A DNA stretch of 64,000 bases. Source: Flavobacteriales bacterium. Its GTDB lineage: Bacteria; Bacteroidota; Bacteroidia; Flavobacteriales_D; Crocinitomicaceae. Below, piece after piece: positions 1-64,000 of this stretch. Position numbers and translations under genes: made by a program. Every line of letters starts with the position of its first letter. Within the stretch, counting starts at the first letter, position 1. The stretch is from NCBI GenBank assembly GCA_947475095.1, contig CANJLG010000008.1, forward strand, positions 21,001 through 85,000. The letters run 5' to 3'. Under the pieces are notes generated by a model. It had not been told where the DNA came from and ran no database searches. It was given only the letters and a program-made list of their open reading frames with translations.

Positions 1-1845
1 AACGCCGAGGAATTATATAAAGAAATACGACGCGTTGTCTTAAAACAACAAGAAAAATTTGAGTTTGCCTACCAAGAAATTTTAGCGGGATTGAAACTTG
101 TTGGAATAGTGCAACTAAATGAAAAAACCGTCACAGAGATTCAAAAAAAGGAGCTAGCAAGTTATTTTCACAAGGAACTTAAGCACGCAATATTCCCTAT
201 AATGCTTAATAAAAAAGATGCCTTTCCTCGATTGCGTGATTATGCGATTTACCTTGCCGTAAAAATCAACTTAAAAGGATCCTCTTCACGTTATTCCCTG
301 ATTCAAGTCCCCTCGGCCTTATCCCGTTTTTATACTATGAAGGAAGATGACTGCCAATACGTCCTCATTCAAGATGATATTATTCGTCTACACTTACATG
401 AAATTTTCGCCATCTACAATTTCACTTCCATTGAAGCATATACCTTTAAGTTTACCAGAGATGCTGAATTAGACCTTGATGACGATCTTTCCCTTTCATT
501 TTTTGAAAAAGTTGAAAAGGGCATTAAGCAGCGGAAAAAAGGTGCGCCTGTTCGCTTTGTTTACGATGAAACGATGCCCAAAGATTTATTGGAGTACCTA
601 CTAAAAGCATTGGGATTAACGCGAGGAATCAATACAATTCCCGGTGGACGCTACCATAACTTTAAAGACTTTATCAATTATCCCGCGTTTGATTTACCCG
701 CCTTACAGTATCCAAAGCAACCGCCCTGCGAACATCCTTTAATGGAAAACGCCCATAGTTTACTTGATTTAATTGCACAGCAAGACATCTTTCTTTATTT
801 TCCTTATCAAAAGTTCGACTATATCGTAGATCTTTTGAGAGAGGCCGCAATTGATCCAAATGTTAAGCACATTAAAATTAATATTTATCGGGTAGCCAAG
901 AACTCCCAAATCATGAACGCCTTATTGGCAGCTGTTTTTAATGGAAAAGAAGTTACCGTTATTATGGAGCTACAAGCGAGATTTGATGAGGAAAATAATC
1001 TTTATTGGTCTAATAGGCTGCGTGAAAATGGTGCTAAAGTTATTCATGGTGCAGCGAATCTTAAGGTACACTCGAAAATGATTCAAATTTCAAGGTATAA
1101 AGATAAAAAAGAGCAATTGTTTAGCTACGTAGGTACTGGAAACTTTAACGAAAAGAGCGCGAAAATATATACGGACTTTGCATTGCTTACAAGTGATAAA
1201 TCAATTTCTAATGAAATAAAAAAAGTGTTTGGTTTGTTGGAGAACAACTTAGACCGAATGGTTTTTAGGCATTTGATTGTTTCCCCTATTAACACACGAA
1301 GAAAAATTTATAAATTAATTGACACGGAAATTAGCAATGCAAAAATGGGGAAGGCTGCAGGAATAAAAATTAAACTAAATAACCTCACTGATCTTCCCTT
1401 AATAGAAAAGCTATATGAGGCAAGTGCTGCGGGTGTAAAAATTGAAATGATTATCCGAGGTATCTGTTGCTTAAAAACAACAATTAAAGGACTTAGTGAT
1501 AATATAACCGTAATTAGTATTGTAGACCGCTACCTAGAACATGCGCGCATGCTAATTTTTGAAAATGCTGGAGATCCATTATTTTATATTTTAAGTGCTG
1601 ACTTTATGGAGCGGAACATAGATTATCGCATTGAGGTTGGGGTTCCTATATACTGCAAAACGATACAAGAAGACCTATCGCGCGTGTTTGATTTTCAATG
1701 GAAAGGAAGTGTTAAGTCGCGTTTAATCACCGGCGACCTCAAAAATATTTACCGAAAAACGAACCTTGCGCCATTTCATGCGCAAGTGGAAACCTACAAG
1801 CATTATTTAGCCTTGAGTCAAACACCAACTGAATCTATTAATTGA
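1..1845 (+). CDS. ppk1: polyphosphate kinase 1 (5' end lies upstream of the window)
   Basis: Frame 1 is open from nt 1, so the listed ORF 91..1845 is only the part after an internal start-like codon. PLD/HKD-like regions typical of PPK1 C-terminal domains: KVHSKMIQISR, VGTGNFNEKSAKIYTDFALLTSD, DRYLEHARMLIF. Confidence 0.9.
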   Translation, partial: NAEELYKEIRRVVLKQQEKFEFAYQEILAGLKLVGIVQLNEKTVTEIQKKELASYFHKELKHAIFPIMLNKKDAFPRLRDYAIYLAVKINLKGSSSRYSLIQVPSALSRFYTMKEDDCQYVLIQDDIIRLHLHEIFAIYNFTSIEAYTFKFTRDAELDLDDDLSLSFFEKVEKGIKQRKKGAPVRFVYDETMPKDLLEYLLKALGLTRGINTIPGGRYHNFKDFINYPAFDLPALQYPKQPPCEHPLMENAHSLLDLIAQQDIFLYFPYQKFDYIVDLLREAAIDPNVKHIKINIYRVAKNSQIMNALLAAVFNGKEVTVIMELQARFDEENNLYWSNRLRENGAKVIHGAANLKVHSKMIQISRYKDKKEQLFSYVGTGNFNEKSAKIYTDFALLTSDKSISNEIKKVFGLLENNLDRMVFRHLIVSPINTRRKIYKLIDTEISNAKMGKAAGIKIKLNNLTDLPLIEKLYEASAAGVKIEMIIRGICCLKTTIKGLSDNITVISIVDRYLEHARMLIFENAGDPLFYILSADFMERNIDYRIEVGVPIYCKTIQEDLSRVFDFQWKGSVKSRLITGDLKNIYRKTNLAPFHAQVETYKHYLALSQTPTESIN

Positions 1846-2852
1846 GGTGTCGGGAATTCATTTTTAAATGGCATTAAATCATTAAAAATAGTATCTATTA
1901 TCTGTTCCGTTCTATTGGGGTAATTCACCGCTATTTGTTGAGATTGCATTAGCCATAAGCTAATCGTTCTACGATGTAATAAACATAGCTTATCTAATAC
2001 AAGAACTCCTATTTTTTTAAGACTCTCAGCATTACAAAGTTGCTCATATTGGCCCATCATTGGGATCACCATTAATTTTTTATTTAGAAACAGTGCTTCA
2101 GCGGGTAATTCAAACCCAGCTCCACACAACACTCCCTCGGATGTCCTTAAACTGTCCGTGAATTTGGTGGTGTCAATGGGATTTACCCACACATTATTAA
2201 CACGATAGCGACAACTTGCATATTTCGAAAAGACATGCCACTCAGCCTTAAAATGCATTAAGGTTTGAACGATGAAATCATCGTGATACGCTGGTAAATA
2301 AACGGTATAATGCCCACGGTTTTCTGATTCTAATTTTCTAATGTTCTCTCTGATAACTGGGGTAAATATAGATGAGGCATAAGATTCGAAATGAAAACCA
2401 TATTTGTGGGGACTTGGGCAATAATTTCCCAAAATGAAATTCCCAATTCTGTGTTTATCTATCGGTTTTGGTGAGCTTGGGTGAGAAACCGCAGCCTGAT
2501 GACTTAATTCAACTGAATTTACGCCGTGATATTTTGCAGACCACGCAGAAATTGGTTCGAAATCACTAATTATTAAGTCGTATTTCTTCGCGGGAAATTG
2601 GCTGATTTCTTTGAAAAACTTAAAGACGTTCGTGTTAATGGCCGTTTTTATGATATCAACTTTCCCTTTTTTAGAAGACAGAAAACTCATGCCTCGCAAT
2701 TGATAATCTATCGAAAAAGATGGTGTCAACTGAGATTGTGTGCCACTCACCAATATATCTACTTGACACCTTTTGCGTAAGTGTGGAACAATGTCCTCTG
2801 CCCGACTTAAATGGCCATTGCCGGTTCCTTGTATCGCATATAACACTTTCAT
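1818..2852 (-). CDS. GT-B fold glycosyltransferase (MJ1255/TIGR00661-like, MurG/GT28-related), substrate unknown
   Basis: N-terminal glycine loop MKVLYAIQGTGNGHLSRA resembles the MurG-type G-loop. Size 344 aa. Its 3' end overlaps the ppk1 3' end by 28 nt (convergent). Confidence 0.6.
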   Translation of the reverse strand: MKVLYAIQGTGNGHLSRAEDIVPHLRKRCQVDILVSGTQSQLTPSFSIDYQLRGMSFLSSKKGKVDIIKTAINTNVFKFFKEISQFPAKKYDLIISDFEPISAWSAKYHGVNSVELSHQAAVSHPSSPKPIDKHRIGNFILGNYCPSPHKYGFHFESYASSIFTPVIRENIRKLESENRGHYTVYLPAYHDDFIVQTLMHFKAEWHVFSKYASCRYRVNNVWVNPIDTTKFTDSLRTSEGVLCGAGFELPAEALFLNKKLMVIPMMGQYEQLCNAESLKKIGVLVLDKLCLLHRRTISLWLMQSQQIAVNYPNRTEQIIDTIFNDLMPFKNEFPTPQLIDSVGV

Positions 2853-2855
2853 AAG

Positions 2856-3716
2856 CTATATTTTTACAACGTTTTGTGTGATTTCAGCAAGTAAAACCTC
2901 TATCGAAAGTTCCTCCCTACGAGATTTTATTAATTCGCTTTTTATGTTTTTTTGTGGGCTTTGATCCTCAAAATAAAGCTTCCAAACGCCATCATGGTAT
3001 TCTAATGCTGTTGAATTTTCAACCCAATCTCCTGAATTAAGGTACATCACCTTTTCACCACTCTTCGTTTGAAGTTCTTTTATTTCCGGTTGATGGATGT
3101 GACCACAAATAACATAATCATACCCATTGGCAATCGCGAGTTCTGCGGCGGTTATTTCAAAATTACTTACGTAACTCACAACCCCCTTCACGCTGTTTTT
3201 TATTTTTTTTGACAACGAAATCCTTCCCCTCCCGAGTTTTTCACTGACCCAATTCATAAACGTATTTAACATTATAAGAATGTCATATCCTTTTCCGCCT
3301 AGCTTTGCCAACCATTTTGAATGTCTCATGGTGGTGTCAAATACATCTCCATGAAAAATCCAAGCACGACCTGTTGGTAGATTTAGAACTATTTTATTAA
3401 CGATTTCGAAATTTGCAATTTTAAACCCTGTAAATCTCCGTAACATTTCATCGTGATTTCCTGTGACATAATAAACCATTGTTCCAGAACTCAGAAAAGA
3501 TGTTATTTCTCTTATAACCTGCATGTGCGCAGCAGGAAAATAACGCTTCGAAAATTGCCATATATCAATGATGTCGCCATTTAACACCAAAGTCTTAGGC
3601 TTAATACTCCTTAAGTATTTAACCAATTCTTCTGCGCGGGAACCATAAGTGCCCAAATGCACATCTGAAATTACAACCAAGTCAACTTCTCTTCTCATAC
3701 TCTTAATTTCCAACAA
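2856..3716 (-). CDS. LpxH-family calcineurin-like metallophosphoesterase (UDP-2,3-diacylglucosamine diphosphatase-like)
   Basis: Metallophosphoesterase motifs in order: ISDVHLG, NGDIIDIW, GNHD, FHGD, GHIH. Only 3 nt separate it from the downstream glycosyltransferase. Confidence 0.65.
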   Translation of the reverse strand: MLEIKSMRREVDLVVISDVHLGTYGSRAEELVKYLRSIKPKTLVLNGDIIDIWQFSKRYFPAAHMQVIREITSFLSSGTMVYYVTGNHDEMLRRFTGFKIANFEIVNKIVLNLPTGRAWIFHGDVFDTTMRHSKWLAKLGGKGYDILIMLNTFMNWVSEKLGRGRISLSKKIKNSVKGVVSYVSNFEITAAELAIANGYDYVICGHIHQPEIKELQTKSGEKVMYLNSGDWVENSTALEYHDGVWKLYFEDQSPQKNIKSELIKSRREELSIEVLLAEITQNVVKI

Positions 3717-3858
3717 AGGTGGGCCTTTGATGTTTCCTGAGTTTTAAGCGAAGATTAAGGCGCAAATAGATATTAATACTGATTTGTTCAAAACAGATCC
3801 TAGAAATATCCTAGACGTAAAATATAAGCCAACAGATAAACTCGGGATGCGTCTTGGA

Positions 3859-6800
3859 CTACTCTTTAATAACCTTTGTTAAATTAGTTTCGCCATTCTG
3901 ATCTAATTTTATTAAATAAGATCCCCGAGCGAATGAAGAGAAGTCAAGCATTATTTCCGTTTGATTTTTAACCTGATCGGTAAATAATACCCTTCCATCC
4001 ATGGTTAAAATGGAGATTGTAGCAGAAATCGGCATATTAAACATTCCGTAGACCTCGCTTTGCGTTGGGTTGGGATAGTAGGAAAGTTTAAATAAATCTT
4101 CTTCATAAATCCCCAAACAAGGGTCTAAGACCACCACGGTGCTACCCGATTCTGTACAGCCATTTAATTCTCCTGTTACAGTGTAAGTTCCTGCTTGGGT
4201 GATTGAAGTTGAGGTGCCAGAAGTGCCATTGCTCCATAAAAATGAAGTAGCGTTACCCGCGGCTGTCAATTGGAGAGGCAAATTATAGTCGCAAACTGTT
4301 GTATCACTCACTAAGAAAATTGTCGGATTTGGATTAACCTCAACAGTAAATGCCGATGACCCTTCACAATTGTTGGTGTCTATTCCCACAACAGACAAGG
4401 TTATTGTAGATGCTGGCTGGAAATATGTTCCATTGAACTGACCTATATTCCAGGTATAGTTCGCTGCACCATTCGCTTGAAGAAGAATGGAGTCGCCGGC
4501 ACAAATCGTTTGGTTTACACCAGCAGAAATAGTAGGTAAAGCATTAACCGTTACAAACAAATTATCTTGATCTTGACATCCGTAAGCGTTTGTTCCTGTT
4601 ACAATATAGTTAGTGGTGTTGGTGGGAGTAAATGAAACGCCATTTACAGCACCATTATCCCATGAATACGTTTGAGCACCACTAGCAACAAGTACAATAT
4701 TCCCGCCTTCACAAAGTTCTATATCACTTCCAGCGAAAACAGTCGGAGAAGGATTGACAAACACTGTTATTTGATCAACATTCTGACATTGGTTTAAATC
4801 TACTCCGGTCAAGGTATAGGTCTGTGTAAGTTGTGGAATAAATGGGGAATTATTAATTACACCATTAGTCCAAGAATAACTTGTTGCTCCTGAGCCCGTT
4901 AAAATTACCGAGTCTCCGAAACAAATTGTTAAATCATTTCCTGCAAAAACATTCGGTAATCCGAGCACATTTACAAGAACAACATCATTGCTAGAACATC
5001 CCGTAGAAGAATTCGTGCCCGTTACAAAATAACTAGTGGAAGATAGGTTTGTTCCAGTTTGAACAGTTAAAGAAGCGCCCGTTGCCCCATTATTCCACAC
5101 ATAGTTTGTTGCTCCCGTAGCTGTAAAAGTTACACTTGAGCCTCCACAAACCGTTTGATCAACACCCGCTGAAACAATTGGAAGCGAATTTACAGTCACC
5201 GTTGTGGTTGCTGTGCCCGTACAGCCTTGTGAATTAGTGCCTGTAACTGTATACGTTGCTGTTGAGACAGGCGTAAAGGCTACTGCATTGGTCACACCAT
5301 TGCTCCAAGAATATGTTAAAGCACCACTTCCATTCAGGGTTACTGGTGAGCCTGCACATACTGATTGATTTATGCTGGCAGATACAGTTGGTGAAGGAAG
5401 GATTGTTATTACTTTAATCAAAGATGTGTCTGAACAGGCTAATGGCAAGCTATTTACCAAAACAGCATACGAACCCGCTTGTGCTGCTATTAATTGTGTA
5501 CTTGTCTCTCCAATTATTGGTTGGCCATTTAGTAACCATTGGTAAGAACTTCCTGTTGATCCTGGAATCGAAAGGGTTGTGCTCGCCCCAACACAAATAG
5601 AGTTGGCAGCAGCGGTAACAACGGCACCTGCTGCTGTAGCACAAGTATTTACTTGATAGATAGATAGGGTTGAGCTAACCTCGTTTGCCAAAATCACAAT
5701 ATCGTTGCCATTCGGCGAAATCGCTGCGGGGATGCTAACAATTCCCTCTGCGCCTAAATCTGGCCCGCTCAACGTTGTTGATCTATTATTCCGATAGGCA
5801 ACATAAACTGGTGATAAAGGGTTCTCTACATTGAAAACCATGACGCCACCAATCCTTTCTAATGCTAGAAAAACATACGGCTTTCCATTGATTGTCTGAA
5901 AATATATTCCTTCGATCTCAGGGCCTTTATCATCGCTTCTGTTTTTTAAAGATGGTGTGCCAGTAGAATTTGACGCATTAAAAATAGCGGCGAAAGTTGG
6001 ATGGTTAGCTATTATTTGCTCGATTAAATCCTTCGAATCATAAACAAGAGCGCCTGTTGTAGCGTTTCGAATACTAAAAGACCTTCCACTCATAACATGC
6101 AATTCGTCATAATCGCCATCGCCGTCTGTATCTCCTGAATATTTTAAGGCACTAAGTCTACCCAGAAACTTGCTGTTTTTAAGTATGCTTGCATCTGGAA
6201 AGGCTACCGCATCCAAGTTTGCAAATGTAGTTGAATTGATTCTATTAGCATCTACTACAGTCCCAAACTCGCGCGAATCACCTTCATTGGCTGTGAAAAT
6301 ATACCCTTGTCCTCCTATGGTTCCAAAGCTAAGTGCATCAGGCATATAAGCTCCTTTGATTGGCAGGTCTCCAGTAATTAAGATCGCGCCACTTTGATCA
6401 GAGGCGTCTAAGGCGTTATTCGATCCAGTTCCATATGGGCTATAGCCCAAAGCAGCTAGGCTGATTATCGTATTATTTGTAAGGTCAATCGTCAAAAGTG
6501 CATTTGCTTCTTGAATTCCCACGTAGGCTTTTGTGTTATCGTCCGAAATGGTGATGTATTCTGGCTCTAAATCCTGTGCTACAGTCGCACTTGTTGAGAA
6601 CACACGAATTCCTTGTGCAATCAATGTGGACTGCTGTCCATTATAGGATGTTAATCCTATTGTAGTCACATTCGCATTTGTTAGATTAGCAATTCCAGGT
6701 GTTAAATCTACAATGGAAACAGATCCCTCAGGGTCAACCGTATACGCTGCATTTGGCTCTCCTTCATTCGCGGTGAGAATTTTAGTATAGTTTTTATTAA

Positions 6801-8187
6801 AGGTGATCATATCTGGCATAGCACCAACCGTCACTTGACTCAAGAAGTTGCCATTATAATCCAAAAACACGACTGAACCATTAAGTTGTGGGTTGATGTT
6901 TTCTATTGCCAATGCAACGATGCTGTCATGCGCAACAACCGAGTTAATGTTCCCATAAGGAGTAGTAGAAATCGACGTTATTAACACCGGTAGAGCGGGA
7001 TTGGCAAAATTAACAATGTCTAATTTTGCAGCAATGCTATTTGCAATAAACAAACGGTCAACATCTTCGTCAAATGCAACTATTTCAGCGGAATTCGTTC
7101 CTGCAGTACCGTTAGAAAAGCTCGATAAAAGAGTTAAGTTTAATGCATTCGTTGGCGAAGGGGCTTGGTAATCATTGTCTTTAATGAAAATGATTTGGTA
7201 ATTCTCCGTTGTTGATATTCTTGTATTGGTTCCTGATAGTATTTTTACAACAATTCGTTCTGCTTTTTCAGGTAATAAGTCGTCAATAATTGTAATTACA
7301 TGATTGGTAGTGCCATTCGTGTTGGCTGGTATTGTTACTGTATTGGTCCATGTAAAATCTACATTGTCGGTCGCGTTTGAATAAACAGAGAAACCTAGGT
7401 TTAAGGTTACTGGGCTGGCATTTGCATTCGCAATTAATATCGGAACGTTAACCGTCCCAACATTTTCAGCTACTTGAATAAAATTGTTGGCGGCAGCAAT
7501 GGATGTGTTAGCTCCTCCATCTACTTTTACATTGTCAAATCGCCAAGTGCCTCCGCTTGCAATTGTGCTTGTTAATACTGTTTGTCTAAACTCTCCTGTA
7601 GCCTGATAGTGTGCCGCAAGAATTCTAACGGCAAAATTTGGATTGTTATTCGCTGCTAGTATGGATACGAAATCTACTGAAATTCTTCTGTATTGATCAC
7701 CAACACCGTTGTTTTGAAAACGACCTCCATCAAGAACACCGTTACAATAAGTCGTGTTTTGGTCCGTCATCACAAAGTCTGTCCAAGCAAGACCATCAGT
7801 TGTATATTTAACTCTCACAGTATTTGCCGATGTACTAGACCAGCGTTGGTCCCAGGTAAATTTTATGTTTTGATAGCCAACAGTTGAGACATTATATTGA
7901 ACACCGTTGGATTCATTTGCTAATCCTGGAGCGGCAGTAAAAGCCCAGGCTCCTGGATTTAGTCCGTTTTGAGCTCCACAGCCATTATTTATTATCGGGT
8001 CCATGCCTGTTGCAGCTGCAGCAACAGTAAGTGTCCCCACTATAGAAGAGGTGCCCACGCCTAAATCAGCATTGTAAGTAGTTGGGGAACCAACTATTGT
8101 GTTGTAGTTCCAAAGTGCAATCTGAGATTGGGCAACCAATGTTGATAAAAAAATGCCTGTAAAAGAAAAGAGTAGTTTTGAAATCAT
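3859..8187 (-). CDS. 1442-aa secreted multidomain surface protein, T9SS cargo: N-terminal beta-sandwich region, Calx-beta-like module, choice-of-anchor-I-like beta-propeller region, about 7 tandem Cys-containing Ig-like repeats, type A T9SS C-terminal sorting domain
   Basis: Signal peptide MISKLLFSFTGIFLSTLVAQSQ. Calx-beta-like stretch VGTVNVPILIANANASPVTLNLGFS...ITIIDD. Propeller-like motifs LEPEYITISDDNTKAYV, DTDGDGDYDELHV, GPEIEGIYF...ERIGGVMVF. C-terminus YYPNPTQSEVY...LTMDGRVLF...GSYLIKL matches the Por_Secre_tail pattern. Confidence 0.8.
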   Translation of the reverse strand: MISKLLFSFTGIFLSTLVAQSQIALWNYNTIVGSPTTYNADLGVGTSSIVGTLTVAAAATGMDPIINNGCGAQNGLNPGAWAFTAAPGLANESNGVQYNVSTVGYQNIKFTWDQRWSSTSANTVRVKYTTDGLAWTDFVMTDQNTTYCNGVLDGGRFQNNGVGDQYRRISVDFVSILAANNNPNFAVRILAAHYQATGEFRQTVLTSTIASGGTWRFDNVKVDGGANTSIAAANNFIQVAENVGTVNVPILIANANASPVTLNLGFSVYSNATDNVDFTWTNTVTIPANTNGTTNHVITIIDDLLPEKAERIVVKILSGTNTRISTTENYQIIFIKDNDYQAPSPTNALNLTLLSSFSNGTAGTNSAEIVAFDEDVDRLFIANSIAAKLDIVNFANPALPVLITSISTTPYGNINSVVAHDSIVALAIENINPQLNGSVVFLDYNGNFLSQVTVGAMPDMITFNKNYTKILTANEGEPNAAYTVDPEGSVSIVDLTPGIANLTNANVTTIGLTSYNGQQSTLIAQGIRVFSTSATVAQDLEPEYITISDDNTKAYVGIQEANALLTIDLTNNTIISLAALGYSPYGTGSNNALDASDQSGAILITGDLPIKGAYMPDALSFGTIGGQGYIFTANEGDSREFGTVVDANRINSTTFANLDAVAFPDASILKNSKFLGRLSALKYSGDTDGDGDYDELHVMSGRSFSIRNATTGALVYDSKDLIEQIIANHPTFAAIFNASNSTGTPSLKNRSDDKGPEIEGIYFQTINGKPYVFLALERIGGVMVFNVENPLSPVYVAYRNNRSTTLSGPDLGAEGIVSIPAAISPNGNDIVILANEVSSTLSIYQVNTCATAAGAVVTAAANSICVGASTTLSIPGSTGSSYQWLLNGQPIIGETSTQLIAAQAGSYAVLVNSLPLACSDTSLIKVITILPSPTVSASINQSVCAGSPVTLNGSGALTYSWSNGVTNAVAFTPVSTATYTVTGTNSQGCTGTATTTVTVNSLPIVSAGVDQTVCGGSSVTFTATGATNYVWNNGATGASLTVQTGTNLSSTSYFVTGTNSSTGCSSNDVVLVNVLGLPNVFAGNDLTICFGDSVILTGSGATSYSWTNGVINNSPFIPQLTQTYTLTGVDLNQCQNVDQITVFVNPSPTVFAGSDIELCEGGNIVLVASGAQTYSWDNGAVNGVSFTPTNTTNYIVTGTNAYGCQDQDNLFVTVNALPTISAGVNQTICAGDSILLQANGAANYTWNIGQFNGTYFQPASTITLSVVGIDTNNCEGSSAFTVEVNPNPTIFLVSDTTVCDYNLPLQLTAAGNATSFLWSNGTSGTSTSITQAGTYTVTGELNGCTESGSTVVVLDPCLGIYEEDLFKLSYYPNPTQSEVYGMFNMPISATISILTMDGRVLFTDQVKNQTEIMLDFSSFARGSYLIKLDQNGETNLTKVIKE
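4115..5650 (-). repeat. tandem coding repeats, about 7 units of about 70-75 aa (Ig-like, two conserved Cys per unit), inside the 1442-aa gene
   Basis: Recurring pattern (V/I/L)C.G.S..L.A.GA..Y.W.NG.....F.P..T..Y.V.G.....C.....V.V...P read from the translation. Coordinates are approximate. Confidence 0.75.
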
Positions 8188-8306
8188 AATGCAGTGTTTT
8201 TAGAACTGCAAAATTCCTTCTTTTCCTGCCCATGAATGTTTCGTTAAAATTATATTTTTTGTGGCTTATATTTATTTACTGTTAATTAACAGTGGTCTGA
8301 AAATTA

Positions 8307-8729
8307 CTATTTTACCGTAATATTAATTGTCTTGCTGTTGTTCACAACAACAGCTGCTTCTGCGAAGCTAGGCGCACTAAAAGTTCTGCGCGCATTATTA
8401 GAAAACCCATAAGACTCTGTTGGAATCCCTAAATAATTTTTATCTAACACTTTATTGTTATTTATATCATGATAAACCGCAACGGCATAGGAGCCGACTG
8501 AAAGACCTGTAAAAATGATCCTTGCTTCATTATTCTTAATGGCAATTGCTTTTCCTATGTATTGTTTTCCAAATACTGGAAAAGCATCCGTTTTTCGATA
8601 AATTGCGACAAATGCAGTGCCTTGGTTTGATGGAAACCCTTTAATTATGGCTGATAAATCGACCGTGGTCGTTTGAGGGGCCAGGCCTAAAAAAAGAAAT
8701 GGTAATAAAACTGATTTTAAAAACAACAT
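8307..8729 (-). CDS. DUF2141 domain-containing secreted protein
   Basis: Signal peptide, then AVAVYHDINNNKVLDKNYLGIPTESYGFSNNA, which matches my recollection of the DUF2141 core. Size 140 aa. Confidence 0.6.
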   Translation of the reverse strand: MLFLKSVLLPFLFLGLAPQTTTVDLSAIIKGFPSNQGTAFVAIYRKTDAFPVFGKQYIGKAIAIKNNEARIIFTGLSVGSYAVAVYHDINNNKVLDKNYLGIPTESYGFSNNARRTFSAPSFAEAAVVVNNSKTINITVK

Positions 8730-8784
8730 ATAAATCTGATAAAAACTTCAATAAAATTAATTCTTTTTCCGCTACCTTTGAAGG

Positions 8785-9813
8785 ATGTCGAAAAATGTTT
8801 TAATTACTGGGGGTGCCGGATATATTGGCGCACATACCGTTGATGCATTAGTAAGAAGTGGGTACACACCTATTATTGTTGATGATTTTCGTAATAGTAA
8901 TCCAAGCGTACTACAAGATTTAAGTAAATTAATTGGGTTCGAACCCTTGTTTTATACTATTGACATCTGTGATAAAGCGGCATTAAAAGACGTTTTTAAA
9001 ACACAACAAATTAATTCCGTTATTCATTTTGCCGCTTTTAAAGCTGTGGGTGAATCTGTGATAGAACCGCTAAAATATTATCAAAATAACCTCATCGGTT
9101 TATTGAATGTGTTAGAATGCATGGAAGCATTTGATGTGCAGGAATTGGTGTTTTCTTCCTCTTGTACCGTATATGGCGAACCAGATTCAATCAAAGAGGT
9201 AACTGAAGAAACCCCCAAACAACTCCCCACCTCACCTTATGGTTATACCAAATGGATGGCCGAGCAGATTATTTCCGATTATGCGAAAGCAAATAGCCGT
9301 TTTAAGGTAATCTGTTTGCGTTATTTTAATCCTATTGGCGCCCATCCTAGCGGATTAATCGGAGAATTGCCTATTGGGAAGCCAAATAATTTATTGCCCT
9401 TTATTACACAAACTGCTATTGGGAAACACAGTAAATTATTGGTTTTTGGGAATGATTACCCCACCCTAGATGGAACTTGCATAAGGGATTATATTCACGT
9501 GATGGATTTAGCGGACGCACATATAAAAGCCGTCGAGGCCTTTGGTAATAATTCTATCGCATCCTGTGAATATATTAATGTAGGAACCGGAAAAGGAACC
9601 AGTGTCCTTCAAATGATTCAAGCTTTTGAAGAAATTAGTGGGGCAAATCTTTCCTGGGAATTTGCCCCAAGAAGAACTGGAGATATCATAGAAATCTATG
9701 CAAATGTGGATCGCGCTAAAACCTTGTTAAACTGGCAAGCACAATTTTCCTATCAAGACGCCATAAAAGATGCTTGGAATTGGGAACTCTCAAACAAACA
9801 GAAAGAACGCTAA
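8785..9813 (+). CDS. galE: UDP-glucose 4-epimerase
   Basis: Rossmann motif ITGGAGYIGAH, catalytic SPYGYTKW (YxxxK), conserved CLRYFNPIGAHPSG and DGTCIRDYIHV. Confidence 0.9.
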   Translation: MSKNVLITGGAGYIGAHTVDALVRSGYTPIIVDDFRNSNPSVLQDLSKLIGFEPLFYTIDICDKAALKDVFKTQQINSVIHFAAFKAVGESVIEPLKYYQNNLIGLLNVLECMEAFDVQELVFSSSCTVYGEPDSIKEVTEETPKQLPTSPYGYTKWMAEQIISDYAKANSRFKVICLRYFNPIGAHPSGLIGELPIGKPNNLLPFITQTAIGKHSKLLVFGNDYPTLDGTCIRDYIHVMDLADAHIKAVEAFGNNSIASCEYINVGTGKGTSVLQMIQAFEEISGANLSWEFAPRRTGDIIEIYANVDRAKTLLNWQAQFSYQDAIKDAWNWELSNKQKER

Positions 9814-10599
9814 ATGCATTTTATTGATACACATGCCCACACCTATGACGAATCCTTTCTGGGCGATTTAGACGCAACAATTTCAAGTGCACAAGAGGCA
9901 GGAATTACCAAGATCTTAATGCCTAATATTGATACGGAGAGCATTGAGCCCATGTTTTCAATTCAAGAAAAACATCCAATGTGTATTCCTATGATGGGCC
10001 TTCATCCCGCTTATGTTAAGGCAGATTGGGAAAAGCAATTAGAGAAAATTGAGCGTTATTTATTTGCTGATCCGCTTAGATTTTGTGCCATAGGAGAAAT
10101 CGGGATGGATCTTTATTGGGATAAGTCATTTCTTGAAGAACAAAAAACCGTCTTTACCCAACAAATTCAATGGGCGAAAAAACTTGACTTGCCCATTGCT
10201 ATTCACGCGCGTGATGCCTTTAATGAAATCTTCGAAATATTAGATAAAGAAAATGATGATACGCTCAAAGGAGTGTTTCATTGCTTTACAGGAAATACAG
10301 CACAAGCTCAGCATATAAAAAATTATGGGGGGTTTTTATTAGGAATTGGCGGAGTGCTAACTTATAAAAACTCAGAACTTGGAAAGACGCTTAAAGAAGC
10401 AGCTTCATTAGAAGACCTGGTGCTTGAAACAGACGCTCCTTATTTGCCCCCCACGCCCTACAGAGGCAAAAGAAATGAATCCGCTTATATGATCGAGGTG
10501 GCGTTTAAATTAGTTGATTTGTTTCAGGTCCCACTAGAAGAAATCGCTCGTATAACAACCCTAAATGCAGAAGAACTTTTTCAATTAAACCGATTTTAA
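9814..10599 (+). CDS. TatD family metal-dependent hydrolase
   Basis: FIDTHAHT, AIGEIGMD, IHARDA, HCFTG and ETDAPYL motifs. The start codon directly abuts the galE stop. Confidence 0.85.
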   Translation: MHFIDTHAHTYDESFLGDLDATISSAQEAGITKILMPNIDTESIEPMFSIQEKHPMCIPMMGLHPAYVKADWEKQLEKIERYLFADPLRFCAIGEIGMDLYWDKSFLEEQKTVFTQQIQWAKKLDLPIAIHARDAFNEIFEILDKENDDTLKGVFHCFTGNTAQAQHIKNYGGFLLGIGGVLTYKNSELGKTLKEAASLEDLVLETDAPYLPPTPYRGKRNESAYMIEVAFKLVDLFQVPLEEIARITTLNAEELFQLNRF

Positions 10600-10600
10600 T

Positions 10601-11629
10601 ATGAAAGAAAAAAAAATATTACTCATCTACACCGGTGGTACGATTGGGATGATCAAAGATCTTCGAACGGGGGAACTTAAAAGCCTTGATTTTAATTATG
10701 TGTTTGACCACATTCCTGAATTGGAAAGGCTCCAAGTTGATTTAAGCAGTATAAGTTTTGAAAAAGCGATCGATTCCTCAGACATGACCTATGCACATTG
10801 GAAACAATTGGTTGATATTATCAATGATAATTATGAAACGTATGATGGGTTTGTGGTGCTTCATGGCTCAGACACGATGGCCTATACCGCATCCGCATTA
10901 AGCTTCATGTTGCAAGGCCTAACAAAACCAATTATCCTGACGGGATCGCAATTGCCAATCGGAACCATTCGAACAGACGGAAAAGAGAATTTGATTACAG
11001 CGGTTGAAATCGCTGCCGCAAAAAACAACGATGGATCGGCTACCGTACAAGAAGTGGCTATCTACTTTGAGTATTCCCTTTACAGAGGAAATCGTTGCAC
11101 GAAAATCTCCGCCAATCAATTTGAGGCATTTTCATCTCCAAATTATCCGCCACTAGCAGTTGCTGGTGTTACGATTGAATATAAACTTGATCAAGAATCA
11201 ATAAAAAAAAGACACGTGCTTCAAGTTTATAAAAATCTAGAAACTCGTATCGGTTTATTAAAAATATATCCTGGTATTCATTTTAAAAACTATGAATTCC
11301 TTTTTAATGCCAATCAATTTAAAGGAATTGTATTAGAAACATTTGGCGCAGGAAACGCCCCCAATAACCAAGATATGATTGACTTAATTACCAACTATAT
11401 CGACGCAGGGGGAATTATTCTAAATGTCACACAATGTTCCTCTGGCTCGGTGCGGCAGGGACAATATCAAACCAGCTCGTTTTTTGAAAAAATTGGGGTG
11501 CTTAGCGGAAAGGACATGACCACAGAGGCAGCGCTAGCAAAGTTGATGTATGTGTTGGGTAGAAATGAAAAGCACTCGGACAGCATCGCACTACTTCAAC
11601 AAAACATTGTCGGAGAAATGAGTGAATGA
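10601..11629 (+). CDS. ansA: L-asparaginase, type I
   Basis: Nucleophile motif LLIYTGGTIGM and second signature VLHGSDTMAYTASAL. Size 342 aa. Confidence 0.85.
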   Translation: MKEKKILLIYTGGTIGMIKDLRTGELKSLDFNYVFDHIPELERLQVDLSSISFEKAIDSSDMTYAHWKQLVDIINDNYETYDGFVVLHGSDTMAYTASALSFMLQGLTKPIILTGSQLPIGTIRTDGKENLITAVEIAAAKNNDGSATVQEVAIYFEYSLYRGNRCTKISANQFEAFSSPNYPPLAVAGVTIEYKLDQESIKKRHVLQVYKNLETRIGLLKIYPGIHFKNYEFLFNANQFKGIVLETFGAGNAPNNQDMIDLITNYIDAGGIILNVTQCSSGSVRQGQYQTSSFFEKIGVLSGKDMTTEAALAKLMYVLGRNEKHSDSIALLQQNIVGEMSE

Positions 11630-11720
11630 CCCTTTGAAATTAAATCATTAATTTCTTTAAAGTATAAACCAAGAGTTTGTTTTTTATTATTAATTACTCA
11701 GCTTAATTCATCGAATTATG

Positions 11721-11739
11721 TTGCGGAGAGAGGGGGATT
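11721..11739 (-). repeat. direct copy 1 of the tRNA-Ser 3' end (acceptor 3' strand plus T-stem 3' half), att-like fragment
   Basis: TTGCGGAGAGAGGGGGATT is identical to 11995-12013 at the 3' end of the intact tRNA. The flanking sequence diverges immediately. Confidence 0.7.
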
Positions 11740-11788
11740 ACGCGCCCAAAAACGCGTGATCCCGGAAGGGGGTCGCTTCATACTAATT

Positions 11789-11823
11789 AAAGCCATGCCG
11801 CATTGCGGCGCCTAGCTTTTTTT
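11789..11823 (+). terminator. candidate intrinsic terminator for the galE-tatD-ansA transcript
   Basis: GC-rich hairpin GCCGC-att-GCGGC nested inside AAAGC...GCTTT, running into a T7 tract (11817-11823). Lies about 160 nt after the ansA stop. Confidence 0.4.
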
Positions 11824-11900
11824 CCCACTTCACCATAAAGCAAGCTTTAGGTTCGTTTACAAAAAAAGCCCTGAAAAAATGCACGGCTTTAATAATTTTG

Positions 11901-11917
11901 GCGGAGAGAGGGGGATT
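11901..11917 (-). repeat. direct copy 2 of the tRNA-Ser 3' end, att-like fragment
   Basis: GCGGAGAGAGGGGGATT is identical to 11997-12013. It is preceded by TTG G, so on the minus strand this copy reads ...CTCTCTCCGCCA (encoded CCA), unlike the intact gene. Confidence 0.7.
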
Positions 11918-11997
11918 ATCTCAACTTCCGTTCGGAAGTGTTCGATGGTCTTCGGCACGAACCCAGGGTTCTCATCCCATCTTCCTTCATTTCATTG

Positions 11998-12082
11998 CGG
12001 AGAGAGGGGGATTCGAACCCCCGTTACGTTACCGTAAACACGCTTTCCAAGCGTGCGCGTTCAGCCACTCTGCCACCTCTCC
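11998..12082 (-). tRNA. tRNA-Ser (anticodon GGA), class II with long variable arm
   Basis: Minus strand reads GGAGAGGTGGCAGAGTGGCTGAACGCGCACGCTTGGAAAGCGTGTTTACGGTAACGTAACGGGGGTTCGAATCCCCCTCTCTCCG. Features: 7-bp acceptor stem, anticodon stem CACGC/GCGTG with loop TTGGAAA, variable-arm hairpin TTACG-GTAA-CGTAA, T arm GGGGG-TTCGAAT-CCCCC. CCA is not encoded. Confidence 0.92.
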
Positions 12083-12237
12083 TCTTATTTTTAAGAGCGC
12101 TAAGTTAATGCTTTTTTCCCTTTAAGAAAGGGCTATCGTAGGAATTGTTTTAAAACTCATTCGGATCCATAAATTAGAAAATGCTGATTTTTTGAACTTG
12201 CTGAAGTCACTTCTATAACTAATTGTAATTTTACACC

Positions 12238-12801
12238 ATGAAATACCTCATCGTTGGTTTAGGGAATCCTGGGATTGAATATGAAAACACCCGTCATAAT
12301 GTTGGCTTTCGTGTCCTTGATAAAATTGCGGGAGAATTAGAGTCCTCTTTTGTACTTGACCGAGCAGCTTTCGTTTCGTACGCTAAATATAAAGGTCGAT
12401 CAGTGGTTTTAATTAAGCCAATCACTTTTATGAATTTATCTGGAAAAGCAGTCAATTATTGGATGCAGAAAGAAGGGGTTACCATTGAAAACGTATTAGT
12501 AATCACGGACGATTTAGCACTTCCTTTTGGTAAATTGAGAATGAAAGGAAGCGGAAGCGATGGGGGTCACAATGGTTTAAAAGATATTCAGGCGACGCTT
12601 GGGACCAATGGCTATTCTCGCTTACGCTTTGGAGTTGGAAATGATTTTTCGAAGGGAAGACAATCGGATTATGTGTTAGGTAAGTGGGAAAAGGAGGAGG
12701 AACTTGCTTTGCCGGAGCGACTATTAAGCGCAACTAAAATGGGATTAAGCTTTTGCGCCATTGGCTTAGCGCTCACAATGACTGAATGGAATGGAAAATA
12801 G
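12238..12801 (+). CDS. pth: peptidyl-tRNA hydrolase
   Basis: LIVGLGNPGIEYENTRHNVGF and GHNGLKDI signatures. Size 187 aa. Confidence 0.9.
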   Translation: MKYLIVGLGNPGIEYENTRHNVGFRVLDKIAGELESSFVLDRAAFVSYAKYKGRSVVLIKPITFMNLSGKAVNYWMQKEGVTIENVLVITDDLALPFGKLRMKGSGSDGGHNGLKDIQATLGTNGYSRLRFGVGNDFSKGRQSDYVLGKWEKEEELALPERLLSATKMGLSFCAIGLALTMTEWNGK

Positions 12802-12812
12802 ATTCTTTTTAA

Positions 12813-15263
12813 TCAGCGAATAATAGTAAAGAACCCAGAATAAGTAAGGTCTTTATCTATTATGGTAAGCATCAAGAAATAAGTGCCGTCTGTCAAACCT
12901 TCACCGCTCCAATCATTTTGATAATTATTCTTTTCAAGAATTAAATTTCCCCAACGATTGAAAATTAATAATTGATTATTAGGATAAAAATCTAGGTATT
13001 CAAACGCGAGAAATTCATTTTTTCCATCATTGTTTGGTGTAATTACATTGGGAATTTTTACTTCAGCAGGGATTACTTGTATAATGGAACAGACTGAATC
13101 CAAGCATCCGATTTGATCTTGGACAAGCAGGCATAATTCGTAATTTCCTGGATTAAAATAGGTGTTTCCCCATTGACTAGAAAGGCTGGTTAAGGTATCG
13201 TTCCAAGTCCAAAACCAAGAAGAAATGCTAGATGCTGGAGACACCGAGTTGTCTATAAACAAAGCGGGAACACCCACAATTACAGGCAAGGGGTCTATTG
13301 TAAATGCAGCGCTAGGATTGCTATGCACAGTAATGTTAAATTGAGTTGTGTCGGAGGTGCAACCATTTCCTTGAGCATAGGCTGAAAAATTAAGTGAAAT
13401 GGGAGCGCCGGAAGTGGTAATAGGCGTTGAGAAATCCCCTTGGCCACTGAGTCCTTCGCCAAAAAAATAAGCTGTGCCATTGCTAAAACAAGACGCTAAA
13501 CCCACATTAATCGGGGGGCCACTACAAACAATAGAATCATATTGCAACTCCACATTCGTAGCTGGCTTAATGGGAACGGTCTCGTTGGGTAAGCCTGTAA
13601 TTACAGTCCCGCAAGCGTCAGTAATCACTGGTGGTGGAATGGTTAAAAGGGTATAGCTTGAATCGCAATATACTGGGCAATTTGGAATGGTTAGTAAAAA
13701 GTCGTGGCTAGTTGAACCAACATTACACCCCACATTGGTACCAATAGTTACTGTTTGAGTCGTCCAGGGGTGGGAAAAGGTATACGGTGCCACACCATAG
13801 CGAGCATAAGCCCTTACCCCGATTTCACAAGAATTTGAGCAAATTGGTGTTTGTGGCGCATACCACAGAGAGCCGTAAGACTCTGGTGTTTTGCCATATA
13901 TTACCACTTGGAAGGGCCACGCTGTGGTAAAGGGATCGTAACGGATGTAGAAAGGATTGCAGTTGCCGTTGAATGCATTTCTCCCTAAATGAAACCGCAC
14001 ATAGATCTGAGTTGGGGTACACGATTCCGGCACACAGCACACCAAGGGAGCCATTACGTTAAAGCTGTCTAAGTAAGCCGTTCCTGCAAGCTGAGCCGTT
14101 GAGCCCACAACCGTAAACGTTTGAGAAGCACCACAAGTTGTGCTAAAATACATTGAGCCTTGACTCATCGTTGCGCCACTGAATGGATCAGCATAGAAAC
14201 TAGAAGATACATAAAGGCCGGTTACCGTAACACCGCCCGGTATGGTGGCAAGCAAACTATCCACTTGATAAGCCGGCATAAAACAAGAAGGGATTTGGCC
14301 TCCAACCCACGTTGATGTTGGTCCGCCAATAAGCGGGTCAATGGTGATGGGATATGTCCGTTCCGAAGCATTCATCCACGCAGTAGGAATAGCGACAATC
14401 AGGCGATAATTATTCGGTGACAAGTATTCGAACGCCATTAATCCTTTTGAGTAGTTCATGCCCGCGTCATAGGCAATTGGCGCGTAAATTTTACCGCAGG
14501 GGGCACCTGTTTTTTTATCGATAACCAATATGTCTGCATCCATTGAAAAACCATCAATAAATAAAATTCCACGCTCCCCTCGCATTTCAATTTCACCGCC
14601 TGTAGAACTCGAATTTGTTTGATATTTCAATTCAAATCCAAGCGGAAGCGTAATTGTTTCTTCCGAAACAAAATATGCCGCAGGTGAAATGTTTTCAAGT
14701 GTATGGATAAGAAGGTTGCTTTTGATGCGGTCCTCCGAGAAAATTAATTGTTGAGTATAATTATCAATCTGTATCTGGCAACCCGTAGATGAAACATCTT
14801 GATTTGACAGGGTGATTTTGGATAGTGAATGGCCATTCACACTTCTATTATTCCCCAATACCATTTGTGCGCCCTCTTGATTTAGGGATACTGCATAAGA
14901 ACCATCGGTGAATAAATAAGTAGGAAAAGATTGTGATAGAGCTGACCAAGTTCCTGTGCCTTCTTCCTTTGTTAAGCTTGAATTTATAGGGTTTAGTCGC
15001 CCTGCTTTATCCAAATAATGAATTGGTTTTTTACTGAATATGTTCTTCGTATCTCCTTTTCGATTAATGAATGAAGATGATACAAGTGTTCGCTTAGCTT
15101 CTTCCTCGAACCACGTATTCGTATCTTGTTCGATTGCTTTTTTTGATTCATTATTTGGCGCCAATGACATTGTCTTACCCACCAACTGCCCCATTACACT
15201 AAAGCTTAGGCAAGCAAAGGTTATAATAATGCTAAACTTAAAAGCAAACTGTTTAGTAATCAT
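12813..15263 (-). CDS. 816-aa secreted Cys-rich protein with PKD-like domain and type B T9SS (gliding-motility-associated) C-terminal domain
   Basis: Signal peptide MITKQFAFKFSIIITFACLSFSVMGQ. PKD-like segment AAFTIDPLPVIVGVPALFIDNSVS...WFWTWND. C-terminus IPNVITPNNDGKNEF...IFNRWGNLI...WSGEGLTDGTYFLMLTI is the CHU_C/type B sorting pattern. Confidence 0.75.
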   Translation of the reverse strand: MITKQFAFKFSIIITFACLSFSVMGQLVGKTMSLAPNNESKKAIEQDTNTWFEEEAKRTLVSSSFINRKGDTKNIFSKKPIHYLDKAGRLNPINSSLTKEEGTGTWSALSQSFPTYLFTDGSYAVSLNQEGAQMVLGNNRSVNGHSLSKITLSNQDVSSTGCQIQIDNYTQQLIFSEDRIKSNLLIHTLENISPAAYFVSEETITLPLGFELKYQTNSSSTGGEIEMRGERGILFIDGFSMDADILVIDKKTGAPCGKIYAPIAYDAGMNYSKGLMAFEYLSPNNYRLIVAIPTAWMNASERTYPITIDPLIGGPTSTWVGGQIPSCFMPAYQVDSLLATIPGGVTVTGLYVSSSFYADPFSGATMSQGSMYFSTTCGASQTFTVVGSTAQLAGTAYLDSFNVMAPLVCCVPESCTPTQIYVRFHLGRNAFNGNCNPFYIRYDPFTTAWPFQVVIYGKTPESYGSLWYAPQTPICSNSCEIGVRAYARYGVAPYTFSHPWTTQTVTIGTNVGCNVGSTSHDFLLTIPNCPVYCDSSYTLLTIPPPVITDACGTVITGLPNETVPIKPATNVELQYDSIVCSGPPINVGLASCFSNGTAYFFGEGLSGQGDFSTPITTSGAPISLNFSAYAQGNGCTSDTTQFNITVHSNPSAAFTIDPLPVIVGVPALFIDNSVSPASSISSWFWTWNDTLTSLSSQWGNTYFNPGNYELCLLVQDQIGCLDSVCSIIQVIPAEVKIPNVITPNNDGKNEFLAFEYLDFYPNNQLLIFNRWGNLILEKNNYQNDWSGEGLTDGTYFLMLTIIDKDLTYSGFFTIIR

Positions 15264-15721
15264 TTTATTTTTCTTATTTCTTTATGCATTATTTCCCCAC
15301 CGCTCGTGGCTGTTTTTATCCCTAAATATATCGCAAAAATGGCTAATAATGCAAGTCCTATTGAAAGTGCATTCGAACGTTTGTTTTTTTTCCAAGAAAG
15401 CCACATAGCAAGCAAGGAAATGGCTGATAACAAGTAGGTAACCAGTGAAAAAGTTTCTGCGTGTTCTTCGTGTTGATGAATAAACGTGCCGCTGGTTTTT
15501 TCTAATCCCTCCACTATTTCCTCTGCACCCTCACCAGTATTCATAGAAAGGAATGCTGCTATCCCGGCAAATACAAAGAGAGAGAGGGCCAATCGTTTCA
15601 CTAAACCATTCTTGAACAGAAACCCAAATAACAACAAGAAACAACCCATTATTAGTAAAAAAATGGGGAGGTGATTGATAACTAGGTGAGAATAAGGTGA
15701 CTTTAATGCATTTTCTAACAT
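15260..15721 (-). CDS. small integral membrane protein (about 4 TM helices), function unknown
   Basis: Hydrophobic segments plus an acidic/His loop GEGAEEIVEGLEKTSGTFIHQHEEHAE. Its TGA stop overlaps the ATG of the downstream 816-aa gene (ATGA). Confidence 0.6.
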   Translation of the reverse strand: MLENALKSPYSHLVINHLPIFLLIMGCFLLLFGFLFKNGLVKRLALSLFVFAGIAAFLSMNTGEGAEEIVEGLEKTSGTFIHQHEEHAETFSLVTYLLSAISLLAMWLSWKKNKRSNALSIGLALLAIFAIYLGIKTATSGGEIMHKEIRKIK

Positions 15722-15892
15722 CCTTCTTTTTGTGTACTAATGTAAGAAATTCTATTTAAATACCATATTTTTTACCTTTTTCTCCTTTCTTTTTCCTTAA
15801 TTTGTGTGCCTATAAATCATTAATATGTTTTATTAAAGTAGTAATTCAATTAAGAAAAGCCCTCTCGCAACCATATATTTTATAGATTAATT

Positions 15893-17356
15893 ATGATGAA
15901 TTTCGACTTCTTATTTACCAATTTATTTGATAAAAATATTGCCTTTTATATTGATGAAAAAGAATACACTTATTTAGAATTTAAACAGACCGTGTTTTCT
16001 ATATCAAATAGAATAAATGAACATAACATAGAGGGCCAAAACATTGGCGTTTATCTTTCTGATGACCTTTATTCCTATGCTGCATTTATTGCTATTTGGT
16101 TAACTAAAAATGCATATGTCCCTATTCATCCTTCCTATCCGGATAACAGAAGGATTGATATAATCAATCAAGCGGAAATTAATTATGTGCTTGTAACTGA
16201 TTCCCACCCTATTTGTGTCGTTGGCCCTACCAGTATTAACATTTCTTCGCTTCATCCTGCCGAAAAACTCTCCTTTCATTATATTGAGCATATCAAAAGT
16301 GACTTAATGTATATTCTTTTTACCTCAGGCAGCACGGGGGCCCCAAAAGGGGTCCAAATTAACTGTGGAAATTTATGTTCTTTTATGGACCATCTGACTT
16401 CTGTCAAGATGCCACTTACAGTTGGGGATCGGTTTCTTCAAATGTTTGAACTAACCTTTGATTTATCTGTCGTGTCATTTTTATTTCCCTTACAACTTGG
16501 GGGAACCGTATACCATGTTGGCACCAACCAAGTAAAATATCTAGAAATATACCGCCTTCTTGAAGAATATGCTATTAATTATGCCATCATTGTCCCTTCT
16601 GTTTTGGCTATGTTAAGGCCATACTTTGAAGATATTGATTTACCAAACTTAAAAGTTGTTGCATTAAGCGGGGAGGCCGTTCCGTTAAAATTAACCGAAG
16701 AATTTCAATTGTGCTGTCCAAACGCCTCTTTTTTTAATTACTATGGGCCAACAGAATGCACTATTTTTTGTACAGCATACGCTATCCCGAGAACTGAAAT
16801 AAAGTCCGCTAACGGAATTGTTTCTATAGGAAAGCCAACTCTAAATAGCGTATATAAATTATATGAATTGCCTAAAGATGGGGAAGAACTGAATGCTAGC
16901 AGCGAACTGCACATCGGAGGCGAACAAGTTTCCATTGGTTATGTGCAAAATGAAGAAATGAATAAAACGTTATTCTATAAAAATGGCGAAACGCCATATT
17001 ACAATACTGGCGATTTAGTCTTTTGCGATGACATGGGCTTTTTGTATTACTTAGGGAGAAAAGATCAACAAGTAAAAATTCAAGGATATCGTATCGAACT
17101 AATGGAGGTTGAGCACCTGTGCAATAAGGCATTAGAAGCAACCTCGGTGGTTGTGGCTATTAAAAATGAAAAAGGATTTGACGAGCTAATTCTTTTTGTG
17201 AAAGAGACCGAAATCAATACAATTACAGAGAGGCTTAATCAGTATTTGCCTAAATATATGGTCCCAAGCAGGACAATTCAAATGAAAGACTTCCCGATGA
17301 ATGAAAATGGTAAGTTGGATAGAAAATCACTAAGAAACTCACTACTTAACTCATAA
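15893..17356 (+). CDS. stand-alone adenylation enzyme, DltA-like amino acid--carrier protein ligase
   Basis: A-domain core motifs: LMYILFTSGSTGAPKGV (A3), TFDLSV (A4 with Asp), NYYGPTECT (A5), YNTGDL (A7), GRKDQQVKIQGYRIELMEVE (A8), NGKLDRKSL (A10). About 490 aa, with no condensation or thiolation domain. Confidence 0.8.
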   Translation: MMNFDFLFTNLFDKNIAFYIDEKEYTYLEFKQTVFSISNRINEHNIEGQNIGVYLSDDLYSYAAFIAIWLTKNAYVPIHPSYPDNRRIDIINQAEINYVLVTDSHPICVVGPTSINISSLHPAEKLSFHYIEHIKSDLMYILFTSGSTGAPKGVQINCGNLCSFMDHLTSVKMPLTVGDRFLQMFELTFDLSVVSFLFPLQLGGTVYHVGTNQVKYLEIYRLLEEYAINYAIIVPSVLAMLRPYFEDIDLPNLKVVALSGEAVPLKLTEEFQLCCPNASFFNYYGPTECTIFCTAYAIPRTEIKSANGIVSIGKPTLNSVYKLYELPKDGEELNASSELHIGGEQVSIGYVQNEEMNKTLFYKNGETPYYNTGDLVFCDDMGFLYYLGRKDQQVKIQGYRIELMEVEHLCNKALEATSVVVAIKNEKGFDELILFVKETEINTITERLNQYLPKYMVPSRTIQMKDFPMNENGKLDRKSLRNSLLNS

Positions 17357-17357
17357 C

Positions 17358-18008
17358 ATGTATACGATTAGAGAGGCCAAGAAAGAAGATCAAGCATTTC
17401 TTATCTTGTCAATTATTGAAGCCGATAAAAGTTCTACTAATATTTGTTCCTATTGCAAACTCCTCGAAATTGAGGAATTGGAATTTAAACAATTCCTCCA
17501 TGAAATTTTTGAAGAGGAAATCACCGGATTTGAATTCTCCGTCGAAGCGTTTGTGGTAGTGGAATATGATGGTAAGCCAATAGCAGCAAGCGCTTCTTGG
17601 ATTGAGTCGGAGGAAGGTCTCCCATCGTGGCAACTAAGGATGGTTGCCTTGAGAACAGTGCTCCCTGCCATTCACATAACTAATCTGATGGCAAAATCGG
17701 CCATTTGTAATACAATTAATATTAAAAGAAGTGAAGGAACCCTGCAAATTGAGTCTGTTTTTATTAGCTCTGAACACCGCGGTAAGGAATTATTAAAAAA
17801 AATGATTGACTTTCATATAAAATTAAGGTCCAATAACACCAATAACATTGCCTCCATGGAATTATTAACCTATAATTCGAACCTATTGGCCGAAAAAGCG
17901 TACACGAAAATCGGATTTAAAAAAATAGAATACACAACTTCGTCGCACGAGGAAATAAAACAATTTTACCCATCTGATGGGATGACTCGTTGGCAAAAAA
18001 TTATTTAA
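17358..18008 (+). CDS. GNAT-like acyltransferase (tentative)
   Basis: 216 aa. VFISSEHRGKELLKKMIDF resembles the GNAT motif A (R/Q-x-x-G-x-G/A) CoA-binding loop, and the C-terminal AYTKIGFKK resembles motif B. Sits 1 nt after the ligase stop. Confidence 0.45.
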   Translation: MYTIREAKKEDQAFLILSIIEADKSSTNICSYCKLLEIEELEFKQFLHEIFEEEITGFEFSVEAFVVVEYDGKPIAASASWIESEEGLPSWQLRMVALRTVLPAIHITNLMAKSAICNTINIKRSEGTLQIESVFISSEHRGKELLKKMIDFHIKLRSNNTNNIASMELLTYNSNLLAEKAYTKIGFKKIEYTTSSHEEIKQFYPSDGMTRWQKII

Positions 18009-18009
18009 C

Positions 18010-18243
18010 ATGGAAATTAAAACTAAATTACAAGAAGTTTTTCGTGACGTATTTCAAGATGAATCGTTGACAATTTTACCCGAAATGACTGCTGGAGATG
18101 TTGATAAATGGGATAGTATAACTCATTTGATAATGATTAGTAAAGTAGAGGAAGTTTTTAATGTCTCTTTCCGCTTAAAAGAATTAATCAAACTCAAAAA
18201 TGTTGGCGATTTAATTGCTCTTTTAAAAGAAAAAACCGAGTAA
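18010..18243 (+). CDS. small acyl/aminoacyl carrier protein (DltC-like role)
   Basis: 77 aa, acidic, four-helix-bundle size. Candidate phosphopantetheine site GDVDKWDSITHLIMISKVEEVF. Confidence 0.7.
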   Translation: MEIKTKLQEVFRDVFQDESLTILPEMTAGDVDKWDSITHLIMISKVEEVFNVSFRLKELIKLKNVGDLIALLKEKTE

Positions 18244-19743
18244 ATGAATAGACAAAGCGTCCTTTTTATATTGAGTTTGTCTGTTTTTTTAATCTCTTTA
18301 TCTTTTCTTTGGCCGAGCGAAGGAGTTATGATTGGCAAACTAAATCTCGTATTTATAGATGGAGGTGGGTTGTTTAGCAAAGAAAAAAATAAATTCAAAG
18401 ATTCCGGTCTTATAAAGACTTCTTTGTCTGCTAATATTAATTCGAAAGACTATCTTAAATTAATAGAACATAAAGATCCTAGCGCAGCATCCTTGCGCCA
18501 GAAATTAGATAGTCTTCGTGATAGATTAAATTTAAAACTGACTGAATCAGATTATAAAGAATCAATATTCTTAATTAATCCAGTGAAAAATAACACAAGT
18601 CCATTGGATAATTTTTTTAAGTCTTTAGTGGATATTAACCTTGTTGGGTCTGGAGTAATGCGTGTTGGGCACTATGGAGACTCTCAAATTGAAGGCGGTC
18701 GTATGACTAACACCTTGAGAGATTTGTTTCAGGGGTATTTTGGTGGTGGCGGTGTGGGCTATGTGCCCTTGGACGACATAACCAGTCCTGTCTCCTTCTC
18801 AAGAACGGTCTCGGGTAATTGGACTCGCTTCGCAGCAAGTAAAGGCCGGCCTAAAGGGGGGAGCTTGGGGCCGGGAGGGCTAGCATTCAAATATAACTCA
18901 GGACAAAACCAAACTAAAAAAATAACGGATGAATCAGGCGCGGCGAATTTTACCTCATGGGCTTCTGGAAATGTCACTTTGAATTTATCAAAATCATATT
19001 CCAACATGATGATTTGGTATGGTTACGGACAAACAAACTCGACCCTTAGCGTTTTTTCCGGAAGCAACAAAATTGGGGAGGTCAAGTTAGAAGATAATAG
19101 CGTTTTTAATGCTGTTAAGGTGCCATTATCTACTTCCGCTACTAATATACAATTGCGTTTTAGTGGACCATCTCCCTTTTTATATGGCGCCACTTTTGAT
19201 GAATCGAAGGGGGTGCAATTTGATAATTATGGGGTGAGGGGGCATTCGGGAGAGGGATTCCTAACTATAAATCAAGACGATCTTTCTGGCATGTTTCAGA
19301 AAATAAATAATAAACTGGCCATCGTTCAGTTTGGGGGTAATGTAACTCCTTATTTAAAGACCGAGGCATCCCTCAAAAAAATGAAGGGTATTTATCAAAA
19401 TATTTATCTTCGGTTTAAGAAAGCGTTGCCCGAAGGAAGTGTATTAATAGTAAGTGTTAATGATGTTTCTAGATTTATAAAAGGGGGGTATGAATCATAT
19501 CCAAATATTAGTTCTCTAAGATATATTCAAAGAGAATTAGCAATCGAAAATAATTGTGCATTCTTTGATTTGTTTCAATTTATGGGCGGAGAATCCTCTA
19601 TTAATGTTTGGAGCGAAGCAAATTTAGGCGCTAAGGATGGCCATTTTTCAACAACTGGTAGAGATATTGTTGCTAAAGAACTCTTTAAAGCTTTAATGTA
19701 CGAATTCAACAATTACAAAACTAGGCATGTTATTAAAGAATAA
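18244..19743 (+). CDS. N-terminally membrane-anchored SGNH/GDSL-like acyltransferase or esterase (DltD/PatB/AlgJ-like role)
   Basis: Single N-terminal TM FILSLSVFLISLSFLW. Block I GHYGDSQIEGG. C-terminal Asp/His region GAKDGHFSTTG. Confidence 0.6.
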   Translation: MNRQSVLFILSLSVFLISLSFLWPSEGVMIGKLNLVFIDGGGLFSKEKNKFKDSGLIKTSLSANINSKDYLKLIEHKDPSAASLRQKLDSLRDRLNLKLTESDYKESIFLINPVKNNTSPLDNFFKSLVDINLVGSGVMRVGHYGDSQIEGGRMTNTLRDLFQGYFGGGGVGYVPLDDITSPVSFSRTVSGNWTRFAASKGRPKGGSLGPGGLAFKYNSGQNQTKKITDESGAANFTSWASGNVTLNLSKSYSNMMIWYGYGQTNSTLSVFSGSNKIGEVKLEDNSVFNAVKVPLSTSATNIQLRFSGPSPFLYGATFDESKGVQFDNYGVRGHSGEGFLTINQDDLSGMFQKINNKLAIVQFGGNVTPYLKTEASLKKMKGIYQNIYLRFKKALPEGSVLIVSVNDVSRFIKGGYESYPNISSLRYIQRELAIENNCAFFDLFQFMGGESSINVWSEANLGAKDGHFSTTGRDIVAKELFKALMYEFNNYKTRHVIKE

Positions 19744-21319
19744 ATTAATTTTACTCTTCTTTCCTTTAACTTTAAGTGTCTGCTTTGCTCAACAGCAAGT
19801 GTCTGATACTGCATCCATAAATAAACTGGTTAAATATTCCGTTTCCCCCAATTTTGTTGACTTCAAAACAAATTATTTTGAATGGCAAAACTCTTCATCT
19901 GTTGGGGGTTTTTATGATAAATTGAAAAAAGGAGATAATGTAACAATCTTACATATCGGCGATTCTCACCTGCAATTCGATTTAGGAGCAGGAACGACAA
20001 GAAAAAGACTTCAGCAAGTATTTGGCAGTAGGGGGAGAGGGCTCGTTTTTCCTTATGCTGCTGCGGGAACGCATTCTACTTATGACTATTCAAGCGCTTC
20101 TTTTGGAAACTGGAGAAGCAATAAAAATGTCAGTAAGAACATTAGCTATAAACTTGGCGTCTCTGGTATCACTATAAATACACGAGATTCCCTTGCTGGA
20201 TTTTCGTTTTCTTTCTACAACAGTGACCTTCGAGAAGAAAAAATTAATTTAGCCGTCCTATTTTTTAAAAATACTGATTCTTCTTTTAATATTAAATACC
20301 GATTAAACAAAAATGATGATTGGATTTTTGTCAACGTTCATAATTCAACTAACAAAAATTGTGTGCAAATTCCTCTCGCAGCCTCTAAATTTGATCGTTA
20401 CTTTGAGTTACGCTGTGTTAAATCAGACTCTACACAAAAAGAATTTGAGTGTTCAGGTGTTTCTTTTGAATCAACAGAACAAAAAGGCGTTTTGTATCAT
20501 AGCGTTGGAATTAATGGGGCGCGAATTTTGAGCTTTTTGAAGCAGGAATTAAACGACGAGCAACTAAAAACTCTTAATCCCGATATTATTATTTTTGATC
20601 TGGCAGCAAATGATTTGGCTTTTGGGCCTTTTGATTCTATTGGTCTTAGCAAATCCCTTCTTCGTTCTTTAAACGTTATTCGAAGCTCATTGCCTAATGC
20701 TTCCATATTAATAGCAAATATTCAAGACATTAGTGTAAAAGAAAGGTCAGTAATCAATGGTTTATATTATTCTGCTTTTTTGAGAAAATTCTCAAAGACA
20801 AATCAGATTGCTTTTTATGATTACTATGACATTGCTGGGGGCAAAGGCTCAATAAATAAATGGCTTAAAGCCGGGCTTTGTAAATCGGACAAATGTCATT
20901 TATCTAAAAGTGGTTACATTTTGAAAGGAGAACTCTTTGCCAATGCTCTACTTAACTCTTTTGGAAATTATTTAATGCATCCAACTGATTCGTTATTGTT
21001 AATACGTAAGCCGATTGTCATCGAAATTATAATTAAAGATTCTCTGAATACTTCTGTCCTCGTTAGTAAAGAAACACCTATAAAAAAAGATGTTGTCGCA
21101 AAAGAGAAGGCGCCAGTAAAGCCTGTTACAGCAATCGTTAAGCCTGTTCCGGCACCCGTAAAACCCAAAAAACCAGAGCCGAAATACTATGTTGTAAAAA
21201 AAGGTGATAACTTATCACGAATAGCGAATAAATACAAGACGTCCGTAAAGGCACTTCAGCTTAAAAATAAATTAAAAACTGATTTTTTACAAATTGGTCA
21301 AAAGCTACTAATACCATGA
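19727..21319 (+). CDS. secreted SGNH/GDSL-like protein with Pro/Lys-rich linker and C-terminal LysM domain
   Basis: Signal peptide LILLFFPLTLSVCFAQQ. Block I ILHIGDSHLQFD. Block V SDKCHLSKSG (DxxH). Linker KAPVKPVTAIVKPVPAPVKPKKPEPK. LysM YYVVKKGDNLSRIANKYKTSVKALQLKNKL...IGQKLLIP. Confidence 0.7.
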   Translation: MLLKNKLILLFFPLTLSVCFAQQQVSDTASINKLVKYSVSPNFVDFKTNYFEWQNSSSVGGFYDKLKKGDNVTILHIGDSHLQFDLGAGTTRKRLQQVFGSRGRGLVFPYAAAGTHSTYDYSSASFGNWRSNKNVSKNISYKLGVSGITINTRDSLAGFSFSFYNSDLREEKINLAVLFFKNTDSSFNIKYRLNKNDDWIFVNVHNSTNKNCVQIPLAASKFDRYFELRCVKSDSTQKEFECSGVSFESTEQKGVLYHSVGINGARILSFLKQELNDEQLKTLNPDIIIFDLAANDLAFGPFDSIGLSKSLLRSLNVIRSSLPNASILIANIQDISVKERSVINGLYYSAFLRKFSKTNQIAFYDYYDIAGGKGSINKWLKAGLCKSDKCHLSKSGYILKGELFANALLNSFGNYLMHPTDSLLLIRKPIVIEIIIKDSLNTSVLVSKETPIKKDVVAKEKAPVKPVTAIVKPVPAPVKPKKPEPKYYVVKKGDNLSRIANKYKTSVKALQLKNKLKTDFLQIGQKLLIP

Positions 21320-22797
21320 ATATTGACTTCTTAATTTCAAGTTTAATGTATGACCCGAAAAATCCGATGTTATTTCAATCGGTATTATTTTTTGGTTCGT
21401 TTAGTATTTTCTACCTGATTTATTCCTTTTTTAATAACGAAGTAAAGGTTAGAAATGCTTTGCTTTTGGCATTTAGTTTATTCTTTTACTATAAAATAAG
21501 TGGCGGATTTGTTTTGGCGCTTATATTTATGGCTAGTGTAGACTATCTAGTTGCTAGAAATCTCCCTCATGCTAAAAGCGAAAGAAAAAAAATACTCCTG
21601 CTTTCCCTATCTCTTTTTATTAATGTTGGGGGATTACTCTTTTTTAAATACACTTATTTTTTCCTTGATGTATATAATTCCGTTTCAGGATCAACGGTTT
21701 CTTTGGCCATGAAAATAATTCAACCCATCGGAATAAGTTATTTCGTTTTCAAAAGCTTGGGCTATGTTCTTGATGTTAAACGGGAAATGATTGAAGAGCC
21801 TGAAAAAAATTATGCTAACTATTTATTGTACGTATCATTTTTTCCAAATATTCTTGCGGGACCAATATCAAAGGCTCGAGACCTCCTGCCTAAATTTAAA
21901 GAAAAAAGTGTGGTTGATAAAAAAATCATTAACGCTGCGGTATTTATGATAATAATTGGCCTTATTAAAAAAATTGCGATTGCAGATTATTTAGCTGCTA
22001 ATATGGTCGGGCGAGTGTTTGAAAGCCCTCAGTTTTTTTCGGGGGTTGACTTATTTATGGCTTGCTATGGAGGACTCATTCAATTGTTTTTTGATTTTTC
22101 AGGATATACAGACATTGTTGTAGGGCTTGCCTTATTGATGGGGTTTCAGATTAAAGGTAATTTTAATCAGCCATTTAAAGCAAAAAACATCACTGACTTT
22201 TGGAGGCGATGGCACATTTCTCTATATGAATGGTTGTCTGAATATATTTACCAACCCCTTGCTTTTATTTGGCGCAAGCAGAAATTGTTAGGCACCTTAA
22301 TGGCGGTTATTATCACCTTTTTAATTTCTGGTATTTGGCACGGCCCTAATTGGGTTTTTATTGTTTGGGGTAGCTTACATGGGCTGATGATTTGTTGGGA
22401 TGTGCTAACATCGAAATACAGAAGTAAACTCGCTACTTTAGGTGGGAAATATTATTCTTTTTTTAGTGTGTTCCTCACCTTTCACTTTATTGTTTTTTCA
22501 GCCGTCTTATTAAAATCTCCCTCTTTTAACTATACGATCGATTACTACAGCCAGCTGTTGACAACATTCGACCCCAAGATGCTCATTAAATGGTTTGAAA
22601 TATATTCATGGCCATTTGGGGTGATGCTTATTGGCCTCGCCCTGCAGTTCCTGCCTCTAAATTTCTATTCCAAACTTGAAAATGGTTTTGTAAAAACACC
22701 GCTAATTCTTTCGTCTATAATCCTTGTAATTATTATTTTTTCGCTTTACCAACTTTCGTACATGGAAGCGATGCCCTTTTTATATATTGTTTATTAG
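21316..22797 (+). CDS. MBOAT family membrane-bound O-acyltransferase (DltB/AlgI/PatA-like)
   Basis: Polytopic, 493 aa. FWRRWHISLYEWL and ISGIWHGPNW (conserved His) are typical AlgI/DltB signatures. ATGA overlap with the preceding gene. Confidence 0.8.
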   Translation: MNIDFLISSLMYDPKNPMLFQSVLFFGSFSIFYLIYSFFNNEVKVRNALLLAFSLFFYYKISGGFVLALIFMASVDYLVARNLPHAKSERKKILLLSLSLFINVGGLLFFKYTYFFLDVYNSVSGSTVSLAMKIIQPIGISYFVFKSLGYVLDVKREMIEEPEKNYANYLLYVSFFPNILAGPISKARDLLPKFKEKSVVDKKIINAAVFMIIIGLIKKIAIADYLAANMVGRVFESPQFFSGVDLFMACYGGLIQLFFDFSGYTDIVVGLALLMGFQIKGNFNQPFKAKNITDFWRRWHISLYEWLSEYIYQPLAFIWRKQKLLGTLMAVIITFLISGIWHGPNWVFIVWGSLHGLMICWDVLTSKYRSKLATLGGKYYSFFSVFLTFHFIVFSAVLLKSPSFNYTIDYYSQLLTTFDPKMLIKWFEIYSWPFGVMLIGLALQFLPLNFYSKLENGFVKTPLILSSIILVIIIFSLYQLSYMEAMPFLYIVY

Positions 22798-22888
22798 TTC
22801 TTAATTACGGCGGTTTTTAGTTCTGTTGAATGGATATATTTTGTTTGCTATAGTGCCTTTTTTTCTTAAAATAGATTAGTTTTGTGGC

Positions 22889-24337
22889 ATGAAACGCATT
22901 AAAATTAAGCATGTTTTAAGTAGTGATGGGAAAGAGCTCATTGGACAACGCATTACCGTTAAAGGCTGGGTAAGAGCTTTTAGAAGCAATCGATTTATTC
23001 AAATTAATGATGGCTCATGTTTGGCTAATATTCAAGCAGTGATTGATTTCGAAAAATACGATGGCGACATTATAAAGCAAATTACCACTGCTGCGGCAGT
23101 TTCTGTTTCTGGCTTATTAATCGCCTCTATCGGATCGGAGCAATCCCTTGAATTACAAGTGGAGGAAATAGAAATTCTTGGTGCTGCTCATCCTGATGAT
23201 GTGCAAAAAACAATCTTGCAACCAAAAAAACATAGCTTAGAATTATTAAGAGAACAGGCCCATTTAAGGTTTCGAACCAATACCTTTAGTGCTGTTTTTA
23301 GAATTCGCCATGCCGTAGCTTATGCTATACATCATTATTTTCACAGTAATGGATTTTTTTACCTCCACACACCCATTATTACAGGTTCCGATGCTGAGGG
23401 CGCAGGAGAGATGTTTAGAGTTTCTACTCTTGATCCTAAATCCCCCCCGCTAAACGAAGCTGGAGAAGTTGATTATAAACAAGACTTTTTTGGCAAGCCT
23501 GTTAACCTTACTGTTTCTGGACAATTAGAGGCAGAGCTTGCTGCCCTAGCACTTGGACAAGTATATACTTTTGGACCTACCTTTCGTGCCGAAAACTCAA
23601 ATACTTCGCGGCACCTTGCGGAATTTTGGATGATTGAACCTGAGGTGGCATTCAATGACCTGACTGATAACATGGACCTCACCGAAGATTTTCTGAAGTA
23701 TCTTTGCTCTTTTGTTGTTGAAAATTGCAAAGAGGATCTTTCCTTCCTCAACCTACGTGAACAACAAGAACAAAGTCAGAAACCCCTTAACGAACGTAAC
23801 GAGTTGAGCTTAGTTGAACGCTTGACCTTTGTTATTGAAAATCCTTTCAAAAGGCTTACATACTCAGAGGCAATTGAGGTGCTTTTAAATTCAAACCACC
23901 ACAAAAAGAAAAAATTTCAATATCCTATTGCGTGGGGAATTGACCTTCAAAGTGAACACGAACGTTATTTAGTTGAAAAAGAATTTAAGTGTCCTGTTAT
24001 ACTTTCTAATTATCCCGCTGAGATAAAAGCGTTTTACATGCGTCAAAATGACGACAATAAAACCGTTGCTGCTATGGATGTTTTATTTCCAGGTATTGGA
24101 GAAATCGTCGGTGGCTCTCAGCGCGAAGAACGATATGATGTTTTATTGGAGAAATGCAAGGCGTTTAAAATTCCGGAAGAGGAGCTGTGGTGGTACCTAC
24201 AAACGCGAAAATTAGGCACGGTACCCCATGCTGGTTTTGGCCTAGGATTTGAGCGCATGATTATGTTTGTCACCGGGATGACCAACATTAGAGATGTTAT
24301 TCCATTTCCGAGGACCCCATTAAATGCTTCTTTTTAA
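22889..24337 (+). CDS. asnS: asparagine--tRNA ligase
   Basis: Class II motifs FRAENSNTSRHLAEFWMIEPE and GFGLGFERM, plus an N-terminal OB-fold anticodon-binding region. Confidence 0.9.
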   Translation: MKRIKIKHVLSSDGKELIGQRITVKGWVRAFRSNRFIQINDGSCLANIQAVIDFEKYDGDIIKQITTAAAVSVSGLLIASIGSEQSLELQVEEIEILGAAHPDDVQKTILQPKKHSLELLREQAHLRFRTNTFSAVFRIRHAVAYAIHHYFHSNGFFYLHTPIITGSDAEGAGEMFRVSTLDPKSPPLNEAGEVDYKQDFFGKPVNLTVSGQLEAELAALALGQVYTFGPTFRAENSNTSRHLAEFWMIEPEVAFNDLTDNMDLTEDFLKYLCSFVVENCKEDLSFLNLREQQEQSQKPLNERNELSLVERLTFVIENPFKRLTYSEAIEVLLNSNHHKKKKFQYPIAWGIDLQSEHERYLVEKEFKCPVILSNYPAEIKAFYMRQNDDNKTVAAMDVLFPGIGEIVGGSQREERYDVLLEKCKAFKIPEEELWWYLQTRKLGTVPHAGFGLGFERMIMFVTGMTNIRDVIPFPRTPLNASF

Positions 24338-24341
24338 CATT

Positions 24342-25778
24342 ATGGCACTAAAGCAATATTTATCGCAAAAAACAGAACAGCGTTTATCGCCGCAACAAAT
24401 TCAATTAATGAAATTATTGCAGGTGCCAACACTAGAATTAGACCAGCGCATTAAACAGGAATTAGAAGAAAATCCTGCTCTTGAAGAAGGGACAGAATCT
24501 GACGATGATGATTTTGAGCAAGAAGATGACGAGGATGGAGACGAGGAGGAATTTGACATTTCAGATTATTTTGATGAGGATGTTGCCGACTACAAAACAC
24601 AAGCGAATAATACCTCCAAAGACGATGAAGAACGAGTCGTTCCATTATCAGGAGAAACAAGTTTTCAAGAAAAACTTAGTGAGCAACTACATTTAATTGC
24701 CCTTGACGACAACCAATTTCTCATTGCTGATATTTTAATCGGAAATCTCGACGAATCCGGTTATTTAAACAGAAATCTCAGCGCTTTAGTTGATGACCTT
24801 GCCTTTTCACTTAATGTCGAAACAACTGAAGCAGAGATTGAGGTTGTTCTTTTACTCCTTCAATCACTCGATCCTGCTGGCATTGGCGCGAGAAATTTAA
24901 GGGAGTGTTTATTAATTCAAATTAATCGACGGCAGGACAAATCATTATCACGACAAAGGGCTAAAATAATCTTAGAACTTTATTTTGAAGAATTTACAAA
25001 GAAACACTATGAGAAAATTGCTAAGAAATTAAACATTAGCGATCAAGAATTAAAATCATCAATAGATGAAATATTAAAATTAAACCCGAAACCTGGTGGG
25101 TCAACGAAAGATGCAGCAAAAAACCACCAACAGATTATCCCCGATTTTATTTTAGTAGAAAATGAAGGGGAACTAGAACTTACTCTTAATAGCCGTAATG
25201 CGCCTGAATTAAAAATTAGTAAAGAATACCAGAACATGTTGCGCTCTTATTCTGAGGGTGCTAAAACATCAAAAGCTGATAAACAAGCGGTAACCTTTGT
25301 AAAACACAAATTGGATAGTGCGCTTTGGTTTATTGACGCCATTAAACAAAGGCAACAAACGCTATTATTAACAATGAATGCCATCATGCGGTATCAAGAA
25401 GCCTTTTTTCTGGCTGGTGACGACACGAAGCTAAAACCTATGATATTAAAGGATATTGCAGAAATTGTTTCGCTGGATATTTCGACCGTATCACGAGTGG
25501 CAAATAGTAAATATGTGCAGACAAATTTTGGGGTTTTTTCATTAAAATATTTCTTCTCTGAATCTTTATCTACCGATTCAGGAGAAGAGGTGTCAACTAG
25601 GGAAGTGAAGCAAATTTTATTAGATGCTATAGAAAGTGAGGATAAGCGAAACCCTCTTCCAGACGAAAAACTCATGGCCCTATTAAACGAGAAAGGATAT
25701 AATATTGCGCGTAGGACTGTGGCTAAATACCGTGAACAGCTAAACCTTCCTGTAGCTCGTATGCGCAAGAAACTTTAA
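24342..25778 (+). CDS. rpoN: RNA polymerase sigma-54 factor
   Basis: N-terminal Gln/Leu-rich region LSPQQIQLMKLLQ, acidic region II, and C-terminal RpoN box ARRTVAKYREQL. Start moved to the second ATG (MALKQYL), 4 nt after the asnS stop. Confidence 0.9.
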   Translation: MALKQYLSQKTEQRLSPQQIQLMKLLQVPTLELDQRIKQELEENPALEEGTESDDDDFEQEDDEDGDEEEFDISDYFDEDVADYKTQANNTSKDDEERVVPLSGETSFQEKLSEQLHLIALDDNQFLIADILIGNLDESGYLNRNLSALVDDLAFSLNVETTEAEIEVVLLLLQSLDPAGIGARNLRECLLIQINRRQDKSLSRQRAKIILELYFEEFTKKHYEKIAKKLNISDQELKSSIDEILKLNPKPGGSTKDAAKNHQQIIPDFILVENEGELELTLNSRNAPELKISKEYQNMLRSYSEGAKTSKADKQAVTFVKHKLDSALWFIDAIKQRQQTLLLTMNAIMRYQEAFFLAGDDTKLKPMILKDIAEIVSLDISTVSRVANSKYVQTNFGVFSLKYFFSESLSTDSGEEVSTREVKQILLDAIESEDKRNPLPDEKLMALLNEKGYNIARRTVAKYREQLNLPVARMRKKL

Positions 25779-26428
25779 TGATGAAAATACTATCACACAT
25801 TTTGTCATGGGTTTTTTTACCCTTATTTATGCCTGTTTATGCATTACTAATTGGCCTATACTATCCTTCCAACCCCGTTCTTTATTCAGCATACACCATG
25901 TCTAATTTACCTGCTGAAGTAAAGTCTCAGTTGTTCTGGGTTTTTTTTATTTTCAGTTGCGCCGCTCCCGGAATTTCCTTTATAATGCTCCGTAATAAAA
26001 ACATTATCAATACGATAGATATGGAAAATGCAAAAGAAAGAAGCGTTCCATTAATTATCATGGTGGGGTATTGCGCCATCATGTATGCCTTGTTTTTGTA
26101 TAAAGCGCCAAATGGGGTGTTGCCCAAATATTTTTATGCTCTTCCTTTGTCGGGAATGCTCGTTGCAAGTTTGTTTCTGTGGATTAATCAAAGGATGAAG
26201 ATATCAATGCATGCTGGCGGAGGAGGTGTTTTATGCGGATTCCTTGTGGCTTTTTATAGTGTGCATAGTCCTGCGCCTTTACTGCTGATTATTGGCGCTT
26301 TCATCGTCTCCGGAATAACAATTTCTGCAAGATTATATTTAGAAAAACACCGCCCGATAGAAGTTTATTCCGGATGGCTGTTTGCTTTCTTTATAACGTT
26401 TTGTTGTAATTGGTTTTATCCTGGATAA
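25778..26428 (+). CDS. polytopic membrane protein, function unknown (weak PAP2-like motif remnants)
   Basis: About 6 TM helices. SMHAGGGG and SARLYLEKHRPIE loosely resemble PAP2 motifs SGH and SRxxxxxHxxxD. Its ATG shares one nt with the rpoN stop (TAATG). Confidence 0.35.
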   Translation: MMKILSHILSWVFLPLFMPVYALLIGLYYPSNPVLYSAYTMSNLPAEVKSQLFWVFFIFSCAAPGISFIMLRNKNIINTIDMENAKERSVPLIIMVGYCAIMYALFLYKAPNGVLPKYFYALPLSGMLVASLFLWINQRMKISMHAGGGGVLCGFLVAFYSVHSPAPLLLIIGAFIVSGITISARLYLEKHRPIEVYSGWLFAFFITFCCNWFYPG

Positions 26429-26435
26429 TTAACCA

Positions 26436-28280
26436 CTACTCCACCGTTACCGACTTGGCTAAATTTCGAGGCTGGTCTACATTGCAACCCCTCATTACGG
26501 CTATATGGTAAGAAAGTAACTGAAACGGTATGGTTGCCAATAAAGGCACTAAAAACTCATTCGTTTCCGGTATTTCAATCACGTGATCCGCCATTGCTCG
26601 AACTTGCTCATCGCCCTCTGTGACAACGGCAATAATTTTTCCTTTTCTCGCTTTCACTTCTTGAATATTGGACACTACTTTTTCATAGGATTTCCCTTTG
26701 GTGGCCACTACGAAAATTGGCATGTTTTCATCAATTAAAGCAATCGGTCCGTGCTTCATTTCTGCTGCAGGGTAGCCCTCAGCATGAATATAAGAAATCT
26801 CTTTAAGTTTTAGCGCCCCCTCTAATGCAACAGGAAAAGAACTTCCGCGACCAAGGTATAGAGCATTTGATGCATCTTTATACTCTCTAGCAATTTGTTC
26901 AATCAACGCATTCGATTCTAACACTTTTTTAACTTTATTTGGGATTTCTTCCAGTTCTGCTAGTAAAATTCGGAATTCCGATTCGGAAACAGTTCCTTTT
27001 TTATGTCCTAAAGAAAGCGCCATAAGTATTAAAACGGTAACCTGAGCGGTAAATGCTTTTGTGGATGCCACCCCTATTTCGGGACCAGCATGGGTATATG
27101 AGCCGGCATGGGTGATCCGTGAAATTGACGAACCGACCACATTGCATATTCCTAATATTGTTGCGCCTTTGGATTTTGCCAGCTCTAGCGCGGCCATCGT
27201 ATCAGCCGTTTCTCCAGATTGAGAAATAGCAATTACCACATCATTTTCGGTCAATATCGGATTTCGATACCGAAATTCACTCGCGTACTCAACCTCAACA
27301 TTAATCCGAGCTAAATCTTCAATTAAATATTCTCCCACCAATGCAGCATGCCAAGAGGTTCCGCATGCAACAAGAATTAATCGATTGGCCTGAATCATTT
27401 TTTGCTCGTAATCTTTAATTCCTCCTAAAGACACCCAGCCTTCTTTTGCATTTAAGCGACCGCGAAAACAATCTTGAATAGATCGAGGCTGCTCGTTAAT
27501 CTCTTTCAACATAAAATGTTCATATCCCCCTTTCTCCAATGCTTCCAACTCAAGTTCTAGCTGTTGAATGTAAGGTGTTTTTTCTTGATCTGAGATGTTG
27601 TATATTTTTAATTCCTCTCCTAATTTTATTACAGCGATTTCCTCATCTTCCAAATAAACAACCTGTTTTGTATATTCTACAATTGGAGTAGCGTCTGAAG
27701 CCAAATAAAAATCACCAGTTGCTCCTATACCTACCACAAGCGGACTACTCTTACGCGCAGCAACCATTTGATTCGGAAAGTTTTTTGAAATAGCGACAAT
27801 AGCATAAGCTCCAACCACATTTAAAAGTGATAAACGCAAGGCCTCTCCAAACCAAACATTTTCTTTCTTGCTAATAAAATCAACTAAATGAACAAGTACT
27901 TCCGTATCTGTTTCGCTTTTAAATAAATACCCTTGCCTAACTAACTCTTGCTTTAAGGCATCGTAGTTTTCAATAATTCCGTTATGGATAAGTGCTATTG
28001 AACCATCCATGGAAACATGGGGGTGAGCATTCGTGTCAGTTGGAAGTCCGTGTGTGGCCCAACGAGTGTGTCCTATACCTGAATTTCCTGCATGATCTTG
28101 ATCAAGCATAAACTCCTCCAAATTACTGACCTTGCCGGCTTTTTTAAAAACGTTGAGTTCATCTTTGTTGATTAATGCAATTCCTGCACTGTCATATCCA
28201 CGATATTCGAGCCGCTTTAATCCTTTTAAGATAATAGGATACGCTTCTTTTTTTCCAATATATGCTACAATTCCACACAT
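26436..28280 (-). CDS. glmS: glutamine--fructose-6-phosphate aminotransferase (isomerizing)
   Basis: Ntn nucleophile MCGIVAYIG, two SIS domains (ISQSGETADT), C-terminal LAKSVTVE. Confidence 0.95.
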   Translation of the reverse strand: MCGIVAYIGKKEAYPIILKGLKRLEYRGYDSAGIALINKDELNVFKKAGKVSNLEEFMLDQDHAGNSGIGHTRWATHGLPTDTNAHPHVSMDGSIALIHNGIIENYDALKQELVRQGYLFKSETDTEVLVHLVDFISKKENVWFGEALRLSLLNVVGAYAIVAISKNFPNQMVAARKSSPLVVGIGATGDFYLASDATPIVEYTKQVVYLEDEEIAVIKLGEELKIYNISDQEKTPYIQQLELELEALEKGGYEHFMLKEINEQPRSIQDCFRGRLNAKEGWVSLGGIKDYEQKMIQANRLILVACGTSWHAALVGEYLIEDLARINVEVEYASEFRYRNPILTENDVVIAISQSGETADTMAALELAKSKGATILGICNVVGSSISRITHAGSYTHAGPEIGVASTKAFTAQVTVLILMALSLGHKKGTVSESEFRILLAELEEIPNKVKKVLESNALIEQIAREYKDASNALYLGRGSSFPVALEGALKLKEISYIHAEGYPAAEMKHGPIALIDENMPIFVVATKGKSYEKVVSNIQEVKARKGKIIAVVTEGDEQVRAMADHVIEIPETNEFLVPLLATIPFQLLSYHIAVMRGCNVDQPRNLAKSVTVE

Positions 28281-28283
28281 ACA

Positions 28284-29573
28284 TTAATATGTTGTATACG
28301 TTACTACTAAACGGGGGGCAAACTTATTGTTTGTGTTTTTGCCATTAAAAACAATTCTTTCGGAAGAATTAATAAAAAACCTCGGCGAAAGGATCAATCC
28401 CGTATTTTCTATGTCTTTATTTATTATGGCTTGCACATATTGCTTAATATCAACCTTGAATTCTTTATTAAATTCATCGAAAGCTCCGAGGACTCCCAAA
28501 TTCGTATATAGATCGGTCGATTCTTTTGTGCGAGTGGCTACAGAAATATTCGTTCCAGGTTTATACCTGTAAAAACTTTGATACTGAACGGGTAAATGAA
28601 GGTCTGCACGGTGAATGAGAAAGTTGTTTTTTAAATTGTCTAAGCCGGGTATTTTTACAATCGCGCGTAAATTAAACGCTTGTGCATAAAACGCATTGCT
28701 TCCAAGTGTGCTGTCTTGAAGCGTTTGCTGAATTACCGTGCCTGAAAAATCCTTGTCAATGTGCGTAAAGTCAGCGCAAGAGCTGTTTAGAAGCAATTCA
28801 AAAGTCTTCTGAACTGTGCCCTGATGAAAATAAACGGTCATTTTTGATGCAGCATCATTTAAATTAAAATAAAATGTCGCGCCATTACCTGCCGCTTGAA
28901 CCCCATTATTTGTTTGAATTTTAATGCCTTTAAAATAGGTGAGAAATGCTTCATTGCTGCCAAACGTTGTGCTCCCACTTGTTGCTTCAGTAATAAGCGT
29001 ACGCGCTAAATTTGTATCTAATGGAATTCTTAATTGGGGACTTAGGCTGTCGCCTCCCACTATTGTTTTATTGATGGGATCCGGAGTAATCGTCCCCATT
29101 CCGAAAGGAACTAAATTTGTTGGCTTTGTGGCTTTTGTAGTAAAGGCATAATAGGTCGAATCAATGTTGAGGTCTTCATTTAGCTCATACACTTCAAATG
29201 TTTGGGGCGTTAGGTCGCCGTAATATCCAACATACTTTAGCGATAAAACAAATGAGTCAATAACAATTGTGGCAGGGTCGCCAAAGTTTGGATTAATTCC
29301 AGCTAAACGAATTTGAGTGTAAATTGAGGCATCAACTTTTCCAAAAACCGGATCGTTGTAGCTCCCCAAAACAACATTAGAAGCATTGTCTGTTACTATA
29401 GAATCTTCTATTATTGAATAAGAAATGATGTCGAAGGTGTCGGTTGTAGTGCCTGATAAATAGGAGTCACTGTTCAATAAATCCTTCCCTAATGCATTTT
29501 CTTTTTTCTTACACGAGGCAATAAATATGGCGCTGATTGCTATTATCAAGCATGAAAAATAGGCTTTTTTCAT
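28284..29573 (-). CDS. lipoprotein, probably DUF4270 family
   Basis: Lipobox AIFIASCKKK. Its position between glmS and the short glycogen-synthase-like gene matches the conserved Bacteroidota neighbourhood as I recall it. Confidence 0.5.
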   Translation of the reverse strand: MKKAYFSCLIIAISAIFIASCKKKENALGKDLLNSDSYLSGTTTDTFDIISYSIIEDSIVTDNASNVVLGSYNDPVFGKVDASIYTQIRLAGINPNFGDPATIVIDSFVLSLKYVGYYGDLTPQTFEVYELNEDLNIDSTYYAFTTKATKPTNLVPFGMGTITPDPINKTIVGGDSLSPQLRIPLDTNLARTLITEATSGSTTFGSNEAFLTYFKGIKIQTNNGVQAAGNGATFYFNLNDAASKMTVYFHQGTVQKTFELLLNSSCADFTHIDKDFSGTVIQQTLQDSTLGSNAFYAQAFNLRAIVKIPGLDNLKNNFLIHRADLHLPVQYQSFYRYKPGTNISVATRTKESTDLYTNLGVLGAFDEFNKEFKVDIKQYVQAIINKDIENTGLILSPRFFINSSERIVFNGKNTNNKFAPRLVVTYTTY

Positions 29574-29590
29574 TGAAATAATGATGAGAA

Positions 29591-30412
29591 TTAAACAAGG
29601 ATAGGTTCATCCACAACCTTGTCAATAAAGACAGAAAGCGCTTTAGCTTGCGCTTCCTCGGACGTAAAGTCAAGTTTGTGCACGTTGGACGCATTGTATA
29701 TTTGCTGAATATCTGGGTGCAGTTCCTCTACGCCAATACTAAGGCCATCACAATGATCTGCAAATACTTTGGTGAGGTTTAAAAAGCTCGTGTCTTTTAC
29801 GCTATCAGCTATCGCAACTGGAAATCCATCTAGTTTCAATTTTTCAGAAAATCGTGGGCTCCAATCATTCGTAAATCGATCGTTGAAAAAATTGTAAACA
29901 ACTTTTGTTGACTTAAAATGTGGGTCTTTGTTGTAAATGTGCTTAATATATAAAGACATTAAACCCGTAAACGAGCCATTGCAATGTATTAGGTCTGGCT
30001 GCCATCCTAATTTTTTTACTGTTTCTAATACGCCCCTGCAGAAAAACATCGCTCGTTCATCGTTATCCTCATAATCTTGATCGTTTTCATCTAATAACGT
30101 CGCCTTTCTTTTAAAATAATCATCGTTATCAATAAAATAAACTTGCATTTTAGCGGCGGAAACCGAGGCTACTTTTATAATTAATGGGTGATCGTGGTCA
30201 TCTATTGACAGGTTAAGTCCAGATAAACGAATTACTTCATGTAACTGGTGTCTCCGTTCATTTATAACACTATATCTTGGAGAAAAAACCCTGATTTCTT
30301 TTCCACTCTCTTGGGTAATTTGAGGAAGGCGACGGGCTTGCGAAGAAACCTCTGACTTGGGTAAAAAGGGGTATATTTCCTGAGAAATAAATAACACTTT
30401 CTTTTTTTCCAT
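29591..30412 (-). CDS. short glycogen/starch synthase-like protein (GT5 N-terminal domain only)
   Basis: KVLFISQEIYPF at the N-terminus resembles the GlgA KxGGL-region context. 273 aa, whereas full-length GlgA is much longer as I recall (about 480 aa). Confidence 0.55.
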   Translation of the reverse strand: MEKKKVLFISQEIYPFLPKSEVSSQARRLPQITQESGKEIRVFSPRYSVINERRHQLHEVIRLSGLNLSIDDHDHPLIIKVASVSAAKMQVYFIDNDDYFKRKATLLDENDQDYEDNDERAMFFCRGVLETVKKLGWQPDLIHCNGSFTGLMSLYIKHIYNKDPHFKSTKVVYNFFNDRFTNDWSPRFSEKLKLDGFPVAIADSVKDTSFLNLTKVFADHCDGLSIGVEELHPDIQQIYNASNVHKLDFTSEEAQAKALSVFIDKVVDEPILV

Positions 30413-30504
30413 TTAGCGCTTACTTACTTAATATTAGGTGCAAATTTACAATTAAATATGCGGTTTTCCTAAAAACCTATAGCTTTGTTCTCACTAAAGT
30501 AATA

Positions 30505-31344
30505 ATGCCAGTGCTATTAACAACAATTGATAATTTAGTTTTTACCATTCGTTCACTAAAAGAGCAGGACAATCGGATTGGTTTCGTTCCAACAATGGGG
30601 GCACTTCATCAAGGACATTTATCTTTAATAAAGCAAGGACTTAGTGCTTGTGATGTTGTTGTGGTAAGTATTTTTGTTAATCCATTACAGTTTAATAATT
30701 CCTCGGATTTTAAGTCGTATCCCAATACCCTTGATGCAGACTTAAAACTTCTGGGGTCTTTTCCAAATCTATACGTCTTTGCGCCAACTTTTGATGAGCT
30801 GTTCCATGGACAAGAAAGTGACTTTAAAGTGGAGGTGGGAGAAGTCGCAACATTACTTGAGGGTGCTTGGCGGCCCGGACACTTTGGTGGTGTAATACAA
30901 GTTGTTAATGCGCTTTTTAGATTGGTTGAGCCTGACGCAGCTTTTTTTGGAGAGAAAGATTACCAACAACTCGCTATTATAAAAATAATGGTAAGAAAGC
31001 TCGGATTGCCGATTGAAATAATGGCGTGTCCTACACAGCGCTCACCTGAAGGACTGGCTATGAGTAGTAGAAATATGTTACTTAATACTGAAGAAAAGCA
31101 CCAAGCGCTGATCATTTGGGAAACCTTAAATTATATTAAAAACAAACAGGCTAACTATTCGCCGAAGCAGCTTCAAGAGCTTGGTAAAATATTTTTTAAT
31201 TCCGGTCATTTACGCCTTGAATATTTAGAGATTGTGTGTGTCGATACCCTTCAACCCATTTCAGATTGGGAAACAAAAAGTATTTGTTGCATCGCTGCTT
31301 ATTGCGGAAATACACGATTGATTGATAATTTAGTTCTCAATTAA
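30505..31344 (+). CDS. panC: pantoate--beta-alanine ligase
   Basis: GFVPTMGALHQGHLSL (HIGH-type), FGEKDYQQL, MSSRN. Confidence 0.92.
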   Translation: MPVLLTTIDNLVFTIRSLKEQDNRIGFVPTMGALHQGHLSLIKQGLSACDVVVVSIFVNPLQFNNSSDFKSYPNTLDADLKLLGSFPNLYVFAPTFDELFHGQESDFKVEVGEVATLLEGAWRPGHFGGVIQVVNALFRLVEPDAAFFGEKDYQQLAIIKIMVRKLGLPIEIMACPTQRSPEGLAMSSRNMLLNTEEKHQALIIWETLNYIKNKQANYSPKQLQELGKIFFNSGHLRLEYLEIVCVDTLQPISDWETKSICCIAAYCGNTRLIDNLVLN

Positions 31345-31381
31345 TTGTTTTGCCTTAATTTTGGCGTAACTAATTATAATC

Positions 31382-31735
31382 ATGCAAATACAAATTTTAA
31401 AATCAAAAATTCATCGTGTTCGCGTAACGCAAGCAGAACTAGATTACATTGGAAGCATCACAATTGATGAAAGGTTAATGATTGCGGCTAATATTATCGA
31501 GGGGGAGCGCGTTCAGATTGTTAATGTAAATAACGGCGAGCGCTTCGAGACATATGTTATTAAGGGTGAGCCGAACAGTGGTAACATTTGTTTAAATGGG
31601 CCTGCAGCTAGGCGGGTTGCCATAAATGATATTATCATTATTCTTGGTTATGGCATTATGGACTTTGAAGAAGCTAAGCTGTTTAAGCCGGCACTCGTTT
31701 TTCCAAATGAAAAAACGAACTTATTAACTTCCTAA
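31382..31735 (+). CDS. panD: aspartate 1-decarboxylase
   Basis: [25 protein letters not shown] with the self-processing Gly-Ser site. Size 117 aa. Confidence 0.92.
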
Positions 31736-31737
31736 CT

Positions 31738-32247
31738 ATGATAAATCATTGGGAGCTCACTAAGTCAAAAATATTATCCTTAGAAGATGCCCTTGCGCTT
31801 ACGAAAACACTAAAGAATCAAGGTAAAAAAATTGTTTTTACGAATGGTTGTTTCGATGTATTGCATCTTGGCCACGTAAGCTATTTGGCAAAAGCTGCAT
31901 CGCTTGGCGACTGTCTTGTTGTAGCGCTAAATACAGACGCTTCTGTTCGGGCACTAAATAAGGCTCCTAATCGTCCTATTCACGATGAAGATGCAAGGCG
32001 ATTGGTAATTGCTAGCTTATCTTGTGTGGATGGCGTAATTCTTTTTGATGAAAACACGCCGTTAAACGCCATCGAAACGCTTCTTCCAGATGTGTTGGTT
32101 AAAGGGGCTGACTATGACGCAAAGGAAGTAGATAAGAATTCGTCACGATACATCGTTGGATCAGATGTTGTTATCAAAAATGGTGGTGAAATCGCAACAA
32201 TAGAATTTGTTGAAGGCCATTCAACAACCAATATATTAAGAAAGTGA
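31738..32247 (+). CDS. D-glycero-beta-D-manno-heptose 1-phosphate adenylyltransferase-like cytidylyltransferase (RfaE domain II type)
   Basis: VFTNGCFDVLHLGHVSYL nucleotidyltransferase motif and LVKGADY. Size 169 aa. Confidence 0.75.
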   Translation: MINHWELTKSKILSLEDALALTKTLKNQGKKIVFTNGCFDVLHLGHVSYLAKAASLGDCLVVALNTDASVRALNKAPNRPIHDEDARRLVIASLSCVDGVILFDENTPLNAIETLLPDVLVKGADYDAKEVDKNSSRYIVGSDVVIKNGGEIATIEFVEGHSTTNILRK

Positions 32248-32919
32248 TTTGCTTTTGCGGTTCTCGAAAAGGGCAATAATCGGAAAAAGCATACTAAAAT
32301 TATAATATAAATCCTCAAAAGGTATTGTTGTCATCCGCCAACCAATAATGTGTTTTTCTGAATACCAAACAATGGGCTCGGTCGTAAATGCACCCGTGAG
32401 AGCTCCATTAACAATAAAAAATGGCAAAAGGCAAACACAATAAGTGAAGGCGAAATTACCTAGCCATGAGGGCTTCATTGCTAAGGCATATACACAACAA
32501 CAAAAAGTAATTAGACAAGTGGTGAAGGTGTACCAGTTTTTGAAATAGCAAATCGTTAAAACAAGGCTGCTTATGCCTATTAAAATAAAAAACCTAGCCC
32601 CCCAATTTTTAAGTTTTACCTCTGGAAAATAAACTTTTAATACTTGATGAATAAACACACAATTGTAGGGGACAATGAAGAAAAACAATACTTCCTCTAA
32701 AGGTAAATGACCTAAATATATCCCCCATAAATACCTCGGATTGAATCCCCAGATCTTGTTGATGGTAAATGCCTCGTCCCAAACCAAAAAAAATGTTGCT
32801 GTGAATAATAGACCAAGGATAAAAAATTTAATGTTTTTATAAAAGGCTACTTTCTTGTCGAAACTCAATAAAAGAGGGCCTATGAATGCGCCTATAATTA
32901 AATTGCCGTACAAACTCAT
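32236..32919 (-). CDS. lycopene cyclase domain protein (fused CrtYc/CrtYd type)
   Basis: 227-aa polytopic protein with duplicated halves, each carrying a P-x-E(E/D) type motif (LPLEEVLFF, IPFEDLYY). Overlaps the crtZ stop by 4 nt. Confidence 0.65.
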   Translation of the reverse strand: MSLYGNLIIGAFIGPLLLSFDKKVAFYKNIKFFILGLLFTATFFLVWDEAFTINKIWGFNPRYLWGIYLGHLPLEEVLFFFIVPYNCVFIHQVLKVYFPEVKLKNWGARFFILIGISSLVLTICYFKNWYTFTTCLITFCCCVYALAMKPSWLGNFAFTYCVCLLPFFIVNGALTGAFTTEPIVWYSEKHIIGWRMTTIPFEDLYYNFSMLFPIIALFENRKSKSLS

Positions 32920-33413
32920 TTAGCTTGGCTATTACGACGATACGCTTTTCTCGCTTCTTGGTAAAATTTTGGCGGCACGAGAAGCATTCCAAAACACTCT
33001 CCCTTTTCTTTTCCTGTATTTTTGTGGTGAATTTTATGCGCCTTTCTAATGGCATAAAAATAAGGATGGTCAAGATTTCTTAGCCATTTAACCCGTTGAT
33101 GAATGTAGACATCGTGAATCAAAAAATAAGCTAGTCCATAGGCTGCTATTCCATAACCAATCCAAACGGGTAAATAATTATTTGCCATCATGCCTAGCAT
33201 AATACAAAGCCAAGAAGGAATGGCATAAATAAGAAAGAAAATATCATTTTTTTCCATGAAACCCGGTTCAATTTGATGGTGGTCTTTATGGAAATACCAC
33301 ATTTTACCATGCATCAGAAATTTATGCGTGCACCAAGCCATAAATTCCATAAAGAAAAAGGTCGTTATTAATAAAAGGGGGCCCCACCAATACATTAGAA
33401 CAAATTTAAGCAA
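32916..33413 (-). CDS. crtZ: beta-carotene 3-hydroxylase
   Basis: Four His boxes: HKFLMH, HKDHH, HDVYIHQR, HKIHH. About 165 aa. The start could instead be the Met at 33395. Confidence 0.85.
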   Translation of the reverse strand: MLKFVLMYWWGPLLLITTFFFMEFMAWCTHKFLMHGKMWYFHKDHHQIEPGFMEKNDIFFLIYAIPSWLCIMLGMMANNYLPVWIGYGIAAYGLAYFLIHDVYIHQRVKWLRNLDHPYFYAIRKAHKIHHKNTGKEKGECFGMLLVPPKFYQEARKAYRRNSQAK

Positions 33414-34027
33414 ATGAAAAATACTGTCATAAATAAAAACAAGGCGATAATCACTTTGTTCGCATCATGTTTTATCTTACTAAAATAAATAATTTGTAAA
33501 AACAGGCCTATAAAAAACCAACAGATGTAATTATAAGCGGGAATAAGCCCTCCCTCCCAGTTCCAAAAACCACTCTTAATCGCTACGGGCTCTAGGATAA
33601 AGTCGAAGAGCAACATTAAAAAAGCAGCGATAATCATTCTTGCTAATTTATTAGCGCTCAATATAGCCGAGCAGTGAGCGGCGCCTATCGTAACAATGGC
33701 CCAATTAATTGCAATAATTACCGGAACGCCTGCCATTTTCACCCCTAAATTGGCTTCATAATGGTAGTTTCCAAATAAGAGTTTAGTATTCACGCCAATT
33801 AGCTCTGCTATAAACCCAACGAGTCCGGAAAAAAGCAGGAAGGTAAATGTTGGTTTTATAGGTGTTCTTAGGGTAAAAAGAATGGCGCAAAAAGAAAGAA
33901 TAAGGATAAGGGGAGTAAGTGATAAAAAGAGTGTTCTATATGCCGGCATAATACTCCCAAAAAACCCTACAAGGTAAATAATCCCAAAAAAACCAATAAC
34001 TAACTTTTCTTTCTTTTTTGAATTCAT
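33395..34027 (-). CDS. carotenoid biosynthesis membrane protein (PF04240/DUF422-like)
   Basis: About 6-7 TM helices within a carotenoid gene context. Start placed at MNSKKKEK (34027), 7 nt after the SDR stop. The ORF is open to 34075. Confidence 0.5.
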   Translation of the reverse strand: MNSKKKEKLVIGFFGIIYLVGFFGSIMPAYRTLFLSLTPLILILSFCAILFTLRTPIKPTFTFLLFSGLVGFIAELIGVNTKLLFGNYHYEANLGVKMAGVPVIIAINWAIVTIGAAHCSAILSANKLARMIIAAFLMLLFDFILEPVAIKSGFWNWEGGLIPAYNYICWFFIGLFLQIIYFSKIKHDANKVIIALFLFMTVFFICLNLF

Positions 34028-34034
34028 TGTTTCC

Positions 34035-35036
34035 TTAAATAATTCTTCCTTTAATGGCGTGTAACAATGTGTCATTAAGGGGGGTAAATGGAATGGCTGT
34101 TGTCGTACTAATCAAACGACTATCATACCGTATCGTTTTATACGCCGAATAAACTGATTCAATGGTCAAACCCCTTCTTTTTCGCAAAAACAAATAAAAA
34201 ACTTCGGAAAATGCTGCAAAAATGAGCGATATTAAACGCGGTGTTTTCATTCTTGGTGGGCGCTTATTAAAACAACTAGCTATGGCGCCTAGCAGTTCGA
34301 GAAAGCTAACGTTTTGTCCTGTACAAAGAAACTTTTTATTAGTAATGGTGGAATTCATTAAGTAAATCATGTTGGAAACAAGGTCTCTTACATCCACAAT
34401 AGCATTTGATCCCTTTGGATAAAAAAAGATGCCTTTGGATGCCGTTTTAAAAATAGACAAGGAGCTGTCGTTCCAATTTCCTGGACCTAAAATTAAACAA
34501 GGATTAACAATTACCACTGGTAGGCCCTCTTCCGCCCCACGCCACACTTCTTTTTCAGCACTGTATTTTGAGATGGAGTAACCTGAAACTTCTTTTCCTG
34601 GTTTCCATTTAGTGGTTTCGTCTGTGGTTCCGTTTGGATTAAACCCGAGAGCAGCCGTGGAACTTACATAGCAGAGCTTTTTCACTTTATTTAAAAGACA
34701 TAAATTGACAATGTTAGCAGTCCCTTGGCGGTTTGCGCTCATACATGCATGAAAGTCTATTTTGTGAAAGGACACAAGTGCTGCACAGTGATAGACATAC
34801 GAAATCCCATCGAATAACTCGTTCAAGTCGGATAGTGAAAGTATATCGGCACGAACCCACTGAATTTTGTTAAAATATTCTTGTGCCTTTGTGTTAAAAT
34901 AAAACTCAAAAAGTTTTTTTGTTTCTTGCTGTTTAAATTCTGAACGAAAACTAGCTCGCACGCTTTCATGGTGTTGTGTTAGTTCACACAACAAATGCCC
35001 ACCTACCAAACCTGTTGCACCAGTTACTAAAATCAT
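34035..35036 (-). CDS. NAD(P)-dependent epimerase/dehydratase-family SDR
   Basis: MILVTGATGLVGGHL Rossmann motif and YSISKYSAE (YxxxK). Start moved to 35036, which forms an ATGA overlap with the hemL stop. Confidence 0.7.
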   Translation of the reverse strand: MILVTGATGLVGGHLLCELTQHHESVRASFRSEFKQQETKKLFEFYFNTKAQEYFNKIQWVRADILSLSDLNELFDGISYVYHCAALVSFHKIDFHACMSANRQGTANIVNLCLLNKVKKLCYVSSTAALGFNPNGTTDETTKWKPGKEVSGYSISKYSAEKEVWRGAEEGLPVVIVNPCLILGPGNWNDSSLSIFKTASKGIFFYPKGSNAIVDVRDLVSNMIYLMNSTITNKKFLCTGQNVSFLELLGAIASCFNKRPPRMKTPRLISLIFAAFSEVFYLFLRKRRGLTIESVYSAYKTIRYDSRLISTTTAIPFTPLNDTLLHAIKGRII

Positions 35037-36337
35037 TTCACGGTAAATATAGCATCTAAAGCGTCGCAAAACCCAATTACTGATGCGTCTAAAATAACCT
35101 CGCTGTGGGCTTGTGATATAAACCCCACTTCGTAACCACTCGGACCAATATAAATACCTCTATTAAGTAATTCGGCGTGCAACAAATTGAAGTTACTCAT
35201 ATCTGGATTAATTTGGTCGGCTGAGGCAATGCGCTTGTTCTCTTCAAATGACAACCAAAAAATAGATCCTATACTCACTAATTTAAATGGATAAGATGAA
35301 TCGCTAGCGTGTTTATTTATTGCCTGAACAAAACCCAAGGTTTTGACTGATAGTTCTTCATAAAATCCGGAACGTAGGCAATTGCTTAATTGAGCAATCC
35401 CCGCTGCCATAGCAACCGGATTGCCAGAAAGTGTTCCAGCTTGGTAAACGGGGCCTTCAGGAGATACGTTCGACATCAACTCATTGCTCGCGCCATAAGC
35501 GCCTACGGGTAGTCCTCCTCCCATAATTTTGCCATAAGTTACAATATCAGGAATAATGTCATAAAAAGCCGCTGCTCCGCCGAAAGCAACTCTAAACCCC
35601 GATATAACCTCATCGAAAATTAAAAGTATGTTTAGTTTCGTACACAGCGCTCGAAGGGAAAGAAGAAATGTTTTATCTTGTAGTAGCAAGCCATTATTGG
35701 CCGGAATTGGTTCAATAATTACCGCAGCTATTTCATGAGCTTGGGCATGTAGAATCTCGCTTAATTTAGATAAGTCGTTTAGTGGAAGTACGATGGTTTC
35801 ATTAGCCAAAGACTCCGGAACGCCCGCGCTGGATGATGTTCCTAACGTTACAAGACCGCTTCCCGCCTTTACCATTAAAGAGTCAACATGACCATGGTAA
35901 CAGCCTTCGAATTTCACCAATTTAGTTTTTCCGGAGGCCCCTCTCGCTAATCGTATAGCGGACATAACTGCTTCTGTCCCCGATGATACAAACCTTAATT
36001 TGTCTATGAATGGAATATTACTTAGAATGAGTGCTGCTAATTCATTTTCTTTTTTTGTTGGCGCTCCAAAACTTGCCCCATTAGCCAAAGCAGCGACGGT
36101 CCCCTCGAAAATGTCCGGGTGATTGTGTCCCAAAATCAAAGGTCCCCAACTGCAACAAAAATCAGTGTATTTATTTCCATCTTCATCCCAAAGATAGGCT
36201 CCGTCTCCTTTCTGTATAAAAAGTGGCGTCCCTCCTACTGACCTAAATGCCCGCACCGGTGAATTTACGCCTCCTGGAAAATAGGTTTTTGCTTTTTCAA
36301 ACAACTGTTTAGATATAGACCTGTTAAGTTCGCTCAT
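35033..36337 (-). CDS. hemL: glutamate-1-semialdehyde 2,1-aminomutase
   Basis: FPGGVNSPVRAF, IFDEVISGFR, and PLP-lysine region YGKIMGGGLP. Confidence 0.93.
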   Translation of the reverse strand: MSELNRSISKQLFEKAKTYFPGGVNSPVRAFRSVGGTPLFIQKGDGAYLWDEDGNKYTDFCCSWGPLILGHNHPDIFEGTVAALANGASFGAPTKKENELAALILSNIPFIDKLRFVSSGTEAVMSAIRLARGASGKTKLVKFEGCYHGHVDSLMVKAGSGLVTLGTSSSAGVPESLANETIVLPLNDLSKLSEILHAQAHEIAAVIIEPIPANNGLLLQDKTFLLSLRALCTKLNILLIFDEVISGFRVAFGGAAAFYDIIPDIVTYGKIMGGGLPVGAYGASNELMSNVSPEGPVYQAGTLSGNPVAMAAGIAQLSNCLRSGFYEELSVKTLGFVQAINKHASDSSYPFKLVSIGSIFWLSFEENKRIASADQINPDMSNFNLLHAELLNRGIYIGPSGYEVGFISQAHSEVILDASVIGFCDALDAIFTVK

Positions 36338-36386
36338 TTTCTTGTTTATCTTTGTGGTTTACAAAAATAACAAATTTCAACGGCTT

Positions 36387-37661
36387 ATGTTTTTAGATTT
36401 AACGCTTGAGTTTGCAAAATCTCTTGATCAAAATGACCCACTAAAGTCCTTTAGGCAAGATTTTCTTTTCCCCACATTTCATGAAAAAGAAGTGCGCTAC
36501 TTTACTGGAAACTCCCTTGGGCTGCAGCCTAAAAATGCAAGAAAATATATCCTTGAAGAGCTTGATGATTGGGAAAAGTTTGGGGTTGAGGGCCATTTTA
36601 TGTCCCGTAGACCTTGGTACTCTTACCATGAAAACCTGACGGATATGATGGCAAAAATTGTTGGGGCTAAACCTCTTGAAGTCGTGGTAACGCATTCATT
36701 AACAACAAACCTACACTTGCTGTTAGTTTCTTTTTTTGAGCCAAAAGGGAAAAGGACAAAAATCCTATGCGAGGCTAAAGCCTTTCCAAGCGATCAATAT
36801 GCGCTTTCCTCCCAAATTGATTTTCATGGACTTAATGCTGAAAATTTAGTTGAAATTGGGCCACGAGAAGGGGAACATACTATCAGAGAAGAAGATATTA
36901 TCGATAAAATAAATCAATTAGGGGATGAATTAGCCTTAGTGATGATTGGAGGGGTTAATTATTACACTGGACAGCTGTTCGACATGGAGGCAATTTGTGC
37001 TGCTGGGCACGCTGTGGGGGCGAAAGTTGGTTTTGACTTGGCTCATGCTGCAGGTAATGTTTCGCTAAGTCTTCACGATTGGGGGGTGGATTTTGCGGCG
37101 TGGTGTGGATATAAATACCTTAATTCGTCGCCTGGAGGGGTTTCTGGTTTTTTTGTTCATGAAAGACATGCTAATAATAATGCATTGCCAAGATTTGCTG
37201 GTTGGTGGGGACACAATAAAGAAAATCGATTTGAAATGAAGCCGGGATTCCAACCAATTTCCGGTGCTGAAGGCTGGCAACTGAGCAATGCCCCTATATT
37301 GGGAATGGCTGCTCAACTTGCTTCAATCGAGGTTTTTGAGCGTGCAGGAATGGATAGAATTTCAGAAAAAAGAACGCTCCTAACCAGCTATTTAGAATGT
37401 GTCATTTTAAATGTTTCTGAAAAAAGCAAAGCCCTTTGTTCATTTGAAATAATTACCCCAAAAGACCCTAAAAGAAGGGGGTCTCAATTGTCTATTCTAT
37501 TACATGGAAAGGGAAAAGAAGTGTATGATGCGTTGACAAATAGAGGTGTGATTGCCGACTGGCGAGAACCGAACGTTATTCGTGTTGCTCCGGCTCCCTT
37601 GTACAATAGTTTTGAAGATTGTTATTGGTTTGGTCAGCACCTCGAAGCGGCTATTCAATAA
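36387..37661 (+). CDS. kynU: kynureninase
   Basis: YFTGNSLGLQP, WGVDFAAWCGYKYLNSSPGG (PLP Lys) and FAGWWGH. Start moved to the first ATG (MFLDLTLEF). Confidence 0.88.
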   Translation: MFLDLTLEFAKSLDQNDPLKSFRQDFLFPTFHEKEVRYFTGNSLGLQPKNARKYILEELDDWEKFGVEGHFMSRRPWYSYHENLTDMMAKIVGAKPLEVVVTHSLTTNLHLLLVSFFEPKGKRTKILCEAKAFPSDQYALSSQIDFHGLNAENLVEIGPREGEHTIREEDIIDKINQLGDELALVMIGGVNYYTGQLFDMEAICAAGHAVGAKVGFDLAHAAGNVSLSLHDWGVDFAAWCGYKYLNSSPGGVSGFFVHERHANNNALPRFAGWWGHNKENRFEMKPGFQPISGAEGWQLSNAPILGMAAQLASIEVFERAGMDRISEKRTLLTSYLECVILNVSEKSKALCSFEIITPKDPKRRGSQLSILLHGKGKEVYDALTNRGVIADWREPNVIRVAPAPLYNSFEDCYWFGQHLEAAIQ

Positions 37662-38239
37662 GATCCTTCGTTAGACACAATCATTGAAATTGCTTCAGGG
37701 AAATAACACATTTCAAGGTCGTGTATTTTTTGTTCTAAAGACAAAACAGTTTCGTTTTTTTCTACTTCGCAAGTATACTGTATGAGAATTTTACCTTGGT
37801 CAAAAACCTCATTAACAAGGTGAATGGTAATGCCTGATGTAAGCGATTTAGCCTCTAAAACTGCGGTATGAACATGTTTTCCGTACATGCCCTTTCCTCC
37901 AAAATCTGGCAATAATGCGGGATGTATGTTGATTATTTTATAGGACATGTGATCTATTAATTCCGGAGTGATTTTTTTTAAATACCCTGCTAAAATTACC
38001 CAATCAATATTTTGGTTGGTACAAAGTTCCATTTGCTGAATAGAGAGGTCGGTTTGGGTTTGAGAGATGAAAAAGTCGATTCCTTTTTTTAAACAAAATT
38101 CCGCCATGCTGGGGTTTTCCCTGGTGGAAAACACAAACTTGACACTAATTTTTTCAGAACCGCTGAAATAATTAATGATGTTTTTGGCATTTGAGCCCCT
38201 GCCTGAAATAAAAATTGCTATGTTCTTTCTTGTTTTCAC
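37655..38239 (-). CDS. purN: phosphoribosylglycinamide formyltransferase
   Basis: IAIFISGRGSNAKNI, IINIHPALLP, and GITIHLVNEVFDQG (catalytic Asp region). Confidence 0.9.
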   Translation of the reverse strand: MKTRKNIAIFISGRGSNAKNIINYFSGSEKISVKFVFSTRENPSMAEFCLKKGIDFFISQTQTDLSIQQMELCTNQNIDWVILAGYLKKITPELIDHMSYKIINIHPALLPDFGGKGMYGKHVHTAVLEAKSLTSGITIHLVNEVFDQGKILIQYTCEVEKNETVLSLEQKIHDLEMCYFPEAISMIVSNEGSY

Positions 38240-38377
38240 GAGGCGAAATTAACGATAACATATTAGATAATCTTGCGCTTAAATTGCAATAAATAAATAA
38301 ATAAACGCCTAATTGCTTTGATATTTGCTCGTTTGTTTTTTTCTTTGCACTCTAAAACCATTTTAAAACTTAAAAAA

Positions 38378-38614
38378 ATGTCTGAAATTAAAGATAAAGT
38401 TATAGCAATAATCGTTGATAAACTTAATGTTGATCAAGCGGAAGTTACCAACGAAGCAAGTTTCACTAATGATTTAGGGGCAGATTCTTTAGACACTGTA
38501 GAATTAATTATGGAGTTTGAAAAATCGTTCAATATCTCTATTCCTGATGATCAGGCAGAAGGTATTCAAACAGTTGGTGATGCCATTTCCTATATTGAAA
38601 GCAACCACAAATAA
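38378..38614 (+). CDS. acpP: acyl carrier protein (fatty acid synthesis)
   Basis: [16 protein letters not shown]. 78 aa from the ATG at 38378. Followed by fabF. Confidence 0.93.
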
Positions 38615-38638
38615 GACGCTTGTCTTTAGTTAACACTT

Positions 38639-39889
38639 ATGCAGCTTAAACGTGTCGTAATAACAGGTCTTGGTGCGCTAACGCCCATTGGTAATAATGT
38701 CGATTCTTTTTGGCAGGCACTATTAAATGGCAAAAGCGGAGCAGCTCCAATTAAGCAATTTGATTCCTCGTTATTTAAGACGCAGTTTGCTTGTGAACTA
38801 AAAGATTTTAATATCGAAGACCATATGGATCGTAAAGAAGCAAGGAAGCTTGACCAATTTGCGCAATATGCTCTCGTAAGTGCCACTCAGGCTGTCGAAG
38901 ACTCTAAACTATTAGATTCTAATCCGAATAAAGATCGAATTGGGGTTGTTTGGGGTTCAGGCATTGGCGGACTAAAAACCTTTCAAGACGAAGCTCAAAA
39001 CTTTTTTGCTGGAGACGGCACCCCAAGAATAAATCCTTTTTTTATTCCAAAAATGATTGCTGATATCGCTTCTGGGCATATTTCAATTAAGTATGGCTTT
39101 AGGGGGCCAAATTATGTTACGGTTTCTGCGTGTGCCTCATCAACTAATGCAATAATTGATGCTTTTAACTTAATTCGCTTAGGAAAAGCGGACGCTATTG
39201 TAACTGGAGGTTCCGAAGCAGCCGTTAATCAAATGGGAATTGGTGGATTTAATGCCTTAAAAGCACTTTCCACTCGAAATGATTCGCCGGAAACAGCTTC
39301 TAGGCCTTTTGACTTAGATCGAGATGGATTTGTTTTAGGAGAGGGGGCTGGTGCACTGATTCTTGAAGAACTTACTCACGCTTTAAATCGCGGGGCTAAT
39401 ATTTATGCGGAAGTAGCTGGTGGAGGAATGTCCGGAGACGCTTACCACATGACCGCGCCGCACCCTGAAGGAATTGGCGCAAGAAATACTATGCTGGCAG
39501 CATTAGAAGACGCGGAGATAAAACCTACAGATATAGATTATGTTAATGTTCATGGCACCTCAACACCACTGGGCGATATCGCTGAAATTAAAGCAATTGA
39601 AGCAGTATTTGGAGACCATTCGTATAAATTAAATATTAGCTCAACAAAATCTATGACCGGCCACTTATTGGGGGCCGCAGGCGCAATAGAGGCAATTGCC
39701 TGTGTGCTTAGTGTTCAAAACGATGTTGTTCCTCCTACAATTAATCATTTTACTGATGATCCCGAGCTAGACCCAAAACTTAATTTTACCTTTAATAAAG
39801 CTCAAAAAAGAATCGTGAACATTGCTATTTCCAATACTTTTGGTTTTGGCGGACATAATACGAGTGTTATCGTTAGAAAATACAAATAG
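38639..39889 (+). CDS. fabF: beta-ketoacyl-ACP synthase II
   Basis: Active-site Cys VSACASS, HGTSTPLGD, GHLLGAAG, FGFGGHN. Confidence 0.93.
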   Translation: MQLKRVVITGLGALTPIGNNVDSFWQALLNGKSGAAPIKQFDSSLFKTQFACELKDFNIEDHMDRKEARKLDQFAQYALVSATQAVEDSKLLDSNPNKDRIGVVWGSGIGGLKTFQDEAQNFFAGDGTPRINPFFIPKMIADIASGHISIKYGFRGPNYVTVSACASSTNAIIDAFNLIRLGKADAIVTGGSEAAVNQMGIGGFNALKALSTRNDSPETASRPFDLDRDGFVLGEGAGALILEELTHALNRGANIYAEVAGGGMSGDAYHMTAPHPEGIGARNTMLAALEDAEIKPTDIDYVNVHGTSTPLGDIAEIKAIEAVFGDHSYKLNISSTKSMTGHLLGAAGAIEAIACVLSVQNDVVPPTINHFTDDPELDPKLNFTFNKAQKRIVNIAISNTFGFGGHNTSVIVRKYK

Positions 39890-39892
39890 TTC

Positions 39893-40618
39893 TTGGGAAC
39901 CCTTAAATCTTTTTTTTCTAAAAAGAAGTCTCCTAATGAGATTAGACTAATTCGTTTTATTATACAGTCTTTTGGTTATAGACCCAAGAATCTCAATGTG
40001 TTTGCTCAAGCGCTTGTCCATAAATCAATGATTAGTTCTGAAAACAAAAGTGAGTCTAATGAAAGGCTTGAGTTTTTGGGTGATGCTATTATCGATCTCA
40101 TTGTTGCAGAATACCTTTATGAATTATATCCCGGTGATGACGAGGGTTATTTAACTCGTCTTAAGTCGAAAATAGTAAATCGAAAGTCGCTTTCTTTGAT
40201 TGGGAATAAAATGGGGATCCGTGATTATTTAACCTATAATTCGGATAGAACCGTAAACCTAAACTCGCTAGAAGGAAATGCTTTTGAAGCATTAATGGGA
40301 GCTATGTACCTAGACGCTGGGTATAACAGAACAAAAAAATCGTTTAGAAACCATGTTATCAGAAAATATGCAAATATCAATCGTTTGATAGAAGAGGAGG
40401 TCGATTTTAAGTCCCGACTTCTTATTTGGTGTCAACGAAAACATTTGCTCCTTGAATTTATCGTTGTTAGTGAAACAAGGGTTAATAATGAAACATTTTT
40501 TGTCGTAATTGCTGTTATTAATAAAAAGAATTATGGACAGGGAAAGGGAACCGCTAAAAAGGTTGCAGAGCAAAAGGCAGCCAAAGAAACGCTCGATTTA
40601 ATGGGGGAAACATATTAA
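39893..40618 (+). CDS. rnc: ribonuclease III
   Basis: Signature ERLEFLGDAI, EALMGAMYLD, and a C-terminal dsRBD (KSRLLIWCQ...GKGTAKKVAEQKAAKETL). The annotated start is a TTG, so the exact start is uncertain. Confidence 0.85.
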   Translation: MGTLKSFFSKKKSPNEIRLIRFIIQSFGYRPKNLNVFAQALVHKSMISSENKSESNERLEFLGDAIIDLIVAEYLYELYPGDDEGYLTRLKSKIVNRKSLSLIGNKMGIRDYLTYNSDRTVNLNSLEGNAFEALMGAMYLDAGYNRTKKSFRNHVIRKYANINRLIEEEVDFKSRLLIWCQRKHLLLEFIVVSETRVNNETFFVVIAVINKKNYGQGKGTAKKVAEQKAAKETLDLMGETY

Positions 40619-40674
40619 TGTTTACGCTATGTCAAAAAATATTCTTTATCTTTGGGCTTTAAAAATATCATGAT

Positions 40675-40905
40675 ATGAGTTGGACAGATCTTATTTATTC
40701 TATTGGAGATGGCTTTAAATGGAGCTTTGGTTTTTTTGAGTTTGTGCAAAACCATTTCAACGACTTATTATTATTGTTAGGTTTCGTTGGATTCGGATAT
40801 TGGATGAATGTACAACGAAAGTTTAATTCAAAGTCTAACGTGCCTGTTGAATCCAGTGAAAATACGGGTTGGTATAAGGACGGCGAAGGAAAGCAGATTA
40901 AATAA
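40675..40905 (+). CDS. small single-pass membrane protein, unknown function
   Basis: 76 aa with one hydrophobic helix LLLLLGFVGFGYWM. No recognisable motif. Confidence 0.45.
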   Translation: MSWTDLIYSIGDGFKWSFGFFEFVQNHFNDLLLLLGFVGFGYWMNVQRKFNSKSNVPVESSENTGWYKDGEGKQIK

Positions 40906-40932
40906 TTCCTTCTTATCGTTGATCTATTCTAT

Positions 40933-41676
40933 TTAAATTAAGGAGGATTTCAAATATTCTCTATTCATTCTTGCTATATTTTCTAGGGAAATACCTTTTG
41001 GACATTCCACTTCACAAGCGCCTGTATTCGTGCAGTTTCCGAATCCTTCTGCATCCATTTGATTGACCATGTTCAAAACGCGTTCCTTAGCCTCTACTTT
41101 TCCCTGCGGAAGCAAAGAAAATTGCGAAACTTTAGCTGAAACAAACAACATCGCTGAAGAATTCTTACAAGTAGCTACACAGGCACCACATCCAATACAA
41201 GTCGCAGCATCAAAGGCTTTATCAGCATCGTGCTTTGGTATCGGTATTGTGTTGGCGTCAATTGTGTTACCAGAGGTGTTTACGGAAATAAATCCGCCGG
41301 ATTGCTGAATTCTATCAAAAGAACTTCGGTCGACAACAAGGTCTTTAATTACTGGAAATGCCTTTGCTCTAAATGGTTCAATGTAAATGGTGTCGCCATC
41401 TTTAAACTTGCGCATATGCAACTGGCAAGTAGTCACCAGCCTGTCTGGGCCATGTGCTTCTCCATTGATAAACAAGGAACACATCCCACAAATTCCCTCA
41501 CGACAATCATGATCAAAAGCAACAGTGTCCTCTCCTTTCACAATTAATTCATCGTTAAGGATGTCCAACATCTCAAGAAAAGACATGTCGGGTTCAATGT
41601 TGTCAACAGTATAATCCACCATTTTTCCTGGTGAGCTAGCGTTATTTTGGCGCCAAATTTTTAATGCTAATTTCAT
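40933..41676 (-). CDS. sdhB: succinate dehydrogenase/fumarate reductase iron-sulfur subunit
   Basis: Cys clusters [20 protein letters not shown] and [12 protein letters not shown]. Confidence 0.92.
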
Positions 41677-41703
41677 GGTTCTTTTGCTGGTTAAGCGTCA
41701 CTA

Positions 41704-43704
41704 TTATTTATAACTTCTTTGAACTAATTCTACATTATCGTATACCAATTCTTCCTTGTGAAGAATGGCATCACTAGGATTTCCTTTATACTCCCAAGCG
41801 GCAACATAAGCAAAGTTTTTATCATCTCGTTGTGCTTCTCCATCTGCGGTTTGGAATTCTTCTCGGAAATGACCTCCACAAGATTCATTGCGATGTAGGG
41901 CATCTTTTGCAAATAATTCTCCTAATTCTAAAAAATCAGCCACGCGCAGTGCTTTTGCTAACTCAGGATTGAAGCTGTCTGCTGTGCCAGGAATTTTTAC
42001 ATCCTTATAAAACTCTTCTCTAATTTGGGCGATTTCTTGCTGCGCCTCTTTAAGTCCTTGTTCATTTCGGGACATTCCGGCTTTATTCCACATTATTTTC
42101 CCTAATTTTTTGTGAAAATAATCCGCTGGCTTTGTGCCTCCGTTGTTCATCAAACGACTAATCTGATCCACTACGTTTTGCTCCGCAGCATCAAACTCAG
42201 GGGTATCAGTTGAGATTTTACCTTTTTTAATGTCGGGAGCCAAATAATCTCCAATGGTATAAGGCAATACAAAGTAGCCATCAGCCAAACCTTGCATTAA
42301 TGCTGAGGCACCGAGACGGTTTGCGCCATGATCAGAAAAATTTGATTCTCCAATTGAAAAACACCCAGGAATAGTTGTTTGAAGATTATAATCAACCCAT
42401 GTTCCCCCCATCGTATAATGGACAGCAGGATAGATCATCATCGGTGTCGAATATGGATTTTCATCCACTATTTTTTCATACATCTGAAAAAGGTTACCGT
42501 ATTTATTAGCAACAATTTCAGTTCCCAATTTAATAACCAAGGTTTTATCGTTTTCATCTAAATGCTTCAAGCGGGCTTGGTCTATTCCGTAGCGCTCGAT
42601 GGCGGCAGCAAAATCCAAATAAACGGCTTCTCCTGTTTTATTCACCCCAAAACCAGCGTCACATCGCTCTTTTGCAGCGCGAGAGGCAATATCTCGAGGA
42701 ACTAAATTACCAAATGCTGGGTAACGTCTCTCTAAATAATAATCGCGGTCCTCTTCGGCTAATTGAGTGGGTTTTAATTTTCCTTCACGAATCAGTTTTG
42801 CATCTTCCAATTTTGCAGGAACCCAAATACGCCCATCATTACGCAAAGATTCTGACATCAGGGTAAGTTTTGCCTGGTGGTCACCCGACACAGGAATGCA
42901 AGTAGGGTGAATTTGTGTATAACAAGGGTTTGCAAAAAATGCGCCTCGCTTATGTATTTTCCATGCTGCTGTTACATTACTGCCCATTGCATTCGTTGAA
43001 AGAAAAAAGACATTTCCATAGCCACCTGAAGCTATTACAACAGCATGAGCTGAATGACGCTCAATTTTTCCGCTTATTAGGTCTCTTGCAATAATCCCCC
43101 TCGCTTTTCCATCAACAATTACAAGGTCTAACATTTCATGTCTGTTGTGCATTTTTATCTTGCCGCGACCTATTTGCCTGTTCATGGCAGAATAAGCACC
43201 CAATAATAATTGTTGTCCTGTTTGACCTTTAGCATAAAAGGTTCGGGATACTAGCGTGCCCCCGAATGAGCGATTATCTAATAATCCGCCGTATTCTCTA
43301 GCAAATGGAACTCCCTGTGCGACGCATTGGTCAATTATATTCGTTGAAACCTCTGCTAAACGATGCACATTTGCTTCTCTAGCGCGATAATCCCCTCCTT
43401 TAACGGTGTCATAAAATAAGCGAAAAGTAGAATCTCCATCTCCCTGATAATTTTTTGCCGCGTTAATTCCTCCCTGTGCAGCGATAGAATGCGCTCTTCT
43501 AGGTGAATCTTGAAAACAAAAAGCTTTAACATTATAGCCTAACTCCGCAAGTGTTGCGGCGGCAGAACCTCCGGCCAAGCCTGTTCCAACAATTATAACA
43601 TCAAGATTTCGCTTATTTGCAGGATTTACCAAGTTAATGTGGTCCTTGTAGTGGGTCCACTTATCCGAAATCGGCCCCTTGGGTATTTTTGAATCTAAAG
43701 CCAT
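41704..43704 (-). CDS. sdhA: succinate dehydrogenase/fumarate reductase flavoprotein subunit
   Basis: FAD-binding [26 protein letters not shown] (covalent FAD His), [12 protein letters not shown]. 666 aa, Bacteroidota-type long form. Confidence 0.93.
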
Positions 43705-43710
43705 TATTAA

Positions 43711-44376
43711 TTAATGATTAAAGTGATGAAAAAGTGCAATAAAAATAAATCCAAAAGGAACAATCACTGCAAAAGCATATCCAACTTTATGCAGTGTTTT
43801 AGAATACTTATTGTTCATTCCTACAGACTGAAAAGAGGAGTTGAATCCGTGCCATAAATGCAGGAACAAAAAGAAAAATGAAAAACAATAAATTGATGTT
43901 CTGATCGGGCTGTTAAATTTCGCTACCAACTCATGAAAATATCGTTCGGAAGCAATCGGCTTTACCTCAACGTACTTATATACCATTTCAGGAATCCAAA
44001 AATCATAAAAGTGCAGCCCTAAAAATGACAAGACAACAATCCCGGAAATAATCATGTTTCTTGAAGACCAAGAAGCATTTGCGGCTCCATTATATTTTGC
44101 ATAACCAATTGGACGAGAAGCCCTGTTCTTGAAATCCAACACAAACCCCATGATGAAATGAAATAAAACCCCCAAAATTAAAACCGGCTGCATGGCAAAC
44201 TGAATGAGTGGATTGTTACCCATGAAGTGAGCTAATGTATTAAACAAATCTTCGTTAAATACAGAGGTCAGATTGATGAAAAAATGGATGGACAAGAAAG
44301 TGACTAGAAACAGTCCAGAAAGTGCCATGGCAATCTTTTTGGCAATCGAAGACTTCAAAATGGGAGAATTAGACAT
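43711..44376 (-). CDS. sdhC: succinate dehydrogenase/fumarate reductase cytochrome b subunit (b558 family)
   Basis: 221-aa protein with 5 TM helices and conserved His residues, sitting directly upstream of sdhA/sdhB. Confidence 0.8.
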   Translation of the reverse strand: MSNSPILKSSIAKKIAMALSGLFLVTFLSIHFFINLTSVFNEDLFNTLAHFMGNNPLIQFAMQPVLILGVLFHFIMGFVLDFKNRASRPIGYAKYNGAANASWSSRNMIISGIVVLSFLGLHFYDFWIPEMVYKYVEVKPIASERYFHELVAKFNSPIRTSIYCFSFFFLFLHLWHGFNSSFQSVGMNNKYSKTLHKVGYAFAVIVPFGFIFIALFHHFNH

Positions 44377-44445
44377 AATTTTAAACTAAAATAATCGATG
44401 CAAATTTAGTAAAATCAACAATTAGAACGCGTTTTTTGTTCTTAT

Positions 44446-45351
44446 TTATAATTGGTGTAAATAGGCAACTGTCGTTTCGTTGTCGTTTACACAGATTTGT
44501 GTGCGTTTTCCGAAAACCAATGCCCTATTATCGTCAATGTGGCCAGATGGAAAATTAAATACAACAGGCATATTTGAAAACTGAAGTTGCTCAAGTATAA
44601 TCTCTTCAATAGAACGGCCTAGTGGTGGTTCGGTGTCTTCAAGCTCGGTCATTCCTCCTATAATTAACCCTCTTATTTTTTCAAATATTCCCGCCTTACT
44701 AAAGGCAAAAATCATCCGTTCTACTTGATAATAATGTTCTCCCACGTCCTCTAAAAAAAGAATTGAGTTTTCAAAATCATACTGATCATTGGTCCCCAAC
44801 ATACTGTATACAATACTAAGGTTGCCACCAATTAAATTGCCTGTTGCTGTACCCATTCTATTAGACTTGTTTGGAGGCAGTACATATGGAGTGGATTTAT
44901 CCGTCATGCTTTCTAAGAGTGTAAGAAGCGCCTCGTCGGTATTTTTTTGAAAGCTAATTGGCATTGTAGCATGTATGCTTTGAATCCCTAATTTTTGCAA
45001 GCGGTGGTGAAAAACGGTTATGTCGCTGAACCCAATCACCCATTTAGGCTCGAGTAATACATTCGCCCAATTAATTCGATCTAAAATACGTATGCTTCCA
45101 TAGCCCCCTCTTGCGCAAAGAATTGCCCTTACATCTGGATGATCTATCCCAAATTGTATATCAGCAAGGCGCTCTTCTTCTGTTCCGGAAAAATAATGAT
45201 GATTTCCAAAACAATGAGCGCTTACCAATACTTTAAATCCATTTTTTTCTAAATATTCTTTGGCAAAAAGGACGGTTTTAGGGTCTGTTATTTTAGCAGG
45301 TGCAGTTATATAAATTAGATCACCTGGAACTAAAGGAGCTGGTTGAATCAT
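44446..45351 (-). CDS. LD-carboxypeptidase (peptidase S66)
   Basis: RGGYGSIRILD, nucleophile motif IGFSDITVFH, and a C-terminal His region FPSGHIDDN. Confidence 0.8.
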   Translation of the reverse strand: MIQPAPLVPGDLIYITAPAKITDPKTVLFAKEYLEKNGFKVLVSAHCFGNHHYFSGTEEERLADIQFGIDHPDVRAILCARGGYGSIRILDRINWANVLLEPKWVIGFSDITVFHHRLQKLGIQSIHATMPISFQKNTDEALLTLLESMTDKSTPYVLPPNKSNRMGTATGNLIGGNLSIVYSMLGTNDQYDFENSILFLEDVGEHYYQVERMIFAFSKAGIFEKIRGLIIGGMTELEDTEPPLGRSIEEIILEQLQFSNMPVVFNFPSGHIDDNRALVFGKRTQICVNDNETTVAYLHQL

Positions 45352-46022
45352 TTTTTAAGAAAAAAAGATTGGGCGATTGATAGATCGAAAGGTGTCGTTA
45401 TTTTTATATTTTCCTCGTTACTTTCAACAAAACAAATAGGCTCCCCAATTTGCTCTACCAAAGTGGCGTCATCTGTAATTGAAGGCATGAAATCTTGTTC
45501 GTAGGCTAAGCGCAATGTTTTTTCATGGAAACACTGAGGAGTGTGTACGAGACGAAAAGAGGCTCTGTTTGCTGACTGATTCGTTCCTTCGGAAATTTTC
45601 CGAATCGTATCTTTAATCATTAAAACTGGTACAACAGCCTTCGCATCATTTAACGAAAGAAAACATCGTGTAATGGTTTCAATTGATACAAACGGCCTTA
45701 CGCCATCGTGAACAGCAATGTGTTTTCCAGTAGCGTAATGCAAAGCATTTTGGATAGAATGAAAGCGCTCCTCTCCACCCGCTATAATTTGATGAGGAAT
45801 TTCAAATCCGATTTTTTTTATACTAGATTTCCAGTATACTATCCACTCTGATGGCAATGTTACGAGTATTTCTATCGACGGGTCGAAAGAATGAAAAACG
45901 CTTATCGTGTGGGCTAGTATTGGTAAATCTCCAAGCAAAACAAACTGCTTCGGAATATCTTTTCCCATTCGCTTTCCAATGCCTCCAGCGGTAATAATAA
46001 CCGTACGATTTACCATGCTCAA
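45348..46022 (-). CDS. ispD: 2-C-methyl-D-erythritol 4-phosphate cytidylyltransferase
   Basis: [13 protein letters not shown] and VHDGVRPF. 4-nt overlap with the downstream LD-carboxypeptidase gene. Confidence 0.88.
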
Positions 46023-46098
46023 AAATAAGTATAAGTCTTGTATCTACAAACTTTCCATTATACTCATGTTTTTTTACCTTTGTATAAAATATAGTTCA

Positions 46099-47568
46099 AT
46101 GTCAACGAGGAAAGGAGTTCTTGCTATTTATAATACATTAAGTGGAAAGAAGGAGTTGTTTCGCCCTATTCATGAGGGTCAAGTTGGCATGTATGTTTGT
46201 GGGCCGACAGTCTATAGTAATGTTCACCTTGGGAACTGCAGAACATTTATTTCATTTGACTTAGCGTATCGCTATTTGCTTCATTTGGGATATAAAGTCC
46301 GTTATGTTAGGAATATTACTGATGTGGGTCATTTAGAAAATGACGCTGACGAAGGAGAGGATAAGATCTCCAAAAAAGCACGGGCAGAAAAGGTGGAGCC
46401 TATGGAAATCGTGCAGAAATACACACTTGATTTTCACGACGTAATGACGGCTTTTAATGCTTTGCCGCCTAACATAGAGCCTACAGCAACTGGACATATT
46501 ATTGAGCAAATTGAATTAATCAATACCATTATAAAAAATGGCTTTGCCTATGAATCAAATGGGTCGGTCTACTTTGATGTAGAAAAATATAATGCCAATC
46601 AGCCTTATGGAGAATTGTCTGGCCGTAAAATTGAAGATTTAATCGCTAACTCAAGGGTCCTTGACGGGCAAACCGAAAAGCGAGCGCCGCTAGATTTTGC
46701 ACTTTGGAAAAATGCATCAGATGAACACATAATGAAATGGCCTTCGCCATGGGGGCTGGGATTTCCTGGGTGGCACCTAGAATGCTCGGCCATGAGCGCT
46801 AAATACCTCGGCGAAGTGTTTGATATACACGGCGGCGGAATGGATCTAAAATTTCCACATCACGAATGTGAAATCGCACAAGGCTGCGCAGCCACTGGGA
46901 AAAAACCTGTCCTATATTGGATGCATGCAAACATGCTCACCCTTAACGGAAAGAAAATGAGCAAGTCCGCTGGAAACTCCCTATTGCCAGCAGACCTTTT
47001 TTCTGGTGAAAACATGTTGCTAAGCAAAGGGTTTCATCCGATGGTTGTCCGTTTTTTTATGATGCAGGCTCATTATCGAAACACACTAGATTTTACCAGC
47101 GAAGCACTAAATGCGGCAGAAAAAGGGTTTGAAAAACTCATGTTAGCAATAGAAAATCTCATGGTACTTGTTCCGTCAAGTAATTCAAGCATTAATACAA
47201 AAGTACTTATTGATGGCTTTTATGCCGCAATGGATGATGACTTCAATGCTCCGGCATTAGTCGCTTGTTTGTTTGATGCGGTGAAACAAATTAATGCTAT
47301 TGTAGAGGGAAGAGCGACCATAAATAAGGAAGATTTGTCGATTTTACAAAAAGAAATCTCCGTGTTTGTTTTTGAGGTATTAGGCTTGCAGCGCCCCGTT
47401 GAAAAAAGTGATGATCAACGATTATCTAATGTAATGGCCTTGGTTTTAGAATTACGAGGGAGTGCAAGGGAAAATAAAGATTGGGTAACCTCTGACAAAA
47501 TCCGTGATGGCCTTAGCAATGCCGGTATTGTCGTTAGCGACGGAAAAGATGGTGCTAGTTGGAAATAA
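46099..47568 (+). CDS. cysS: cysteine--tRNA ligase
   Basis: [16 protein letters not shown] (HIGH), zinc-site Cys residues, KMSKSAGN. Start moved to the ATG at 46099 ([13 protein letters not shown]). The upstream ORF part is antisense to ispD. Confidence 0.92.
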
Positions 47569-47587
47569 CATATAAGTTTTTAAGAAA

Positions 47588-48100
47588 ATGGCTTTAATCA
47601 AATCGTGTCAAGGTATATCTCCCTTAATTGCTGAGGATTGCTATTTAGCCGAAAATGCAACAATTATTGGTGATGTGGTCCTAGGGTCCTTATGTTCTGT
47701 TTGGTTTAATGCCGTGATTCGTGGTGATGTAAACGCTATTCGTATTGGAAACAAAGTCAATGTTCAAGATGGAGCTGTACTACATTGCACCTATCAAAAA
47801 ACAACACTAACCATTGGTAATAATGTTTCTATTGGGCACAATGCGCTTGTACATGGTTGTACAATCGAAGATAATGTACTTGTTGGAATGGGCGCTATCG
47901 TAATGGATAATTGTTATGTTGAGTCAAACTGCATCATCGCTGCAGGAGCGGTTTTATTGGAGGGAACAAGAGTAGAATCTTGGAGCGTCTTTGCTGGCGT
48001 GCCGGCAAAAAAAGTTAAACAACTCTCTCCTGAACTCTTTAAAGAAGAAGTCATGCGCATTGCTGATAATTATGTATTTTATGCTAGCTGGTTTAAATAA
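47588..48100 (+). CDS. gamma-carbonic-anhydrase-family left-handed beta-helix protein
   Basis: Hexapeptide repeats with the His triad context VWFNAVIRGDVN...IGHNALVHGC. Size 170 aa. Confidence 0.8.
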   Translation: MALIKSCQGISPLIAEDCYLAENATIIGDVVLGSLCSVWFNAVIRGDVNAIRIGNKVNVQDGAVLHCTYQKTTLTIGNNVSIGHNALVHGCTIEDNVLVGMGAIVMDNCYVESNCIIAAGAVLLEGTRVESWSVFAGVPAKKVKQLSPELFKEEVMRIADNYVFYASWFK

Positions 48101-48147
48101 TTGAGGCTTTGCTTTTTTTTTAGTTCTTTTGTATAAAATATAGCCTT

Positions 48148-48588
48148 ATGAAAACTGTTTTTTTAATCGCTCTTGTTGCTCTTGGTTTATTCTCTTGTAA
48201 GAAATATTCTGATGGCGGGATAAAAAAATTAGCCCTTAGCAACCTAAAGGGAACGTGGAAATTAGAGAGCTACACGCGAAATGATATTGACTATTCTGGA
48301 GAATTATTGATTAATAGCTATAAGGAAACCTTTAACGAAGACGGCACCTATTCCAGGCAACTTATTGACACTTTTAACGCCGTAGTAAATACCTCTGGTG
48401 GCTGGGACTTTGAAGGCGATCGGTCTTTGTTAAGAATTAGTGGTGCTGGTTTTTATAGCCTAACGCCGGGGGTGTCAACTGCCACAGCCCAATCGGGCTA
48501 CACAATAAATCGATTAACTAAATCAGATTTGTGGTACAGCTACGAAGATGCTTGGGGAAAACATAATTTTAGACTAATAAAACAATAA
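48148..48588 (+). CDS. small lipoprotein, unknown function (lipocalin-like size)
   Basis: Lipobox LGLFSCKK. 146 aa with a beta-rich composition. Confidence 0.5.
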   Translation: MKTVFLIALVALGLFSCKKYSDGGIKKLALSNLKGTWKLESYTRNDIDYSGELLINSYKETFNEDGTYSRQLIDTFNAVVNTSGGWDFEGDRSLLRISGAGFYSLTPGVSTATAQSGYTINRLTKSDLWYSYEDAWGKHNFRLIKQ

Positions 48589-48601
48589 ACCTGAGTCGCA
48601 G

Positions 48602-49897
48602 ATGAAATATTTACCCATAAATGCTGCGCTGTTTATTACAAACCGCGAATCTTTTGTCAAGCAAATGGTAGAAGGTGCTCTTGCAGTGTTTAACTCCAAC
48701 GATATTTTCCCTATTAGTGCAGATAGTACGATGCCTTTTCAGCAACACCGTGATATTTTTCACTTAAGTGGCGTTGATCAAGAAGAGTCTATTTTAGTGC
48801 TTTTTCCAAGTGCAAGCAATCCTGCACATCGAGAAATATTATTCTTAAAAGAAACGAGTGAGCTGATCGCTATTTGGGAAGGAGAGAAATTAACAAAATC
48901 AACAGCGTTCGAGGCGTCAGGAATTAAAACCGTTTATTGGCTGCAACAATTTCCTGTGATTTTTAAACAAGTTATGGCTGAATGTGCTGCCATTTACGTA
49001 AATACAAATGAACACCTTAGGGCATCTACAGTCGTTGAAACTAGAGAAGATCGGTTCATAAAGACGGTGACGAATGATTATCCTGCCCATCGTATTTTAA
49101 AATCGGCGCCCATCATGCACCGTATTCGATCAATTAAGCACCCCATTGAAATCGAATTAATGCAAACAGCGTGTAATATTACTGAAGCTGGATTTAGACG
49201 ATTGCTTGGCTTTGTAAAGCCTGGCGTTTGGGAATATGAGATTGAAGCAGAGTTGTCCCATGAATTTCTTCGAAATCGTTCTAAAGGATTTGCCTATACG
49301 CCAATTATTGCTTCGGGTAAAAATGCCTGTGTACTGCATTATATTGAAAACAACCAACAATGTAAAGATGGAGATGTTATTTTATTAGATGTTGCTGCAG
49401 AATACGCTAATTATTCATCTGACTTAACCAGGTGTGTTCCTGTAAATGGTCGATTTACAAAACGTCAAAAAAATGTTTACAACGCTGTTCTTCATGTAAA
49501 AAAAGAAGCGGAAAAACTGTTGTTGCCTGGAGTTATTATGGCTGATTATCATAAAACCGTAGGATTATTGATGGAAGAACAACTCGTTAAGCTCCAATTA
49601 ATCTCGCTCGACGATATTAAAAACCAAAAGGCTGATTGGCCCGCTTACAAAAAGTATTTCATGCACGGCACATCTCATTTTATTGGGCTGGATACACACG
49701 ATGTTGGCTTATGGCACGAACCCATCAAAGCTGGGATGGTCTTTACCTGTGAACCAGGAATTTATATTCCGGAAGAAGGCCTAGGGATTAGATTAGAGGA
49801 TGATTTGCTTGTTCAAAAAACAGGAACGCCATTCAACTTAATGGGAAATATTCCATTAGAAGCGGAAGCCATTGAAGACCTCATGAATCGTGGCTAA
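48602..49897 (+). CDS. pepP: Xaa-Pro aminopeptidase (M24B)
   Basis: Metal ligands in order: DVILLDVAAEY..SD, HGTSHFIGLDTHD, CEPGIY, IRLEDD. Confidence 0.85.
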   Translation: MKYLPINAALFITNRESFVKQMVEGALAVFNSNDIFPISADSTMPFQQHRDIFHLSGVDQEESILVLFPSASNPAHREILFLKETSELIAIWEGEKLTKSTAFEASGIKTVYWLQQFPVIFKQVMAECAAIYVNTNEHLRASTVVETREDRFIKTVTNDYPAHRILKSAPIMHRIRSIKHPIEIELMQTACNITEAGFRRLLGFVKPGVWEYEIEAELSHEFLRNRSKGFAYTPIIASGKNACVLHYIENNQQCKDGDVILLDVAAEYANYSSDLTRCVPVNGRFTKRQKNVYNAVLHVKKEAEKLLLPGVIMADYHKTVGLLMEEQLVKLQLISLDDIKNQKADWPAYKKYFMHGTSHFIGLDTHDVGLWHEPIKAGMVFTCEPGIYIPEEGLGIRLEDDLLVQKTGTPFNLMGNIPLEAEAIEDLMNRG

Positions 49898-50666
49898 AAG
49901 ATTACATTACCAGATCTTTGGCGCTGGTTACACAACGGTTTATTTACATGGGTTTTTAGAATCTTCCACAATGTGGGAACCCTTAGATTTAGTTAATCAA
50001 CCTGGTAAACACCTGTTAATTGACCTGCCCGGACACGGAAAATCACCTTTAATTGACGATTCTGATTCGCCTTCCATTCGCTTTATGGCTGAAGAGGTGG
50101 TGCGTGTCTTGAAAGAACTAAACATCAAAGAATACCGTGTTATTGGACATAGTATGGGGGGATATGTTGCCTTGGAGCTATTTAACATGCGTTTAGAAAC
50201 CACTTCTATACTGCAGCACGTAACCTTAATGAACTCAAACTGTTGGGAAGATAATGACATTAAAAAAGGGGAGCGCTTAAAAATTGTTCGGATTGCCTAC
50301 AAAGCAAAAGACCTTTTTATTAACGAAGTGATTCCTAATCTTTTTGCACGAGCACACGATTTTTATCCTCAAATTGAAGCCCTGAAAAAAGAAGCTAAAG
50401 AGATAAGTTCAGACTCCATTGCATACGCTACATTAGCTATTCGTAACCGAAACGATTACACAGCTTTAGTTTTGTCTAATCCGGAGTGTTTTACATTTAT
50501 TCATGGTGCCTTGGATAGTTTGGTCAGCATGGATGACATTCAATTGCGCTTAGTCTTACCTAAGGGACCCTCTCCAAAAATTATCATTATCCCCTCGGCT
50601 GGTCATATGGCGCACTGGGAAACGAAAAAAGAACTTTTAGATATTCTTTATCCAGATCCTAAATAA
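49890..50666 (+). CDS. alpha/beta hydrolase
   Basis: LHGFLES, nucleophile elbow GHSMGGYVA, and C-terminal SAGHMAHWE. 8-nt overlap with pepP. Confidence 0.75.
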   Translation: MAKRLHYQIFGAGYTTVYLHGFLESSTMWEPLDLVNQPGKHLLIDLPGHGKSPLIDDSDSPSIRFMAEEVVRVLKELNIKEYRVIGHSMGGYVALELFNMRLETTSILQHVTLMNSNCWEDNDIKKGERLKIVRIAYKAKDLFINEVIPNLFARAHDFYPQIEALKKEAKEISSDSIAYATLAIRNRNDYTALVLSNPECFTFIHGALDSLVSMDDIQLRLVLPKGPSPKIIIIPSAGHMAHWETKKELLDILYPDPK

Positions 50667-51224
50667 AATAAGATTACAGTTTTAACCCTGAACTCTTCGC
50701 ATTGAAGAAATACTGCAGTGAGCTTAAGAACAATCTACAAGCGCTTAGATAGCTATGAGTTATTAAAAAGAGAGCCTAAGCCAGTAGCAAAAGATACTGA
50801 TATAAGCCTAGATGATTACCTAGCACTCAGTAAACGCCAAAGAAAAAAGTATTTAAGGTTTAAATAAAGGGTTTATTATTTCCGCAAGATAACAAAGTAA
50901 ATAAGTACAAATGCCATAAAAAGTTTTATCCAATGATCCCCCAAAAATTTTATTAATTCATTTCCCATAACGTAAATATAGTAAAAAACAGCAAATTAAA
51001 TAAATAAAACTATGCCTTTTGAATTAAGCGATCCAAAAACAAATAGATTAGGCTGGCCAGCAGGCTGCATGAATAAGATCTCACGCATAAGCCTTGAAGT
51101 ATGAAGAAATTTTGAAAGAACTAAAAGATAAAAACAAGGAAAAAAAAGGGCGCCCCTTTGTAAAGATTACCCTGAATTCGTATTGATAGCTTCGAATATA
51201 AAAAATAAGAAGAACAACGCTAGT

Positions 51225-53564
51225 TTATAACTTAATAATCCTAACCGTTTTAATGCCACTTTGATTGTAAGCATTAACAAAGTAAATGCCCTGAGGAACA
51301 CTTAGTTCGATAGACACTTCCTTTTGATTGTTCACAACTGATTGACGAACCAATCGACCACCCATATCCGTGATAGACAGTTCTCCGGTGAATGCAGCCT
51401 CAAAAGCAATATTTACTTGATTCACCACAGGATTTGGAAACACAGTAAAGGATGCTGAAGACAACTCATCTATTCCGACATTTGTAATCGTAATGCAGTT
51501 GGAGGTGTCAGAGCAACCGTTGCTATTTGTGCTTATTACCGCATAACTACCATTTTGACTAGCAGTAAAAGATGAACTGTTGGCTCCGGGAAATGCTGAG
51601 CCCGTAGTGCAATTTATCCACTGATAAGTTAAACCTGTATTGGCTGAGCTGAGTAATAGAAGCGAATTGTTAGGACTCACTGAAATAACATTGCCCACTT
51701 GCTCGATGGTTAAATTAAGAGTAACAATACTATCGCATCCCTGTGCATTGGTATAGGTTGCAAGGTAGCTACCCGCCTGTGTATAAACTTGTCCATTAAA
51801 CGAAAACTGAGATCCCTGACAGATGGTTTCGTTCAAATTCGTTTCTTGGATGGCACATCCAATATAAACAAAATCAGTATATATTGTATTGGACAAGGTG
51901 TCCACCTGAGCAGAAATCGTAGAATAACCAGCCGCTCCGCTAACAAAAGAAGATGGATTAGTACTAGAAACTGAAGCTAATGTGGGCGTATTAAATCCCC
52001 ACGATACCGAAGATGCGCCCAAAGCCTCCACTTGCATGCTGGCGTTCGAACAAAGAGCGTAAGTACAATGTATCACCGGTTGAGCTTGTAAATTAAAGTT
52101 TGCATTTTGAACCAGTAAAGTGTCTCCGCTAGCCATATAAACTGGCAAACTTATACCATTAGCGCCATCACCGCCCTTTCCGCCTGCGCCTCCTGCACCG
52201 CCAGCACCGCCAGCACCACCATCACCAATTTCACTACTGCATGCCGCTTGAATACCCGCTCCACTGCCTCCGTTTCCGCCAGCACCACCATTGCCACCCA
52301 CTCCACCTGACCCTAAGTTTCCCGCTTGAACGAAACAATCAACCATACTTCCATTGGGGCCATTAACATTGATGTAAATTCCAAAGGAAGAACCTCCTCC
52401 ATAACCGCCTGTTCCACTCGTTCCACCCTGACCTCCGCCACCGCCTCCAGACCCACCATTTCCTGGGCCGTTATCACACAAACTACAAGTCTGTCGACCA
52501 CCGCCACCACCACCGCCACCGCCAGATCCACCACAACCGTCTAAGCCTGTTGCTCCTTGATTGCCCGGCATCCAGAAACCGCCAGAATGTTGACCTTGAG
52601 ATCCATTAGCGCCTTGAGCTCCAACTAAACCAGACAAACCGTTACCGCCACTGGTTCCATTTCCTCCAGGATCGCCGTCATTTCCCTTTATGCCTGAAGT
52701 GCCTCCATTGTTACAAGCAGAAGCGCCACCCAAACCACCATTTCCGGCGTTATTTGAATAACATTCGTCTCCACCAGCGCCGCCACCACCACCGCCGCCA
52801 CCGTTTCTAGCCGTTCCGACTGTTCCGGCAGCGCCCGGGTTTTGCGCGTTATTTTGATTCGGGCCACCTGAACCACCTACCATTCCACTTGCGCCTGCGC
52901 CACCTAGGCCTCCACTTGCCCCGGCATTACCATTTCCGAAAGTACACGATCCACCATCACACGAACCAGAATTTCCCAATGATCCATTGTTGCCATTGGC
53001 CCCAGCGACTCCATTTGTACCTGAAAACCCAGCACTTGCATGACCAGTAATAAATTGACAACGAACCAAATTATAAGCAGAACAGCTGTCCATATAAAGC
53101 GCATAAGTGCTCACACCAAAAGGTGCATTTGCGTTTGATGCGGCTGCACTCTGGGTTTGAATCGTTAAATCTTGAAATCGAAAACCTGTATTACTCACTA
53201 ATTCCAGTGCAGAAATACGCGGACTGTTCGCTGGCCCTGAGGGATTTGTATTGCTTCGATAAATCGTTGTGGCACCAGCCAAACTTGTTTTTGTCCAAGC
53301 AAGCGTATCTATAAATCCACCTTCAACTACTACGTTTTGGCCCGCTAAAGATAAGGGCGCGCTTATAAAATAGGTTCCAATTGCCATTCTAATATAGCTT
53401 CCCGAAGAGGCCGTTGTAAAGGCGGTGACCAAATCCATGGGGTCATTCATGGTTCCAATCGAAGTTGCTTGTCCTGTTGGTGTTACATATAGTATTTGAC
53501 ATTGCGAAAAAGCAATGTTATTAACCAATACAGCAAAAATTATGTATAGTAATCCTTTTTTCAT
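51225..53564 (-). CDS. 779-aa secreted protein: beta-helix-like N-terminal domain, about 295-aa glycine-rich region with Gly-X-Y runs, Cys-containing Ig-like modules, type A T9SS C-terminal sorting domain
   Basis: Signal peptide MKKGLLYIIFAVLVNNIAFSQ. Gly-rich aa 176-470. C-terminus FTVFPNPVVNQVNI...ITDMGGRLV...GIYFVNAY...VRIIKL (Por_Secre_tail pattern). Confidence 0.8.
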   Translation of the reverse strand: MKKGLLYIIFAVLVNNIAFSQCQILYVTPTGQATSIGTMNDPMDLVTAFTTASSGSYIRMAIGTYFISAPLSLAGQNVVVEGGFIDTLAWTKTSLAGATTIYRSNTNPSGPANSPRISALELVSNTGFRFQDLTIQTQSAAASNANAPFGVSTYALYMDSCSAYNLVRCQFITGHASAGFSGTNGVAGANGNNGSLGNSGSCDGGSCTFGNGNAGASGGLGGAGASGMVGGSGGPNQNNAQNPGAAGTVGTARNGGGGGGGGAGGDECYSNNAGNGGLGGASACNNGGTSGIKGNDGDPGGNGTSGGNGLSGLVGAQGANGSQGQHSGGFWMPGNQGATGLDGCGGSGGGGGGGGGRQTCSLCDNGPGNGGSGGGGGGQGGTSGTGGYGGGSSFGIYINVNGPNGSMVDCFVQAGNLGSGGVGGNGGAGGNGGSGAGIQAACSSEIGDGGAGGAGGAGGAGGKGGDGANGISLPVYMASGDTLLVQNANFNLQAQPVIHCTYALCSNASMQVEALGASSVSWGFNTPTLASVSSTNPSSFVSGAAGYSTISAQVDTLSNTIYTDFVYIGCAIQETNLNETICQGSQFSFNGQVYTQAGSYLATYTNAQGCDSIVTLNLTIEQVGNVISVSPNNSLLLLSSANTGLTYQWINCTTGSAFPGANSSSFTASQNGSYAVISTNSNGCSDTSNCITITNVGIDELSSASFTVFPNPVVNQVNIAFEAAFTGELSITDMGGRLVRQSVVNNQKEVSIELSVPQGIYFVNAYNQSGIKTVRIIKL
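52155..53039 (-). repeat. GC-rich low-complexity coding region (glycine-rich; GGN codon runs, (GGA/GAG)n, poly-Gly)
   Basis: On the plus strand it reads as CCN-rich tracts, e.g. caccgccagcaccgccagcacc and ccaccgccaccaccaccgccaccgcc. It generates several spurious long ORFs in other frames. Confidence 0.85.
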
Positions 53565-53601
53565 ATCCGTAAATTTTCAATAAATATACACAATAAATGT
53601 G

Positions 53602-54288
53602 TTATTCTGCATTGATGATCTCATGCAGCCATCCATCAACCGTCTTTGCATCATCTATGGAGCAAGGCCCTGATTTTGTTCTTCTTAAAGTCGTTAAGGT
53701 TGCGCCAGCGCCTAATTTCTTTCCAAAATCATGGGCAATGGATCGAATATAGGTTCCTTTGGAGCAACTAATAGAAAAAGATATTTGTGGAAATGCGCTT
53801 GCGTCTATTGAAAAATGCTTAATATTTATTTTATTAGGCTTTAATACTAGCTCTTTTCCTTCTCTAGCATAATCGTAAGCGCGTTTTCCATTGATTTTTT
53901 TGGCTGAAAAGATAGGTGGAATTTGTTCCTGCTCCCCTAAAAATGTTTGCCTAACCAACTCAATTGCCGCTAAACTAATCGAAGACAGATCGAACTCTTG
54001 GTCAAATTCGGTTTCTAAGTCATATGAAGGTGTTGTTTTTCCAAGCAGAATGATTCCTGTATATTCTTTGTCTTGACCAATTAAATCATCGATTAACTTG
54101 GTGTTTTTTCCCGTGCAAATAATTAATAGGCCCGTGGCTAATGGGTCAAGGGTGCCGGCATGGCCCACTTTAATGTTTTTTATCTTAAGCTTTTGTTTTA
54201 TATTCCAACGGATTTTATTCACAACATCGAACGACGTCCATCCTATAGGTTTGTCAATCAATAATGTTTCGCCAGAGATAAAATCCAT
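53602..54288 (-). CDS. truB: tRNA pseudouridine(55) synthase
   Basis: LLIDKPIGWTSFDVV and catalytic Asp motif GHAGTLDPLATG. Start moved to the ATG at 54288, 1 nt after the uppP stop. Confidence 0.9.
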   Translation of the reverse strand: MDFISGETLLIDKPIGWTSFDVVNKIRWNIKQKLKIKNIKVGHAGTLDPLATGLLIICTGKNTKLIDDLIGQDKEYTGIILLGKTTPSYDLETEFDQEFDLSSISLAAIELVRQTFLGEQEQIPPIFSAKKINGKRAYDYAREGKELVLKPNKINIKHFSIDASAFPQISFSISCSKGTYIRSIAHDFGKKLGAGATLTTLRRTKSGPCSIDDAKTVDGWLHEIINAE

Positions 54289-54289
54289 G

Positions 54290-55099
54290 TTAGCGCAGAA
54301 AATAAATAAGCAGTGAACAGCCAATAAGTACCCTGTACCATCCCCAAACTTTAAAGCCATACTTGTGTAAAAATCCCAAGAAAAACTTAATGGCTAGTGC
54401 AGCAATTAAAAACGCAATGATATTGCCCACTATAAAAAATTGCGTGTTTTGTTGGGAAGATAAAATCATGTCAATCCCAGTTTGATGAGTTCCTTTATAC
54501 GTCCAATCCTTTAAAAATAAAGAGTAGCACGTGACGGCAAACATCGTGGGTACCGCTAGAAAAAAACTAAATTCTGCCGCGGCCTTGCGGGAAAGCCCTT
54601 GTTGCATACCACCAATTATTGACGCCGCAGAGCGACTCGTTCCCGGCATCATGGCTAAGCATTGCCAAAGACCAATTTTAACCGCACCGAGCTTTGAAAC
54701 ACTGTCTACCGAATCGAATCGTGGATGATTAAACAAGCGATCTATAAAAAGGAGGACCACACCTCCTAAAATTAACATTAAAGCAATCGGTATTGGTTTT
54801 TCTAGAACGGCTTCTATTTTATCGTCGAAAAGTTTTCCTAGAACTAGGGCGGGGATAACACCAATAATCAATTTTAAATAAAATTGTGGAGAACTAAAAT
54901 TAAAAAATCGACGCCAGTACAAGGATACAACGGCTAAAATTGCACCAAACTGAATAGACACTTGAAACATTTTCACAAATTCATCGCTTTCAATTCCAAA
55001 GATAGAACTCGCGAAAATCATATGTGCGGTACTGGAAACGGGTAAAAATTCCGTTATTCCTTCTATAATCGCTAAAATAATCGCTTCACTTAGTGTCAT
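54290..55099 (-). CDS. uppP: undecaprenyl-diphosphate phosphatase
   Basis: GITEFLPVSSTAHM and PGTSRSAASI motifs. 8 TM helices, 269 aa. Confidence 0.9.
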   Translation of the reverse strand: MTLSEAIILAIIEGITEFLPVSSTAHMIFASSIFGIESDEFVKMFQVSIQFGAILAVVSLYWRRFFNFSSPQFYLKLIIGVIPALVLGKLFDDKIEAVLEKPIPIALMLILGGVVLLFIDRLFNHPRFDSVDSVSKLGAVKIGLWQCLAMMPGTSRSAASIIGGMQQGLSRKAAAEFSFFLAVPTMFAVTCYSLFLKDWTYKGTHQTGIDMILSSQQNTQFFIVGNIIAFLIAALAIKFFLGFLHKYGFKVWGWYRVLIGCSLLIYFLR

Positions 55100-55108
55100 G
55101 GAGCCGAC

Positions 55109-55477
55109 TTACTTTTTTGACTTTTTAGAGTAGGTGTGTTTTGGTGTTGTATTGGACTCTACGGGTGTTTGAGCCTGTATTTTTTCGGGTGTTTTTTGCG
55201 CTTGCAGGACATCGACATCTGCCTTAACACCTTTGTCTACCGGTGCTTTTTCTTTTTTCATGATAGAATAAAGTATTACAATGTAGCCCGCTACAATTAG
55301 CATTGGAGCTATTGTAATTCTTACCGTACTAAATAATTCGTTTGCGTTAAACGTATTGAGGTCATCCGACCCTCCTCCAATCATTAGTAAAAACCCTAAA
55401 ATGTTAAGCCCTAAGCCTATTAAAAGGATTTTGTAGTTCTTCGGCTGAAAACCAATGTGTTTTATCGGACTATTCAT
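55109..55477 (-). CDS. small membrane protein, probably DUF3098 family
   Basis: Two TM helices followed by a Lys/Pro-rich tail. Its position between ftsX and uppP is conserved in Bacteroidota as I recall. Confidence 0.5.
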   Translation of the reverse strand: MNSPIKHIGFQPKNYKILLIGLGLNILGFLLMIGGGSDDLNTFNANELFSTVRITIAPMLIVAGYIVILYSIMKKEKAPVDKGVKADVDVLQAQKTPEKIQAQTPVESNTTPKHTYSKKSKK

Positions 55478-55482
55478 TTTAT

Positions 55483-56367
55483 TTAATATAAATCATCTAA
55501 TTTAATACGAAGATACTTGTTTAATGCAAACCAAGTTGATATGAACGTAATAAAAATTCCTAGTGACATTTGGAAAGCAATAATAATCAATAATACTCTC
55601 CATGAAAAGACAATTTCAATAGCATCTAAGATATTATTTAAACCATAAGAAACAGATATAAGCAGGCCAAAAGCAAGGAGGGATGCTATGAAGCCCTGCA
55701 GAGCAGCTTGGAATAGGTAGGGCCGGCGAATATACCCCCTTGTTGCGCCTACCAAAGTCATTGTTTTTATTGTAAATCTTTTAGAATATAAAGACATTCT
55801 AATAGTGTTGTTTATCATCGCGACGGCAATAATAATTAATAATAGGGCTAAAAATAAAAACAGGAGAATAAATTGCTGAAAACCAGAATTTACATTTTCT
55901 ACACTTGATTCATCATAATTAACCTCTATTATTTGTTGAGGATACGATTTTAAGAGTTTCAGTTTAATGTTTTTCATGCCGGTTTTATTGGCAAATTTCT
56001 CGTTAGGAGAGAAGCAAAGTGATGGAGGAATTGGATTTTCTCCATCAAAAAGCTGTTTGATGTCTTCTTTTCCAACATCTCCAAATTCTTGCAAAGCTCT
56101 TTCCGATGAAACAAACCAAATACTTTTAAATTCTGGCCAAGATTTTAACGATAGCTCGACTTGTTTTATGCTGGCATCATTCATTTCAGCACTAAAAAAA
56201 ACATCACCTTGTAAACTTTCTTTTGCCTGTATTTGAGCCGCATTTATTCCGATGGCACCCGCAAAAATAATTCCTATTACAAATAAGACCAGAGACATCC
56301 CAACGGTTGTTGAAACATAACTTGTTCTAACGCCTCTTTTCGTGAATTTTTCAATTGATTTTGACAT
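55483..56367 (-). CDS. ftsX: cell division protein FtsX-like permease
   Basis: N-terminal TM, periplasmic loop, then 3 C-terminal TM helices. TMTLVGATRGYIRRPYL is the FtsX signature region. Confidence 0.8.
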   Translation of the reverse strand: MSKSIEKFTKRGVRTSYVSTTVGMSLVLFVIGIIFAGAIGINAAQIQAKESLQGDVFFSAEMNDASIKQVELSLKSWPEFKSIWFVSSERALQEFGDVGKEDIKQLFDGENPIPPSLCFSPNEKFANKTGMKNIKLKLLKSYPQQIIEVNYDESSVENVNSGFQQFILLFLFLALLLIIIAVAMINNTIRMSLYSKRFTIKTMTLVGATRGYIRRPYLFQAALQGFIASLLAFGLLISVSYGLNNILDAIEIVFSWRVLLIIIAFQMSLGIFITFISTWFALNKYLRIKLDDLY

Positions 56368-56450
56368 ACTTCAAAAGTATTTAAAAAACCTTTGGCTTAC
56401 CTTTATAACCTGACGAGTAATCAACGATGAATTGTTTGTTATTTAATTCT

Positions 56451-58367
56451 TCATTTGGCGTCAACCCAATCACCATTCTCTTTAATTAAATCAATTAAAG
56501 CTTGAACCGCTTCTGATTCGTTAATGTTTTTTCGGACAACCGTTTTTTCTTTATATAAATGAATCTTTCCCGGTCCCGTACCCACATAACCATAATCTGC
56601 ATCCGCCATTTCTCCAGGGCCATTTACAATGCAGCCCATTATTCCAATTTTTAAGCCCTTTAAATGTGCTGTTCTAGCACGTATTTTTGCGGTTGTTTCT
56701 TGCAAGTCGAAAAGGGTCCTTCCACAAGAAGGACAAGAAATGTATTCTGTTTTTGAAATTCTTGTTCGTGTCGCTTGTAAAATTCCAAATGTCGTAGAGT
56801 TGATAAATGTATGGGCTTGAGTAGCAGATATCCATAATCCATCACCAAAGCCATCAATAAGTGATGATCCTAGGTCGCTAGAAACGCCGATTTGAAATGT
56901 TTCTTGGTCTGATTCTTCCGATTCAATGAATAGAATTATGGGGGCTTTTATCTCTAATTTCGCAACATTACAATATAAATTGCGGAAAAAGTGCGTGTTC
57001 TGGACGGCTACTCCTTTTGCAACTAGTACCAAATTAGGATACTCTGCCATCGCTTCACTTAGTTCGCTTGAGCTTGTAATAAAACAAAACGCCCGTTGAT
57101 TTTGGGGTAATTCAAAAAGATTTTTAACTGTAATTACAGGATAAAACCCTTCCTTGCTGGAATAATTTTTTTTCCAATTTTCTAAAGAACACAAGGTCCC
57201 CAATGTTCCAGGTAGTTCAAAACTCAGGGAGTTTTCTCCAATATATACATAATCAGCCGCCTGATCCTGCAAATGCCACTTATCTAATTGAATAGAATAA
57301 TTATATCCAATGGCGTAAAGATTTGCGGGGGTAATTATTCCTTTTTTAGAAAAATCAGCTATTACAACGGGTACATTTTTACCTCCGATATTGTGGACCG
57401 TTTTACTTTCTCTTCTATTATATTCAAATGGGCTATATGGAAGCTTATTGAATGGTGTGTTTATGCTTGTTGACGATTGGGAATAGTAGTCTACTAATTT
57501 CTGAGCTACAGGAATTTCGTGCTCTGGTTCTTCGGTTAGTGATACGCGAATGGTGTCCCCAATGCCATCAGCCAAAAGCGCCCCAATTCCAACGGCAGAT
57601 TTAATTCTTCCGTCTTCTCCGTCCCCAGCTTCTGTAACGCCTAAATGCAGTGGGTAATACCTATTATTCTTTATCATTTCTGAACACAACAATCGATAGG
57701 CCTGAACCATAACAAGAGTATTACTTGCTTTCATCGAAACAACAAGTTGATAAAAATTGTTTTTTTCGCAGATACGTATAAACTCCATTGCGGACTCCAC
57801 CATTCCTTGTGGTGTATCACCATAACGACTTAATATTCTGTCAGAAAGAGATCCATGGTTGGTTCCAATGCGCATTGCTGTACCGTGTTTTTTACACAAT
57901 ATAACTAGCGGTGTGAATTTCTCTTCGATCCGGTTCAATTCATCATTATAGGTGTGGTCGGTATAATTAATTTCTTCAAATTTCTTTTTATCAGCATAAT
58001 TACCTGGATTTACCCTCACCTTTTCTACAATTGTTGAAGCAATCTCTGCCGCATTTGGTGTAAAATGAATGTCTGCTACCAATGGCGCAGAATAACCCGC
58101 TTCCCTTAACCGTTTCTTTATTTCTCTTAGATTTTCCGCCTCTTTCTTGCTTGGAGCAGTAAGTCTAACTATTTCGCAACCCGCCGTAATCATACGAATA
58201 GATTGGGCAACAGATAAATCAGTATTCATAGTATCTGTAGTGGTCATCGATTGAATGCAAATGGGGTTTTCTCCTCCCATTTGTATATTGCCAACCACAA
58301 CCTCCCTAGTTGGAAGACGTTTCCTTTCAAATAAATCTACACAATACTTTATATCTTCAATAAACAT
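56451..58367 (-). CDS. ispG: 4-hydroxy-3-methylbut-2-enyl diphosphate synthase, long form with inserted domain
   Basis: TIM-barrel N-terminal part (VRLTAPS, RIGTNHGSL, PLHLGVTEAG). About 270-aa insert. C-terminal 4Fe-4S domain SCPSCGRT...GCIVNGPGE. Confidence 0.9.
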   Translation of the reverse strand: MFIEDIKYCVDLFERKRLPTREVVVGNIQMGGENPICIQSMTTTDTMNTDLSVAQSIRMITAGCEIVRLTAPSKKEAENLREIKKRLREAGYSAPLVADIHFTPNAAEIASTIVEKVRVNPGNYADKKKFEEINYTDHTYNDELNRIEEKFTPLVILCKKHGTAMRIGTNHGSLSDRILSRYGDTPQGMVESAMEFIRICEKNNFYQLVVSMKASNTLVMVQAYRLLCSEMIKNNRYYPLHLGVTEAGDGEDGRIKSAVGIGALLADGIGDTIRVSLTEEPEHEIPVAQKLVDYYSQSSTSINTPFNKLPYSPFEYNRRESKTVHNIGGKNVPVVIADFSKKGIITPANLYAIGYNYSIQLDKWHLQDQAADYVYIGENSLSFELPGTLGTLCSLENWKKNYSSKEGFYPVITVKNLFELPQNQRAFCFITSSSELSEAMAEYPNLVLVAKGVAVQNTHFFRNLYCNVAKLEIKAPIILFIESEESDQETFQIGVSSDLGSSLIDGFGDGLWISATQAHTFINSTTFGILQATRTRISKTEYISCPSCGRTLFDLQETTAKIRARTAHLKGLKIGIMGCIVNGPGEMADADYGYVGTGPGKIHLYKEKTVVRKNINESEAVQALIDLIKENGDWVDAK

Positions 58368-58498
58368 CGTTTTTTACTTAATTATCAGGACAAAGTTAAT
58401 CAATACTTTATTTATTTTACATGTATTCCGTGTACTTATCACCTTTGGATTTTAATGTCATTATCAAAATAAAATCCTTATTGCTACTCAATATAAAA

Positions 58499-61400
58499 TT
58501 ATGAGGTCGTCGGTAAAACAATTGTAAATGTCGTTCCTAAATTAGGTGATGATTCAAAGAAAATCTGTCCGCCGTGATTCTCTACAATTTGTTTTACTAT
58601 TGAAAGGCCTATGCCGCTTCCTTTTGATTTGGTTGTGAAATGTGGCTGAAATATTTTTTCTTTCTGATCTTCGGGTATTCCCCTCCCATTATCTTGAACA
58701 GAAATAATAATGGTTTGATCTTGATTATATAGGCGTAAATGTATTTGTGAGTCTGGCCTATTAGCGCAGGCCTGGATGCTATTTTTAATTATGTTGTTCA
58801 AAACCTGTATCCATTGTTCTTTATCAATACTAAGAAAACAAGTGTCCAAAACTGCATCGAATGTTATGCTTGCTTTTTTATAAGAAGAAAACATTAAAAG
58901 GACATTACTAATTATTTGAACTAAGTCTGAGTGTGCCTTTTTTGGTTCCGGTAACTGAGCAAAGCTGGAAAAAGCCTTCGCTATTTTTACTAATGCGTCT
59001 ATCTGCTCAATTATTGATTTTCCGACAATTTCTAATTTTTTCTTTGAGTCTGGGTCAGATGGATCATAAACACGAAGTAATTGTTGAACACTTAATTTAA
59101 TCGGAGTAAGAGGGTTATTTATTTCATGGGCAACTTGCTTGGCCATATCCCTCCATGCAGACTCACGTTCATTCGACTTTAATAAATTAATCGCGGCCTC
59201 TAATTCAATAAGTTTGCTATTATATGCATCAACAATTGTGCTGATTTCATCCTTGGCCGTATAAACTATTTGCTGATTCTGCTGACCAAAACTTATAGAT
59301 TTTACTTTTTGTTGAAGCTGTTTAAGCGGCTGGACCAAACGTGTGGATGCTAATAATGAAATAATAATAGCGCCAGCCAAGAGGAGAATAAAAATACTCA
59401 TAATAGACACAAGAAACGACTGTATTTGTTTTTCGTAATCCTCCTGCTTGTTAAAGTGTTGAATGTTTAAATAGCCTAAAATTTGATTGCTTCCATTAAT
59501 AATTGGCACATAAACAGATTGAAAGGATAATTTTCCAATTGTTTCTTTTTGAGAATAAATACTGGATTTATTTAAAAGTTGTTGAAATGCCTGAGGATTT
59601 ATTTGTTCACTCTGTAAACCGAGACTAATTACTTTTGGTTTAGATCCTCCTAAGAGCTGTCCTTTTAGATCATAAATATTAATGTCTGTATCAAAAACGG
59701 TTGCTAATTTAGCAGTAAGCGTTTCAAAGAATGCAGCGTCTTCTGATTTTGTTAAGGCATTGCGAAAGTAGATTTTATTAATTAATTCTATTTCTATTGA
59801 TTTTACCTTTTCTGTGATTGTTTTATTGTTAAAGGATTCGTATTGGCGACTGACGAAAAGGCCGCTTACTGCACCAAAAAATATCAACGATAGGGTTACT
59901 AAAGAAACAGACATTAATTGTATTTTTAAAGCAAGAGTCCAAGTAGACTTTCCTTTTTTAATAAAAACATAAGCGGTATTAAGAACCACCAACAGCAACC
60001 CCCAAAAACAAAAAACGTAAGAAAACGAGGTTAAAACATCGTAATTGGTCTTGATTTTTTCCGATAAAATAACAGCTCGATTATTTCCCTTATAAAGCAT
60101 GTAATGATTATAACCCCCTTGATCGAAGAAAACAGACTTGCCAAGGGGTTTTTTATAAAAAGAAATTGATTTTTGAAAATCAAAATCGCCTCGTTTTGTC
60201 ACTAATTTTCCCGCATAATATTTAGCGATTGAATAATGGCCTATTTCTCTTAAAACATTTGCTTCTTTAGATAATAAAAGTCTAGGAAATCCTATTTCCT
60301 CAGGTATTTTTTTTGATTTAAAAAATAAAACCAAGGTGCCTAAATTACCCGGCATAACTTGCTTAATAATATAATTATAGCCTAAATAAGCATCTTTTAT
60401 AAAGAAAATACTTGAATTAATATCAGATGCTTGCCCATGGTTTTCGAGTAAGTCCTTTATTCTAGTGTTATCTAGCCCGTCTTTGGCGATAATCGTATTG
60501 TTAGATATGTCAAGAATAGCTACGCTTAAAGCATAAGCGTCCCAAGTCCCTGTAAAGTACTTTTGTTCAAAAAAATCACTCACTTTAGCAGTCGTTGGAG
60601 CAATCTCTAAGGATTTAAAATAATTTATCACGATTGTATCCGATATGATTTGGTTTTGAACGGTAGTATATTTTAGTTCCGCCTCCTCATCTCGGTCCGC
60701 TAAAAGCTGGCTAGCATATAATGCTCGAATTGATTTCTCTTTTTTTTCATTGTGGATAGCCAATTCTTTAACAAAGGCCGTGGAAAACAAAGCTAATATG
60801 AGCAGTTGTATTATAATCTTATTACCTCCTGTTGATGTGCCTTGAGTTATGAATGAAATGCAAACCAAAAGAGTTGGGACAAGCAGTGTTAATGTCGTCT
60901 TATCATTAAATTGTCCTCCAACTAGTAAGTAAATAAAAGCAATACTTAAAACAAAACTCCCCTGTACTATTTTCGATGGATTGGTTTCAATAAATTTGGA
61001 GCTCGCTTTGAAAAGTAGATGGTAAAAGCTATAAAAAATGGCAGCAAATAATACTACTATCGTGTAGGAATATACAGATAGCGTGAAAGGAAGGTCTAAG
61101 GTTAATGAAATCGAGGAGTTTTGAACAACTATCTCCAAAAGATCAATGATTAACCACCATATATAATAAAGAAATAGCAACAAAAGATAGCTCGAAAACT
61201 TGTTTTTAATTTGTGTTCCCCAATTAAAAAAAATGAAAATTCCGTAAATAATAACACTGGTGTTGACGAGTAAACTCAGGATGTTTGGGAACAAGCCATT
61301 AAGCGCAAATAAATTAGCTGATTGGTATTCTTGGTTATGAAAAATGTCGGTCGGTAAATAATAAAGCACGAAAATTCTTATTGCTATCAATATTATTAAA

Positions 61401-62086
61401 GATAACAAGCTATAAATGAGGTTGTTTCGTGTTAAAAAATAAAAACCAAACAATAGAAATGCGCAGGATAACACCAATAAAACAAAGGTTATATTGCCAT
61501 TTACTGCAAAAGAACTAGGATTGGGGTTGTCTTTAATATAGAATATATGCTTGCCTTTGTTATCTTTTATTGAATAGCTACCCGTTTTAGACAAAACAAT
61601 GGTTGCGGGGCCATTATAAATAGAGGTGTTAAATGTGTTTTCAAGGTATTCGTTTTCGATTTGATAGTCAGACTGAATTAATATCGAACCTTGAATTATA
61701 GTGTCTCCTTTAACCTTAGAGTAGATATAATAATAGCCATTTTTTAATTTATAGATGCCCTGCTTAGGTTTTGCAGATGTTAAGTGGGACTCCGTGGGCA
61801 TTTGTGTGGTGTTCCAGGATACTAAGTCTTTGTTTATATAGGTGTGGAAAAAAAAGCCGGTTTTATCTGCTGTAGGTTTTTTTGTATTCGCTATTGCATT
61901 ATCTAGCTGTTTTTCTAATTCTGCTAATTGAAGTGAAAATTCATCTTGAATTTTTTGATGAATCGTTTGATTTATTTTTGTCGTATTATCGCGAATATCA
62001 AAAAGGATTGCTGCTGCAAAAAACAGGGCAGAAAATAAAAACCAACTGGTCTTTTTAAGATACTTTAGTACCGTTATTTTTGTCAA
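58499..62086 (-). CDS. 1195-aa multi-pass sensor histidine kinase (NtrY-like transmitter)
   Basis: N-terminal TM plus an extracytoplasmic domain, a block of about 9 TM helices, a second sensor region, and a HAMP-like linker. H-box AKQVAHEINNPLTPIKLSVQQL, N-box VLNNIIKNSIQA, G1 VQDNGRGI, G2 SKGSGIGLSIV. Confidence 0.85.
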   Translation of the reverse strand: MTKITVLKYLKKTSWFLFSALFFAAAILFDIRDNTTKINQTIHQKIQDEFSLQLAELEKQLDNAIANTKKPTADKTGFFFHTYINKDLVSWNTTQMPTESHLTSAKPKQGIYKLKNGYYYIYSKVKGDTIIQGSILIQSDYQIENEYLENTFNTSIYNGPATIVLSKTGSYSIKDNKGKHIFYIKDNPNPSSFAVNGNITFVLLVLSCAFLLFGFYFLTRNNLIYSLLSLIILIAIRIFVLYYLPTDIFHNQEYQSANLFALNGLFPNILSLLVNTSVIIYGIFIFFNWGTQIKNKFSSYLLLLFLYYIWWLIIDLLEIVVQNSSISLTLDLPFTLSVYSYTIVVLFAAIFYSFYHLLFKASSKFIETNPSKIVQGSFVLSIAFIYLLVGGQFNDKTTLTLLVPTLLVCISFITQGTSTGGNKIIIQLLILALFSTAFVKELAIHNEKKEKSIRALYASQLLADRDEEAELKYTTVQNQIISDTIVINYFKSLEIAPTTAKVSDFFEQKYFTGTWDAYALSVAILDISNNTIIAKDGLDNTRIKDLLENHGQASDINSSIFFIKDAYLGYNYIIKQVMPGNLGTLVLFFKSKKIPEEIGFPRLLLSKEANVLREIGHYSIAKYYAGKLVTKRGDFDFQKSISFYKKPLGKSVFFDQGGYNHYMLYKGNNRAVILSEKIKTNYDVLTSFSYVFCFWGLLLVVLNTAYVFIKKGKSTWTLALKIQLMSVSLVTLSLIFFGAVSGLFVSRQYESFNNKTITEKVKSIEIELINKIYFRNALTKSEDAAFFETLTAKLATVFDTDINIYDLKGQLLGGSKPKVISLGLQSEQINPQAFQQLLNKSSIYSQKETIGKLSFQSVYVPIINGSNQILGYLNIQHFNKQEDYEKQIQSFLVSIMSIFILLLAGAIIISLLASTRLVQPLKQLQQKVKSISFGQQNQQIVYTAKDEISTIVDAYNSKLIELEAAINLLKSNERESAWRDMAKQVAHEINNPLTPIKLSVQQLLRVYDPSDPDSKKKLEIVGKSIIEQIDALVKIAKAFSSFAQLPEPKKAHSDLVQIISNVLLMFSSYKKASITFDAVLDTCFLSIDKEQWIQVLNNIIKNSIQACANRPDSQIHLRLYNQDQTIIISVQDNGRGIPEDQKEKIFQPHFTTKSKGSGIGLSIVKQIVENHGGQIFFESSPNLGTTFTIVLPTTS

Positions 62087-62088
62087 TT

Positions 62089-62730
62089 TTACTTTAAATT
62101 TAACACTTTCAATTTCATTGAACTTATTAATTGATTAAAATCTTCGTCAGCATGGTGATCGTTGCGATAAATGAAATCTGCACTATTCTTATAGGGTAGA
62201 ATATAATTGTTATAACAAGGTAAAGCGTGGTTTTCCCATTGATAAATAATATCTGCCCTGCTATACCCTCTTGTTTCTTGGTCGCGGTATATTCGCCTAT
62301 CCAACTGTATTTCATGCTCAACATCTACAAATATGGTGTAATCAAGTAGTTTTTTAACGCCCGAATAGTGGAAAAGGAAAAGCCCTTCAACAATAATTAA
62401 TCGACTCGGTTGTATCGTTAACAGTACATTTTTACTCGGTGTTGAATTAAAAAAATATTCTTTCACTTCGATCGGCTCACCTTGAGATAAGGTGCTTATA
62501 TCCTTCGTAAGTTGAACCTCGTTTAATGCTGTGGGTAAATCAAAATTAACTATGTTTTTGCTGTCTTTTTGCTGCTGCTCTATTGGATTGTAATAGTTGT
62601 CCATGCTGAATATCGCTGGGTTTTCTTTGTTGAAAAATTCCGCGAGACGTCGTAACAAAGTTGTTTTTCCTGATCCGCTTCCGCCACCTATTCCAATAAT
62701 AATCGTTTTACCTTGAAACTCATTGTTCAT
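62089..62730 (-). CDS. udk: uridine kinase
   Basis: P-loop IIGIGGGSGSGKTT and a C-terminal nucleoside-binding region. Size 213 aa. Confidence 0.88.
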   Translation of the reverse strand: MNNEFQGKTIIIGIGGGSGSGKTTLLRRLAEFFNKENPAIFSMDNYYNPIEQQQKDSKNIVNFDLPTALNEVQLTKDISTLSQGEPIEVKEYFFNSTPSKNVLLTIQPSRLIIVEGLFLFHYSGVKKLLDYTIFVDVEHEIQLDRRIYRDQETRGYSRADIIYQWENHALPCYNNYILPYKNSADFIYRNDHHADEDFNQLISSMKLKVLNLK

Positions 62731-62840
62731 AATATTACAAAAATAATGATTTACAAAGACTTTCGATTGGTCTCTAAAGTTGTTTTTTTTTATTTTAATG
62801 TGTAGTTTTGACTTATTATTGTTTTTCTAATTTTCGTATA

Positions 62841-63452
62841 ATGGCTCGCTTGTTTTTTTCCTTCTGTTTTTTATTGCTTGGTTCAACTCTTTTAGGACAA
62901 TTAAACCTTAAAGATAATGCGCCCCTTGCAAACGAGGTTTTACCTTCTGCTAATTCAGAAGGGCTTTCCCTAAGCCTTGCCGCTAAAAAAAATGGTTTAG
63001 TGGTTGTTTTTAGTTGTAACACCTGCCCCTTTGTTGTTGGTAGTGAAAGTTTTCCTGGGTGGGAAAATCAATACAACACCTTGTTTGAGCAAGCTATTCG
63101 GCAAGAAATAGGATTTATTCTTGTTAATTCCAATGAAGGTAAACGAGACGGAGCAGATTCCTTCACCGAAATGCAAAAGCATGCGCTGGATAATGGATAT
63201 AAAATGCCTTATTTGTTAGACAACAACTCATTGTTGGCAAATGCATTTGGTGCAAAAACCACTCCTCATGTTTATTTTTTTGACGAAAATCTTAGCTTGA
63301 TTTATCATGGTTCAATTGATAATATCTGGGATAAAGAACGCAAAGAAACAATTCCTTATTTAAGCAACGCAATGCTAGCAAAAAATACAGGAAATAAAAT
63401 TAAAATTAAACAAAGCTCCCCTAAAGGTTGTAGTATAAAAAGAAAACCATAA
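62841..63452 (+). CDS. thioredoxin-fold thiol-disulfide oxidoreductase (AhpC/TSA-redoxin family)
   Basis: Signal peptide MARLFFSFCFLLLGSTLLGQ, redox motif FSCNTCPFV, and KTTPHVYFFD (cis-Pro region). Start moved to the ATG at 62841. Confidence 0.75.
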   Translation: MARLFFSFCFLLLGSTLLGQLNLKDNAPLANEVLPSANSEGLSLSLAAKKNGLVVVFSCNTCPFVVGSESFPGWENQYNTLFEQAIRQEIGFILVNSNEGKRDGADSFTEMQKHALDNGYKMPYLLDNNSLLANAFGAKTTPHVYFFDENLSLIYHGSIDNIWDKERKETIPYLSNAMLAKNTGNKIKIKQSSPKGCSIKRKP

Positions 63453-63462
63453 ATTCTTAAAA

Positions 63463-64000
63463 ATGAGTGTTAAACTATTTTTTATCCTTTTTCTAATCGC
63501 GTTATCAGCAGGAGCGCAACAAGGAGATGGAGGAGTTCCTAACAGTTATAAGTTAATCGGGGACAGTAAGTCCTTGGATAAAATTTCTTTTGGGCAACCT
63601 GATATAGCCTTATTAAAAGCTGAGGATTTAATAACTGAAGAGTCTGGGTCTGCTCCTTGGCGTTTTGGGTTTAATAATTATTGTGCTGTTTCTTTGTCAA
63701 ATAGTGGGACATGGACGGTTTTGCCTAACGGTAATAAAATATGGCGTTTATTGGTTCATTGTGAAAAAGCATTGACAGTTAACCTAACTTTTAAAAATGT
63801 AAGTATTCCAGAAGGAAATGAACTTTTTATCTATAATCCTGATAAATCATTTGTCTTGGGGAAATTTACCGCTTATCACACGTATGATGGCCAATTAGGA
63901 ACAGAACTTGTTCCGGGTCAAGATGCTATTATAGAATATTTTATTCCTTTTAATAATCCTGTTGGAAACATAGAATTAGGGATAGTAACTCATGGATACA
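63463..64000 (+). CDS. secreted protein, 3' end beyond the window (possibly the pro-region of a trypsin-fold/lysyl-endopeptidase-like protease)
   Basis: Not in the ORF track because it has no stop before the window end. I translated it as MSVKLFFILFLIALSAGAQQGDGGVPNSYKL...APWRFGFNNY...WRLLVHCEKALTVNLTF...ELGIVTHGY. It has a signal peptide. The functional guess rests only on recalled similarity. Confidence 0.45.
   Translation, partial: MSVKLFFILFLIALSAGAQQGDGGVPNSYKLIGDSKSLDKISFGQPDIALLKAEDLITEESGSAPWRFGFNNYCAVSLSNSGTWTVLPNGNKIWRLLVHCEKALTVNLTFKNVSIPEGNELFIYNPDKSFVLGKFTAYHTYDGQLGTELVPGQDAIIEYFIPFNNPVGNIELGIVTHGY

Follow-up and report, generated by a model that had tools for sequence, protein, structure and literature searches.

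The six plus-strand genes at positions 15893-22797 of the analysed window (the whole stretch of 64,000 nucleotides) rather likely constitute a single peptidoglycan O-acylation module, in which a carrier protein, and not coenzyme A, supplies the acyl group. The most fitting description of the operon is that of a PatA/Ape1-type cluster for peptidoglycan O-acylation, with an acquired Dlt-like, carrier-based acyl supply and a GNAT protein. In this uncultured member of the Bacteroidota, the part of the Gram-positive Dlt system that loads amino acids is combined with the membrane and periplasmic part of Gram-negative peptidoglycan O-acetylation. Because the Dlt loading half is joined to an O-acetylation half, a small amino acid, and not plain acetate, is probably added to the wall. 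As judged from the sequences, the transferred group is probably an amino acid of glycine or alanine size, possibly N-acetylated. An earlier note on this DNA had read the operon as Dlt-like. That reading holds for the cytoplasmic half, with its DltA-like ligase and phosphopantetheine carrier, but not for the envelope half, with its pair of Ape1-type SGNH proteins and an MBOAT with a PatA/AlgI-type shuttle.

In the open reading frame listing of the window, the six genes are tightly packed, with junctions of +1, +1, 0, -17 and -4 nt, in order. They encode a ligase (15893-17356, 487 aa), a GNAT (17358-18008, 216 aa), a carrier protein (18010-18243, 77 aa), a membrane-anchored SGNH protein (18244-19743, 499 aa), a secreted SGNH-LysM protein (19727-21319, 530 aa) and an MBOAT (21316-22797, 493 aa). 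The same-strand arrangement, the junctions and the position of each motif quoted for the six proteins were all found as the earlier note had described them. The profile searches that it had suggested matched AMP-binding, GNAT, LysM and MBOAT families, while PP-binding and Lipase_GDSL_2 stayed below their cut-offs. The left neighbour (15260-15721) lies on the minus strand, divergent from the operon. The operon promoter is presumed to lie in the 171-bp spacer between them (15722-15892), which contains no DltX-like ORF and gave only weak sigma-70-like matches in a scan whose models leave out Bacteroidota-type promoters. Three sorting domains of type IX secretion are encoded in the window, in keeping with Bacteroidota, and the source names of near-identical proteins (clusters at ≥90%) agree with that origin.

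Ligase, GNAT, carrier and envelope genes occur together in at least 18 independent loci, mostly from Bacteroidota MAGs, and in 11 of these the six genes are separate and ordered as in the window. Furthermore, several genomes encode ligase-GNAT fusion proteins of 712-735 aa, and GNAT-carrier fusions of 298-304 aa also exist. The number of independent loci and the gene fusions indicate that the arrangement is not due to chance, and the single compact unit proposed earlier is thus borne out, in terms of sequence, as a co-conserved gene set. In every locus surveyed, a DltA-like ligase is accompanied by a GNAT. Other loci have reduced or altered sets: two complete loci (L016 and L024) encode both GNAT and carrier while lacking a ligase within 7 kb; three (L014, L022 and L026) carry the carrier alone, without ligase or GNAT; and in four sister loci an acetate-CoA-ligase-like enzyme and a carrier replace the DltA-like ligase. 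Members of the family therefore do not all transfer one and the same acyl group, and the role of the GNAT could be to load the carrier, not to N-acetylate.

The ligase is a stand-alone enzyme of the amino-acid-activating, DltA-like type (Pfam AMP-binding, 165 bits), for which no membrane segment was predicted. Its best NCBIfam matches are DltA (TIGR01734, 276.7 bits; cut-off 559.85) and the amino-acid adenylation domain (TIGR01733, 268.9 bits; cut-off 317.4), and its top PDB matches are A domains of non-ribosomal peptide synthetases (NRPS) and DltA. By its TIGR01734 score it is to be regarded as a relative of DltA, not an equivalog. The ANL core motifs A3, A4 (with the Asp235 equivalent), A5, A7, A8 and A10 (with the Lys517 equivalent) are all present, and the core includes TSGSTGAPKG (144-153), FDLSV (189-193), NYYGPTE (282-288), YNTGD (370-374) and GKLDRK (473-478). 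These matches and motifs support the earlier proposal of an amino-acid-activating ligase that keeps the aspartate contacting the alpha-amino group. The family has the ten-residue pocket code D-L-[VMWL]-S-x-[CS]-x-I-[FYV]-K. The commonest code among ligases of LysM clusters, DLMSLCVIFK, shares seven of ten positions with Bacillus cereus DltA (DLMSLCTVAK), and six of ten, plus conservative changes, with the glycine-activating second module of LgrA (DIASLCIIYK). The window code, DLVSASYIFK, has a serine in place of the D-Ala-selecting cysteine of DltA, so that the substrate is not fixed by sequence.

The GNAT, a predicted cytoplasmic N-acyltransferase, exceeds the gathering cut-offs of both PF13673 and PF00583, the latter being matched by all 20 of 20 homologues. 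Its family comprises 354 clusters, fusions with ligase or carrier among them, and the conserved residues are W81, E83, Q130, R141, N175 and Y182. The phosphate-binding loop is degenerate in the window protein (RGKELL, versus RGxGxx in the family) and canonical in several homologues. The carrier scores 19.3 bits for Pfam PP-binding, just below the cut-off of 20.8. Its predicted phosphopantetheine attachment site, Ser36 in DKWDSITH (nt 18115-18117), does not vary among 32 homologues, and in the alignment used to fix the register it falls on the serine of DltC and AcpP. The earlier suggestion of a dedicated carrier protein in the operon is supported. Generic acyl carrier protein (ACP) models match it weakly (at most 24.8 bits), and its motif is WDS[IL]xH, versus LDSxG in DltC. 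Assignment to the DltC family was rejected, since the DltC model was not matched.

The MBOAT (Pfam, 99 bits) is polytopic, as described previously, with DltB as its best NCBIfam match (TIGR04091, 183.5 bits; cut-off 375) and with conserved His300 (FWRRWHISL, 295-303) and His342 (WHGPNW, 341-346). Beyond the DltB-aligned core it has about 95 extra C-terminal residues, which include two extra hydrophobic segments and finish with FLYIVY (488-493, nt 22777-22794), an acyl-shuttle hexapeptide of the FxYxx[FY] type. Every full-length homologue (about 60) ends in PFxYxx[FY]. An acyl-tyrosine shuttle at the MBOAT C-terminus has been shown experimentally for PatA; the fused arrangement occurs in PatA and other non-Dlt MBOATs, where it sits on two transmembrane helices that DltB lacks (Anderson 2025, PMC12148441). 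In the window protein, Tyr490 is the predicted acyl acceptor. The earlier note had remarked on a missing DltX, and between 10 and 28 kb of the window we found no DltX-like small ORF (15-90 aa, ending F.Y..F). The absence is explained by the PatA/AlgI-type tyrosine shuttle that the MBOAT carries, fused in cis to its C-terminus.

A second feature of the MBOAT may concern the donor. Helix HC of DltB is the helix on which DltC docks (PMC11035591). The segment aligned to it is of a carrier type in 30 of 30 carrier-adjacent MBOATs and of an IPLGG[NS] type in 33 of 33 carrier-less ones, counts that take in within-locus contrasts from four cultured Flavobacteriaceae. The carrier-type segment, without IPLGG[NS] and longer by two residues, is present in the window MBOAT at about residues 300-315 as YIYQPLAFIWRKQKLLG. 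The signature holds in independent polysaccharide loci as well. Exceptions are four complete LysM-type loci (L032, L034, L039 and L043), which have a carrier-type MBOAT segment and no adjacent carrier.

Both SGNH proteins score below the cut-off for Pfam Lipase_GDSL_2, yet show an SGNH fold in AlphaFold models (pLDDT 90.4 for the anchored and 87 for the secreted protein), in agreement with their earlier assignment. The only strong Foldseek matches of either model are to Ape1, a peptidoglycan O-acetylesterase (E 1e-20 to 1e-23, TM 0.75-0.82), with the next matches at E of about 1e-6; for the anchored protein the top matches are 8gld, 8gkd and 4k3u (E 1e-21 to 1e-23). Both models contain the inserted beta-sandwich of Ape1, and we confidently assign the Ape1 fold to both. 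A comparison with DltD, PatB and AlgX had been proposed, and none of them was matched: DltD gave no Pfam match at E ≤ 0.01, neither DltD nor the PatB entries 7TJB and 8TLB appear among the 50 best Foldseek matches for either model, and AlgX and AlgJ were unmatched by either protein in Pfam and Foldseek. The modelled folds thus speak against counting the SGNH proteins as part of a Dlt-like set.

The anchored protein has an N-terminal transmembrane helix (3-22), a disordered tether (47-71) and the motifs GDS of block I (145-147, GDSQ), GGN (364-366) and His467, with an atypical D-G-H spacing. The secreted protein has a signal peptide, GDSH (78-81), D388-x-x-H391 (DKCH), a disordered Pro/Lys-rich linker (433-480) and a C-terminal LysM (486-530, nt 21182-21316; PF01476 over residues 488-530, 58.2 bits against a cut-off of 20.9). 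LysM occurs in one to three copies across this family and in nearly all listed homologues, and such conservation supports the earlier view that the domain points to peptidoglycan. The catalytic serine and histidine are invariant in both families, and the aspartate is invariant in the LysM protein family and nearly so in the anchored one. Unlike PatB and OatA, both proteins keep a glycine-containing block II. No feature of their sequences tells a transferase from an esterase. We propose the anchored protein as the acyltransferase partner of the MBOAT, and the secreted one as a peptidoglycan-bound esterase or a second transferase.

The duplication of the SGNH gene, which had also been taken for a peculiarity, is not one, since the O-acetyl-peptidoglycan clusters of Bacteroides and Porphyromonas have the published gene order ape1b-ape1c-pat and lack PatB (Weadge et al. 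2005, PMC1199599). The window order of SGNH, SGNH and MBOAT equals this type, a likeness in order, gene-by-gene orthology aside: Ape1c has no beta-rich insert (PMC1199599), whereas the secreted SGNH protein of the window has one. A carrier-less sister clade, SGNH-SGNH-MBOAT, shares the published order. Its donor is presumably acetyl-CoA, and a bona fide acetyl-CoA synthetase gene lies next to two of the loci.

From these parts we infer the acyl group, its N-acetylation, the acceptor and the roles of the SGNH proteins as follows. The cytoplasmic ligase would adenylate a small alpha-amino acid of about the size of glycine or alanine, perhaps D-Ala, and place it on the phosphopantetheine arm of the 77-aa carrier. 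The GNAT would work on the carrier-bound species, most likely acetylating the alpha-amino group. The carrier may then dock at the cytoplasmic face of the MBOAT, which would hand the acyl group to a periplasmic acceptor, the tyrosine in its C-terminal FLYIVY. From there, the anchored Ape1-fold protein would accept it on its serine and esterify the glycan with it, O-6 of MurNAc being the probable site. The secreted SGNH-LysM protein, bound to peptidoglycan, may trim the modification, or alternatively act as a second transferase. We know of no report of O-aminoacyl peptidoglycan. That glycan strands of Bacteroidota peptidoglycan bear small, probably N-acetylated, amino-acid esters and that, jointly, the helix HC segment (TPLxFxxR versus IPLGGN) is a carrier/CoA donor switch of the MBOAT, we put forward as a tentative proposal. 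If true, such an ester would be a hitherto undescribed modification of the wall, the MBOATs would be the first recognised class in which a donor on a carrier protein goes together with a fused tyrosine shuttle, and the donor type of any bacterial MBOAT could be predicted from the sequence of a short cytoplasmic segment.

The same machinery might instead act on a different envelope glycan that contains GlcNAc, for example a capsule, an exopolysaccharide, an O-antigen or a chitin-like polymer. Closely related ligase-carrier-MBOAT trios indeed lie in polysaccharide loci of Aquimarina, Flavivirga, Gaetbulibacter and Sabulilitoribacter, and LysM also binds chitin oligomers and chitin-like glycans. 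Those loci, however, have a different partner protein of roughly 305 aa, without the Ape1-fold pair, LysM or GNAT. In addition, among the ORFs and annotations of the window no glycosyltransferase, flippase or polysaccharide-export gene flanks the operon, and both SGNH proteins match strongly in structure with peptidoglycan O-acetylesterases only. We consider such an acceptor fairly unlikely. An acetyl or short-acyl group is an improbable alternative to the amino acid. Here, the GNAT would charge the thiol of the carrier with acetyl taken from acetyl- or malonyl-CoA and the ligase would be auxiliary, which equals ordinary peptidoglycan O-acetylation routed via a carrier, like the GNAT-ACP loading modules of polyketide synthases. 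The ligase-less GNAT-carrier pairs, the GNAT-carrier fusions, the four sister loci with an acetate-CoA-ligase-like enzyme, and the presumably acetyl-CoA-fed carrier-less clade with its adjoining synthetase genes would fit such a route. It leaves unexplained why, in the loci surveyed, the DltA-like ligase never occurs without the GNAT, and why it is fused to it in several genomes, and why the ligase has the alpha-amino-binding aspartate and a DltA/glycine-type pocket. Furthermore, the conserved Glu83 and Tyr182 of the GNAT, and its profile matches, which include N-alpha- and polyamine N-acetyltransferases, suit N-acetylation.

A genuine Dlt system, D-alanylating a teichoic-acid-like polymer in a diderm, is highly improbable. 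It would be comparable to the dlt-like loci reported in some Proteobacteria. DltA and DltB are the best NCBIfam matches of ligase and MBOAT, and automatic pipelines name them accordingly. Both scores, however, are about half the equivalog cut-offs (277 versus 560 and 184 versus 375), no member of the DltC, DltD or DltX families occurs in the operon, and the MBOAT bears the fused shuttle, which is reported to sit on two transmembrane helices that DltB lacks (PMC12148441).

The favoured module, carrier-fed peptidoglycan O-acylation, resembles several known systems in part. With the O-acetyl-peptidoglycan cluster (PatA, PatB and Ape1 of Neisseria and Campylobacter; PMC1199599, PMC12148441) it shares an MBOAT with two histidines and an FxYxxF shuttle, Ape1-fold SGNH partners with an inserted beta-sandwich, probable peptidoglycan targeting and, as in Bacteroidota, two Ape1-family genes upstream of the MBOAT. 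That cluster transfers acetate from acetyl-CoA, whereas the window operon encodes ligase, carrier and GNAT as a supply, probably of an amino acid. The window MBOAT also differs in its longer helix HC segment without IPLGG[NS], and the operon has no PatB-type SGNH protein and a LysM on the secreted one. With Dlt of Firmicutes (DltX/A/B/C/D), the operon shares a stand-alone DltA-like ligase with a closely similar pocket code, a small carrier that would feed an MBOAT, a predicted relay from acyl-tyrosine to an SGNH serine, and a helix HC region of DltB-like length without GGN. It differs in the shuttle fused to the MBOAT, and hence the lack of DltX, in having two SGNH proteins of Ape1 and not DltD fold, in a carrier outside the DltC family, in the embedded GNAT and in gene order; moreover, unlike in Firmicutes, teichoic acid is not expected in a diderm host.

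AlmEFG of Vibrio cholerae, which modifies lipid A with glycine, likewise uses a DltA-like ligase and a carrier to aminoacylate a Gram-negative envelope, and the PDB matches of the ligase include 4oxi, which we take to be the structure of AlmE. Its AlmG, however, is an LpxL-type lipid A acyltransferase and not an MBOAT, it has no SGNH protein, and the acceptor is lipid A. Alginate and cellulose O-acetylation (AlgI/AlgJ/AlgF/AlgX and WssH/WssI) share an MBOAT with a fused shuttle and periplasmic SGNH-like transferases. These systems are reported to work with an acyl-CoA donor and without a carrier protein (PMC12148441). They acylate exopolysaccharides, and the proteins that partner their MBOATs are of the AlgJ/AlgX fold. 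The ligase-GNAT-carrier order and the fusions are also reminiscent of A-(tailoring)-T modules of NRPS and of GNAT-ACP loading modules such as that of CurA. In contrast to these, the window proteins are free-standing, with no condensation or ketosynthase partners, and their product would go to the MBOAT for export.

The operon unites a Dlt-like carrier gene with a PatA-like shuttle fused to the MBOAT, a combination that is not listed in PMC12148441. In the current two-way split of bacterial MBOAT/SGNH systems, Dlt relies on a carrier protein, with DltX as a separate shuttle, and all other systems are stated to be without a carrier and to use acyl-CoA and a fused shuttle (PMC12148441). The operon and its relatives conflict with this split, because they pair a carrier protein with a fused shuttle, which makes a third combination. 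Full-text literature searches found no published description of the architecture, the bioinformatic survey of the 2023 DltX paper lying outside the scope of the search. Automatic annotation names the proteins DltA, DltB, AlgI or RimI-like.

The operon is compact. The ORF listing returned six plus-strand ORFs, exactly where the earlier note had placed them: a ligase (15893-17356), a GNAT protein (17358-18008), a carrier protein (18010-18243), a membrane-anchored SGNH protein (18244-19743), a secreted SGNH-LysM protein (19727-21319) and the MBOAT (21316-22797). The junctions of +1, +1, 0, -17 and -4 nt were reproduced, and a motif search recovered all motifs quoted in that note. The operon is indeed divergent from the gene on its left, a small membrane-protein gene on the minus strand (15260-15721), with a 171-bp spacer between them. 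A hidden DltX was also considered, and no DltX-like small ORF is present at 10-28 kb of the window, in line with the earlier reading. Sigma-70 promoter-like matches were not above those in shuffled sequence, the sigma-70 consensus not covering Bacteroidota promoters, and terminator-like matches were scattered, none of them marking an operon boundary. Read-through transcription from the operon into asnS is conceivable, because asnS begins 91 nt past the MBOAT stop. Directly downstream, asnS and rpoN share 14 nt (24324-24337), where the end of the former overlaps the start of the latter. The housekeeping neighbours in the window (pth, asnS, rpoN, glmS, ppk, cysS, ispG) and three type IX secretion substrates fit a Bacteroidota chromosome. 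The latter are large secreted proteins, all on the minus strand, with a Por_Secre_tail and choice-of-anchor I (3859-8187), a CHU_C sorting domain (12813-15263) and a Por_Secre_tail (51225-53564), the last sitting where the GC content of the window is highest (0.467 at 52-54 kb). The sole RNA gene found in the window by the Rfam scan is a tRNA-Ser(GGA) (11997-12082, minus strand).

PatA auto-acetylates a tyrosine in its C-terminal hexapeptide FXYXXF (Anderson et al. 2025, PMC12148441), and in non-Dlt MBOATs this motif lies on two extra transmembrane helices, which replace DltX (PMC12148441). In the window MBOAT (493 aa), residues 127-397 align to DltB, and the two conserved histidines are both retained. 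Past the DltB-homologous core lie ~95 residues, which include two extra hydrophobic segments and end in PFLYIVY. All ~60 full-length homologues collected have the same C-terminal end, PFxYxx[FY]. The missing DltX is explained by this fusion of the shuttle motif to the MBOAT C-terminus.

The MBOAT sequence also points to the donor. The docking site of the carrier DltC on DltB is the horizontal helix HC (Met302, Val305, Ile306, Met309, Lys312; PMC11035591), a segment that aligns to residues ~300-315 of the window MBOAT (YIYQPLAFIWRKQKLLG). We compared the segment in 60 MBOATs. All 25 carrier-adjacent MBOATs carry W[LF]xEY[LV][FY]xP[LM][SA][FY]xxR...G, with a DltB-like length and without GGN. In the sister clade of carrier-less loci (clade 2), 29 of 29 MBOATs carry WLRDYLYI[PS]LGGN-RKGK, a segment two residues shorter. 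The signature was then tested as a prediction in unrelated polysaccharide loci with several MBOATs from cultured Flavobacteriaceae (L002, L085, L086, L087). The carrier-type segment is present in all five MBOATs directly 3' of a carrier gene, one of them preceded by an FkbH-like loader with its carrier, and IPLGG[NS] in all four without a neighbouring carrier. Overall, the carrier-type segment occurs in 30/30 carrier-adjacent MBOATs versus the IPLGG[NS] type in 33/33 carrier-less ones; since the MBOAT sequences are phylogenetically related, the contrasts within a locus are the stronger evidence. Exceptions are four complete LysM-type loci (L032, L034, L039, L043), which have the carrier-type segment but lack a neighbouring carrier gene; a carrier may be encoded at another site. 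This donor-type signature, new in this analysis, gives indirect but specific support for the carrier as the physiological donor of the window MBOAT.

The donor side of the operon is cytoplasmic, judging by the lack of any hydrophobic segment in its three proteins (ligase, GNAT, carrier). The ligase (487 aa) has an AMP-binding match of 165 bits. Its top NCBIfam scores, to DltA (TIGR01734, 277 bits) and to the amino-acid adenylation domain (269 bits), are both below the curated cut-offs, and in the PDB it matches NRPS A domains and DltA best. The alternative of a fatty-acyl or aryl-acid ligase was rejected, as the FadD and MenE models scored far below the DltA, amino-acid adenylation and NRPS models and the equivalent of Asp235 is kept. 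Ten adenylation pocket positions were extracted, and DltA sequences from the PDB (Bacillus subtilis, B. cereus) served to check the register. The window ligase reads DLVSASYIFK, within a family pattern of D-L-[VMWL]-S-[LAGCQM]-[CS]-[VFYLI]-I-[FYV]-K, and the commonest code among LysM-cluster ligases is DLMSLCVIFK. For comparison, B. cereus DltA has DLMSLCTVAK, B. subtilis DltA DLMSMCTVAK, and the Gly-specific second module of LgrA DIASLCIIYK. The alpha-amino-binding Asp and the catalytic Lys are invariant among DltA-like family members. Where position 5 is small (A/G) and position 6 is Ser, position 7 is aromatic (F/Y), which suggests a conserved pocket volume. The substrate is thus probably a glycine- or alanine-sized alpha-amino acid, possibly D-Ala. 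In DltA, a pocket Cys helps to keep L-Ala out; the window ligase is without this Cys, and the operon holds no racemase gene.

The carrier (77 aa) scores slightly below the PP-binding cut-off and does not match the DltC model in the NCBIfam search. The serine in its WDSITH motif is invariant in 32 homologues and lines up with the serine that carries phosphopantetheine in DltC and AcpP, the two sequences used to fix the register. The GNAT protein (216 aa) is above the cut-off for two Pfam GNAT models, and PF00583 is matched by 20 of 20 aligned homologues. Its family comprises 354 clusters among 1.84 billion representatives, mostly of 213-230 aa, and includes fusions to the ligase (712-716 aa) and to the carrier (P0415 and P0418, with PP-binding at 227-298). 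One further homologue, P0370 (440 aa), consists of two tandem copies of the GNAT family domain.

In the locus survey, the DltA-like ligase was never without the GNAT in loci of this system, and the ligase-GNAT-carrier order recalls that of A-tailoring-T modules. A role in N-acetylating the carrier-bound aminoacyl group would fit the conserved Glu83 and Tyr182 and the profile matches to N-alpha- and polyamine N-acetyltransferases. The PDB matches of the window GNAT are to generic N-acetyltransferases only, and its phosphate-binding loop is degenerate (RGKELL). As an alternative, the GNAT could put an acetyl group onto the carrier itself, for which the existence of GNAT-carrier loci without a ligase (L016, L024) speaks. 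N-acetylation of the aminoacyl group is the reading we carry forward.

On the envelope side, AlphaFold models of the anchored and the secreted SGNH protein were built from 59 and 64 homologues (pLDDT 90.4 and 87.4). With both, Foldseek matched Ape1, a peptidoglycan O-acetylesterase, in its structures from Campylobacter jejuni (8gld, 8gkd) and Neisseria meningitidis (4k3u). The E-values of these matches lie between 1e-20 and 1e-23 and their target TM-scores between 0.75 and 0.82; CE2 esterases came next, at E ~1e-6. Sequence searches agree, and the beta-sandwich between SGNH blocks I and II is present in both proteins, like in Ape1. As modelled, both have the Ape1 fold. The structures that the earlier note had named for comparison, DltD, PatB and AlgX, are absent from the top 50 matches of either model, as is AlgJ, and an identity with any of those three was rejected. 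The catalytic residues are conserved: Ser and His are invariant in both families, and Asp is invariant for the LysM protein and nearly so for the anchored one. The anchored protein has an N-terminal membrane helix (residues 3-22) and a disordered tether (47-71); GDS (145-147) is its block I motif, and His467 is also present. Block V is D-G-H (465-467) both here and in close relatives, with one residue between Asp and His; more distant family members retain the usual D-x-x-H. The secreted protein has a signal peptide, GDSH (78-81), D388-x-x-H391 and a Pro/Lys-rich disordered linker leading to a C-terminal LysM domain. LysM is conserved, being present in one to three copies in nearly all of 120 homologues among the matches listed.

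Canonical Dlt was rejected, as four of its five components fail family tests. The operon fails on DltC, DltD and DltX, and its DltA-like and DltB-like proteins fall below the curated thresholds. Of the Dlt-like reading in the earlier note, the donor side held; the envelope side did not, since it resembles PatA/Ape clusters, with Ape1-fold SGNH proteins and a fused shuttle. The operon has what a PatA/Ape cluster has save for a PatB-type transferase and an acyl-CoA donor. The system works like a hybrid, Dlt on the donor side and PatA/Ape cluster on the acceptor side.

In the mechanism that we propose, the ligase would charge the carrier with a small amino acid, which the GNAT would N-acetylate while it is carrier-bound. 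The carrier would then dock on the MBOAT and pass the acyl group to Tyr490, the tyrosine of FLYIVY. From there, the membrane-anchored Ape1-fold protein would move it to peptidoglycan, and the secreted LysM protein would take it off again. The anchored protein resembles in topology both PatB, with its single N-terminal helix and tether (PMC12148441), and DltD, a single-pass membrane protein (PMC11035591). Other genomes also encode the LysM protein on its own, which would be possible for an autonomous hydrolase. Neither the block II residues nor other sequence features tell transferase from esterase.

A profile scan with the SGNH-LysM alignment against 185,579 species genomes gave at least 591 relatives. 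The best 80 of these, almost all MAGs, are mostly from Bacteroidota, with a few Ignavibacteriaceae. The six window proteins were searched against the ORFs of these 80 loci. All six genes occur together in at least 18 loci, so the neighbourhood described in the earlier note is co-conserved: 11 have the same order as six separate genes, two have a ligase-GNAT fusion (L003, L018) and one is rearranged, the remaining ones being interrupted by contig ends or gaps. Forms with fewer genes are GNAT, carrier, SGNH, SGNH-LysM and MBOAT without a ligase within 7 kb (L016, L024), and carrier, SGNH, SGNH-LysM and MBOAT (L014, L022, L026). In four loci, SGNH, SGNH-LysM and MBOAT are followed by an acetate-CoA-ligase-like gene and a carrier (L017 9227-11108; L020 13222-15107; L025 13156-15123; L053 13216-15120), with no DltA-like ligase and no GNAT. 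The enzyme scores 654 bits against NF003313 (cut-off 729), and the acyl group on the carrier may be acetate or another short acid. In L020 and L025 this carrier is a second one, because a first lies upstream. In at least eight loci (L005, L006, L010, L029, L030, L031, L042, L045), the SGNH-LysM gene stands by itself, and its surroundings hold neither an MBOAT nor a carrier nor a second SGNH gene. Such a lone gene, in a Crocinitomicaceae MAG, is the closest genome relative among the best 80 (44% identity).

About 35 loci hold only SGNH, SGNH without LysM, and MBOAT, and a neighbour-joining MBOAT tree sets them apart from the LysM/carrier loci. Their gene order is the one, ape1b, ape1c, pat, that has been described for O-acetyl-peptidoglycan clusters in Bacteroides and Porphyromonas (Weadge et al. 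2005, PMC1199599), to which we liken them by the published description. In two Bacteroides species tested, 27-69% of the peptidoglycan was O-acetylated, and Ape1c is without the beta-rich insert (same study), whereas the second SGNH protein of the window has it. In two carrier-less clusters, an acetyl-CoA synthetase gene (975 bits, above the cut-off) lies directly upstream (L050 7656-9548; L068 6835-8727), placed as if supplying the donor locally.

The system is not categorically new, because its chemistry, a relay through MBOAT, Tyr and SGNH Ser to the glycan, is already established. The wall modification proposed for this operon is likely new, and together with the combination of parts and the donor-type signature it would be of interest to specialists. 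If our reading is true, the peptidoglycan of diderm bacteria would carry a chemical modification that is new, and sensitivity to lysozyme, lytic transglycosylases and phage endolysins could change. The reading would also outline an evolutionary route in which donor modules (DltA-like, acetate-ligase-like, FkbH-like) are exchanged on a constant export/transfer module, and provide a simple sequence marker for the MBOAT donor type.

Systems with carrier and fused shuttle are widespread in Bacteroidota, both beside peptidoglycan-type Ape1 proteins and in polysaccharide loci. The latter are biosynthesis loci of Aquimarina sp. AD10 (L002 2000-21080), Flavivirga abyssicola (L085 8001-17485), Gaetbulibacter sp. 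4G1 (L086 8001-17488) and Sabulilitoribacter multivorans (L087 8001-16648). Each has two to three MBOAT genes, every one followed by a ~305-320-aa protein that has no family in Pfam or NCBIfam. A DltA-like ligase and a carrier serve one MBOAT in each locus; in L087 the FkbH-like loader and carrier serve a second, and in L002 a CapK-like adenylating enzyme precedes a third. Such a layout suggests that one polysaccharide bears several different acyl groups. Directly 3' of ligase, carrier and MBOAT, L085 (14542-17485) and L086 (14541-17488) have three consecutive FemAB-like genes (PF13480, Acetyltransf_6), whose products might lengthen an ester-linked amino acid into a short peptide.
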